Origin: Candidatus Saccharimonadota bacterium
GTDB taxonomy: Bacteria; Patescibacteriota; Patescibacteriia; 2-12-FULL-60-25
Assembly: GCA_016699205.1 (NCBI GenBank)
Contig: CP064964.1
Span: forward strand, 540,001 to 572,000
Reading direction: 5' to 3'
Length of the DNA stretch: 32,000 bases
Positions 1 to 32,000 of this stretch are shown piece after piece (the stretch's first letter is position 1; the number at the start of each line of letters is the position of its first letter). Under the pieces are notes generated by a model. The model had not been told where the DNA came from. It ran no database searches and saw only the letters and a list, made by a program, of their open reading frames with translations. The translations under genes were made by a program, and so were the position numbers.

Positions 1-302
1 ATGGTGACGATTTTAAGATCTTCCGAGCCGGTATTGATGAAGTTGTGACTTGTGCCACGCGGAACCATGACGAGGGTGCCGGCGTTAATCGGACTTTCTT
101 CACCGTTCAAGACGGCTTTTCCTGTGCCGGCGACGAACAGCAGGTTCTGATCGACGTCATCATGGACTTCTTCCCCCACTTCACTTCCGACGGGGATGCT
201 CATGACCACGACTTGGGAGTCTTGCGCTGTTGCGACCTCGCGGCGATAGAAGGCGTTGTCTTTGGCTATGGCGACGATGTCGCCGGAAAAGGGTTTGAAC
301 AT
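1..302 (-). CDS. Cupin-domain protein, partial (3' end lies outside the window)
   Basis: It is missing from the ORF track because it runs off the window edge. Reverse-strand translation from the ATG at 302-300 gives MFKPFSGDIVAIAKDNAFYRREVATAQDSQVVVMSIPVGSEVGEEVHDDVDQNLLFVAGTGKAVLNGEESPINAGTLVMVPRGTSHNFINTGSEDLKIVT... It shows the small-cupin pattern G.E.G.E.H.D...DQ.L.V..G and P.G..H...N.G. The listed + ORF 45..308 is its antisense shadow. Confidence 0.7.
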   Translation of the reverse strand, partial: MFKPFSGDIVAIAKDNAFYRREVATAQDSQVVVMSIPVGSEVGEEVHDDVDQNLLFVAGTGKAVLNGEESPINAGTLVMVPRGTSHNFINTGSEDLKIVT

Positions 303-426
303 ATGTAAGCATGGTAGCACTAACGGAAGTGCCCTGGCTCTCGCCTTCTTTCTAACGCAAAACACCTACTCAAAAGGAGTTGACCGATGATGGAGAACTC
401 CTCATTATAGAGATGTTCTTTTCCAA

Positions 427-533
427 CTCATTATCAAGAGCGCAGACGAGGGTTTCTGGCCCAATGACTCTGCCGGCAACGTATCCATATGGACAACGTG
501 CCAATTCCAGCCCTTATCGGGACAGATAACGAG
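427..533 (+). promoter_or_regulatory. SAM-I (S-box) riboswitch aptamer in the metK leader
   Basis: P1 pairs CTCATTATC (427-435) with GATAACGAG (525-533). The conserved S-box strings TTATCAAGAG, GAGGG...TGGCCCAATGA, GCCGGCAAC and GTGCCAATTCCAGC occur in canonical order. The element lies directly upstream of metK. Confidence 0.85.
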
Positions 534-554
534 TTCGAAATGGAATTTCATCGA

Positions 555-583
555 CTCTTCCGTCCACGGGAGAGCGTTTTTTT
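555..583 (+). terminator. Intrinsic terminator, probable OFF-state expression platform of the SAM riboswitch
   Basis: CTCTTCCG-TCCA-CGGGAGAG forms an 8-bp stem with one G-U pair, followed by CG and seven T (577-583). It ends 19 nt before the metK ATG. Confidence 0.7.
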
Positions 584-601
584 AATCTTGTTTTTTCCTT
601 T

Positions 602-1654
602 ATGCCTTTATTGCCATCGACCTACACCGCCGAAAGCGTTACTTCCGGACATCCTGATAAAGTTTGCGATCAAATCTCGGATGCGATTCTTGATACGTGT
701 CTCGCGCAAGATCCCACGAGCCGTGTGGCTGTCGAGTGTCTTGGCTCGCATGGGCTACTCGTCATCGCCGGAGAAGTTACAACGCGTGCGGATTTTGATG
801 CGGAAAAAATCGCGCGAAACGTCTACCGTAAAATTGGTTATGAGGATGATTTGGAGGTACGGGTCCATCTCACCAAGCAATCGCCGGATATTGCGCAGGG
901 CGTTGATCCGGGAGGCGCGGGCGATCAAGGAATTATGTACGGTTTTGCCACAGACGAAACGGCGGAATATCTGCCGATAGCTAGCGTGGAGGCGCATCGC
1001 CTTGCAAGGACACTGGAGCAGCTCCGCAAGAACGACGCCGCTTATCACTGGTTACGACCCGACGGAAAAACGCAGATCACCATTCAGGATGGGAAGATCA
1101 CAGACGTCTTGATCAGCACACAACATGCGATCGAAATAACGCAGGAAGAGATCGCGCGAGCGCTTGAGCCGTTGATCGATCCGATTTTGGAGAAAGGACA
1201 TAGACCGCGTTTCCTTGTGAATCCTACGGGGCGATTTGTCCTTGGTGGATTTACCGCCGATGCCGGATTAACCGGACGTAAAATCATGGTTGATACGTAT
1301 GGCGGTGTCATACCGCATGGCGGGGGCGCGTTTTCCGGAAAAGATGCGACCAAGGTTGATCGCTCAGCGGCGTACATGTGCCGGTTTGTGGCAAAAAATC
1401 TTGTGGCAAATGGTCACGCCAAGGAGTGCCTGGTTTCTGTTGCTTACGCCATCGGTATGGTTGATCCGCTGATGGTGTATGCCATAGACCAAGACCGAAG
1501 ACCTATCGACAAGCACTTACTTGATTCCTTTGATTTTCGGCCGACAGCTATCATGGAGCGGCTTGGGTTACGACAGCCAATTTTCCAACAAACTGCCGCG
1601 TATGGGCACTTTGGTAAGGCCGGATTGCCGTGGGAAGATGTCGTGGTATGCTGA
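602..1654 (+). CDS. metK: S-adenosylmethionine synthetase (short form, 350 aa)
   Basis: The N-terminal signature is YTAESVTSGHPDKVCDQISDAILD. Later MetK strings are GAGDQGIMYGFA and DAGLTGRKIMVDTYGG...GGGAFSGKD.TKVDRSAAY. Confidence 0.95.
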   Translation: MPLLPSTYTAESVTSGHPDKVCDQISDAILDTCLAQDPTSRVAVECLGSHGLLVIAGEVTTRADFDAEKIARNVYRKIGYEDDLEVRVHLTKQSPDIAQGVDPGGAGDQGIMYGFATDETAEYLPIASVEAHRLARTLEQLRKNDAAYHWLRPDGKTQITIQDGKITDVLISTQHAIEITQEEIARALEPLIDPILEKGHRPRFLVNPTGRFVLGGFTADAGLTGRKIMVDTYGGVIPHGGGAFSGKDATKVDRSAAYMCRFVAKNLVANGHAKECLVSVAYAIGMVDPLMVYAIDQDRRPIDKHLLDSFDFRPTAIMERLGLRQPIFQQTAAYGHFGKAGLPWEDVVVC

Positions 1655-1661
1655 TAGAATT

Positions 1662-2897
1662 ATGTCTCCTCTAACAATAAGCAGACAGCTAACAGCGACC
1701 CGTTTTGTGCTCATCGCCTCGATGCTTCTTGTCGCGCCGATCGCCCATGCGGGAGATTGCGGTGCCGACCCTGTTTACGAGCGCAATATGACCGGCACGC
1801 CGACCGTCGGACTGCGTGTGCGCGATATTGCTTGTATGGAAGGCTCCAAAGTTTTGACGACGGTATCTGCCGGCACCTCGGTGAAGATCATCGGTGAGAC
1901 GGATGGTTGGTATAAGGTGAAAATTGGCGATACGGTTGGTTGGATGGGAGCGTCGCTTATCAAAGTGACAAATGGCAACGCAAATTCTTCCGATAAAGTC
2001 GTGAAGGAGGTAAAGGCGGAATCGAAGCCGACGGAAATTGGAAAGAAGACGATTGTCGGAATTTTGGAGAAGGACTACAAGAGCGTTGAAGCTGGCAATA
2101 AGACGCTCGTGAATCGATTGAAGGATAAAGTGCTGCTCCGCGTGCAGAAAGGCGGAGAAACTTGGTATGTTGAAAAAGATGGCAAGCTCTCCCGCGTGAA
2201 GATGTATGACAAGAACATGTTCAAGCGTTCGACTGACGTTAAGAAAGAAGTAAAAAAAGAAGAGGTGAAAAAGGAGTCGCTGCTGGGCGCGGCAGGGAGC
2301 ATCGTCCTCCGTGGCGAAATATTGCCGGGTGGCGTGAAACTTATGTGGAATATTACGGGTGACAGTTCCAAGGGTTTTAAGATAGTGAAGTCGGAGAAAG
2401 CGCTACCGGAATATCCGGGTGATGCGGCAGAATATGTCGATGGAAACACGCGCTCCATCACGCGCTACGGGCTCTCGGCTAAGACGTATCACTTCCGTGT
2501 GTGCCGATATACGGGAAATGGCTGTGACGCATACAGCAATGATCTTGAACTGACGATTCCGGCGGGCGAGAAGAGTGAAACATCGAACAAGTATGAGAAA
2601 GTTGAAGGAGAGTTGAAGCTCGAGGCGGCGGTTTTGCCGGGCGCGGTTGCGCTCTCGTGGACCAAGCGCACATCGGACTCGTTTGAGGGGTATAAAGTTG
2701 TACGATCGACGTCGAATGCCGATCCGAGCTACCCAAGCGATAGCTATATCGAGTATCTCCCCAATCGTGAGAGCCTCACATACATCGATGGCGAGGCAAT
2801 TCCGGGCAAAACGTATTACTATCGAATTTGCTCAATCGAAAGCGGCGAGCCGGTTGCGTGCGGAAATGTCGTGAAGGTTTTAGCAAAGCAGCGCTAG
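1662..2897 (+). CDS. Secreted protein with an SH3b-like domain and two fibronectin-III-like repeats
   Basis: Track ORF 1521..2897 overlaps metK. The ATG at 1662 gives a signal peptide, MSPLTISRQLTATRFVLIASMLLVAPIAHA. The SH3b-like stretch is VSAGTSVKIIGETDGWYKVKIGDTVGWMGASLI. There are two C-terminal repeats of the form LPGGVKLMW.....GFKIV..........YHFRVC and LPGAVALSW...FEGYKVVRS...GKTYYYRIC. Confidence 0.75.
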   Translation: MSPLTISRQLTATRFVLIASMLLVAPIAHAGDCGADPVYERNMTGTPTVGLRVRDIACMEGSKVLTTVSAGTSVKIIGETDGWYKVKIGDTVGWMGASLIKVTNGNANSSDKVVKEVKAESKPTEIGKKTIVGILEKDYKSVEAGNKTLVNRLKDKVLLRVQKGGETWYVEKDGKLSRVKMYDKNMFKRSTDVKKEVKKEEVKKESLLGAAGSIVLRGEILPGGVKLMWNITGDSSKGFKIVKSEKALPEYPGDAAEYVDGNTRSITRYGLSAKTYHFRVCRYTGNGCDAYSNDLELTIPAGEKSETSNKYEKVEGELKLEAAVLPGAVALSWTKRTSDSFEGYKVVRSTSNADPSYPSDSYIEYLPNRESLTYIDGEAIPGKTYYYRICSIESGEPVACGNVVKVLAKQR

Positions 2898-2900
2898 TCA

Positions 2901-2934
2901 AAAATACCCCCGCAGTGCTGCGGGGGTATTTTTT
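2901..2934. terminator. Bidirectional intrinsic terminator
   Basis: AAAATACCCCCGCAG-TGC-TGCGGGGGTATTTT lies between convergent genes. The T-run overlaps the stop codon of the minus-strand gene. Confidence 0.8.
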
Positions 2935-3193
2935 ATTTGTCATCTTTGCCCCAGCGCCAACGCGGTGGCTCGCCTGTTTTGTAACTGATATAGATTAATA
3001 CCGCTGTCATCACAAGAGTCTCGGCTACGAACTCGATCGTGTTTTCAACCGGAGGCATGTCTGTCGACATCAATCGCCAAGCATTAAGACCGAGAAGTAC
3101 TACCCATAACAGGATCATCAACCAACCCTGCCATGTGGCGGGATACCAGCCGTAGCCGTAGGTTTTGGCCTTGAACCAGATGGGTCGCTTCAT
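2933..3193 (-). CDS. Small membrane protein (86 aa), hypothetical
   Basis: The internal ATG at 3193 gives MKRPIWFKAKTYGYGWYPATWQGWLMILLWVVLLGLNAW... with two hydrophobic helices. AAAGGAG lies upstream. The longer track ORF (to 3259) adds a Cys/His-rich, non-protein-like extension. Confidence 0.55.
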   Translation of the reverse strand: MKRPIWFKAKTYGYGWYPATWQGWLMILLWVVLLGLNAWRLMSTDMPPVENTIEFVAETLVMTAVLIYISYKTGEPPRWRWGKDDK

Positions 3194-3292
3194 ACAAATC
3201 CACGTTACTCCTTTCTCTTGAAACGTCGAACCCGTTGACATGCAGCACGCTTCGTGCACAATGCAAATGCACGATGAAAAAGGGAGCGTGCC

Positions 3293-3739
3293 ATGAAAAA
3301 ACCGTTGAAGATCCTGTTTGTTTGTCGAGCGAACCTCTGTCGTAGCGTCATGGCTGAAGGCATCGCGAAGAAACTCGCGAAGTGGGACAAGGCTGAAATC
3401 AAGTCGGCTGGGACAGAGGCTGAAAATGGTCTGCGAGCCGCGGATATCGCTATCAAGGTGGCAGAAGCAGATATTGATGGCGTGTACCTACGTGACCATC
3501 GATCACGCCGCCTCAACGCTGAACTCGTCGATTGGGCAGACATCATCTACCTCCCGACCACACGCCGCCGAAGGCAGGTCGAACACATGTTCCCCGCTGC
3601 CGTCGAGAAGGTCCGCATGATCGATGAGCAGCGTGATTTCCCCGATCCGATCCACGCTCAAGACCGCGTGTTTTACGAGCTGTACGCGCAGCTCAAAGTC
3701 GCGATCAAAGAGCGTTTTACCGAGCTAGACATCCTCTGA
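3293..3739 (+). CDS. Low-molecular-weight phosphotyrosine protein phosphatase / ArsC-like family
   Basis: The N-terminal P-loop is ILFVCRANLCRS (C-x5-R-S), and there is a C-terminal DP motif (DFPDPI). At 148 aa the size is typical for the family. Confidence 0.85.
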   Translation: MKKPLKILFVCRANLCRSVMAEGIAKKLAKWDKAEIKSAGTEAENGLRAADIAIKVAEADIDGVYLRDHRSRRLNAELVDWADIIYLPTTRRRRQVEHMFPAAVEKVRMIDEQRDFPDPIHAQDRVFYELYAQLKVAIKERFTELDIL

Positions 3740-3746
3740 ACGCAAG

Positions 3747-3778
3747 AGCCCCCGAACAACTCTGTTCGGGGGCTTTTC
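3747..3778. terminator. Bidirectional intrinsic terminator
   Basis: AGCCCCCGAACA-ACTC-TGTTCGGGGGCT is followed by TTTT and lies between convergent genes. Confidence 0.8.
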
Positions 3779-3787
3779 AGTGGCGCA

Positions 3788-4096
3788 TCAGGCGCGATAG
3801 GTTCTTCGCAGCTCGATCTCGGCGAGCTGCTGTCGGAGTTTGTAGAGCTCGACTTGATCGGGCTTTCGCTCGATCTCGGCGATGCGGGTGCGGATCTCTT
3901 GTTCGCGCGGATGTATCAGGCGGAACGGAGGGAGCTCGAGGTAGCGCTGGCGCAGCATCTGCAGAGCAACGAAGGCGATAACGCCAGCGATATTGCTCAT
4001 CTTCAGCGGCACTCCGCACAGATACAGCAGCCCCGAGATACTGACTGAGGCTACGACAATAGCCAGATTCACGATTGCTCGGTCGTACTTGTCCAT
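3788..4096 (-). CDS. Hypothetical membrane protein with a C-terminal coiled coil (102 aa)
   Basis: Two hydrophobic helices (IVNLAIVVASVSISGLLYL, IAGVIAFVALQML) are followed by a charged helical tail. GGAG lies 4 nt before the ATG and a promoter sits upstream. Confidence 0.6.
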   Translation of the reverse strand: MDKYDRAIVNLAIVVASVSISGLLYLCGVPLKMSNIAGVIAFVALQMLRQRYLELPPFRLIHPREQEIRTRIAEIERKPDQVELYKLRQQLAEIELRRTYRA

Positions 4097-4110
4097 GTGT
4101 CTCCGCTCTT

Positions 4111-4139
4111 TATGTAGCCAAAATATCGAGTTTTGTCAA
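4111..4139 (-). promoter_or_regulatory. Sigma70-type promoter for 3788..4096
   Basis: On the minus strand: TTGACA (4139-4134), a 17-nt spacer, then TACATA (4116-4111). Confidence 0.6.
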
Positions 4140-4179
4140 TCATTGACCCTGAAGCCAAAACAGCCCAATATACGCAGAA

Positions 4180-5568
4180 ATGGCTACGATTTTGTCGACG
4201 GAAGCGCTTTCAAAGGCTCATGGGCCGTTGATGCTTTTTGAGAATGCGACACTTTCTTTTGATGAAACAGACAAGATCGGATTTATCGGGAGGAATGGTG
4301 CGGGCAAATCGACCTTGTTGAATATCATCACCGGACAGGAGGAGGCGGATAGCGGGAGCGTGTCGAGGCATCCGAATTTGCGCATGGGCTATTTGAAACA
4401 GCTCGATGATTTTACTGAAGGTGAGAGCGTGATCGGATTTATGCAGCGCATGAGCGGGAAGCCGGATTGGTTTTGTGGAAAGATTGGCGCGCAGTTTGAA
4501 TTGAAGAAGGAGAAGCTGGAAACAACAATCGCTTCGCTCTCCGGCGGCTGGCAGATGCGCGTGAAGCTCGCGGCGCTTTTGTGTCAGGAACCGAATTTTT
4601 TATTGCTCGATGAGCCGACAAACTTTCTTGATCTTAATACTCAATTATTGTTGGAAGCATTCTTGCGCGATTGGCATGGCGGATTTTTGATCGTGTCGCA
4701 TGATCGAGAATTTCTTACAAACACCTGTACGCACACGCTCGAGCTTGAACACGGATCGTTTACATTGTTTCCGGGCGATATCGAGACCTATCTTGCCTAC
4801 AAAGAAGAACAGCTTGCTTTCAAGATCAAATACAATCAAAAGATCGATACGGAAAAGAAGAAACTCCTGTCATTTGTGGAGCGTTTTGGCGCGAAAGCCT
4901 CCAAAGCGACGCAAGCACAGTCCAAATTAAAGCAGATGCGGAAGCTGAAGACGATTGAGATCAAGCATCGACTCAAAACGGTGCGCATCGTGATTCCCAA
5001 GGTTGATCCTCGGAAAACGTTTGCCGTGAAGGCGGCGCATTTGTCTATTGGCTACGGCGACAAAACGATCGCGAAAGATATTCAGTTTGAAATTGATCGC
5101 GGACAGAAAGTAGCATTGCTCGGACAGAATGGCGCAGGTAAATCGACATTACTCAAAACGCTAGCCGGACTGCTTGAGAAAAAAGACGGAACATTTGCGT
5201 GGAATAATCGGACTGTATTTGCTTATTATGATCAGCACACGGCCGAGCAGCTACACCCGCAAGATACGATCTCGAGTTATTTGACTCGGCAGATGGCGAT
5301 CGATCTTGAACCGGAAGTGTTGATGCGTATGGCGGGAAACTTTTTGTTCACGAAAGAAGATTTGGATAAAACGATTTCCCTTTTGTCCGGAGGAGAACGT
5401 TCACGCTTGGCGATGGCCGGGATTCTTTTGCGCAGACCCGACGTGTTGCTGCTCGATGAACCGACGAACCACCTTGATCTTGAGACGGTAGAGGCGCTCG
5501 GTGCCGCCCTTAAGGCTTGGAATGGGACGGTGATCTTTGTGTCGCATAGCCGTACGTTTGTGAACTGA
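4180..5568 (+). CDS. ABC-F family ATPase (Uup/EttA-like), N-terminal 461 aa, interrupted by a frame break near 5560
   Basis: Two NBDs are present: GRNGAGKST / LSGGWQMRV / LLLDEPTNFLD and GQNGAGKST / LSGGERSRL / LLLDEPTNHLD. The ORF ends prematurely at ...FVSHSRTFVN*. Confidence 0.9.
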   Translation: MATILSTEALSKAHGPLMLFENATLSFDETDKIGFIGRNGAGKSTLLNIITGQEEADSGSVSRHPNLRMGYLKQLDDFTEGESVIGFMQRMSGKPDWFCGKIGAQFELKKEKLETTIASLSGGWQMRVKLAALLCQEPNFLLLDEPTNFLDLNTQLLLEAFLRDWHGGFLIVSHDREFLTNTCTHTLELEHGSFTLFPGDIETYLAYKEEQLAFKIKYNQKIDTEKKKLLSFVERFGAKASKATQAQSKLKQMRKLKTIEIKHRLKTVRIVIPKVDPRKTFAVKAAHLSIGYGDKTIAKDIQFEIDRGQKVALLGQNGAGKSTLLKTLAGLLEKKDGTFAWNNRTVFAYYDQHTAEQLHPQDTISSYLTRQMAIDLEPEVLMRMAGNFLFTKEDLDKTISLLSGGERSRLAMAGILLRRPDVLLLDEPTNHLDLETVEALGAALKAWNGTVIFVSHSRTFVN

Positions 5569-5603
5569 TTGCTACACGCATTCTTGAGGTTCGCGATGGC
5601 TCT

Positions 5604-5945
5604 TTGCGAGTTTTCCCTGGCACTTACGAGGAATACGTCTATCAGCTCCAGCAGGAAGAGGGCTTAGCCAAGGAAAAGGAAGAGATCGTTGAAGAAGAGC
5701 CGCAAACGCTGTCCAAAGCTGAACGACATGAAAAGATAAAAGAGCTTAAACGAGCGATTATCAAGGTAGAGAAGGAGCTGGATAAGCTTGAAGAAGAGCG
5801 GGCGGGCTTGATGAAGCTTTTCACCCAAGATCCCCTGACGTTTGATCTGGAGCGAACGAGGACGCTTACGAGGCTGGAAACGATGATCCCTCATGCAGAA
5901 TCGGAATGGACGAGATTAACAACGGAATTGGAACAGCTTGGATAA
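5604..5945 (+). CDS. C-terminal continuation of the ABC-F ATPase (frame open from 5550)
   Basis: The -1 frame reads ELIATRILEVRDGSLRVFPGTYEEYVYQLQQEE... followed by a coiled-coil tail typical of ABC-F C-termini. The track shows only the part beginning at the CTG codon at 5604 (shown as M in the track), which is not an AUG start. Confidence 0.8.
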   Translation: MRVFPGTYEEYVYQLQQEEGLAKEKEEIVEEEPQTLSKAERHEKIKELKRAIIKVEKELDKLEEERAGLMKLFTQDPLTFDLERTRTLTRLETMIPHAESEWTRLTTELEQLG

Positions 5946-5950
5946 ACAAT

Positions 5951-5979
5951 GGCCCCGCACCGAGAATCGGAGCGGGGCC
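5951..5979. terminator. Two-tier GC hairpin after the ABC-F gene, same design as the island hairpins
   Basis: The hairpin is GGCCCCGC-A-CCGA-GAA-TCGG-A-GCGGGGCC, followed by TTGCTAGT. It lies between the ABC-F stop and the stop of the convergent small ORF. Confidence 0.65.
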
Positions 5980-5982
5980 TTG

Positions 5983-6087
5983 CTAGTCAGAGCCGGAAAA
6001 GAATAGAACCTTGATGAAGAGGAGCCCGAGCAGGAAGAAGGCGATCTTCCATTCCCAGGGAACGAATGGGCGCTTCTTATCTTCCAT
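5983..6087 (-). CDS. Small membrane protein, 34 aa (below the ORF-track cutoff)
   Basis: The product is MEDKKRPFVPWEWKIAFFLLGLLFIKVLFFSGSD. GGAGG lies 7 nt upstream of the ATG. It has its own TTGACC-17-ATAATC promoter and a hairpin just past the stop. Confidence 0.55.
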   Translation of the reverse strand: MEDKKRPFVPWEWKIAFFLLGLLFIKVLFFSGSD

Positions 6088-6105
6088 GAATAAACCTCCG
6101 GACGC

Positions 6106-6134
6106 GATTATGCCTATTTTAGGGACATGGTCAA
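6106..6134 (-). promoter_or_regulatory. Sigma70-type promoter for the 34-aa ORF
   Basis: On the minus strand: TTGACC (6134-6129), a 17-nt spacer, then ATAATC (6111-6106). Confidence 0.55.
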
Positions 6135-6150
6135 TGCTCTAAACATAAAA

Positions 6151-6168
6151 GCCCCGTTTAACGGGGCT
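6151..6168. terminator. Hairpin terminator downstream of tRNA-Ile
   Basis: GCCCCGT-TTAA-ACGGGGC is flanked by an A-run and a T-run, 8 nt after the tRNA 3' end. Confidence 0.7.
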
Positions 6169-6176
6169 TTTATTGA

Positions 6177-6253
6177 TGGTGGGACGGGATGGAATCGAAC
6201 CATCGACCACCGAGGTATAAGCTCGGCGCTCTAACCAACTGAGCTACCGTCCC
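6177..6253 (-). tRNA. tRNA-Ile, anticodon UAU, CCA encoded
   Basis: The reverse complement is GGGACGG TA GCTC AGTTGGTTA GAGC G CCGAG CTTATAC CTCGG TGGTC GATGG TTCGATT CCATC CCGTCCC A CCA. The cloverleaf is perfect. The anticodon loop is C-U-UAU-A-C. Confidence 0.85.
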
Positions 6254-6270
6254 GGATACCGCGCGCAGGC

Positions 6271-6299
6271 AGGGTAAGGCGGAACAAGGGCTACGTCAA
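6271..6299 (-). promoter_or_regulatory. Candidate promoter for tRNA-Ile
   Basis: On the minus strand: ATCCG-TTGACG (-35 box at 6299-6294), a 17-nt spacer, then TACCCT (6276-6271). The -35 box is back-to-back with the + strand TTGACA at 6304. Confidence 0.4.
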
Positions 6300-6303
6300 C
6301 GGA

Positions 6304-6332
6304 TTGACAAAGTGGATCGATCATGCTCAAAT
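6304..6332 (+). promoter_or_regulatory. Candidate promoter for 6363..6923
   Basis: TTGACA (6304-6309), a 17-nt spacer, then TCAAAT (6327-6332). Confidence 0.45.
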
Positions 6333-6362
6333 TGCCGCGGTCTCTCACAATGGAGAAACACC

Positions 6363-6923
6363 ATGAGCTTGTTCGCGACGCCGGCACTACCGCCGGTACC
6401 GACCGCTCCCCATTCACGGGTTCAGCACATCTTCTACACGGCACCGTACATTCGATACATGCTCGAGAGTTTTCTCGAGGGAAACCTGGAGAGCAACCTC
6501 CTCGAGACGGACGCGATCGTGGAGACCTTGTCCCGCATCTACCTGATCGGGCTCGCATTCTCGACGGACTTCTGGAAAGAAGACGACCGAGAGACGCTGG
6601 AGGTCGAGAAGGAGCGGCTCCTCGCGGAGCTTGCCCTTCTCCGAAAGGCGCAGGTCAAGATCGGCGGCAACCGTCAGTGGAACCACTTCCGAGCGTTCTT
6701 CCGCACCCTCACAGGCCTGCGGCTCCCATCGCGCAAATCGCCAGAGCAGCTCAGCCTCTCCGACGAGCGAGCTGAGATGAAGCTCTGCACTGCCTTCGCG
6801 ATCATGGCGATGAATATCCGCGAGGTCGAGGCCAGGCCCGCGCCAGCACCGCCTGTGATCGAGCCGCTACCCAAGCGGATCGCGGACCGCGTCACCCGTC
6901 ATAACAAGAAGACGGTCTTCTGA
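6363..6923 (+). CDS. Hypothetical protein, GC-rich orphan (186 aa)
   Basis: The ATG at 6363 is preceded by GGAG at a 7-nt spacing. The product MSLFATPALPPVPTAPHSRVQHIFYTAPYIRYMLESFLEGNLE... has no family I recognise. Hand-counted 60-nt lines inside the gene gave 35/60 and 38/60 G+C. The overlapping ORF 6323..6775 is a low-complexity off-frame artefact. Confidence 0.6.
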   Translation: MSLFATPALPPVPTAPHSRVQHIFYTAPYIRYMLESFLEGNLESNLLETDAIVETLSRIYLIGLAFSTDFWKEDDRETLEVEKERLLAELALLRKAQVKIGGNRQWNHFRAFFRTLTGLRLPSRKSPEQLSLSDERAEMKLCTAFAIMAMNIREVEARPAPAPPVIEPLPKRIADRVTRHNKKTVF

Positions 6924-6930
6924 ACGCCAT

Positions 6931-6963
6931 GGCCCGCCACCGATGTCTATCGTGTGGCGGGTC
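6931..6963 (+). terminator. Two-tier hairpin after the GC-rich orphan
   Basis: The hairpin is GGCCCGCCAC-CGAT-GTCT-ATCG-T-GTGGCGGGTC. It occupies what the track shows as the N-terminus of ORF 6929..7969. Confidence 0.6.
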
Positions 6964-7006
6964 AATTAAATTCTCATCATCGTTTGAATCGGTTAAACTC
7001 CCTGTC

Positions 7007-7969
7007 ATGAAACACCCTGGTCTTGAAGCGCAGCACTGGATCGTCACGGAGGAATCCGCTGGCGACCGTTTGGATGTCTTTTTGACAGCCAACCTTTTGG
7101 ATATCACGCGCTCGGCGATCAAGAACGGCATCAAAAATGGCCATGTGATGGTGAATGGTAAAAAGCCGACGGTTCATCGATTTTTAAAAGAAGGAGACCG
7201 CATCGACTACGTGCCATTGGAAGAAGTGAAAAAGAATCCCTTTGTTCCAAAAGACGGCGGGCCGATGCCGGAGTTGGAAGATTTGATTATTGAAGAAACC
7301 AAAGACTGGATCGTGATCGATAAGCCGACGGGGCTTTTGGTGCATCCTGATGCCAAACATAAGACGGGAACATTGGTTGATTTGCTCATGAAGCATGATC
7401 CAAAGATCGCCAAGGTTGGCGAGGATCCGTCGCGTCCGGGTATTGTGCATCGCTTGGACCGCGAGGTGAGCGGACTTATGGTGATCGCCAAGACGCAGGA
7501 AGCTTTTGACTCGTTCAAGACGCAGTTTTCATCGCGTAAATCGCAGAAGCATTATTTGGCTTTTGTGTACGGAGAAATGCCGGCGGAAGAGGGTGATATC
7601 AAATTCCGCATTGCACGATCGAGCAGCAAGCCGCGTATGGCCGCGCGACCGGTGAATGAAGAGGAAGGCAAGGCCGCATGGACGCATTACACGGTTCGCG
7701 AGCGATTTACGAATGCGACATTGGTGGATGTCGAGATTCTTTCCGGACGTACCCATCAAATCCGTGCCCACTTACAAGCGATGCGCTGTCCGATTATCGG
7801 CGACTCGCTGTATGCGCTGAAGAAAGTCGATCGTAACTTGAAGGCACCGCGACTTATGCTGCAGAGTGTCGATCTCTCCTTTACAGATCCATCGACAGGA
7901 GACGCCAAGCGTTTTACTCTGGAGCCAGATCCTGCCTTTGAGCAGGTACGACAAATGCTTATCGCGTAA
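7007..7969 (+). CDS. rluD: RluA-family 23S rRNA pseudouridine synthase with N-terminal S4 domain (RluD-like)
   Basis: The S4-like region is DRLDVFLTANLLDITRSAIKNGIKNGHVMVNGKK. The catalytic motif is GIVHRLDREVSGLMVIAKT, and GRTHQIRAHL is also present. The start is placed at ATG 7007, after the upstream hairpin. Confidence 0.85.
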   Translation: MKHPGLEAQHWIVTEESAGDRLDVFLTANLLDITRSAIKNGIKNGHVMVNGKKPTVHRFLKEGDRIDYVPLEEVKKNPFVPKDGGPMPELEDLIIEETKDWIVIDKPTGLLVHPDAKHKTGTLVDLLMKHDPKIAKVGEDPSRPGIVHRLDREVSGLMVIAKTQEAFDSFKTQFSSRKSQKHYLAFVYGEMPAEEGDIKFRIARSSSKPRMAARPVNEEEGKAAWTHYTVRERFTNATLVDVEILSGRTHQIRAHLQAMRCPIIGDSLYALKKVDRNLKAPRLMLQSVDLSFTDPSTGDAKRFTLEPDPAFEQVRQMLIA

Positions 7970-7973
7970 CACT

Positions 7974-8531
7974 ATGATCATTACCATCTCTGGAGTACCC
8001 GGTTCCGGCAAGACAAGCGTCGCCAAGATCTTGTCCGAGAAACTCAGTATGCCGTATTACTCCATGGGTGGTTTGCGCGCCAAGTTAGCCGAGGAACGCA
8101 AAATCAGTATTGATGAATTGAACGCGATCGGCGAGATTGATCCGACAACGGATACGAGCGTTGACGAGTATCAGCGCACACTTGGAAAAACAACCGATAA
8201 TTTTATCGTCGAAGGACGCTTGAGCTGGCATTTTATCCCGCATTCGATCAAGATTTTCTTGTCATGCGATTTGGATGAAGCCGCCAAGCGTATTTTTGAT
8301 GCCCGACAACATACCAAGAGCCGAGAGGACGAGGCTTTGTACCGGAATGTTGAGGAAACGAGACGCGCGATCGAGGAAAGGACGGCTTCTGATGTACGCC
8401 GCTATGCCTCGATTTATGGCGTCGATTATCGCGATCAGAGCCATTACGATCTTGTCATCGATACAACCAAATTAAGCAGTCCTGAGGAGACGGCAAATGT
8501 GATCCTGGAGCAAATCAAGGCAAAGCGCTAA
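7974..8531 (+). CDS. cmk: Cytidylate kinase, archaeal-type / AAA-family nucleotide kinase (185 aa)
   Basis: The product starts MIITISGVPGSGKTSVAKILSEKLSMPYYSMGGLRAKLAEE (P-loop). The start is at 7974, 5 nt after the rluD stop. The track ORF from 7866 overlaps rluD. Confidence 0.75.
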   Translation: MIITISGVPGSGKTSVAKILSEKLSMPYYSMGGLRAKLAEERKISIDELNAIGEIDPTTDTSVDEYQRTLGKTTDNFIVEGRLSWHFIPHSIKIFLSCDLDEAAKRIFDARQHTKSREDEALYRNVEETRRAIEERTASDVRRYASIYGVDYRDQSHYDLVIDTTKLSSPEETANVILEQIKAKR

Positions 8532-8543
8532 ACTGTCGGGATT

Positions 8544-9428
8544 ATGAAGTCGACATTACGCGCGCTGCTTTCCGTCTTCGCTGTCGGATTGAGTTTTTGG
8601 GTGGGTAGTATGGTCGTTCACGCGGCTCCGGCCGTGGAGCCGAGCTTGTCGACGATCAGCGTTGATAAGGTATCTGCGAAGGCTGACGGCATCGATCAGA
8701 TCCGCGTGAATGTCACGATCAAAAATGCGAATTTCATCGGCGTTGAGAATGCCGATGTTGCGCTCGTATCATCTCGCGGAGCCTTGGATGAAATCTCCCC
8801 TGCTACAGCCAAGACATCGATTACCGGACGCGCCTCGTTTTACGTGAAGTCGTTAAAGAATGGCAGCGCGACCTTGTCTGTCATGCTTAATGGAGCAGCG
8901 TTTCCCAAGAGCGTGAATATTACTTTTGCCGATGGGATCGCTTTAGCCTTGAGTGTTGGCGACTTGATCAAGATTCCGGATGATAATGATGCGAGCACGC
9001 AGCCGGATAGTGCGGTTTACTACTACGCATCCAATGGAAAGCGCTATGTGTTTCCAAATGAAAAGGTTTACTTGAGCTGGTATCCGGATTTTGGAACCGT
9101 GAAGTCGATTCCGATTGATCAAATGTCATTGATTCCGATTGGCGGGAATATCACGTATCGACCTGGCGCCAAGATGGTGAAGTTTCAAACGGATACCAAG
9201 ACTTACTTACCGACAAAAGGCGGAATTTTGCGCTGGGTGCAGACAGAAGAAGTAGCCCGCGGATACTTTGGCACCAACTGGAATCAGCACGTGGATGATA
9301 TTTCTGAAGCGTTCTACGTGAATTACAAATTTGGCGAGCCGATCGGTAGCCCACTCGATCTCTCGCTGCCGATTGTTCAGAGCTCGGTTAACTCGATCAA
9401 TGTCCACCTTGGGCTTGGAGCTCCATAG
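8544..9428 (+). CDS. Secreted protein with a bacterial Ig-like (Big_1/invasin-type) domain
   Basis: The signal peptide is MKSTLRALLSVFAVGLSFWVGSMVVHA. The Ig-like stretch is LSTISVDKVSAKADGIDQIRVNVTIKN...ITGRASFYVKSLKNGSATLSV. Confidence 0.7.
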   Translation: MKSTLRALLSVFAVGLSFWVGSMVVHAAPAVEPSLSTISVDKVSAKADGIDQIRVNVTIKNANFIGVENADVALVSSRGALDEISPATAKTSITGRASFYVKSLKNGSATLSVMLNGAAFPKSVNITFADGIALALSVGDLIKIPDDNDASTQPDSAVYYYASNGKRYVFPNEKVYLSWYPDFGTVKSIPIDQMSLIPIGGNITYRPGAKMVKFQTDTKTYLPTKGGILRWVQTEEVARGYFGTNWNQHVDDISEAFYVNYKFGEPIGSPLDLSLPIVQSSVNSINVHLGLGAP

Positions 9429-9438
9429 TCACGCATCA

Positions 9439-9479
9439 TAATCATAAAACGCTCCCGGTCCGGGAGCGTTTTATGATTA
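9439..9479. terminator. Bidirectional terminator (20-bp perfect stem)
   Basis: TAATCATAAAACGCTCCCGG-T-CCGGGAGCGTTTTATGATTA lies between convergent genes. Confidence 0.8.
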
Positions 9480-9505
9480 CTCTGATTATGTTTTATGTTG
9501 CGTGA

Positions 9506-9865
9506 CTATGCCGTCTTGAGCTTCACCTCTTTGATTTCCTTCATGCGCTTGGAGCTCTTGCGGACGTACTCAATGCTCTTCTTGCGAGCCTTTACCTTTT
9601 TGACGAGTTCGATGCGAGAGATCGATGGGAGCAACATCGGGAAGATCTTTTCTACGCCGACGCCGGAAGCGATCTTGCGGACCGTCATGGTTTTGGCGTG
9701 GGCGCCGCCACCGAGGTTGATGACAAGGCCTTCGTAAACCTGAACACGCTCCTTCTCTTCTCCGGAAGGGCTGACGTCCTTAATTTTCTGGTGCACGCGG
9801 ATGGTCATGCCGGACTCGACTTGCGAGGGCTTGATATCGACGGGCAGGGTTACGAGTTCAGACAT
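9506..9865 (-). CDS. rplS: 50S ribosomal protein L19
   Basis: The product contains ...GMTIRVHQKIKDVSPSGEEKERVQVYEGLVINLGGGAHAKTMTVRKIASGVGVEKIFPMLLPSISRIELVKK..., matching the L19 core (FEG.VI...G.G...TFTVRKI..GVGVE..FP..SP.I..IEV). Confidence 0.9.
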   Translation of the reverse strand: MSELVTLPVDIKPSQVESGMTIRVHQKIKDVSPSGEEKERVQVYEGLVINLGGGAHAKTMTVRKIASGVGVEKIFPMLLPSISRIELVKKVKARKKSIEYVRKSSKRMKEIKEVKLKTA

Positions 9866-9891
9866 AAAAATGAGGGTTAGGAATGGCCCAA

Positions 9892-9920
9892 AGATTAGCC
9901 AAAAGCCGTTAAAACGTCAA
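9892..9920 (-). promoter_or_regulatory. rplS promoter
   Basis: On the minus strand: TTGACG (9920-9915), a 17-nt spacer, then TAATCT (9897-9892). It abuts hairpin 9921-9952. Confidence 0.55.
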
Positions 9921-9952
9921 GGCCCCCGCTCCGAGTGATCGGGGCGGGGGCT
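9921..9952 (-). repeat. Island junction hairpin J5 (after cassette A)
   Basis: The minus strand reads AGCCCCCGC-CCCGATCACTCGGA-GCGGGGGCC. The 30-nt core GCCCCCGCTCCGAGTGATCGGGGCGGGGGC is identical to that of the hairpin at 10719-10750; only the last flanking base differs (C here, T there). Confidence 0.8.
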
Positions 9953-9959
9953 GAGAGAA

Positions 9960-10574
9960 CTACTTCACTTCGCGGAAGGCGACGTAGGCGCAGTCAGCGT
10001 CCCACGCACGGCGGACCTCGCGGTGGAGGCCGAGTTCGCGACGGTTCCCCTTGCGGATGTAGTGGGGTGCGTAGCGATGGAAACCGTCTCTGTCGGCGAG
10101 CCTGTCATCTGACTCAGTGATGAATAGTCTCAAATCTTCAGGGATCGTCGCGTGATCGCCTTCGGGGTTTTGCTGGATCACCCAGGCGATGAAGGCAGCT
10201 GTGTTGCCGATGAAGCCATCCTCGAAGAGACCTCGTACATCGGTAGCTGGTACGAGCTGGCGGCCAGGCTTCCAGATTTGGACCTCGTAGGTCTTGCCGC
10301 GCTCGTCACGAATGAAGCTCCACTTAAGGAGATAGGAACCGAGAGCCCGAGGAGCATCCAGCTGGAGCATCGCCTTCGCCATATTGATTAGAACGGTGGC
10401 GGAGGATACATCGGGAACCGTGATCAGGTCACGTACTTCTTGCTTCCGGCTCTTCTTCGAAGATGCCTTCTTGTACCTGTTGATGAAGCCTTGCGCGTCC
10501 TCGAAGGGCACCTTGCCGGCGACGAGGAGGGCGACGATGGAACCGATCTGTTCTTTGGTGACTTGCTTGTCCAT
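9960..10574 (-). CDS. Island cassette A: hypothetical protein, one copy of the island module (204 aa)
   Basis: The ATG at 10574 is preceded by AAGGAG at a 6-nt spacing (MDKQVTKEQIGSIVALLVAGKVPFEDAQGFINRY...). The C-terminal half reads ...TYEVQIWKPGRQLVPATDVRGLFEDGFIGNTAAFIAWVIQQNPEG...RRELGLHREVRRAWDADCAYVAFREVK*. The track ORF to 10664 reads through the leader. Confidence 0.7.
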   Translation of the reverse strand: MDKQVTKEQIGSIVALLVAGKVPFEDAQGFINRYKKASSKKSRKQEVRDLITVPDVSSATVLINMAKAMLQLDAPRALGSYLLKWSFIRDERGKTYEVQIWKPGRQLVPATDVRGLFEDGFIGNTAAFIAWVIQQNPEGDHATIPEDLRLFITESDDRLADRDGFHRYAPHYIRKGNRRELGLHREVRRAWDADCAYVAFREVK

Positions 10575-10680
10575 GGAACGCTCCTTGGAATCCGTCTGTT
10601 TCCGCTGCTGCGACAAATCGCTTCTGCGGGTTGTTCGGATTTGTGGGAGAGCCGTGATCCGCACGGCGCGGTGAGAATTT
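10556..10680 (-). repeat. 125-bp repeat copy 1: leader + RBS + first 6 codons (MDKQVT)
   Basis: It matches 11822-11946 with 5 mismatches in 125 nt, aligned by eye. Confidence 0.9.
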
Positions 10681-10701
10681 AATACATGAATAATTGGGTT
10701 T

Positions 10702-10750
10702 TGTCAACGGATACAGCAAGCCCCCGCTCCGAGTGATCGGGGCGGGGGCT
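10702..10750 (-). repeat. Junction module J4: hairpin + GCTGTATCCG + TTGACA (-35 of cassette A)
   Basis: The minus strand reads AGCCCCCGCCCCGATCACTCGGAGCGGGGGCT-TGCTGTATCCG-TTGACA. It starts 9 nt after the stop of cassette B. Confidence 0.8.
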
Positions 10751-10758
10751 GGCGAGGG

Positions 10759-11808
10759 TTACTTGCGGATGAGGAGGATGCGGCTGTTGTTGTCGAGCTC
10801 GAGGCCGGCCCAACTACAACACAATACGCGTTCAAGGCTTTCTTCACCCAGTGACGTAACAAACGACTGACCGCTACGATCCCTGTACGAGCCGAGCGTC
10901 GACGAGCCGAGAGCGTAGATCCAGTTCTTACGCTGGAGTTCCGGCTCAGCATTTGCGAACTCGACGGCTTCGACATGGATCGCGAAGCGGTAACCGAGGC
11001 GATCGTAGTGCTCGAAGAGATCGTCCTCGATCGTGTGGATCCGCTTACCGAGGAAGTCGGCTGGGATCTCCGCGACCAAGAACTCGCGCTCGCCCGGGGT
11101 CTCGTCGATCGTGGCGCAGGACTTGTGACGGGTCCACGCGCGACCGTCGAATAGATTGTGGTAGACCTTTGAGAACATCTTCTTGAGCGTGGCGACATCC
11201 GGGAGCGGAGTGTATGTGACGAGGAGGCGGTAGTGGTTGGGTTCGAGGTTGTCGCTGTTTTGCAAGCTGGGTTTGCGCACGGCGAGGAAACGGCAGCTCG
11301 CAGTCCACGGGTCTGGACCGCCGAAACAGCCCATGAGGAGGTTGCGACCACCATCCAAGTACGGCAAGTAGAGGTAGTCGGCGTCGTCCCGGCAGACCGA
11401 ACCGAAAGCAGCGATCGGGTAGTTGCGCCGCTCATCGGGGTACTGCTTGGCTAAGGCCAGCAGCTCCTCGTAGAGAGCGGGGCGCAGTCCCTGACGGTCG
11501 AGCTCGGCGAGGATCGCGTCTGTGTCCAACCTCTTGTCCAGATGCACGAGCTCGAACTCAATCTCGCGGGTCTCCGTCGATACTTCCTTGCAGACGTCGA
11601 TCGGCTTGAACTCCGCGTTCTCGTAGCCTTCGTACACATAGTTGAAATCCTTCTTGAGGTCGGCGTATGAGGGCTGATTGTAGATGACCTCGGCGCGGAA
11701 GCCTGGGGCATAGCTCGGCTCGCGGGACTTCTCCATGATCTCCACCCCTCCTTCGATGATCGCCTGCGCATGGTTGTGAACGATCGCACCTTTGGCGAGC
11801 ATGTTCAC
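10759..11808 (-). CDS. Island cassette B: hypothetical protein with two island modules (349 aa from GTG 11808; the true N-terminus is probably the frameshifted MDKQVT start at 11840)
   Basis: Module 1 reads ...EIEFELVHLDKRLDTDAILAELDRQGLRPALYEELLALAKQYPDERRNYPIAAFGSV...CRFLAVRK. Module 2 reads ...WTRHKSCATIDETPGEREFLVAEIP...LGYRFAIHVEAVEFANAEPELQRKNWIYALGSS...SRILLIRK*. Confidence 0.75.
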   Translation of the reverse strand: MNMLAKGAIVHNHAQAIIEGGVEIMEKSREPSYAPGFRAEVIYNQPSYADLKKDFNYVYEGYENAEFKPIDVCKEVSTETREIEFELVHLDKRLDTDAILAELDRQGLRPALYEELLALAKQYPDERRNYPIAAFGSVCRDDADYLYLPYLDGGRNLLMGCFGGPDPWTASCRFLAVRKPSLQNSDNLEPNHYRLLVTYTPLPDVATLKKMFSKVYHNLFDGRAWTRHKSCATIDETPGEREFLVAEIPADFLGKRIHTIEDDLFEHYDRLGYRFAIHVEAVEFANAEPELQRKNWIYALGSSTLGSYRDRSGQSFVTSLGEESLERVLCCSWAGLELDNNSRILLIRK

Positions 11809-11840
11809 GATCTCTGCTGTCTGGTGACTTGCTTGTCCAT
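11805..11840 (-). other. 11-codon ORF MDKQVTRQQRS* overlapping the GTG of cassette B (remnant of its original 5' end)
   Basis: It has the same AAGGAG-N6-ATG GAC AAG CAA GTC ACC start as cassette A. Its TGA overlaps the GTG of cassette B (GTGA). Confidence 0.6.
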
Positions 11841-11946
11841 GGAACGCTCCTTGGAATCCGTCTGTTTCCGCTGCTGCGACGAATCGCTTCTGCGGGTTAT
11901 TCGGATTTGTTGGAGAGCCGTGATCCGCACGGCGCGGTGAAGATTT
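11822..11946 (-). repeat. 125-bp repeat copy 2: leader + RBS + MDKQVT
   Basis: See 10556-10680. Confidence 0.9.
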
Positions 11947-11967
11947 CTTATATCAAAATATGCATTT

Positions 11968-12016
11968 TGTCAACGGATACAGCGAGCCCCCGCACCGAAG
12001 GAATCGGGGCGGGGCT
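11968..12016 (-). repeat. Junction module J3: hairpin + GCTGTATCCG + TTGACA (-35 of cassette B)
   Basis: The minus strand reads AGCCCCGCCCCGATTCCTTCGGTGCGGGGGCT-CGCTGTATCCG-TTGACA-AAATGCATATTTTGATATAAG. Confidence 0.8.
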
Positions 12017-12023
12017 GTAGGGG

Positions 12024-13103
12024 CTAGTTGCGGACGAGGAGGAGGCGATCCATCTCGTCCAGTTTGCTCTCGTACATCTCACTGCTGATTGCAACGGAAT
12101 ACATGCGGGCAGGAGGTGTCGGGTCCGGGAAGAAGCTGAGTTCCATCACGTGGATTCCTCCGACGCCGTGCGAGTACGTGGAGGGGTCGACTTCCACCGA
12201 GGAACCGAGGGTGAGAATTCTTCTGTAGTGATGGAGAAGCGTCGAGCGCTTTTTGATGAATTCGAATGCCTCTGTCTCGATCGCAAAGCGATAGCCCTCA
12301 CGATCGAAGTGGGCAGCGAGCTCATTCCAAGCTTGTTGGATGCTCTGTCCGTGAAACACCTCGGGAAGCTTTGCCAAGCGGAGCACGCGCTCACCGGGAG
12401 TCGTGTCGACAGCTGAGCAAGAGCTGTGACGCTCCCACCTGCATCCATCAAACGCAGGCGAAACGACGGGATTATCCTCGTCGAAAGAGTCTTCGGAAAG
12501 TCTCAGCAACGCCGATTCTAGTTCGCCGATTCCCGGGAGCGGTTCATAGCCGAGCTGCATCCGGTAATGCATCGACGGCGCCGCTCCGATTCTGAGCGCG
12601 AGATCGGCATCCGTCATACGGACGAGCAGCACGCTTTCGACGCCCACTTCCTCACTCCACTCATCGACCAAGTAGCGACCATCTCCATTCTCGCCAATGC
12701 TCGCTACGTAACAATAGGTGCCATGAATGAATGACGAGCCGAGTGCGGTGACGTGCTCTACCCACGCCGTACTTGGGCAAGTCACTGCAAACTCAATTAG
12801 CTCTCCAACGACAGCAAAGCGGAAACCGAGCTTCTCGTAATACGACGAAAGCCAGCTCCACTCCATGCGCTCATCGTCCGCTTGCTCCGAGAACTCCTTG
12901 GGGACATCCGCGATCCAGAAATCGCGCTCACCCGGCGTTTCATCGACTCGCTCGCAGGAGTTGTGCCGCTCCCACAGCCGAAAGTCGTCCTCGGAAAACC
13001 ATTCCGAGATCGCCTCTTCGGGAAGCAGCTTCTTGAGCTCTGCCAACGCTGGGAGCGGATTGTAGCTCACGAAGATCCGAAAGCGCTTTTCTTCTGTTGT
13101 CAC
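12024..13103 (-). CDS. Island cassette C: hypothetical protein with two tandem island modules (359 aa)
   Basis: The GTG start at 13103 follows GAGGTG. Module 1 reads FRIFVSYNPLPALAELKKLL...WERHNSCERVDETPGERDFWIADVP...LGFRFAVVGELIEFAV...VTALGSS...SVLLVRM. Module 2 reads YRMQLGYEPLPGIGELESALL...WERHSSCSAVDTTPGERVLRLAKLP...EGYRFAIETEAFEFIKK...ILTLGSS...DRLLLVRN*. Confidence 0.8.
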   Translation of the reverse strand: MTTEEKRFRIFVSYNPLPALAELKKLLPEEAISEWFSEDDFRLWERHNSCERVDETPGERDFWIADVPKEFSEQADDERMEWSWLSSYYEKLGFRFAVVGELIEFAVTCPSTAWVEHVTALGSSFIHGTYCYVASIGENGDGRYLVDEWSEEVGVESVLLVRMTDADLALRIGAAPSMHYRMQLGYEPLPGIGELESALLRLSEDSFDEDNPVVSPAFDGCRWERHSSCSAVDTTPGERVLRLAKLPEVFHGQSIQQAWNELAAHFDREGYRFAIETEAFEFIKKRSTLLHHYRRILTLGSSVEVDPSTYSHGVGGIHVMELSFFPDPTPPARMYSVAISSEMYESKLDEMDRLLLVRN

Positions 13104-13142
13104 AGAACACCTCGTGCTTTATTTATATCAAAATAGGCATTT

Positions 13143-13191
13143 TGTCAACGGATACAGCAAGCCCCCGCTCCAAGTAATCAGGGCGGGGGCT
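13143..13191 (-). repeat. Junction module J2: hairpin + GCTGTATCCG + TTGACA (-35 of cassette C)
   Basis: The minus strand reads AGCCCCCGCCCTGATTACTTGGAGCGGGGGCT-TGCTGTATCCG-TTGACA-AAATGCCTATTTTGATATAAA. Confidence 0.8.
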
Positions 13192-13198
13192 GGAGAGG

Positions 13199-13927
13199 TC
13201 AGACTGGCTCATGGATAAGTAGAAGGGCGTAATTCCACTTTCGCATACTAATTGCACGCAGAGAACGATCTCTGAAGGGTTCGTGCGCATACGTAACGCG
13301 CAAAGCGCGATCGTACCCCTTGTTCCGCATCGTCAGGTACATGAAACTACGTTGGCCGTTGCCGTCACAAACAGAAGTTCCAAGAGGAAAAATTCTGTGG
13401 GCGCGCTGGAGATGAGGCTGGGCTTGCGAGAACTTGATCGCTTCTACCAAGTTCGCAAACCGGTATCCCTTACATTCGAAGCACTTTCTCAGCCCCTCTT
13501 CTCTTTCCTGATAGATATCCGCCTCTCTCAGGAGCGGCGTGTTATCGATCACATCCCTCGTTACGATGAACTCACTTGGAACTTGCACGACCAAGAAGTC
13601 ACGTTCACCAGGTGTCTCATCGATCGTCTCATGATCGATCCAGTCAAGCCGCTTGAGCACCCTTGAGACGCTGTGCTTTCCAGAAAACATCTGCTCTAGA
13701 GCTTCGAAATCCGTTGGCTTGCTGTAGTCGACATGAATTCGATAGTGCTTGCCCTCGAGAAGCGGCGGGCTCTCTCGTGTGGGTAGCTCGCCTCCCTCGA
13801 TCAGAGCTTGCAAGCCCTTAAGCGCGACATCGATAGGAACCGATCCTTCGCGCACTCGGCGGAAGAGGTCGTGGTATCGGCGGGCTAATTGACCGAGCTG
13901 TTCGTCGGAGACATCGCGAGACGTCAT
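13199..13927 (-). CDS. Island cassette D: hypothetical protein, one island module plus a helical N-terminal region (242 aa)
   Basis: AAGGAGG lies 7 nt before the ATG at 13927. The product reads ...HYRIHVDYSKPTDFEALEQMF...IDHETIDETPGERDFLVVQVP...KGYRFANLVEAIKFSQAQPHLQRAHRIFPLGTS...YALLLIHEPV*. The N-terminus (EQLGQLARRY...VPIDVALKGLQALIEGG) resembles the N-termini of A and B. Confidence 0.8.
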   Translation of the reverse strand: MTSRDVSDEQLGQLARRYHDLFRRVREGSVPIDVALKGLQALIEGGELPTRESPPLLEGKHYRIHVDYSKPTDFEALEQMFSGKHSVSRVLKRLDWIDHETIDETPGERDFLVVQVPSEFIVTRDVIDNTPLLREADIYQEREEGLRKCFECKGYRFANLVEAIKFSQAQPHLQRAHRIFPLGTSVCDGNGQRSFMYLTMRNKGYDRALRVTYAHEPFRDRSLRAISMRKWNYALLLIHEPV

Positions 13928-14015
13928 GACAAACCTCCTTGTGATGGAACAAGTCCTTCTGTGACACAGAATGCGTCTTGATGGACGGCGTTTATTTATA
14001 TCAAAATAGGCGTCT

Positions 14016-14064
14016 TGTCAACGGATACAGCAAGCCCCCGCGCCGAAGGAATCGGGCGGGGGCG
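14016..14064 (-). repeat. Junction module J1: hairpin + GCTGTATCCG + TTGACA (-35 of cassette D)
   Basis: The minus strand reads CGCCCCCGCCCGATTCCTTCGGCGCGGGGGCT-TGCTGTATCCG-TTGACA-AGACGCCTATTTTGATATAAA. Confidence 0.8.
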
Positions 14065-14069
14065 GTTGA

Positions 14070-14573
14070 TCAGATCTTCACGAAAAGATATCGGTGATTG
14101 GGACGGCATGCCGAGTCGGCCCCAGTATAGACCAATCCACGGAATGGGGTCTTGAGCCCTTCGTGCTGCTTCACTGTGAAGTAGAGATGAATTGTCTTGT
14201 CCGCGGTGTCTCGATGGTTCCGGAAGGTACCTAGATCGACGATGCGATCATAGTCCTCCGTGATAGGGATATCGGGTCGCGCGAGAAAGAAGGCATTTCG
14301 CTCCGATGGGAATGCTACTCGGCAACCGTTGGACATTGCCCACTCGAGGACTTCTGCATCGGTACTCCGCATGGGTTCATCCTTCGCGAACTCCTTGAGA
14401 ACGAAGTCGATCTCCCCTTTCTTCGGACGAAAATCCTTAAGTGACTCATGAAGCTCCCAGCCTTCTGTCAACGACATGCCTTCCGACACATAGATCTTCA
14501 GTGACTCGAGCATCACCTCCCCCAACAAGGACATATCGACACGGAAATACTGTTCTGACTGGTTCTTGCTCAC
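14070..14573 (-). CDS. Island cassette E: hypothetical protein, a divergent island module (167 aa)
   Basis: GGAGG lies 4 nt before the GTG at 14573. The product reads ...GEIDFVLKEFAKDEPMRSTDAEVLEWAMSNGCRVAFPSERNAFFLARPDI...RIVDLGT...HRYLFVKI*. Confidence 0.7.
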   Translation of the reverse strand: MSKNQSEQYFRVDMSLLGEVMLESLKIYVSEGMSLTEGWELHESLKDFRPKKGEIDFVLKEFAKDEPMRSTDAEVLEWAMSNGCRVAFPSERNAFFLARPDIPITEDYDRIVDLGTFRNHRDTADKTIHLYFTVKQHEGLKTPFRGLVYTGADSACRPNHRYLFVKI

Positions 14574-14580
14574 GTTACCT

Positions 14581-14612
14581 CCAAAACAAAACTGGCATAT
14601 AAAGCCAGTTTT
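14581..14612 (-). terminator. Probable original uvrA terminator, now downstream of the uvrA 3' remnant
   Basis: The minus strand reads AAAACTGGC-TTTATAT-GCCAGTTTT-GTTTTGG, starting 9 nt after the remnant stop codon. Confidence 0.6.
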
Positions 14613-14621
14613 GTCAATCCC

Positions 14622-14663
14622 TTACATCAGCTCCTTCAGATACTTTCCGGTCCACCTCTTCTT
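14622..14663 (-). pseudogene. Displaced duplicate of the uvrA 3' end (KKRWTGKYLKELM*)
   Basis: The minus strand AAG AAG AGG TGG ACC GGA AAG TAT CTG AAG GAG CTG ATG TAA compares with the uvrA 3' end at 15273-15232, AAG AAA TCT TGG ACT GGG AAG TAC TTG AAG GAG CTG ATA TAA. 33 of 42 nt are identical. Of the 7 differing codons, 5 are synonymous; the other two encode S>R and the terminal I>M. Confidence 0.75.
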
Positions 14664-14668
14664 TATAC

Positions 14669-15232
14669 TCAGGGCACAAAGTTTTTTGATACATACAGAA
14701 GTTCCATGCCTGGCTCTATTAGATCATCAATATCGATTCTGTTTAACGTCCACCCGTTTGCACCCTCACCTTCATTTTCATCTTCATATAATTCAGCTAT
14801 GCAACGCGCTCCACCCTTCCAGACCGTCGATGAGCCCATAACGAGAATATCTCGATCTATGATCATGCGATCAGAATATACTCTCGCGAAACTCACCGCC
14901 TCATCAATTACTGCAAAACGATAACCTAGCTTATCCAAAAAACTCGCCAGTTCGTCCCACACTTCTTTGATTTTTTTATTGTGAAACTTCTCCGGGATAT
15001 TTCCAATAAAGAATTCGCGTAATTTGGTAAACTCATCAACCCCCTCACAGGAGGGATGATTCACCCACGTAAGTAAAACGCGTAGGTTAAGCGGGTCATC
15101 TATCCAATCTCCTGTCTTACGAACTTCTTCAGGAGTACGATGATCGTAATTCACTTCGACTAAATAACTCCGAAGCACTTTTTGTTCAGACGACTGGTCT
15201 TGGTTAAGTGGCATACGGTAAATTACAGACAT
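14669..15232 (-). CDS. Island cassette F: hypothetical protein, AT-rich member of the island family (187 aa)
   Basis: The ATG at 15232 overlaps the uvrA stop (TAATG). The uvrA codons AAG GAG provide an SD 8 nt upstream. The product is MSVIYRMPLNQDQSSEQKVLRSYLVEVNYDHRTPEEV...HPSCEGVDEFTKLREFFIGNIP...LGYRFAVIDEAVSFARV...ILVMGSS...MELLYVSKNFVP*. The track ORF start at 15265 lies inside uvrA. Confidence 0.75.
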   Translation of the reverse strand: MSVIYRMPLNQDQSSEQKVLRSYLVEVNYDHRTPEEVRKTGDWIDDPLNLRVLLTWVNHPSCEGVDEFTKLREFFIGNIPEKFHNKKIKEVWDELASFLDKLGYRFAVIDEAVSFARVYSDRMIIDRDILVMGSSTVWKGGARCIAELYEDENEGEGANGWTLNRIDIDDLIEPGMELLYVSKNFVP

Positions 15233-18141
15233 TATATCAGCTCCTTCAAGTACTTCCCAGTCCAAGATTTCTTATTCTTAGCAATCACTTCCGGTGTTCC
15301 TTCTGCGACGAGAGTACCGCCGCGCAATCCTCCCTCTGGTCCCATGTCGATGACCCAGTCGGCGAGACTGACGACGTCGAGATTGTGCTCGATGACGAGG
15401 ACGGTGTTTCCTTTATCGACCAAAGCGTTCAGAACGACCATGAGGCGCTTAATATCGTCAAAATGGAGACCTGTGGTCGGTTCATCCAGAATATAGAGCG
15501 TACGGCCTGTAGCGCGTCTGGAGAGCTCGGTAGCGAGTTTAACGCGCTGAGCTTCACCGCCAGAGAGCGTGGTGGCCGGCTGACCTAATCGAACATAGCC
15601 GAGACCAACCTCATGCAGGACGGAACGCTTCTCGTAGATCGCGGGTTGGTCAACGAAGAAACGTCGACCTTCTTCAACGGTCATGTCGAGAACGTCGGCG
15701 ATGGTTTTGCCGCGGTAGTGAATCTCGAGCGCTTCCGAGTTGTAGCGCTTGCCGTGACACTCGTGACACTCGACGTAGACGTCGGGCAAAAATTGCATGG
15801 CGATCTGGATGTAGCCGTCTCCGCCACACGGTTCACAGCGTCCGCCGCCTTTGACGTTGAACGAGAATTTGCCGGCATCAAAGCCGCGCATCTTGGCTTC
15901 CGGGATTTCCGTGTAGAGATCGCGGATCGCGGTGAAGACACCGGTGTAGGTGGCTGGGTTGGAGCGAGGCGTGCGGCCGATTGGCGATTGGTCGACTGAG
16001 ACAACTTTATCCAAATGCTCCATGCCCTCGATCTTTTTATGTTCTGCGACCGGATCTTTGGCGCCAAAGAAGTGGCTCGAGAGAGCACGGCCGAGAATAT
16101 CGAGGACGAGCGTTGATTTACCGGAACCCGAAACACCCGTGACACAGACGAGCTGAGCCAATGGGAATTTCACATCGACATTCTTGAGGTTGAAGGCTGT
16201 GGCACCGCGCACGGTGATGGCTTTGCCACTCCCCTTGCGACGCGTCTTGGGCTTGTCGAGCTTCATCTTGCCGGAGAGATATTGTCCGGTGACGGATTCC
16301 TTGTCCTTTTTAATTTCCGCGAGCGTACCTTCGGAAATAATGTGGCCGCCGTATTCACCAGCACCTGGGCCGACGTCGACAATCCAGTCGGCGGCTTTCA
16401 TGACGGCGTCGTCATGCTCAACAACGATGACGGTGTTGCCGAGATCGCGAAGACGCTTGATGGTGTGGATCAGCTTATCGTTGTCGCGCGGATGCAAGCC
16501 GATGGAAGGCTCATCGAGAATATAGATGACGCCGGACAATTCCGAGCCGAGCTGGGCTGCCAGACGCACGCGCTGGGCTTCTCCGCCGGAAAGCGACATA
16601 GCTGAACGGTCAAGCGTCAGATAATCCAAACCGACGTCCATCAAATTTTGAAGGCGGCGGCGGATTTCTCCGGAGACTTGGTCGACAACGAGACGCTCAC
16701 GCTCGGTGAATCCGTTGGCGTCCGGCTTTTTATCGCCCTTGAGTTTGGCGATTTTGGAACCTTTGAACGCGGCGGAATCTTTTGCCTTGCCCGTACCCTT
16801 TCCTAAGCCTTGGAAGAAGGCGAGAACTTCATCGAGCGGCAAAAAGACGAGGTCGGCGAGCGATTTGCTGGCAACCGTGACAGCGAGCGACTCTTTGCGC
16901 AGACGGCGACCCTGACAATCGGGACAGGTGAGGACGCGCATGTAGGCCTCGATTTCTTTTTGGACGTATTCCGAATCGGTTTCTTTGTGCTTGGCCTCGA
17001 GCATCGCCAAAATACCTTCGAACTCGCCATCGCCCTCAAATAAAGCCTTCAATGCTTTTGGCGAGAACTCTCCGACAGGTTGATTGATGGTGAAACCGTG
17101 CTTGGCACCGACTTCTTCCAGCTTTTTTACATGGGCCGTTTGATTTCCAGCGATGCGCGTCCACGGCTTGATCGCTCCTTGGGCGATGGTGAGCTTTTTG
17201 TTTGGAATCACGAGCTCCGGTTCAAGCACGAGCTTGGTTCCGAGACCGGTACAGGCGGGACAAGCGCCATGCGGCGAGTTGAAGGAGAAAAGACGCGGCT
17301 CGAGCGTTGGTAAGGAAATATTACAGTTGGCGCAGAACAAGGATTGCGAGAAGAGTTTTTCATCGCCCGTGTCCTCGTTGATGGTCATGACCAAGCCGTT
17401 TCCAAAATCGAGCGTCTGTTTTACAAACTCGAGCATGGAATCGATGACGACGCCCGAACCTTTGGTGAGGCGCTGAACCACAACCTCAATGGTGTGCTCG
17501 GCTGTTTTGTCGATGCGGGAGTGAAGGATCTCGTCCAAGTCGACAATGGTGCCGTCAAAACGAACTTCACGGAAACCAGCGTTCTTCACGCTCTGCATCG
17601 CGACTTTGTGCTCGCCTTTTTGGGCGCGGACAATCGGCGCCATCAATAGAATGGTTGATTTGTTGGCGAGTTCCAAAACTTTGTCCGCGATTTCACGCGT
17701 CGTCTGCTCGATCACGGCTGAACCGCATTGCACGCAGTGGGCGCGGCCGGCGCGGGCGTAGAGGAGGCGTAGGAAATCGTAAACTTCCGTCACGGTACCG
17801 ACGGTGGAGCGCGGATTGTGGGAAGTGGTCTTTTGATCGATAGCGATGGTCGGTGAAAGACCCGTGATCTCATCGACATCAGGCTTGTCCTGCAGCTCCA
17901 TGAATTGTCGTGCGTATGACGACATCGATTCCATGTAGCGGCGCTGGCCCTCAGCGTGGATGGTATCGAAGGCGAGAGAAGATTTTCCCGATCCAGAGAG
18001 ACCTGTCACAACAATAAAGTTGTTTTTTGGCAGGTCGATCGAAACATTCTTCAAGTTATGGACGCGGGCTCCTTTAATGGAGATCGTGTCATGCAACTTC
18101 TTGGATGGCATGTTGGCGGCGAGGCTACCACCGATAGACAT
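15232..18141 (-). CDS. uvrA: Excinuclease ABC subunit A
   Basis: The Walker A motifs are GLSGSGKSSLAFDT and GVSGSGKSTLV, and LSGGEAQR occurs twice. Zinc-finger pairs are CVQCG, CANC...CPAC, CPDCQG and CEPCGGDG...CHECHG. The start is uncertain: TTG 18150, ATG 18141 or ATG 18111. Confidence 0.95.
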   Translation of the reverse strand: MSIGGSLAANMPSKKLHDTISIKGARVHNLKNVSIDLPKNNFIVVTGLSGSGKSSLAFDTIHAEGQRRYMESMSSYARQFMELQDKPDVDEITGLSPTIAIDQKTTSHNPRSTVGTVTEVYDFLRLLYARAGRAHCVQCGSAVIEQTTREIADKVLELANKSTILLMAPIVRAQKGEHKVAMQSVKNAGFREVRFDGTIVDLDEILHSRIDKTAEHTIEVVVQRLTKGSGVVIDSMLEFVKQTLDFGNGLVMTINEDTGDEKLFSQSLFCANCNISLPTLEPRLFSFNSPHGACPACTGLGTKLVLEPELVIPNKKLTIAQGAIKPWTRIAGNQTAHVKKLEEVGAKHGFTINQPVGEFSPKALKALFEGDGEFEGILAMLEAKHKETDSEYVQKEIEAYMRVLTCPDCQGRRLRKESLAVTVASKSLADLVFLPLDEVLAFFQGLGKGTGKAKDSAAFKGSKIAKLKGDKKPDANGFTERERLVVDQVSGEIRRRLQNLMDVGLDYLTLDRSAMSLSGGEAQRVRLAAQLGSELSGVIYILDEPSIGLHPRDNDKLIHTIKRLRDLGNTVIVVEHDDAVMKAADWIVDVGPGAGEYGGHIISEGTLAEIKKDKESVTGQYLSGKMKLDKPKTRRKGSGKAITVRGATAFNLKNVDVKFPLAQLVCVTGVSGSGKSTLVLDILGRALSSHFFGAKDPVAEHKKIEGMEHLDKVVSVDQSPIGRTPRSNPATYTGVFTAIRDLYTEIPEAKMRGFDAGKFSFNVKGGGRCEPCGGDGYIQIAMQFLPDVYVECHECHGKRYNSEALEIHYRGKTIADVLDMTVEEGRRFFVDQPAIYEKRSVLHEVGLGYVRLGQPATTLSGGEAQRVKLATELSRRATGRTLYILDEPTTGLHFDDIKRLMVVLNALVDKGNTVLVIEHNLDVVSLADWVIDMGPEGGLRGGTLVAEGTPEVIAKNKKSWTGKYLKELI

Positions 18142-18149
18142 ATATGACA

Positions 18150-18171
18150 AGAGCCACCCCCTGGCGGCTCT
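18150..18171 (-). terminator. Hairpin between the Cys-rich protein gene and uvrA
   Basis: The minus strand reads AGAGCCGCC-AGGG-GGTGGCTCT. Pairing is complete only on this strand (one G-U pair). It is followed by a U-rich stretch. Confidence 0.45.
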
Positions 18172-18196
18172 GTCGATTATCGAGTCTTCAGGATTG

Positions 18197-20455
18197 TTAC
18201 GGGGTACAGGTGCCGATACCGGCCGTCATATCCATTGGACGATCAAAGCTTGCAAAGACGCCGCCGCTCGCCCCTGGTTCAAAGCGGCACGTGCCTGATT
18301 GGCATTGGCCGTTGAAGTCACACTTAGAACCGTTCACGCGAACTGGGTAACAAGCCGCTTTTTCTACACGAACCGGATTTACCGCATCGAGACCATCGAT
18401 GGGTGTACCGAGATATGAACCCGTGAAGTTGATGGCGAATTCTGTTGCTGACCAAGTTGATGCGCTGCAGCCAGTCGTACACGCGCCTTCAAGCTGATCG
18501 CGCGGCGGAGAGGCTCCTGTTGGAGGACGAGGAATGCCGCTCTCGGCACGGATGGCGCAGAATCCCGTACAGACACCGCCGACACACATCGAGGAACATT
18601 CGCTATCGGAAGAGCAGGATGCGCCGATTGGTTTGCGGCAGCCAAAGCGTGCGTAGCTCCATGGACGGAGATTTTCTGGGGCGTTTTCAAAGTTCCATGA
18701 GTAGGCGACGCCGGTATTCCCAAAGAGTGTCGCATATTCCTCTTCCGAGCATCGATTTGGATTTGCGGCCGAGGTTGAACATCGATAGCGATGGCTCATG
18801 CAGAAGCTGTCGACACCGCTGCCGGAAACACGATTACATCCGCCTTCCCAATTGCTGATGATATTGGTTTCTTGGTAGTAACGCTCACCCCCTCCTGGAC
18901 CATAGAACAAGCTTGAACATACGGGGCGCGGGTCAAGCTCGTAGTCGCGATAGTCGCCGGTAACGCAGCGCCCGACTTGTTCTTCATTACCCTGCTGACA
19001 GGTGAAGCCGGCAGCACATGGAATCTGCGGATCTGCGGCCATGTTGCACACGCTGCCTGTTTCTCCGGTCAAACAGCGCCAGAGACCCTCGATCTGCTGA
19101 CAGGTCCCCTCCTGACACGCGACCTGCATCGTTCCATTGTTATTTGTCGGACTTCCGTCTTCCGATGTGCGCACATCGCAACCGCCGGAGCATCGGCAGA
19201 GCTCATTGGCACGACCTTGCGTACATTGTCCGCTGGAAAGACCTTCCGTATTTGACGTGCGTAGACAGACGCGGCCTTCACGGCATTGAGAATCTCTTAC
19301 ACATGCAGGAATCGCCCCGCCCTCATCGGCATTTGGGTCCCGAGCGGTCGAGGAGGCGCTGATCCCGACGCATTCAATACTCTCCGGATTAAGGCGGAAT
19401 TGCGTTGTGCTTGGATTGATTGTTTGGAGAATCGAGTACGCCGCGAGGACCACGACCATGCCGATCAGAGCATCGCGAATAATCTGTTTGCCGCGCTGAA
19501 TAGATCCGATGCCCGCTGCACCCGTCAGGTAGAGGAATCCTCCATAAACAACCATGACGATCGCGACCACGAGAATGATCGAGACAAGGTAGCGGTAGAC
19601 CGTATTAATATATTCCGGCAAACCGGTGACTTGTTGAATGCCGCCGATATTAACCCCAAGCGTGATCGGAACTGGTGCATCGTCCGATGGATCGCAGGCT
19701 GCCGAATAACCTGCACTGCTGTCGGCTACCGCGGCACTTGGAGAATCAACGTCAGCGACGGCGTCTGGGAAGACTTGGTCTGCTTCAGAACCTGTTGGAC
19801 AACTAGAAGGCGTGCCGCCACCAGCGATTCCAGGAGCGAGGGCGCAGGCCCAGGCGCGGTATCCTTCTCCGGTGAGGTGGGAGTTGCGGCTACGGATCTG
19901 AGATTCGCCGTTGCCCGGGTTTGTTTCTTGCTGGAATGGGCCAGCCGCGCTTCCGGGACGGCCGTCGATCCAGCGGGCGCCGAGACTCGGTACATACGAT
20001 GATTGAACCGTTGCGGTGCGGTCATGTCTTTCCTGTACGCCTTCATCGCGGCTTGTAGCGGGACCGATCCAGACGACGTCGGCGCCGCGGGCGTGGGCAT
20101 CGTTATAGGCTTGGCGGAGTTTGGTTTCGTAGGCTGTACGGCTTGCTCCGGAGGTTTGGACATCGTCATTGCCGCCGATAATCAGGATGACGAGCTGCGG
20201 GTTACGAGAATTCACCATGCTTGAGATGGTGTTGTTATCTAGGAACCAGCGCAGACCCTTACCTGCATGCGAGGACTGACCCGTGACCTCGACATCGTAC
20301 CCTGCGAGCGCTGTTGTAAGCGGGCGATGCAGACCCTGAGCCTGGCTATCGCCGATGATGACGGCTGTGCGCGCGTCTGCCGCAACCGGGAAAGCGATCG
20401 CGATCGCAAATACAAAAGAAGCGGTCAGCGAAAGGAGCGGGCGGAAAAAACGCAT
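18197..20455 (-). CDS. Large surface protein: signal peptide + SGNH/GDSL-like hydrolase + pilin-like two-TM hairpin + Cys-rich C-terminal domain (752 aa)
   Basis: The signal peptide is MRFFRPLLSLTASFVFAIAIAFPVAADA. SGNH blocks are VIIGDSQAQG, LVILIIGGNDD and VVWIGP. The TM hairpin YLVSIILVVAIVMVVYGGFLYLTGAAGIGSIQRGKQIIRDALIGMVVVLAAYSILQTINP looks like the TrbC/VirB2-type pilin module common in CPR surface proteins. I counted about 33 Cys in the last ~375 aa, with C..D.QC..G.C-type repeats. Confidence 0.7.
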   Translation of the reverse strand: MRFFRPLLSLTASFVFAIAIAFPVAADARTAVIIGDSQAQGLHRPLTTALAGYDVEVTGQSSHAGKGLRWFLDNNTISSMVNSRNPQLVILIIGGNDDVQTSGASRTAYETKLRQAYNDAHARGADVVWIGPATSRDEGVQERHDRTATVQSSYVPSLGARWIDGRPGSAAGPFQQETNPGNGESQIRSRNSHLTGEGYRAWACALAPGIAGGGTPSSCPTGSEADQVFPDAVADVDSPSAAVADSSAGYSAACDPSDDAPVPITLGVNIGGIQQVTGLPEYINTVYRYLVSIILVVAIVMVVYGGFLYLTGAAGIGSIQRGKQIIRDALIGMVVVLAAYSILQTINPSTTQFRLNPESIECVGISASSTARDPNADEGGAIPACVRDSQCREGRVCLRTSNTEGLSSGQCTQGRANELCRCSGGCDVRTSEDGSPTNNNGTMQVACQEGTCQQIEGLWRCLTGETGSVCNMAADPQIPCAAGFTCQQGNEEQVGRCVTGDYRDYELDPRPVCSSLFYGPGGGERYYQETNIISNWEGGCNRVSGSGVDSFCMSHRYRCSTSAANPNRCSEEEYATLFGNTGVAYSWNFENAPENLRPWSYARFGCRKPIGASCSSDSECSSMCVGGVCTGFCAIRAESGIPRPPTGASPPRDQLEGACTTGCSASTWSATEFAINFTGSYLGTPIDGLDAVNPVRVEKAACYPVRVNGSKCDFNGQCQSGTCRFEPGASGGVFASFDRPMDMTAGIGTCTP

Positions 20456-20458
20456 AGG

Positions 20459-21202
20459 TTATTTTTTTGAACGATCAACGAATTCGTCGACGAGCAGCTT
20501 GAGCGTTTCGCGATCGACGGCGCCTTCAATTTTTACACCGTTCAAAAAAAAGGTTGGCGTTCCCTCTACACCGGCATTGAGACCCGCTTGAAGATCAGCT
20601 TCCACTCGCTTTCGAGCGTCGCCGTCATCGAGACATGCGCGGAAATCACCCTCATCCATTCCCACTTCACGCGCGAGACGGAGAAGTTCTGCATCTTGGA
20701 ATTGATCTTGTTTTAAAAGAAAGAGTTTATCGTGATAAGCCCAGAAACGGCCTTGGTCGGTGGCGCAGCGGGCGGCGGTGGCTGCGCGGGTTGCTCCCGG
20801 GTGGAGCGAGTCGACAGGAAAATCACGGATGACGAGGCGGACGTCTTCTTTACGTTCTGTGACAAGCTCGCGGATTGGTTCAAAAGAGGCTTGGCAAAAT
20901 GGGCAACCATAGTCGAGAAATTCCACGATTGTGACGATCGGTCGTTCTGAACCCGTATACGGAGCGCGCGGATCATCAAGAACAGGGGCGCGGTTTTGAG
21001 ACTCGCGCAATGCACGGTCGGCCAAGGCTCGGTCGATCGAGAAACGGATGCGATCGCGCTTGATTGGATTTGGCTCGCCGGAGCGAATCGACTGATAATA
21101 GACAGAGACCTGCCAGACAAAGGCTCCGATCAATACCGTGAGGACAGCGGCGAGGCCGAGTCCGAGAGTTTTTCCAAGTGACATCGGGGTTGATTTTACC
21201 AT
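20459..21202 (-). CDS. DsbA-family thiol:disulfide oxidoreductase, membrane anchored
   Basis: There is an N-terminal TM segment (LGLGLAAVLTVLIGAFVWQV) and a thioredoxin-fold active site, EFLDYGCPFCQ. Its stop is 3 nt before the ATG of 18197..20455. Confidence 0.85.
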   Translation of the reverse strand: MVKSTPMSLGKTLGLGLAAVLTVLIGAFVWQVSVYYQSIRSGEPNPIKRDRIRFSIDRALADRALRESQNRAPVLDDPRAPYTGSERPIVTIVEFLDYGCPFCQASFEPIRELVTERKEDVRLVIRDFPVDSLHPGATRAATAARCATDQGRFWAYHDKLFLLKQDQFQDAELLRLAREVGMDEGDFRACLDDGDARKRVEADLQAGLNAGVEGTPTFFLNGVKIEGAVDRETLKLLVDEFVDRSKK

Positions 21203-21250
21203 GCCGGAACGGTTGACGAAACGTGGGGCTAGGGCTAACCTACGGCCGTT

Positions 21251-21472
21251 ATGAGATCAACCATTCTTGCCATCGCCATGATCGCCTTTTCGGTGCTCTT
21301 GAGCGCGACCATCCTGTTGCAGCAGCGCGGGACGGGATTGGGTGGAGCTTTTGGCGGCGAAGGCAATGTCTTCCGCACCAAGCGCGGCCTTGAAAAAGGC
21401 TTGTTCTACGCGACGATTGCGGTCGGATGTCTGTTTGTCGCAACAGCCGTCTTGAACCTGATCCTCGTCTAA
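21251..21472 (+). CDS. secG: Preprotein translocase subunit SecG
   Basis: The 73-aa protein has two TM segments and the SecG signature LLQQRGTGLGGAFGG...VFRTKRG.E..L...T. Confidence 0.8.
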   Translation: MRSTILAIAMIAFSVLLSATILLQQRGTGLGGAFGGEGNVFRTKRGLEKGLFYATIAVGCLFVATAVLNLILV

Positions 21473-21527
21473 AATCCAGGATTCCAGCGCCCCGCTTTTG
21501 TAGCTGGTCGCTCTGGGGTAGGATTGA

Positions 21528-23375
21528 ATGTACATGAATATTTGGCTTGAAAAGCTGCGAAAGATCTGGCAACGGGTCTTTTTCTGGCAAAAGCCGGTAG
21601 GCGAATCGCATGAGGTACGGCCGCATTCCCATGCGGACCATGCCTTGGTTTTGTCTGTGACCAAACCCTCAACGGTTCCGAGCTTCCGACAGTTACGATT
21701 TATGAACCGCGTTCTCGATGCGGGAGAGCGACGTATCTTTTGGGGGGCGTTTTTTCTCTTTTTGGCGGCGCTCTTGCTTGGAACAGCAGATCTCGCTGCG
21801 ACACAGCTTGTAACGGTTCCAAGCATAGGCGGAACTTATACAGAAGGCTTGGTTGGTACGCCTAAATTAATCAATCCCCTGTTTGCACCGGTCAACGACG
21901 TTGACCGCGATTTGGTCGGTCTGATTTTTTCCGGATTATTCCGACCAAATGAAAACTTGGAACCGGTCCCGGATTTAGCTGAGCGCTATCAGTGGAGCGA
22001 GGATGGAAAAACGCTGGAAGTCACTCTGCGTAAAGACGTGCGTTTTCATGATGGCGTGCCGCTGACAGCGGATGACGTCCTGTTTACCTATCAAGCCGTG
22101 AAAAATCCGGCCTCGTATAGTCCGCTCGCCGGCCAGTTTCAGGGCGTGACGATTATCCGCGTGGACGATGCCACGGTACAGTTCCAACTTCCTGCTGCCG
22201 ACCCGAGCTTTCTTACCTCGCTCACGCTCGGCATTTTGCCAGCACATATTTGGGAGGAAATCCCGGATGCAAATGCCCATCTTGCCGATGCCAACTTGAA
22301 ACCGATCGGCTCTGGTCCGTATCAGGTGTCGACCTATACGCGTGATAGCCGCGGGCAGATCCTGCATTTTAATTTGAAGCGCTTTCCCTCTTTTTATGGC
22401 ATCAAGCCGCTGATCGAGGAAGTGCGCATGCGTTTCTTTACCGATCGTCCGCAAGCAGTAACAGCATTGCGAAATGGCCAAATCGATGCGCTCGCCTTTT
22501 TGCCATGGGCCGAAGCCTCGACATTGGCCAGCGAAAGCTACACCTTGCACCGTATTGAATTGCCCCAGGAAACCGTCGCCTTTTTTAATGTTAAGGAGCC
22601 GCTCCTGAAAGATGTGCGCATGCGTGAAGCGCTCGCGATGGCCGTTGATAAATCAGAACTCGCCACACTTTTAGGCGAGCAGATCTCCCCTGTTACATCG
22701 CCCTATCCGTTTCTTGAGTATTCCACCGGTACCAAGCCCGATTTAGAAGCAGCCCGTACCAAGCTGGAAACACTTGGCTGGAAACTACCGGAAGGCGGCA
22801 CTGTCCGCCAATTCGTCGGTGCCGGTACAGCACGTGCGACCACATCTACGACGAGCTCTACCAATTTAGCGCTAACGATTCTGGTACCAAATCAACCAGA
22901 TCTCCAGAAAGTGGCGGAACTATTGAAGCGCCGCTGGTCGTTACTCGGAGCCGAAGTCACGATCATTTCCAATGAGCCCGAGTCATTGCTACGCGAGGCT
23001 TTAGAGAAGAGAAACTACCAGGTGATTGTCACAAATATCCTTCTCCCTCCTAATCAAGATCTGACGGCCTTTTGGGCAAGTAAAAATGCCACTGGAAATG
23101 GATTGAACCTGTCGGGTCTGGCTGATCGCGATGTTGATCTTGCCTTGGAACGAGTCATGAATGCGACAAATACCGAGCAGCTTTTGCAGGCTCGAATCGC
23201 TTTTTCCGATGAGATAGCTGAACGAACACCGGCGCTTTTCTTGTTGCGCCCCGTTTATGCTTACATCCAGTCTCGGCGTATTCATGGCACGAATGACATG
23301 CGCTTACTTAAGCCAGCGGATCGATTTTTACGTATTAGCGACTGGTATATAAGGACAGGCTGGGGATGGCGCTAA
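21528..23375 (+). CDS. ABC transporter substrate-binding protein, family 5 (peptide/nickel type), N-terminally membrane anchored
   Basis: The TM anchor is IFWGAFFLFLAALLLGTADL. SBP_bac_5-like strings are GGTYTEGLVGTPKLINPL, LFRPNENLEPVPDLAERYQWSEDGKTLEVTLRKDVRFHDGVPLTADDVLFTY. No permease or ATPase genes are adjacent. Confidence 0.8.
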   Translation: MYMNIWLEKLRKIWQRVFFWQKPVGESHEVRPHSHADHALVLSVTKPSTVPSFRQLRFMNRVLDAGERRIFWGAFFLFLAALLLGTADLAATQLVTVPSIGGTYTEGLVGTPKLINPLFAPVNDVDRDLVGLIFSGLFRPNENLEPVPDLAERYQWSEDGKTLEVTLRKDVRFHDGVPLTADDVLFTYQAVKNPASYSPLAGQFQGVTIIRVDDATVQFQLPAADPSFLTSLTLGILPAHIWEEIPDANAHLADANLKPIGSGPYQVSTYTRDSRGQILHFNLKRFPSFYGIKPLIEEVRMRFFTDRPQAVTALRNGQIDALAFLPWAEASTLASESYTLHRIELPQETVAFFNVKEPLLKDVRMREALAMAVDKSELATLLGEQISPVTSPYPFLEYSTGTKPDLEAARTKLETLGWKLPEGGTVRQFVGAGTARATTSTTSSTNLALTILVPNQPDLQKVAELLKRRWSLLGAEVTIISNEPESLLREALEKRNYQVIVTNILLPPNQDLTAFWASKNATGNGLNLSGLADRDVDLALERVMNATNTEQLLQARIAFSDEIAERTPALFLLRPVYAYIQSRRIHGTNDMRLLKPADRFLRISDWYIRTGWGWR

Positions 23376-23379
23376 ACCC

Positions 23380-23408
23380 TTGACATTTTGGCTAAAATCT
23401 GGTAATAA
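23380..23408 (+). promoter_or_regulatory. Promoter for 23436..23891
   Basis: TTGACA (23380-23385), a 17-nt spacer, then TAATAA (23403-23408). AAGGAGG lies 5 nt before the GTG at 23436. Confidence 0.6.
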
Positions 23409-23435
23409 ATTACTGTTCCTTCCAAGGAGGATAGC

Positions 23436-23891
23436 GTGCAAAAGCGTAGCAGTTCGCAGCCCGAACGCATCGACTCGATCATCTCGAGAATGACCATCGG
23501 TGGGCGGCGGATCGCCCCCGACAGCCCGCAGGGGCCCTGCTCCCTGTGCGGCCACGAGACCACGCACGCGACCAGCATCAAGGTCGACGAGGAGCGCGCG
23601 CATTTCAGCTGCCGCGAGAAGGCGCGTGCAAGTGCGATCTCCAAGCTCATGCTCGAGCGCGACTTCCTGTCCGTGTCGGAAGCTCTCGGCAAGGAGGGCG
23701 TACTCTTCCGCCGCCTCGAGGAGCGGCTCATGCCGTACATCAACAAGCCCTCGGGCGAGTCGCTGTGCCGCATGATCACGTTCTGCCTCAAGGAGATCGG
23801 CAACGATCCCTCGATCCGCGCCGAGCGCAAGACCTACCTGCGCCTCTGGCTCGAGGACATCCGCGGACGCTATCTCCCGACCACCAACTGA
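23436..23891 (+). CDS. Hypothetical protein, very GC-rich orphan (151 aa)
   Basis: It has a GTG start with a strong SD. The product is MQKRSSSQPERIDSIISRMTIGGRRIAPDSPQGPCSLCGHETTHATSIKVDEERAHFSC... with a possible C-x2-C...C metal site. One hand-counted 60-nt line (23521-23580) gave 43/60 G+C. The overlapping ORFs at 23500 and 23546 are off-frame artefacts. Confidence 0.6.
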   Translation: MQKRSSSQPERIDSIISRMTIGGRRIAPDSPQGPCSLCGHETTHATSIKVDEERAHFSCREKARASAISKLMLERDFLSVSEALGKEGVLFRRLEERLMPYINKPSGESLCRMITFCLKEIGNDPSIRAERKTYLRLWLEDIRGRYLPTTN

Positions 23892-23911
23892 CGTCGACGA
23901 ACTCGTCGACG

Positions 23912-23960
23912 AAACGACCCCGATCGCTTTCCAGCGTCGGGGTCGTTTACGTTTTTCTTT
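23912..23960. terminator. Bidirectional terminator (preceded by a second 9-bp hairpin at 23892-23911)
   Basis: AAACGACCCCGA-13 nt-TCGGGGTCGTTT is followed by ACGTTTTTCTTTATTTTTATT. Confidence 0.75.
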
Positions 23961-23974
23961 ATTTTTATTGATGT

Positions 23975-24832
23975 TTAGCCTTCAAGACGGCGCACCATAC
24001 CGAGATTTAACTCGATATCGCGAATTTGCTCGCTGGTTTTTCTTAACACCTTGTAGAGCTCGCCCATATGACTTTCCGCAATCTTGCGGGACTCTGTCGT
24101 CAAGAAATGCTCACTTGCTGCGTCCTTGCCGCTAAAAAATGGTTTCGCGTGGGTTTCCTCGATGAGTTCGTCGATCATTTTCTCGGTTTGCGCTGCTTCT
24201 TCTCGTAATTGAGCTTCTTTCGTTTGAAGCTCGATCGAGGATTTGCGCTTTTGCATAGCAGGGCCGAGCTCAAGGACATACTCATCATCTGACATGAGCG
24301 CATCCCACTCTTCCGGCTTGGGTACAAGAATCTCTTCTCCGCGTCCAATCGCAACAAAGTTTTCTTTAAATAACGGTTCCAGCGTCTTTTTATGCAAGGC
24401 TAGCAACGATTTTTGCTTTTCATCGAGCGCGCGGATTTTTTCACGCGTCGAATTATTTACTTCTGCGCCCATTTTATGGATATCGCGTGCAATGGATTCT
24501 TCCTCAGCGATCTTGCGTGAAAGATCGTTCATTTTGGCGAGCATTTGTTCTCGCATTTCATCAGCGGTAAGAACTTCCATTTCCGGGAGCATGGATTCTT
24601 CCAAACGCGCATCGATTTGTTTTCTATCGAGCTCTTCACGCGTGCGACGGCCGCTTACATCCAATTGGACATCGGATTTTGAACGCGACATCGCGGCGTC
24701 GAACATGTCTTCATCACGTTCGCCGGTCTTTGGTTTTTGCTTACTAAGATATTTTGAAGCAAGTTCCCCATGCTTCATCATCTGTTCCCGCGTGCCAAAG
24801 GACTCGTTTTTCATACAATAACATAATACCAT
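23975..24832 (-). CDS. Hypothetical coiled-coil protein (285 aa)
   Basis: It is a long charged helical protein rich in E, K, R and L, with no recognisable motif. GAGGG lies 7 nt before the ATG at 24832. An alternative start is ATG 24814. Confidence 0.6.
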   Translation of the reverse strand: MVLCYCMKNESFGTREQMMKHGELASKYLSKQKPKTGERDEDMFDAAMSRSKSDVQLDVSGRRTREELDRKQIDARLEESMLPEMEVLTADEMREQMLAKMNDLSRKIAEEESIARDIHKMGAEVNNSTREKIRALDEKQKSLLALHKKTLEPLFKENFVAIGRGEEILVPKPEEWDALMSDDEYVLELGPAMQKRKSSIELQTKEAQLREEAAQTEKMIDELIEETHAKPFFSGKDAASEHFLTTESRKIAESHMGELYKVLRKTSEQIRDIELNLGMVRRLEG

Positions 24833-24887
24833 TTTTTGACCCTCTCGTCAAAAAGACCGCAACACAAATAAAAAAATCCTGTTCACA

Positions 24888-24974
24888 TGGTGGGCGGGGA
24901 GAGAATCGAACTCTCATGACCTTGCGATCGCTGGTACCTGAAACCAGTGCGTCTACCAATTCCGCCACTCGCCC
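24888..24974 (-). tRNA. tRNA-Leu, anticodon CAG, CCA encoded (class II, long variable arm)
   Basis: The reverse complement is GGGCGAG TGGCGGAATTGGTAGACGCA CTGGT TTCAGGT ACCAG CGATCGCAAGGTCAT GAGAGTTCGATTCTCTC CCCGCCC A CCA. There is one A-C mismatch in the acceptor stem. The D-arm is near-identical to known bacterial tRNA-Leu. Confidence 0.85.
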
Positions 24975-25060
24975 CCCATGTACTCAAGATTTTTTGCGAC
25001 ACCCTGCAAAAATTGTCTGGCAAGCTTGCCGTGTTTTTAACGAGAGGTCAAGCTAAGGCT

Positions 25061-25783
25061 ATGCCTAGCGGTTTTCCCGAGTTTTCAGCGATTATTCCGG
25101 CTTTTAATGAAGCTGGAAGAATTGCGACGGCCGTCTTGGATACAAAACGTGTTCTTGGAGAGAGCGCGCAAATCATTGTTGTTGATGATGGATCGACGGA
25201 CTCGACCTCGGATGAAGCGCGTGGTGCGGGAGCGAGCGTGATTCGACATGAATCGAATCGCGGGAAAGGCGCAGCGGTAAAAACGGGAGCGCTCGCATCA
25301 ACAAGTAAATGGATTCTTGTTTTAGACGCCGATCTCTCGACACATCCGCGTGAACTGCAATCTTTTCATCGCGCCATCGAACAAAGCGATCTTATTTTTG
25401 GCTCGCGTCGAGCAACTGGCGCACATATCACTACACAGCAACCTTGGTATCGCGTGAAAGCCGGGCAACTCTTTAATTGGATGATGCGCCAAGCTAGCGG
25501 ACTTCCCTATCACGATACGCAATGCGGTTTCAAAGTATTCCGCATGGAGACTTGCCGGATCCTTTTTGAAACGATGACGACGGAAGGCTGGAGCTTTGAT
25601 GTTGAGCTCTTGATGCGAGCAAAACAAGCTGACTTGCGATTGATGGAGCTCCCCGTCACTTGGAGCCATGTTGAAGGAAGTAAGGTTAAATTTAGCCATG
25701 CTCCGCGAATCTTGCTGGATTTGTGGTATTTACGGCGGGCTATCGGCCCAAAAAGTTGGCTTGACGGTACAGCCAAAAACTGA
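25061..25783 (+). CDS. Family 2 glycosyltransferase (dolichyl/polyprenyl-phosphate glycosyltransferase-like)
   Basis: From the ATG at 25061 the product reads MPSGFPEFSAIIPAFNEAGRIATAV...IIVVDDGSTDST...NRGKGAAVKTG...VLDADLS. The track ORF from 24947 overlaps the tRNA. Confidence 0.85.
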   Translation: MPSGFPEFSAIIPAFNEAGRIATAVLDTKRVLGESAQIIVVDDGSTDSTSDEARGAGASVIRHESNRGKGAAVKTGALASTSKWILVLDADLSTHPRELQSFHRAIEQSDLIFGSRRATGAHITTQQPWYRVKAGQLFNWMMRQASGLPYHDTQCGFKVFRMETCRILFETMTTEGWSFDVELLMRAKQADLRLMELPVTWSHVEGSKVKFSHAPRILLDLWYLRRAIGPKSWLDGTAKN

Positions 25784-25926
25784 TATTATGCTTGTTGTAA
25801 CGCATTTCGGAGGCAATCGGACATCGGTCGGATTCCCGCGAAAGTCGTGACGCCAATTTAAGAGTTACAGACCTGCAAAACGCGTTTTTTGGGCGTTTTG
25901 CCTAATCGTTTCGTATCAATTCCAAC

Positions 25927-27957
25927 ATGGAAAACAATCAAACACCGCAGAGCAAGCCACCTGCCGGACGCCCATTTAGCGGCGGCGGCCGAGGCGGCAG
26001 CCGTGGCGGATCCAGGGGCGGTCGATCACTTTTCGACAAGCCTATCCCAACCCGCACCCAAGCCAAACCGCTTGGTGCTCAGTTTAAAGCTACCGAAAGC
26101 CAAAGCCTAAAACAGGGCTTTGCTAAAGAAGAAGGTCCGGTCGGTCCATCTGACAAGCATGAGGTCAAGAAACATGGCGGCGGAAAGAATCGCCGCATGG
26201 GCGGTGCTTTTGAAGCCATGCCGCGCATGTCGACCTTCAAGAACAAGCCACATCTTAAGACAGGAACGGACACCGATATTCTTGAACCTGGCAGTGATCG
26301 CTTGAAGGTCGCTGTTCTCGGTGGAAATGAAGAGGTCGGCCGTAACTGTACGATGCTGGAATACGGCAATGACATTATTCTCATCGACCTTGGTCTTCAG
26401 TTTCCGGATGACGATATGCCGGGCGTCGATTACATCGTTCCGAACATCTCTAGCTTGAAAGGCAAGGAAAAGAATGTTCGCGGCATCATCATTACGCATG
26501 CGCACTATGACCACATCGGCGGTATTCCGCATTTGGCTCCGAAGCTCAATAATCCTCCGATTTTTGGAACCGATTTGACCTGCGGCATTATTGCCAAGCG
26601 TCAGGAAGATCATAAGGACAAGCCGCGCTTGAATTTATTCTCCGTAAAATCGGATGACGTAATTCAACTTGGGCAGTTCAAGATCGAATTCTTTGGCGTT
26701 GCGCACTCGATCCCCTCTTCTATGGGTGTGATCGTGACGACTCCGGCCGGTATCATCGTCCACCCGGCTCCGTTTACTATAGAAGAAAGGCCGGGCGCAC
26801 AGTCCAAGCAGGATACGGAAAAAATCAAAGCGCTTGGTGAACGCGGAGTGCTCGCACTTATGTGTGACTCGACCAATGCCTCCAAGCCCGGTCGTCAGAT
26901 TGCGGAACAGGTTATTCAGACTAACATCGACGAGATCATCAAGAATGCCAAAGGCCGCGTTATTATTGGTACGTTTGCGTCGATGATCGCGCGTGTTCAG
27001 CAGATTATCAAAGCTTGTGAACGCCAAGGACGCAAAGTTGCGATCGAAGGCTTCTCGATGCGTTCCAACATCCTGATCGCCCAGCAGTTGGGTTACATGG
27101 ATATTCAGAAAGGTACGCTGATCGATACAAAGGACATCAGCAAGTATCCGCGCGAGAAAACGGCCGTCGTTTGTACCGGAGCACAAGGCGAGGAACGTGC
27201 CGTGCTTATGCGCATCGCGAATCACGAGCATCCGATTCTCTCGATTGAACCAGGAGATTCCATTGTGTTCTCAAGCTCGATTATTCCGGGCAATGAACGC
27301 TCGGTGCAGCGCGTGAAAGATACCTTGTATCGTGAAGGTGCGGATGTCATTCACTACAAGATGATGGACGTTCACGCCGGTGGACACGCCCAGCAGGATG
27401 ACTTGAAGGAAATCCACGATTGGATCAAGCCAAAATATCTTATTCCGATCGAGGGTCACTACTCGTTCTTGTGCGATCACGCCAAGGTCGCGATTGAAAA
27501 CGGATTTAATCCGAAAAATATCTTCATCGCTGACAACGGTCAGATCATGGAGTTCGACAAACAAGGCAACGGAATGTTGACCAACAAGAAGCTTGAGACG
27601 GGCTATGTGTTCGTCGATGGTCTCGGCGTTGGAAACACCAACCAGATTGTTCTGCGCGATCGTCAGCAGCTTGCCGGAGATGGCGTCGTCGTCCTTGTTG
27701 CGGTCGTTGATGGACGCACGGGTCAGCCAGTCGCGAGTCCGGATATTATTTCCCGCGGTTTCGTCTATATGAAAGAGCATCTTGAACTTATCCAGGCTAG
27801 CCGCGTGAAAGCGACGGCTATCCTGAAGAGCATGGATGCCAAAGGACCGCCGGATATGGCCTACGTGAAAGACAAGCTGCGCGATGAAATGGGAGAATTC
27901 CTGTTCGTCAAAACAGAGCTTCGTCCGATGGTGATTCCGGTGATTATTGAGGTTTAA
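25927..27957 (+). CDS. rnj: Ribonuclease J homologue with a ~125-aa basic RGG-rich N-terminal extension
   Basis: Metallo-beta-lactamase/beta-CASP motifs are ITHAHYDHIGG, GVAHSIPSS, LMCDSTNA and DVHAGGHAQQDDL. The alignment is collinear with B. subtilis RNase J1 from memory. The N-terminus reads PAGRPFSGGGRGGSRGGSRGGRSLF. Confidence 0.85.
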   Translation: MENNQTPQSKPPAGRPFSGGGRGGSRGGSRGGRSLFDKPIPTRTQAKPLGAQFKATESQSLKQGFAKEEGPVGPSDKHEVKKHGGGKNRRMGGAFEAMPRMSTFKNKPHLKTGTDTDILEPGSDRLKVAVLGGNEEVGRNCTMLEYGNDIILIDLGLQFPDDDMPGVDYIVPNISSLKGKEKNVRGIIITHAHYDHIGGIPHLAPKLNNPPIFGTDLTCGIIAKRQEDHKDKPRLNLFSVKSDDVIQLGQFKIEFFGVAHSIPSSMGVIVTTPAGIIVHPAPFTIEERPGAQSKQDTEKIKALGERGVLALMCDSTNASKPGRQIAEQVIQTNIDEIIKNAKGRVIIGTFASMIARVQQIIKACERQGRKVAIEGFSMRSNILIAQQLGYMDIQKGTLIDTKDISKYPREKTAVVCTGAQGEERAVLMRIANHEHPILSIEPGDSIVFSSSIIPGNERSVQRVKDTLYREGADVIHYKMMDVHAGGHAQQDDLKEIHDWIKPKYLIPIEGHYSFLCDHAKVAIENGFNPKNIFIADNGQIMEFDKQGNGMLTNKKLETGYVFVDGLGVGNTNQIVLRDRQQLAGDGVVVLVAVVDGRTGQPVASPDIISRGFVYMKEHLELIQASRVKATAILKSMDAKGPPDMAYVKDKLRDEMGEFLFVKTELRPMVIPVIIEV

Positions 27958-27967
27958 GACCACCTCA

Positions 27968-28006
27968 CCCCCTCTCCTTCGTAAGGAGAGGGGGTTTTGG
28001 TTTTAA
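27968..28006 (+). terminator. rnj terminator
   Basis: CCCCCTCTCCTT-CGT-AAGGAGAGGGGG is followed by TTTTGGTTTT. Confidence 0.8.
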
Positions 28007-28056
28007 TATAAAAATAAACGCAAAACTAGCCTTTTTGTCAATCAAATAAAACACCT

Positions 28057-28087
28057 AAAACTAGCCCCGTTATGCGGGGCTAGTTTC
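28057..28087. terminator. Terminator of 28108..28533
   Basis: The sequence is AAAA-CTAGCCCCG-TTAT-GCGGGGCTAG-TTT. Confidence 0.7.
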
Positions 28088-28107
28088 TATGAAAAACGCT
28101 GCTTCTG

Positions 28108-28533
28108 CTAGCTTAAGGCTTTTTCAATACGTTTATCCGTATGTGCAATAATTTTGGAGTATTGATCAGCCAATTTGTCGTCTAGATAGTCTTTGGTGAC
28201 CATGCGCGATTCCACGCGGTTAATACGAAACTCCATCTTATCTGACTGATCGGCCAACTCGCGAATAGCCTCCATAGTTTCCATATGTACCCCATCAATC
28301 TTCCCATCCAGGCTCGCAACCTTCCCATCCAAGTTCGCTATCTTCCCATCCAGGCTCGCAACCTTCCCATCCAAGTTCGCTATCTTCCCATCCAGGCTCG
28401 CAACCTTCCCATCCAACCCTTCAATTTTCCCGTCGATCTTCGAAAAACCCGTATCCATCTTTTCATTAAGACGGTTTAACTCTTTAAGGATCTCTCGGTT
28501 GGAAACATCGTTCGGCGAGGTTTTCATTTTCAT
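28108..28533 (-). CDS. Coiled-coil protein with LDGK(V/I)A(S/N) heptad tandem repeats (141 aa)
   Basis: GGAG lies 8 nt before the ATG at 28533. The product is MKMKTSPNDVSNREILKELNRLNEKMDTGFSKIDGKIEGLDGKVASLDGKIANLDGKVASLDGKIANLDGKVASLDGKIDG... Confidence 0.7.
   Translation of the reverse strand: MKMKTSPNDVSNREILKELNRLNEKMDTGFSKIDGKIEGLDGKVASLDGKIANLDGKVASLDGKIANLDGKVASLDGKIDGVHMETMEAIRELADQSDKMEFRINRVESRMVTKDYLDDKLADQYSKIIAHTDKRIEKALS
28300..28404. repeat. Perfect tandem repeat, 42-bp unit x 2.5 (alternating 21-mers), inside 28108..28533
   Basis: CTTCCCATCCAGGCTCGCAAC and CTTCCCATCCAAGTTCGCTAT alternate as A-B-A-B-A with no mismatch. Degenerate copies flank the block on both sides. Confidence 0.95.
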
Positions 28534-28590
28534 ATGATACACTCCGTTCCACTTTTTGCCTGCCCAGTCAAGTGGATAACCAAAAGAAGA

Positions 28591-28620
28591 AGCGCCCCTG
28601 CACAGTTGTGCGGGGGCGCT
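28591..28620 (-). terminator. Hairpin after 28624..29277
   Basis: AGCGCCCCTGCACA-GT-TGTGCGGGGGCGCT lies immediately past the stop codon. The minus-strand continuation is TTCTTCTTTTGG. Confidence 0.65.
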
Positions 28621-28623
28621 TTC

Positions 28624-29277
28624 TTAGTCTTGCGGCACAATGCCAAGGAGGAAGACCTCGCGGTCGGTGACGAGGTCGAGGCTGAGGACGTGCTCGGGGG
28701 CGCCGCTTGGGTACCAGGTGCGGTAGCTGGGGAAGCACCAGCTAAAACCCTCCATGTCCGTGCTCACGGTGCCGGGAGCCAGGATGATGAAATGCTCGCT
28801 GATGTCGCGATAGGCGGTCACGAAACCGAGCAGTTGCTCGAGCGTCCCGGAGCCGAGTCCTTCCGCGTGAAGACGGGCAACGATCTCTGGACCATTGAAC
28901 GTATTCAGAGATGCTGGCAAAAGTCTGCCACGGACATTCTTCTTGATGTGCGCCGTGCGCTCCGTATTGGGCGCGAGCCTCATTACACGTTCCGGATACC
29001 AACCCTCGGTGACCGTAGCCTTACGGTAAAGGCGGCTACCGAGATGCTCGGGGACATCAAAGACGAATTCCTTGCCGACCGGACGCTCAGGCTTGGAGCG
29101 ATTTGATTTGTGCAAAGATTTCATCGCGTTGATGGCCGCCACGCTCAGGCTCTTGTTGCTAAGCATGGCGTCGACGAGATCCTTGTCCAGCCCGCTATCG
29201 ACCAACAAGTCCAACCAATCGATGATCCAGTCGAGTGTCAGGCGCTTGCGTAGGGCAATCCGATCCGTCGTTCCCAT
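28624..29277 (-). CDS. Hypothetical protein, distant ninth copy of the island module, GC-rich (217 aa from ATG 29277)
   Basis: The C-terminal half ...GPEIVARLHAEGLGSGTLEQLLGFVTAYRDISEHFIILAPGT...LSLDLVTDREVFLLGIVPQD* follows the same order of elements as cassette B module 1 and cassette E. One hand-counted line (28681-28740) gave 42/60 G+C. The track TTG start at 29334 is itself a TTGACA hexamer. Confidence 0.6.
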   Translation of the reverse strand: MGTTDRIALRKRLTLDWIIDWLDLLVDSGLDKDLVDAMLSNKSLSVAAINAMKSLHKSNRSKPERPVGKEFVFDVPEHLGSRLYRKATVTEGWYPERVMRLAPNTERTAHIKKNVRGRLLPASLNTFNGPEIVARLHAEGLGSGTLEQLLGFVTAYRDISEHFIILAPGTVSTDMEGFSWCFPSYRTWYPSGAPEHVLSLDLVTDREVFLLGIVPQD

Positions 29278-29385
29278 TTGGTCCCCTTTGAATGAACCGC
29301 CGTTTACGTTTCCGTATTTCCCTTGTTTTGTCAATCGTTCGCTTGAGTTTGGCTATTCCTCCGCCTTTCGTTACCATACCCGCAT

Positions 29386-30378
29386 ATGAAAGACTTGGTG
29401 TTTTCCGGAGTTCAGCCGACGAGCCAGCTGCATCTCGGCAACTACATTGGCGCGCTGAAGCAGTGGGCTCCGATACAGCATGATCATAAGTGCCTGTTCT
29501 GTATTGTCGACCTGCATGCAATTACGGTTCCGCAGGAGCCAAAGGAATTGCGCCAGAATATTCTTGATGTAGCCGCCGCATATCTTGCGAGCGGCATCGA
29601 TCCAAAACGCTCAACGATTTTTGTACAGAGCGAAGTTCCGGAACATGCGGAGCTTGGTTGGATTTTGGGTACACTTACCAAGATGGGAGAACTGGAACGC
29701 ATGACGCAGTTCAAAGATAAATCAGCGAAGGGCGGTGCGGAACGAGCGGGAGCAGGATTGTTTACGTATCCGGCACTCATGGCGGCTGATATTCTTTTGT
29801 ACGATACGAGCGCGGTTCCGGTTGGCGAGGATCAGATGCAGCATTTGGAGCTGGCTCGCGTGCTTGCTCGCCGCTTTAATGAGCGTTTTGGTGACACATT
29901 CCAGATTCCTCAGGCTTGGATTCAAAAGCATGGCGCTCGCATCATGAGTTTGCAGGATGCGACCAAGAAGATGAGCAAGAGCGATCCTTCAGATACATCC
30001 AAAATTTTGCTTTCCGACAGTGCCGACATCATCCGCAAGAAAATCATGCGTGCTGTGACGGATACAGCTGGCGGAATTACGTATGACATCGACAAAAAAC
30101 CGGCGGTTTCGAATTTGATGACGATTTATCATCATGTGACCGGTGCCACGATGAAGCAGATTGAGTCGGAGTTTGAAGGCAAGGGGTATGGCGACTTCAA
30201 GAAAGCTTTGGCAGAGGCGGTTGTTGCCCATCTTGAGCCCGTGACCAAGCGCATGCAGGAATTCCAGAGTGATCCGCATGAGCTCATGCGCATTCTCGAT
30301 GCAGGCCGTGAAACAGCACAGGGCTTGGCAGCTGAAAAAATAAAACTGGTGCGCAACCGTGTCGGATTAGGCAGATAG
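29386..30378 (+). CDS. trpS: Tryptophan--tRNA ligase
   Basis: The class I signatures are GVQPTSQLHLGNYIGA (HIGH-type) and KMSKS (KKMSKSD). At 330 aa the size is typical of TrpRS. Confidence 0.95.
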   Translation: MKDLVFSGVQPTSQLHLGNYIGALKQWAPIQHDHKCLFCIVDLHAITVPQEPKELRQNILDVAAAYLASGIDPKRSTIFVQSEVPEHAELGWILGTLTKMGELERMTQFKDKSAKGGAERAGAGLFTYPALMAADILLYDTSAVPVGEDQMQHLELARVLARRFNERFGDTFQIPQAWIQKHGARIMSLQDATKKMSKSDPSDTSKILLSDSADIIRKKIMRAVTDTAGGITYDIDKKPAVSNLMTIYHHVTGATMKQIESEFEGKGYGDFKKALAEAVVAHLEPVTKRMQEFQSDPHELMRILDAGRETAQGLAAEKIKLVRNRVGLGR

Positions 30379-30382
30379 CAAG

Positions 30383-30417
30383 AAAAAAAATACCCCGACG
30401 TATCGGGGTATTTTTTT
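30383..30417. terminator. Bidirectional terminator
   Basis: AAAAAAAATACCCCGA-CGTA-TCGGGGTATTTTTTT lies between convergent trpS and the cyclase gene. Confidence 0.85.
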
Positions 30418-31780
30418 ATTTCTTTGTCATGACCCAGGCGCCGTTCCAGTCAGCCGGAGGAGGCGTTTCTTGATAGATATGACAACGCTCAAGGAGATGC
30501 TGCGTCGTGAGATCGTCCGGCTTGATCTGGAGAAGATTCTCGCATTCTGCGGCGGCTTCTGTGAAGTTGCGGCCGTAATAATGGTTCAGAGCTGTTTCAA
30601 ATTGTTTGGCGAATTTGATGTGGCTATCCTCGACTTCACCAGCCATGCCAAGCACTTGGAAGATACGTACCGGTTCTTTTTTGCCTTTGACGGCTACGGA
30701 ATCGAGCTCGCGCGTAATGTAGCTTTCATCAAGCATGTCGAGCGTGTTTTTGGTGATGATGATTTGCACGCCGTACTCCTTACACAAGCTTTCTGTGCGG
30801 CTCGCAAGGTTTACGCTGTCGCCGATAACGGTGTAGTCATAGCGGACATCGGCACCGATGTTGCCGACGACCATATCGCCCGTATTTACACCGACACCCA
30901 CCTTGAGCTCAATGCCTTTTGGAAACGCGCCCTCCTTATTCATCTGTTCAAGTTTATCGCGCATACGGATGGCGGTACGGACGGAGCGTGCGGCGTGGTC
31001 GGCTTGGTCGAGCGGGGCGTTCCAGAAAGCCATGACGGCGTCACCGATGTATTTGTCGAGCACTCCCCCTTCTTCAAAGACGATATTGGTCATCTCATTC
31101 AGGTAGGTATTGAGAACGTCGACCAACTGCTCCGGAGTAAGTCCTTCCGACAAGGTTGTGAAGCCGCGCAGGTCGGAGAAAAGTACAGACATGCGGCGGC
31201 GATCGCCGCCGAGCTTCAAGCGCTCTGGCTCACGAACGAGCTGCTCGACGACGGAAGGTGAAACATAGCGCGTAAAGGCAGCGCGAATTTGCTTGCGCTG
31301 AGCATCGGTTTCCAGCCAGCGCTCGAGCAAGAGACCCATGTAGCCAAAGAAGACAACGAGGGAAATCCAGACGATGTCGAGAACGTAGCCGCGATCAAAG
31401 AGAACAAAAGATGTGATGATCCAGCCAAGCCAAATCACGAGCGCAACGATGGCGCTTGCGCGAGCTTTTACACGAGGGACGAGCAGACCAAGCAAGAGAC
31501 CGACGAGCAGCAACAACAATCCCTGAATCCAGAGCGAGACCGGGACAAGCCATTTGCGCTGTACGAGCGTGTCATAAACCGAGGCATGAATTTCTACGCC
31601 GCTCATCGGGTCGCCAAAGGAGGTGGCGACGTTTTGTTGGTCATGCAAGTCGCGCGCCGTTGCGCCGATGAATACAACCTTATCTTTTAAGCGAGCGGCA
31701 TCAACACGACCTTGGATAACATCCGCAGCAGAGACAATTGGAAAAGCTTTGCGAGGGCTAGCCGGGAAGTTGATCAGCAT
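30416..31780 (-). CDS. CHASE2-domain class III adenylate/guanylate cyclase, C-terminal 454 aa (downstream of a frame break)
   Basis: Features are the end of the CHASE2 domain, three TM helices and the cyclase core, which reads VLFSDLRGFTTLSE...KYIGDAVMAFWNAP...GVNTGDMVVGNIG...YTVIGDSVNLASRTES. Confidence 0.9.
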   Translation of the reverse strand: MLINFPASPRKAFPIVSAADVIQGRVDAARLKDKVVFIGATARDLHDQQNVATSFGDPMSGVEIHASVYDTLVQRKWLVPVSLWIQGLLLLLVGLLLGLLVPRVKARASAIVALVIWLGWIITSFVLFDRGYVLDIVWISLVVFFGYMGLLLERWLETDAQRKQIRAAFTRYVSPSVVEQLVREPERLKLGGDRRRMSVLFSDLRGFTTLSEGLTPEQLVDVLNTYLNEMTNIVFEEGGVLDKYIGDAVMAFWNAPLDQADHAARSVRTAIRMRDKLEQMNKEGAFPKGIELKVGVGVNTGDMVVGNIGADVRYDYTVIGDSVNLASRTESLCKEYGVQIIITKNTLDMLDESYITRELDSVAVKGKKEPVRIFQVLGMAGEVEDSHIKFAKQFETALNHYYGRNFTEAAAECENLLQIKPDDLTTQHLLERCHIYQETPPPADWNGAWVMTKK

Positions 31781-31999
31781 TCTTCCGCTGCGGTCGAGCG
31801 GGATGGAAGCGATTTCTGGAGCGCGTCCGGCAAGACGGGCGGTTTCATAGGCAAAAGGTACGACTTGAGAGCCATCGAGACCTTGAGACTGCGTTGGAAG
31901 ACGGCGGGCAACGCCATCCGTATCGAGCGGGATATTACTGAAACCCGCGGCTTTGCTTTCTGCCTGAATCAGAGCGATTGGCTGGACGGTATTCTTGGA
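31774..31999 (-). CDS. Upstream CHASE2 fragment of the same cyclase gene (different frame, continues beyond the window)
   Basis: The minus strand translates as ...SKNTVQPIALIQAESKAAGFSNIPLDTDGVARRLPTQSQGLDGSQVVPFAYETARLAGRAPEIASI, then RSTAAEEC*. The string G..N...D.DGV.RR.P is typical of CHASE2 domains. Confidence 0.7.
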
Positions 32000-32000
32000 A

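Follow-up and report, generated by a model that had tools for sequence, protein, structure and literature searches.

The first survey of diversity-generating retroelements (DGRs) in the Patescibacteria/CPR was that of Paul et al. from 2017. When a DGR is active, about 15 positions are re-randomised simultaneously. Integrons consist of an IntI tyrosine recombinase, an attI site and promoterless cassettes ending in attC sites, and rAID-1 or orphan immunity arrays consist of a XerD-like recombinase together with homologues of toxin immunity proteins. [quoted passage not shown] In cyanobacteria, genes of DGR-target families are dispersed or multiplied, some of them without a nearby reverse transcriptase or homology to a template repeat (TR), and it was proposed that the diversification machinery is lost after a variant has been selected (Vallota-Eastman et al., 2020; PMC7517822). 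Here, we describe the interval between uvrA and rplS in a Candidatus Uhrbacteria genome, which probably represents a strain-variable row of small genes for DGR-type binding proteins. The window, i.e., the whole stretch of DNA that was analysed, is 32 kb long.

Six co-oriented ORFs, A-F, are located on the minus strand between rplS and uvrA, all of them where an earlier note on this DNA had placed them. The slot is bordered on the right by the conserved gene rplS for ribosomal protein L19 (9506-9865, minus strand; Pfam Ribosomal_L19, E=2.6e-24), which is 98.6-99% identical across all related strains, and on the left by the conserved uvrA gene (15232-18150, minus strand). Cassette A (9960-10574) encodes a 204-aa protein of the A type, in which an N-terminal helical hairpin is combined with a divergent, predicted lectin-like domain. 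Cassettes B (10759-11808) and C (12024-13103) both encode two-module proteins, with the modules at 10762-11259 (B2) and 11260-11721 (B1), and at 12027-12593 (C2) and 12594-13103 (C1), respectively. Cassette D (13199-13927) contains one module behind an N-terminal helical extension, cassette E (14070-14573) a divergent single module, and cassette F (14669-15232) a single module. The ATG of F, a start confirmed by P0014, overlaps the stop codon of uvrA (TAATG), and F has no promoter of its own. The GC content is mosaic, as had been noted before, and amounts to 42% in F, 52% in E, 53% in D, 57% in C, 58% in A and 59% in B. The earlier note compared the layout with that of surface-variation loci. 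This was the right direction as far as variation is concerned, given the DGR variable-protein family and the variable arrays described below, but a surface location is unsupported, as no signal peptide or transmembrane segment was found in the cassette proteins.

All six ORFs were reported in the note to contain the same module, in eight copies, with a ninth at 28624-29277. In BLASTP comparisons, B, C, D and F were mutually linked (E 1e-5 to 1e-24), with two copies apiece in B and C. An HMM built from the B/C/D/F copies recovered these copies in the six-frame translation and also aligned with cassette E over the whole module (E=3.5e-5, with a model lacking any E-type sequence). The HMM domains scored E=4e-39 and 4e-67 in B, 1.4e-59 and 5e-58 in C, 2e-56 in D and 1e-49 in F, and the family HMM matched B, C, D, F and E at 1e-19 to 1e-100. 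The remote copy, G (28624-29277, minus strand), is located outside the array and is related to the module family according to hhalign (P=1.9e-5, probability 78%) and phmmer (3.6e-8 to family representative P0083). It adjoins a coiled-coil repeat gene (28108-28542), a homologue of which adjoins a module gene in contig L002 as well. Thus, seven of the nine copies are solid and one is moderate, whilst the remaining one, in cassette A, belongs to a sister family.

The module could not be assigned to a named family, as had been stated before: no match was found in Pfam, NCBIfam, PHROGs or PDB sequences, and no well-characterised housekeeping family was confidently matched by profile or by structure. 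Most copies start with a short N-terminal helical hairpin, followed by a beta-alpha unit and a C-terminal domain, of which the last ~45 residues are the counterpart of the variable repeat (VR) in true DGR targets. B1 and B2 both share 52-63% identity with single-module proteins from other places but only ~25% with each other. Hence, the array members are old paralogues rather than recent in-situ duplicates, and the description of the module as repeatedly duplicated is misleading.

Cassette A was not detected by the module HMMs and has a homologue family of its own. Compared with the module family by hhalign, it matches weakly and collinearly (P=3e-4, probability 17-37%), and its N-terminal helical extension is that of the family (73% identical to P0015). 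An independent AlphaFold model of A displays the same order of secondary-structure elements as the module, and A-type genes adjoin module genes at three other loci (L003, L018, and L021); an HMM of A homologues matches the L018 gene at 9580-10317 with E=8e-66. This weak sequence evidence, together with predicted structure and context, places A in a family that is sister to the module.

In other CPR contigs, two of which are from Uhrbacteria (L001 and L004), homologues of both the module and the A-type protein are true DGR targets. The last ~135 nt of these genes are copied downstream as a TR, and the VR/TR mismatches are located predominantly at template adenines (19/20 in L001, 26/29 in L004, 19/21 in L015, and 18/24 in L017; 14/17 at the 3' end of the A-type gene of L018). 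A reverse transcriptase is encoded just downstream of the TR in L001, L004, L015, and L018 (tblastn, E 1e-120 to 1e-150), and in three of these enzymes (L018, L001, and L004) Pfam RVT_1 was recognised at E 1e-21 to 1e-24. Full-length homology to proteins with a verified VR was found for the module type as well as the A type; B2, for example, is 63% identical to the L001 target, 49% to the L003 type and 41% to the L004 target. Across 291 domains of the family, the entropy was 3.44 bits at columns where the template codon contains an adenine vs. 1.49 bits at the remaining columns of that region (p=2.6e-6). Also the copies in the window have kept the scaffold residues in the VR-equivalent region and vary at the adenine-codon positions. 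On this sequence evidence, the module is a CPR-specific family of DGR variable proteins.

Like the CPR DGR targets of clade 2 (PMC8144416), the proteins in the window, which are homologous to them, are devoid of signal peptides, transmembrane segments and known domains. Unlike in the CPR DGRs described there, a reverse transcriptase and a TR are absent within 32 kb, six genes are arranged in tandem with homogenised junctions, and the variation between strains concerns whole cassettes and not adenine mutagenesis. The locus also resembles the CLec paralogues or remote variable proteins of cyanobacteria in being a multiplied family, of which some members have no reverse transcriptase nearby (PMC7517822). 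However, the cyanobacterial paralogues are found at scattered sites and in many cases as fusions with kinase or caspase domains, whereas small stand-alone proteins are encoded here in a hot spot with repeated terminator/promoter units and strain-level turnover.

AlphaFold modelled B2 with a pLDDT of 90.9 and A with 73, and the top PDB matches in Foldseek were all C-type-lectin domains (top 9 for B2, top 15 for A), albeit weak ones (E 0.1-1, TM 0.3-0.47). In our own reading, the order of secondary-structure elements and the motifs G-Y-R-x-A..E..F, ALGS, and RxLLVRK parallel those of C-type-lectin domains. We infer that the domain may be a new variant of the CLec ligand-binding fold, with the C-terminal strands presumably forming the binding surface. 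Mtd, TvpA, the archaeal AvpA and TaqVP of Thermus, which are DGR variable proteins of known structure with the C-type-lectin fold, likewise have a compact alpha/beta domain with the variable region in its C-terminal strands (PMC2408619, PMC5006420, PMC6328139). Sequence similarity to these four proteins was not detectable, nor were their structures among the top 50 Foldseek matches. In contrast to them, the module has an additional N-terminal beta-alpha unit with a W.RH.SC..DETPGER motif.

The junctions between the cassettes are not only structured, as had been seen before, but also repeated. A unit of ~80 nt, consisting of a GC hairpin and a TTGACA..TGnTATAAA sequence, is found upstream of A, B, C, and D, which bears out the earlier claim that these four have their own promoter insofar as each has a promoter-like site. 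A consensus promoter scanner returned no hit, because of the 15-nt spacing. A fifth hairpin, after A (9922-9953, minus strand; -26.3 kcal/mol, z=-4.8 by RNA folding), is 100% identical to 10720-10751, and the pair is a direct repeat that bounds cassette A and is present as a single copy in strains without A. Junction J1, including the A leader (10575-10757, minus strand), contains the latter hairpin and a TTGACA/TGnTATTAA site. A 205-nt repeat (10547-10751) is 87% identical to 11813-12017. By direct reading, 11 codons left over from an A-type 5' end (MDKQVTRQQRS*; 11805-11840, minus strand) are part of this repeat, and their TGA stop codon overlaps the GTG start of B, 2 nt before an ATG at 11802. 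J2 (11943-12023, minus strand), one of two direct repeats bounding C, contains a hairpin (11986-12017) and a promoter-like site, J3 (13118-13198, minus strand) a hairpin (13161-13192) followed by TTGACA, 15 nt and TGATATAAA, and J4 (13991-14066, minus strand) a hairpin (14034-14065) and a promoter-like site. Cassette E has only a -35-like TTGACA. The junction units are 79-100% identical vs. 25-40% for the proteins.

The stable GC hairpins are located 4-9 nt past the stop codons of A-E, with a stem of 13 bp and loops of TCAC, TTAC or TTCCT. They raise the question whether the cassettes could be targeted from a distance by a DGR elsewhere in the genome, with reverse transcriptase and TR RNA acting in trans and the hairpins serving as retrohoming hairpin/cruciform guides. 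In phage BPP-1, homing requires a GC-rich hairpin 4-34 bp past the VR, and such DGR hairpins have a 4-nt GRNA loop (Guo et al., 2011; PMC3240598). Moreover, the homologues in other Uhrbacteria are true targets, cyanobacteria provide documented cases of remote variable proteins (PMC7517822), and cassette B differs from that of strain L006 by four nonsynonymous and no synonymous substitutions. Nevertheless, we consider this possibility unlikely. The loops here are not GRNA and the stem exceeds 7-10 bp, the true targets in L001, L004, L015, and L018 have no such hairpin directly past the stop codon, and the same hairpin follows cassette X, a gene outside the family; it may simply be a terminator. 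The 3' ends of the cassettes are unrelated to the four TRs compared (50-63% identity, no adenine bias). Between strains with a uvrA dS of 0.1, the VR-equivalent regions of B, D, and E show only 0-2 residue differences, far from the extent of re-randomisation by active DGRs mentioned above.

Within the window, no complete DGR is present: a reverse transcriptase was not detected by tblastn with the L018 enzyme (E<=0.01), and no TR or TR/VR pair was found by self-comparison or when the final 160 nt of each module were used as the query of a sensitive search. The self-comparison recovered five clear VR/TR pairs in other loci. As these searches covered 32 kb of the ~1.08-Mb genome, a DGR elsewhere could still act on the cassettes.

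Comparison of the uvrA-rplS interval across relatives, as the note had asked for, revealed at least six different arrays between flanks that are 95-99% identical. Each of the extra cassettes is bounded by direct repeats, which consist of the uvrA 3' end in the case of F, of the ~80-nt unit in that of C and of the hairpin alone in that of A, and which are single-copy in strains without the cassette concerned. Cassette A is present in some strains and absent in others. The exact protein of cassette C was found only on one contig, that of this genome, and C is missing from all other array states. Cassette E is replaced by an unrelated gene of 121 aa in L027 and L028. Cassette X of L027 is not a member of the module family, and, hence, the slot is not reserved for that family. 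Cassette D is 99.7% identical at the nucleotide level in L006.

Cassette F, which is absent from L005-L010 and flanked by a duplicated uvrA end, is evidently an insertion. A copy of the ancestral 3' end of uvrA, displaced to 14622-14663 (minus strand) and encoding KKRWTGKYLKELM*, is 79% identical to 15232-15273, and over its final 33 nt it matches the true uvrA end of L006 and L010 with 100% identity. The last ~100 nt of uvrA itself are only 85% identical to those of relatives vs. 96-97.5% overall, indicating that this tract was imported together with F.

The location of the array amid core genes, on the strand that also carries uvrA and rplS, might be taken to indicate an ordinary, locally duplicated family in a fixed operon with a housekeeping function. 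This is highly improbable and already contradicted by the variation in array content among near-identical strains, where the six genes are not kept in the same order; the slot is a variable one, as the note had favoured. In addition, the paralogues are nearer to genes of other genomes than to one another, each of A-D has a promoter-like site to itself, a hairpin comes after each of A-E, and dN/dS is raised relative to the flanking genes (8/8 synonymous/nonsynonymous differences vs. 81/6; p=1e-4).

Co-oriented, divergent small genes in tandem, repeated intergenic sequences, skewed GC content and cassette differences between strains are also traits of rAID-1 and integron arrays (Ross et al., 2019; bioRxiv 10.1101/471110), and several of the proteins encoded here are acidic and all are predicted to be soluble. 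An island of orphan immunity or anti-defence genes, a layout that the earlier note had also considered, is nevertheless improbable. Among the Pfam immunity families, only Imm25 was matched, by cassette C at the noise level (E=0.1), and nothing was found for 148 family members. At about 15 loci, the neighbours are housekeeping genes (tsf/gap, atpC, ftsH/rpsA, uvrD/rpsL, lexA/imuB) or family members, and no toxin gene adjoins any member of the family. Consistent with what the note had seen, no recombinase or toxin was found among the ORFs of the window or, with Pfam families, among the called genes of syntenic relatives. The family itself was positively identified as DGR targets. Thus, the locus does not qualify as a rAID-1 or orphan immunity array. 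An integron was rejected as well, since a recombinase is lacking among the called genes of relatives and A-D, unlike integron cassettes, have their own TTGACA/TGnTATAAA sites; attC-type sites are absent, with no R''/R' core motifs in the hairpin upon inspection.

The likely explanation, in our opinion, is that the uvrA-rplS interval holds a repertoire of DGR-type ligand-binding proteins that is shuffled by cassettes and has no retroelement. A-F would be stand-alone genes, A-D having their own promoter-like sites and F being coupled to uvrA. As neither a reverse transcriptase nor a TR is present at the locus, each cassette would have one fixed binding specificity, and the repertoire would change as whole cassettes are gained, lost or replaced. 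Recombination would take place at the homogenised borders, i.e., the ~80-nt unit of hairpin and promoter, the leader along with the segment coding for the N-terminus, and the 3' end of uvrA, and cassette F would have been brought in with a foreign uvrA end. The cassettes could be moved by plain homologous recombination or by a site-specific enzyme. The proteins are probably soluble binders of a fast-changing ligand, involved in interactions with a host, phages or neighbours.

More speculatively, and with considerable doubt, the slot could be a recombinase-free, integron-like exchange site, where binding modules that evolved through DGRs are kept and passed from strain to strain. Portable recombination arms would then be provided by the homogenised 5' handle, consisting of the promoter, the leader and the N-terminal helical segment, by the GC hairpin on the 3' side and by the 3' end of uvrA, and the two-module cassettes B and C would have arisen by fusion of neighbouring cassettes. 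If so, two layers of diversification would be coupled in the ultra-small genomes of the CPR, with adenine mutagenesis operating in some genomes and shuffling of its products as cassettes in others.

The window derives from a Candidatus Uhrbacteria genome (CPR/Patescibacteria), in which protein C is IPH19_02810. As the earlier note had proposed, six co-oriented minus-strand cassettes lie between rplS (9506-9865, minus; Pfam L19) and uvrA (15232-18150, minus), i.e., A (9960-10574), B (10759-11808), C (12024-13103), D (13199-13927), E (14070-14573) and F (14669-15232). Their GC content is mosaic, lowest in F (42%) and highest in B (59%). The motifs previously read by eye for the common protein module, which is ~160 aa long, were accurate, and the module was confirmed for five of the six proteins. 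B, C, D and F are mutually linked in BLASTP (E 1e-5 to 1e-24), which also detects the internal duplications in B and C, and E was found at 3.5e-5 by an HMM of the B/C/D/F copies, with an alignment spanning the full module. The ninth copy proposed at 28624-29277 (G; its end is also given as 29334) is a remote member (hhalign P=1.9e-5; phmmer 3.6e-8). In contrast, A was not matched by the module HMMs and belongs to a sister family of its own, which shows a weak collinear profile-profile match to the module family (P=3e-4). A is tied to the family by the 73% identity of its N-terminal 48 residues to P0015, a true module protein, by the element order common to the AlphaFold models of A (pLDDT 73) and B2, the second module of B (pLDDT 90.9), i.e., beta-alpha-beta-alpha-beta-alpha-beta-beta-beta-beta, by the weak fold matches that both models share, and by the occurrence of A-type genes next to module genes in three related loci (L003, L018 and L021).

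The description of the array as repeatedly duplicated did not hold. The two modules of B are only ~25% identical to each other and 52-63% identical to single-module proteins of other genomes; recent in-situ duplication was rejected, since nearer relatives of both modules were found elsewhere.

The six proteins and 148 family members have no match in Pfam, NCBIfam, PHROGs or PDB sequences in profile searches. When 1.84 billion representatives were searched with a profile, 1,536 clusters matched at E<=1e-3, of which 381 also passed E<=1e-10, and the named matches were all hypothetical proteins of Uhrbacteria, Magasanikbacteria, Komeilibacteria or Minisyncoccia. The narrower alignment A4, used for back-translation searches, reaches one subfamily only, and relatives were not found when viral contigs were searched with the DETPGER subfamily.

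The nature of the family became apparent from several related loci where a full gene precedes a partial copy of its 3' end, the two constituting the variable repeat (VR) and template repeat (TR) of a diversity-generating retroelement (DGR). Mismatches within these pairs fall mostly at template adenines: 19 of 20 over 135 nt in L001, 26 of 29 over 131 nt in L004, 19 of 21 over 143 nt in L015, 18 of 24 over 143 nt in L017, and 14 of 17 over 136 nt for an A-type gene in L018. In L001, L004, L015 and L018, a reverse transcriptase of ~320 aa is encoded just 3' of the TR (tblastn E 1e-120 to 1e-150); the three tested, from L018, L001 and L004, match Pfam RVT_1 (E 1e-21 to 1e-24), and that of L018 contains YADD and the motif LGNLTSQ, which we take to be a DGR hallmark. 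Two of these loci, L001 and L004, are from Uhrbacteria, and the L001 target shares 63% identity with B2. Among 291 family domains, columns matching adenine-containing template codons have an entropy of 3.44 bits, versus 1.49 bits for the remaining columns of the VR region (Mann-Whitney p=2.6e-6) and 2.48 bits for the rest of the module. The copies in the window keep the scaffold GSS..L..L..W..RxLLVRK and differ at adenine-coded positions. Together, the VR/TR pairs, reverse transcriptases, homology and entropy show that in CPR DGRs the module and the A type are the variable proteins. Few organisms are as rich in DGRs as CPR bacteria, whose DGR targets are unnamed and lack known domains.

Runs of CTTAG/CTTGG motifs with a period of ~9 nt (e.g., GCACTTAGACCCTTGGGCCTTTAGCTCTTG) are found immediately 3' of the stop codon of true VR genes (L001 10472-10560; L004 10457-10520; L015 2517-2600; L018 10321-10400). 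Such runs are present neither after the TRs nor in the window cassettes, and they may contribute to target recognition in this DGR clade.

The best PDB fold matches were all C-type-lectin domains (the top 9 for B2 and the top 15 for A), albeit weak (E about 0.1; TM 0.3-0.47), and from these models we infer a C-type-lectin fold for the module. A ligand-binding role is likewise presumed, with the C-terminal strands as the putative binding surface. No signal peptide or transmembrane segment was predicted in A-G. The fold matches fit the expectation for a DGR clade restricted to Patescibacteria, whose targets lack transmembrane or known domains and were anticipated to be new C-type-lectin variants (Roux et al. 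2021; PMC8144416).

The retroelement itself is absent within the 32 kb: the window contains neither a reverse transcriptase nor a template repeat for any cassette 3' end. Descent of the cassette 3' ends from the four available TRs was rejected, as they are 50-63% identical without adenine bias. Each cassette would thus encode one fixed specificity.

The cassettes are separated by repeated junctions. A unit of ~80 nt is present in four copies, 5' of A, B, C and D (79-100% identity), and consists, on the gene strand, of a GC-rich hairpin (GCCCCCGCCCCGA-TCAC-TCGGAGCGGGGGC; -21 to -31 kcal/mol) followed by TTGACA, 15 nt and an extended -10 element (TGATATAAA). The hairpin occurs for a fifth time 3' of A. 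A sigma-70 consensus scan returned 0 promoters, the junction elements being missed because of their -35/-10 spacing of 15 nt; they are promoter-like sites and candidate promoters. An Rfam search of junctions and leaders gave only noise. A 205-nt repeat (10547-10751 versus 11813-12017; 87%) places the leader, Shine-Dalgarno sequence and six initial codons of A 5' of B. There, an 11-codon remnant ORF derived from an A-type 5' end (11805-11840; MDKQVTRQQRS*) retains the Shine-Dalgarno sequence of A. Since its TGA stop overlaps the GTG start of B, translation of B may depend on coupling or reinitiation. F lacks a promoter, and its ATG start shares bases with the uvrA stop (TAATG). Beyond the array, rplS and a Big_1/invasin-like gene (8544-9428) converge on a perfect 20-nt inverted repeat at 9439-9479 (TAATCATAAAACGCTCCCGG / CCGGGAGCGTTTTATGATTA), probably a bidirectional terminator.

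A comparison with contigs that match the window at 95-99% identity in the uvrA and rplS flanks revealed six array states, which bears out the idea of a variable cassette slot rather than a fixed operon. Read from uvrA to rplS, these are F-E-D-C-B-A in the window; E-D-B in L005-L009; a 374-aa two-module gene followed by a 195-aa gene in L010; the 374-aa gene followed by A in L024, L025, L026 and L029; F-X-D-B-A in L027; and X-D-B-A in L028, a contig that begins in the F region, without the uvrA end. X is a 121-aa gene unrelated to the family (L027 1440-1805), with its own TTGACA site and, 3' of it, a GC hairpin like that of the family cassettes; in L027 it lies after another version of the uvrA-end remnant. 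As X takes the place of E, the slot accepts non-family cassettes.

Each extra cassette of the window is flanked by direct repeats that are single-copy in strains without that cassette. F is bounded by the uvrA 3' end (15232-15273 and 14622-14663), C by copies of the junction unit, and A by two hairpins that are 100% identical. The displaced uvrA-end copy contains 33 nt that are 100% identical to the true uvrA end of relatives, whereas the last 100 nt of the present uvrA end are only 85% identical to them, and the GC content of F is foreign. These features clearly point to insertion of F along with a foreign uvrA terminus, either as a circle by single crossover or by double crossover from a donor carrying a uvrA-end remnant. 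Two contigs, L010 and L024, combine unrelated module bodies with promoter, leader and N-terminal segments that match those of D and A at 77-91% identity. Variation is at the level of cassettes, with repeat-bounded breakpoints, and turnover would proceed by recombination at the homogenised boundaries.

The main alternative, in which the cassettes are remote DGR targets and the hairpin is a homing cruciform (PMC3240598), is disfavoured, since variation of the VR region between strains is small, true targets of the family lack such a hairpin, and the GC hairpin also occurs 3' of a non-family cassette. The immunity or anti-defence role that the layout had suggested was not borne out either. An immunity array or integron was rejected in the absence of a recombinase, toxin partner or immunity homology; of the defining components of such systems, only the repeated junctions are present. 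The earlier observation that no toxin or recombinase is visible holds for the window ORFs and extends to the called genes of syntenic relatives.

Besides cassette turnover, the comparison with L006 bears on selection and on a possible recent spread of cassettes. Of the differences between L006 and the window, those in cassettes E, D and B comprise 8 synonymous and 8 nonsynonymous ones, versus 81 and 6 in the flanking genes (Fisher p=1e-4); for B by itself the counts are 0 and 4. The two sequences share 99.6-99.7% identity in D and B, whereas uvrA differs by 2.5%; dS is 0-0.006 for D and B and 0.10 for uvrA, which suggests a recent sweep or transfer of D and B across strains. Next to uvrA, a 752-aa protein (18197-20455, minus) with an unusual combination of DUF459/GDSL-lipase-like and T4SS_pilin Pfam matches is kept in all related strains.

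Elsewhere, family genes occur singly or 2-4 together, flanked by housekeeping genes, and no constant partner gene was found across these loci. A second array of similar kind is present in the same species (L021 8901-10693; JGI Ga0558720_00014), encoding a 169-aa module, a 144-aa A-type and a 230-aa module protein (P0204). It adjoins lexA and an imuB/dinB-type polymerase operon, and no reverse transcriptase is present within 10 kb. The gene immediately 3' of G (28108-28542, minus) encodes a coiled-coil protein of 144 aa in which LDGKVASLDGKIAN is repeated in tandem. A 42%-identical homologue adjoins the module gene of L002, and a different coiled-coil repeat protein (L018 7109-7705) lies at the flank of the L018 DGR array. 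Proteins of this kind may recur as partners of the family and perhaps act as stalks for its binding domain. L002 (CAYGDS010000093.1; 4.6 kb) is labelled 'uncultured Gammaproteobacteria'. Given that it carries both the module gene and a coiled-coil gene of the CPR type, the contig probably comes from a CPR bacterium and was mis-binned. The only recombinase seen near any family member is a phage-type integrase (Phage_int_SAM_1 / Phage_integrase) on the metagenomic contig L011 (3099-4133), ~3 kb 5' of a two-module family gene.

In cyanobacteria, paralogues of DGR targets that lack a retroelement are already known (PMC7517822). We found no published description of a tandem, strain-variable array of DGR-type genes in CPR bacteria that occupies a slot between core genes and has homogenised terminator/promoter junctions. 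From this locus the family can be defined in usable form: it comprises a module of ~160 aa and a sister A type, has a confident model and numbers about 1,500 clusters. In a compact slot bordered by core genes, gain, loss and replacement are directly legible in metagenomes, and candidate proteins can be picked for ligand and structure studies. The family also exists outside DGRs, in multi-gene arrays that differ among strains with 95-99% identical flanks. Thus, the binding-protein repertoires of tiny CPR genomes may be tuned in two ways, by point hypermutation and by cassette exchange.

Follow-up and report, generated by a model that had tools for sequence, protein, structure and literature searches.

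How does a housekeeping gene come to have its own last codons repeated downstream, behind a gene that is missing from all the related loci? The locus lies in a window of 32 kb (the whole stretch of DNA that we analyzed; the features are listed in Table 1), in an uncultured and ultra-small Patescibacterium placed near Ca. Uhrbacteria; the C-terminal 300 aa of its uvrA show 84 to 86% amino acid identity with Ca. Uhrbacteria MAGs. The gene F starts at the uvrA stop codon, and 5 nt past the stop codon of F (TGA, 14669-14671) begins a second copy of the uvrA tail, 610 nt from the live one. Across all 63,918 positions of the window, matches of at least 33/42 are expected by chance 2e-8 times (binomial). 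The top score among 200 shuffles was 28/42, the runner-up 42-mer of the whole window reached 23/42, and the edges of the match are abrupt (4/30 identical upstream, 8/30 downstream). The joint on the side of the remnant reads GTAT(A/T), then AAGAAG. Seven codons differ between the two tails, five of them synonymously and the other two by S>R and I>M. Nine random substitutions would give at most two amino acid changes and no stop in just 0.035% of the cases (P = 3.5e-4). Since the differences are mostly synonymous, both copies appear to have evolved as functioning uvrA tails, and the peptide of the tail is conserved throughout the clade. These results reproduce in full the duplicate described by the sequence-only reading, and they support its claim that the copies come from different uvrA alleles and not from a recent local duplication. 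No uvrA on record is closer than ~86%. Older uvrA-tail remnants were absent from the other cassette junctions of the window, where the best scores (22-23/42) are at noise level. Only the shortness of the repeat speaks for a chance match, or for drift after the uvrA end had been duplicated locally in tandem. The match statistics and the synonymous pattern effectively refute this explanation, and a second strain, which has a third, different version of the tail at the remnant site with unrelated DNA downstream, also argues against it; we regard it as extremely improbable.

Table 1. Features of the uvrA-rplS region, in window coordinates
Feature	Position	Strand	Remarks
uvrA, intact, 972 aa	15232..18150	(-)	Pfam UvrA_inter, UvrA_DNA-bind, ABC_tran
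uvrA patch, 12.5% diverged between strains	15313..15679	(-)	mismatch map, window vs L001
Live uvrA tail, KKSWTGKYLKELI, then stop	15232..15273	(-)	AT-richer; TCT Ser codon
F block	14647..15312	(-)	last 78 nt of uvrA, F, 5-nt spacer, remnant nt 1-17
F, 187 aa, uncharacterized domain family	14669..15232	(-)	564 nt; sole ORF of the insert
Displaced uvrA tail remnant (putative), KKRWTGKYLKELM, then stop	14622..14663	(-)	33/42 nt identical to live tail
Intrinsic terminator (predicted)	14581..14615	(-)	12-bp hairpin (14585-14615) and U run; -17.5 kcal/mol
Cassette E, 167 aa	14070..14573	(-)	L001/L162: unrelated 121-aa gene instead
71-nt inter-cassette repeat	13996..14066	(-)	G+C-rich hairpin and TTGACA...TATAA; further copies at 13123-13193, 11948-12018, 10682-10752; hairpin alone at 9922-9953
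Cassette D	13199-13927	(-)	has F domain
Cassette C	12024-13103	(-)	F domain in two copies; missing in L001
Cassette B	10759-11808	(-)	F domain in two copies
Cassette A	9960-10664	(-)	
rplS (L19)	9506..9865	(-)	far end of lineage-specific array; Pfam Ribosomal_L19; synteny

The gene between the two tails stands apart from its surroundings. F has a G+C content of 0.42 and a GC3 of 0.39, against a GC3 of 0.65 in uvrA and of 0.59-0.79 in the neighbors, and homologues of the cassettes A to F were found in 0/160 related uvrA loci. From its GC3 and from this distribution, F is apparently foreign to the uvrA locus. The insert had been described as F alone, about 610 bp at ~40% G+C. The spacing of 610 nt and the 42% G+C agree with this, but the block shared by the strains is ~666 nt and includes 78 nt of uvrA. 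The function of F found no match in Pfam, PADLOC, PHROGs, NCBIfam or the PDB-sequence profile search, and its relatives had none in Pfam, PADLOC, NCBIfam or PDB. An AlphaFold model (pLDDT 78) gave nothing significant in Foldseek searches of PDB and BFVD, and no relatives of F were found among viral contigs or phage records. The searches showed neither toxin nor immunity domains. Its family is large (1,205 clusters), wholly unannotated, and varies between strains.

How could such a gene be expressed? The ATG of F and the TAA of uvrA share one A (TAATG), as first described. Expression of F would start from the uvrA promoter and continue by re-initiation at this overlapping stop and start. The sequence-only reading held that F lacks its own promoter, and in line with this a consensus scan detected no promoter-like site upstream of F; the scan did overlook the hairpin at 14585-14615 and the repeats' TTGACA...TATAA units. 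The live uvrA tail contains AAGGAG, which had been proposed as the Shine-Dalgarno (SD) sequence of F. Its position, 8 nt before the F start, fits; the argument is nevertheless weak because only ~6/19 genes of the window have an SD-like motif and because AAGGAG corresponds to Lys-Glu codons of the conserved tail. At the other end of the unit, the hairpin after the remnant has a z of -4.05, and 0/200 shuffles fold equally well. In the L-type strain, another terminator occupies this place (-24.5 kcal/mol). The terminator of the window had been called a clean and orphaned one. Clean it is, but it lies 54 nt past the F stop, where it would end a uvrA-F transcript, and it is most likely the former uvrA terminator, now the predicted end of the uvrA-F unit.

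The comparison with relatives suggests what the locus may have looked like before F. The uvrA-rplS synteny is kept in them, with an intrinsic terminator right after the uvrA stop, so that the remnant and its terminator resemble a former uvrA end, as had been supposed. In L002, a genus-level neighbor, rplS follows 72 nt past uvrA on the same strand, leaving an empty junction. We searched for an empty site with exact-protein look-ups of F, D, A, E, P0002 and P0003, with genome and metagenome scans using the uvrA C terminus, and with a search of proteins for uvrA alleles ending in a remnant-type tail. None of these brought up a strain of the species without F: its four contigs, L001, L162, L163 and L164, are all consistent with the presence of F and of a remnant. 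In the proposed comparison of presence and absence, the 160 related loci and L002 are without F. The Ser codon of the tail may tell which copy is the resident one. It is AGY in 18/21 loci of relatives, from which the AGG of the remnant is one step away and the TCT of the live tail at least two. This argument is weakened by the closest relatives, L082 and L085, which have TCG. Together, base composition and Ser codon are only suggestive that the live tail is the incoming copy and the remnant the resident one. We favor, with a probability of roughly 60%, the explanation that recombination anchored in uvrA imported a foreign uvrA end fused to the AT-rich F, and displaced the resident tail and terminator downstream. 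The diverged tails, the foreign F and the breakpoints given below fit the displacement layout put forward by the sequence-only reading, but which copy is resident and which incoming is less firm than that reading had it.

The second strain (L001/L162) shows how the locus has changed since. It carries the same F gene. The first 17 nt of the remnant are common to both strains; the last 25 nt, the terminator and the next gene all differ. Nine of these last 25 nt differ between the window and L001, and what follows is unrelated up to the 71-nt repeat, where homology resumes. The swapped unit thus begins at remnant position 18 and reaches up to where the repeat begins (14646..14064). The remnant junction is at an identical position in both haplotypes, which are confirmed by the independent contigs L162 and L164. 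The F block is 1.2% diverged between the strains, which is the baseline of the locus, and its breakpoints are sharp, one within uvrA (~15313) and one within the remnant (position 17/18). Genome-wide, the strains have diverged by 1.2-1.3%, and the F block is therefore no younger. Hence, imports of the flanks after F, and not movement of F, may explain the differences between strains. On the uvrA side, positions 15235-15949 differ between the window and L001 by 50 synonymous and 2 nonsynonymous substitutions. The mismatch map shows that the 3' end of uvrA is a mosaic between strains, the diverged patch being a recombination tract. A test of the direction of import of this patch by base composition counted 23 vs 15 substitutions, with no clear preference for either direction. 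The strain-specific halves of the remnant would imply F-less donors.

The same data bear on the reverse order of events. F could already have been fused to the uvrA stop, with the remnant as a later arrival at the left end of an imported unit of uvrA tail, terminator and E, from a donor strain with E directly behind uvrA; the joints would be illegitimate just after F and homologous in the 71-nt repeat. Two observations favor this order. What varies between the strains is exactly one unit made up of the 3' part of the tail, the terminator and E, with the 71-nt repeat as its right boundary, so that a uvrA tail evidently moves along with E units. In addition, the F block is as old as the strain split. 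However, the outlier in composition is F (GC3 of 0.39) and not the two E variants (0.64-0.70), the remnant AGG, unlike the live-tail TCT, is one step from the AGY of the clade, and, the left joint being common to both strains, a later crossover within the remnant is still needed. We therefore find the reverse order unlikely.

Genomic islands, integrative and mobilizable elements (IMEs) and CIMEs enter the 3' ends of protein and tRNA genes by means of tyrosine or serine recombinases. The two tails could accordingly be the attL and attR of a small element that integrated site-specifically at the uvrA 3' end, carrying a replacement tail, and then decayed to F alone, mobilizable only in trans, as a CIME would be. 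As in islands at gene 3' ends, a direct repeat of the target end flanks foreign DNA, the target gene is restored and intact, and the composition of the insert is foreign; the same position of the remnant junction in both haplotypes is also as expected. Unlike in such elements, there is no integrase, no recombinase being found in the 610-nt insert and no integrase or transposase domains in the 32-kb window, and the insert is a single 564-nt gene. The repeat is 79% identical (62% in L001), with differences spread along it and no clear identical core: the longest identical run is 13 nt in the window strain and at most 5 nt in L001. Neither viral contigs nor phage records contain relatives of F, and the family members in L165 and L166 have no flanking gene-tail duplicates; both findings argue in the same direction, and we judge this explanation slightly less probable still than the reverse order. 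The array downstream was also considered as an integron cassette array, and rejected: neither intI nor attI was found in the window, and the array lies between uvrA and rplS. Its 71-nt repeats do not qualify as attC, since a 30-nt G+C hairpin is followed by TTGACA...TATAA and GTTGACA does not fit GTTRRRY. They look like a terminator followed by a putative promoter.

How would the favored import of a uvrA end with F have proceeded? Donor DNA from a diverged, AT-richer relative would have had its uvrA 3' end joined to F via the TAATG overlap, and the homology in uvrA would have been the anchor for its entry into the chromosome. Anchor and foreign DNA adjoin without a break: F and the final 78 nt of uvrA belong to one block, and the divergence changes sharply at ~15313. 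The far-side joint would lie 42 nt upstream of the resident uvrA stop; hence the incoming uvrA tail would be complete, and the resident tail and terminator would end up ~610 nt downstream. This could occur by homology-facilitated illegitimate recombination (HFIR), by one crossover involving a small circular molecule as intermediate, or by a double crossover with a donor already having the structure. Later, the remnant may have served as a short homology arm, with a crossover at position 17/18 in both haplotypes, to the right of which there are different uvrA-tail ends, terminators and E genes. RecA-type recombination is inefficient for crossovers in 17-42 nt of imperfect homology, and this counts against the favored import. 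Patescibacteria have been reported to have comEC, pili and homologous-recombination genes (PMC12455944). One could go further and see the F block as a recombinase-free "homing" cassette. Since it has uvrA homology on both sides, it could insert into any related uvrA allele by homologous recombination after DNA uptake, restoring the essential tail and borrowing the transcription and translation of uvrA. More broadly, the F family could be one of selfish genes lodging between core genes of Patescibacteria. We regard this as speculative and rather doubtful.

The closest known parallels to the favored import are HFIR and the 3'-end displacement of rhs and T6SS loci. In Vibrio cholerae, HFIR was proposed to explain how T6SS effector-immunity modules are displaced step by step (PMC5361080, which cites for it de Vries & Wackernagel 2002, Prudhomme et al. 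2002 and Meier & Wackernagel 2003), and insertions at an anchor homology that push older genes downstream are described in PMC5361080 and PMC2935791. As in V. cholerae, a conserved upstream anchor has foreign DNA attached, the newest gene is next to the anchor, older material is pushed back and no recombinase is involved. HFIR would further call for an illegitimate joint at 3-10 nt of microhomology on the side away from the anchor, where in this locus GTAT(A/T) meets AAGAAG. The differences are that a housekeeping gene for DNA repair takes the place of a secretion or toxin gene as the anchor, that only one event is visible, and that the other cassettes are separated by the 71-nt repeat, with no more uvrA remnants. 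In the C-terminal displacement of rhs/CDI genes, which leaves orphaned 3' regions (Jackson et al. 2009, PMC2935791), a 3' fragment of the conserved gene is likewise repeated downstream of a low-G+C insert, the displaced copy having no start codon, and precisely this duplicate geometry would result from one crossover of a circular intermediate. Yet the incoming rhs tip is a different toxic C terminus with an immunity gene, whereas the incoming uvrA tail encodes the same peptide bar two changes and the payload sits in a gene of its own. Replacement flexible genomic islands are upheld by homologous recombination in conserved flanks (PMC4033161). Here too, strains differ in the genes at one position (E in two variants, and C not always present) and the breakpoints are in conserved flanks, namely the remnant and the 71-nt repeats, but one gene is concerned instead of many kilobases, and one flank is a 42-nt remnant of a gene tail.

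The type of event is therefore already known, current concepts are unchanged, and the scientific reach of the case is modest. Still, the locus would be a clean and small example of how streamlined Patescibacteria may gain genes without mobile-element machinery: anchored recombination would add a gene, repair its target with the imported tail and leave a datable scar. The scar would then be used as a recombination arm, aiding the turnover of neighboring genes between strains. The locus also flags a sizeable, unannotated and strain-variable protein family, and it would show 3'-end displacement, known from toxin loci, at a housekeeping gene of a candidate phylum.

The sequence-only reading had reported a second, diverged copy of the last 42 nt of uvrA beyond F, the gene directly 3' of uvrA, and this duplication is confirmed. 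The repeat finder pairs 14622-14663 with 15232-15273 at 79% identity (33/42), with sharp edges on both sides, the flanks being identical at 4/30 and 8/30 positions. The match is well above chance: at least 33/42 has a window-wide expectation of about 2e-8, the best of 200 shuffles reached at most 28, and the runner-up 42-mer across the window agrees at 23/42. As also claimed, seven codons differ in the alignment of the live tail with this remnant, five of them synonymously, the other two being S>R and I>M. Nine random substitutions give at most two amino-acid changes and no stop in 0.035% of trials, so the divergence built up while both copies were working uvrA ends.

Features of the uvrA-rplS locus and comparison with L001, a contig of a second strain
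Feature	Coordinates	Strand	Remarks
uvrA	15232-18150	minus	Pfam UvrA domains
F, 187 aa	14669-15232	minus	ATG and uvrA TAA share an A
Second uvrA tail (remnant)	14622-14663	minus	begins 5 nt past F stop
Hairpin terminator	14585-14615	minus	
Cassette E	14070-14573	minus	
Cassette D	13199-13927	minus	
Cassette C	12024-13103	minus	
Cassette B	10759-11808	minus	
Cassette A	9960-10664	minus	
rplS	9506-9865	minus	
71-nt repeat copies	13996-14066, 13123-13193, 11948-12018, 10682-10752		hairpin alone at 9922-9953
uvrA	15680-15829		0 mismatches in 150 nt with L001
uvrA	15313-15679		46 mismatches in 367 nt (12.5%) with L001
Last 78 nt of uvrA, F, first 17 nt of remnant	14647-15312		8 mismatches in 666 nt (1.2%) with L001
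Last 25 nt of remnant	14622-14646		9 mismatches in 25 nt with L001
Terminator and E	14064-14621		unrelated in L001

MAGs of Candidatus Uhrbacteria and other Patescibacteria match the uvrA C terminus at 84-86% identity. Their rplS is found within 0.1-4 kb of uvrA (72 nt past the stop, same strand, in the related locus L002), the tail peptide KKS-W/L-TGKYLK... is conserved, and an intrinsic terminator directly follows the uvrA stop. Hence the remnant and its strong hairpin (-17.5 kcal/mol, z = -4.05) have the form of a normal uvrA end. Cassette-protein homologues, F included, are absent from 160 other uvrA loci, so the whole A-F array is specific to this lineage. No F-less allele was found within the species, every same-species contig reaching the junction carrying F and a remnant. 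The proposed insertion footprint seems largely right in kind, as a diverged gene-end duplicate left when F was inserted with a replacement tail.

As to which copy is the incoming one, F stands out in composition, with G+C 0.42 and GC3 0.39, against GC3 values of 0.65 for uvrA and 0.59-0.79 for cassettes A to E. The live tail is AT-richer and has TCT at a conserved Ser codon, where the remnants have AGG. Among the 21 relatives that are at least 70% identical in the final 60 residues of uvrA, 18 have AGY there, from which AGG is one step away and TCT at least two. This is only suggestive of the remnant being the resident copy, because the two closest relatives (L082 and L085) have TCG. A substitution-direction test on the diverged uvrA patch gave 23 vs 15.

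L001 (GCA_020051655.1) matches the window at about 98.7% identity across D, B, A, rplS and the sequence past them. Cassette C is missing from it, the presence/absence junction lying inside a 71-nt repeat, and an unrelated gene takes the place of E; homology returns at 14063, at the start of the repeat upstream of D. The replacing gene (121 aa, G+C 0.60; L001 1440-1805, also L162 230-595) matches no Pfam family and resembles neither window E nor the F family. Both haplotypes recur in independent contigs (L162, L001 type; L164, window type), and the sequences P0002 and P0003 both turn out to be F from the window itself. Divergence changes sharply along the mismatch map, which places a recombination breakpoint within the remnant, to the right of which each haplotype has its own uvrA-tail end, terminator and gene. 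In L001 the remnant reads KKRWTGKFTKELM up to the stop, followed by another, equally good terminator (-24.5 kcal/mol). Divergence in place cannot yield unrelated DNA, so at least one haplotype must come from exchange with DNA left-edged by a uvrA tail, and the remnant served as homology. Further breakpoints fall in uvrA at ~15313 and ~15680, and differences over 15235-15949 are 50 synonymous vs 2 nonsynonymous. A mosaic recombination zone spans the 3' end of uvrA and the start of the array. The block holding F (14647-15312) diverges by 1.2%, against a strain baseline of 1.2-1.3%, and is therefore not younger than the strain split; two readings stand, entry of F into a second background or replacement of the flanks around F. 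Discontinuous donor tracts are described after transformation (PMC13344027).

No integrase, transposase or other recombinase is encoded within the 32-kb window, whose genes include metK, an ABC-F protein, rluD, cmk, DsbA, RNase J and a tRNA synthetase. The two tail copies have no convincing identical core in common, the longest identical run being 13 nt in the window and at most 5 nt in L001. Recombination anchored in uvrA homology is therefore the best-supported route for the insertion of F. It would have joined the non-homologous F 42 nt upstream of the resident uvrA stop, by an illegitimate joint (homology-facilitated illegitimate recombination), through one crossover with a small circle, or by double crossover with a donor in which the structure was already in place. 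Such routes have been described for Vibrio cholerae T6SS effector-immunity arrays (PMC5361080) and rhs C-terminal displacement (PMC2935791), and comEC, pili and homologous-recombination genes are reported in Patescibacteria (PMC12455944). Independent integration of a circle into each strain background, as the simple model, is a poor fit: the strains agree at all of the 53 nt left of the putative crossover, where the local divergence rate predicts about 6.6 differences (P about 0.001).

Between cassettes E to A, repeat finding and folding revealed a 71-nt repeat, a G+C-rich hairpin with TTGACA, a spacer of about 15 nt and TATAA behind it. Its copies are 75-89% identical, lie within a few nt 3' of each cassette stop, and look like a portable terminator-plus-promoter unit. 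A 205-nt direct repeat (10547-10751/11813-12017, 87% identical) places the cassette A 5' end (about 39 codons) in the cassette B leader as a 41-aa ORF (11805-11930), an arrangement also present in L001.

The claim of the sequence-only reading that F has no promoter of its own agrees with prediction: a scan of 9400-15800 detected no promoter-like site. It had also taken AAGGAG as the F Shine-Dalgarno (SD) motif. The position, 8 nt upstream of the ATG, holds; the role is doubtful, since SD-like motifs precede only about 6 of 19 window genes and AAGGAG just spells out the tail's Lys-Glu codons. Re-initiation at the TAATG overlap of uvrA stop and F start is the more defensible possibility. The hairpin after the remnant, described as orphaned, is rather displaced, since at 54 nt past the F stop it would terminate any uvrA-F transcript. 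The genes with an SD-like motif are cassettes C, D, E and F and two more, and most housekeeping genes (metK, rplS, RNase J, tRNA synthetase, others) lack one; apart from the array genes, translation in this genome may mostly start independently of SD motifs. Cassette E starts 12 nt past the terminator stem (14573-14617), with a good GGAGG, no space for a promoter, and a TTGACA at 14612-14617 without a usable -10 element. It may be expressed by read-through from uvrA-F.

Elsewhere in the window, a perfect 20-nt palindrome (TAATCATAAAACGCTCCCGG/CCGGGAGCGTTTTATGATTA, 9439-9479), kept in L001, lies between rplS and a convergent Big_1-domain gene (8544-9428) and would probably terminate transcription in both directions. 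Just upstream of uvrA, 18197-20455 encodes a 752-aa protein in which a DUF459/GDSL-like hydrolase domain is joined by a T4SS-pilin-like segment and a C-terminal region that is long and Cys-rich. ORF 28108-28542, matched by coiled-coil models including DUF7310, contains about eight tandem 21-nt units (28277-28445; 7-aa periodicity).

F, D and both halves of C and of B have in common one domain of about 165 aa (motifs W.RH.SC..DETPGER.F, GYRFA..EA..F and LGSS), which is not detectable in cassette A or either E variant. A profile search returned 1,205 representative clusters (50% identity) at E <= 1e-3, all unnamed, and searches of Pfam, PADLOC, PHROGs, NCBIfam and PDB sequences yielded no hit for the family. 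Structure comparison of the confident AlphaFold model of F (pLDDT 78, pTM 0.78) with PDB and BFVD gave nothing significant. In other CPR genomes, members are single and lie between core genes (rpoB, ribosomal-protein operons, rplA/rplK), not adjoining uvrA; in the two loci compared, L165 and L166, no gene-tail duplicate flanks them, and no relatives of F occur on viral contigs or in phage records. That the paralogues stand in tandem and vary between strains hints at a function under diversifying pressure. As a process, 3'-end displacement by homology-anchored recombination is already known, and this locus is another instance, notable only for its housekeeping-gene site in a candidate-phylum bacterium and for the reuse of the scar as a recombination arm.
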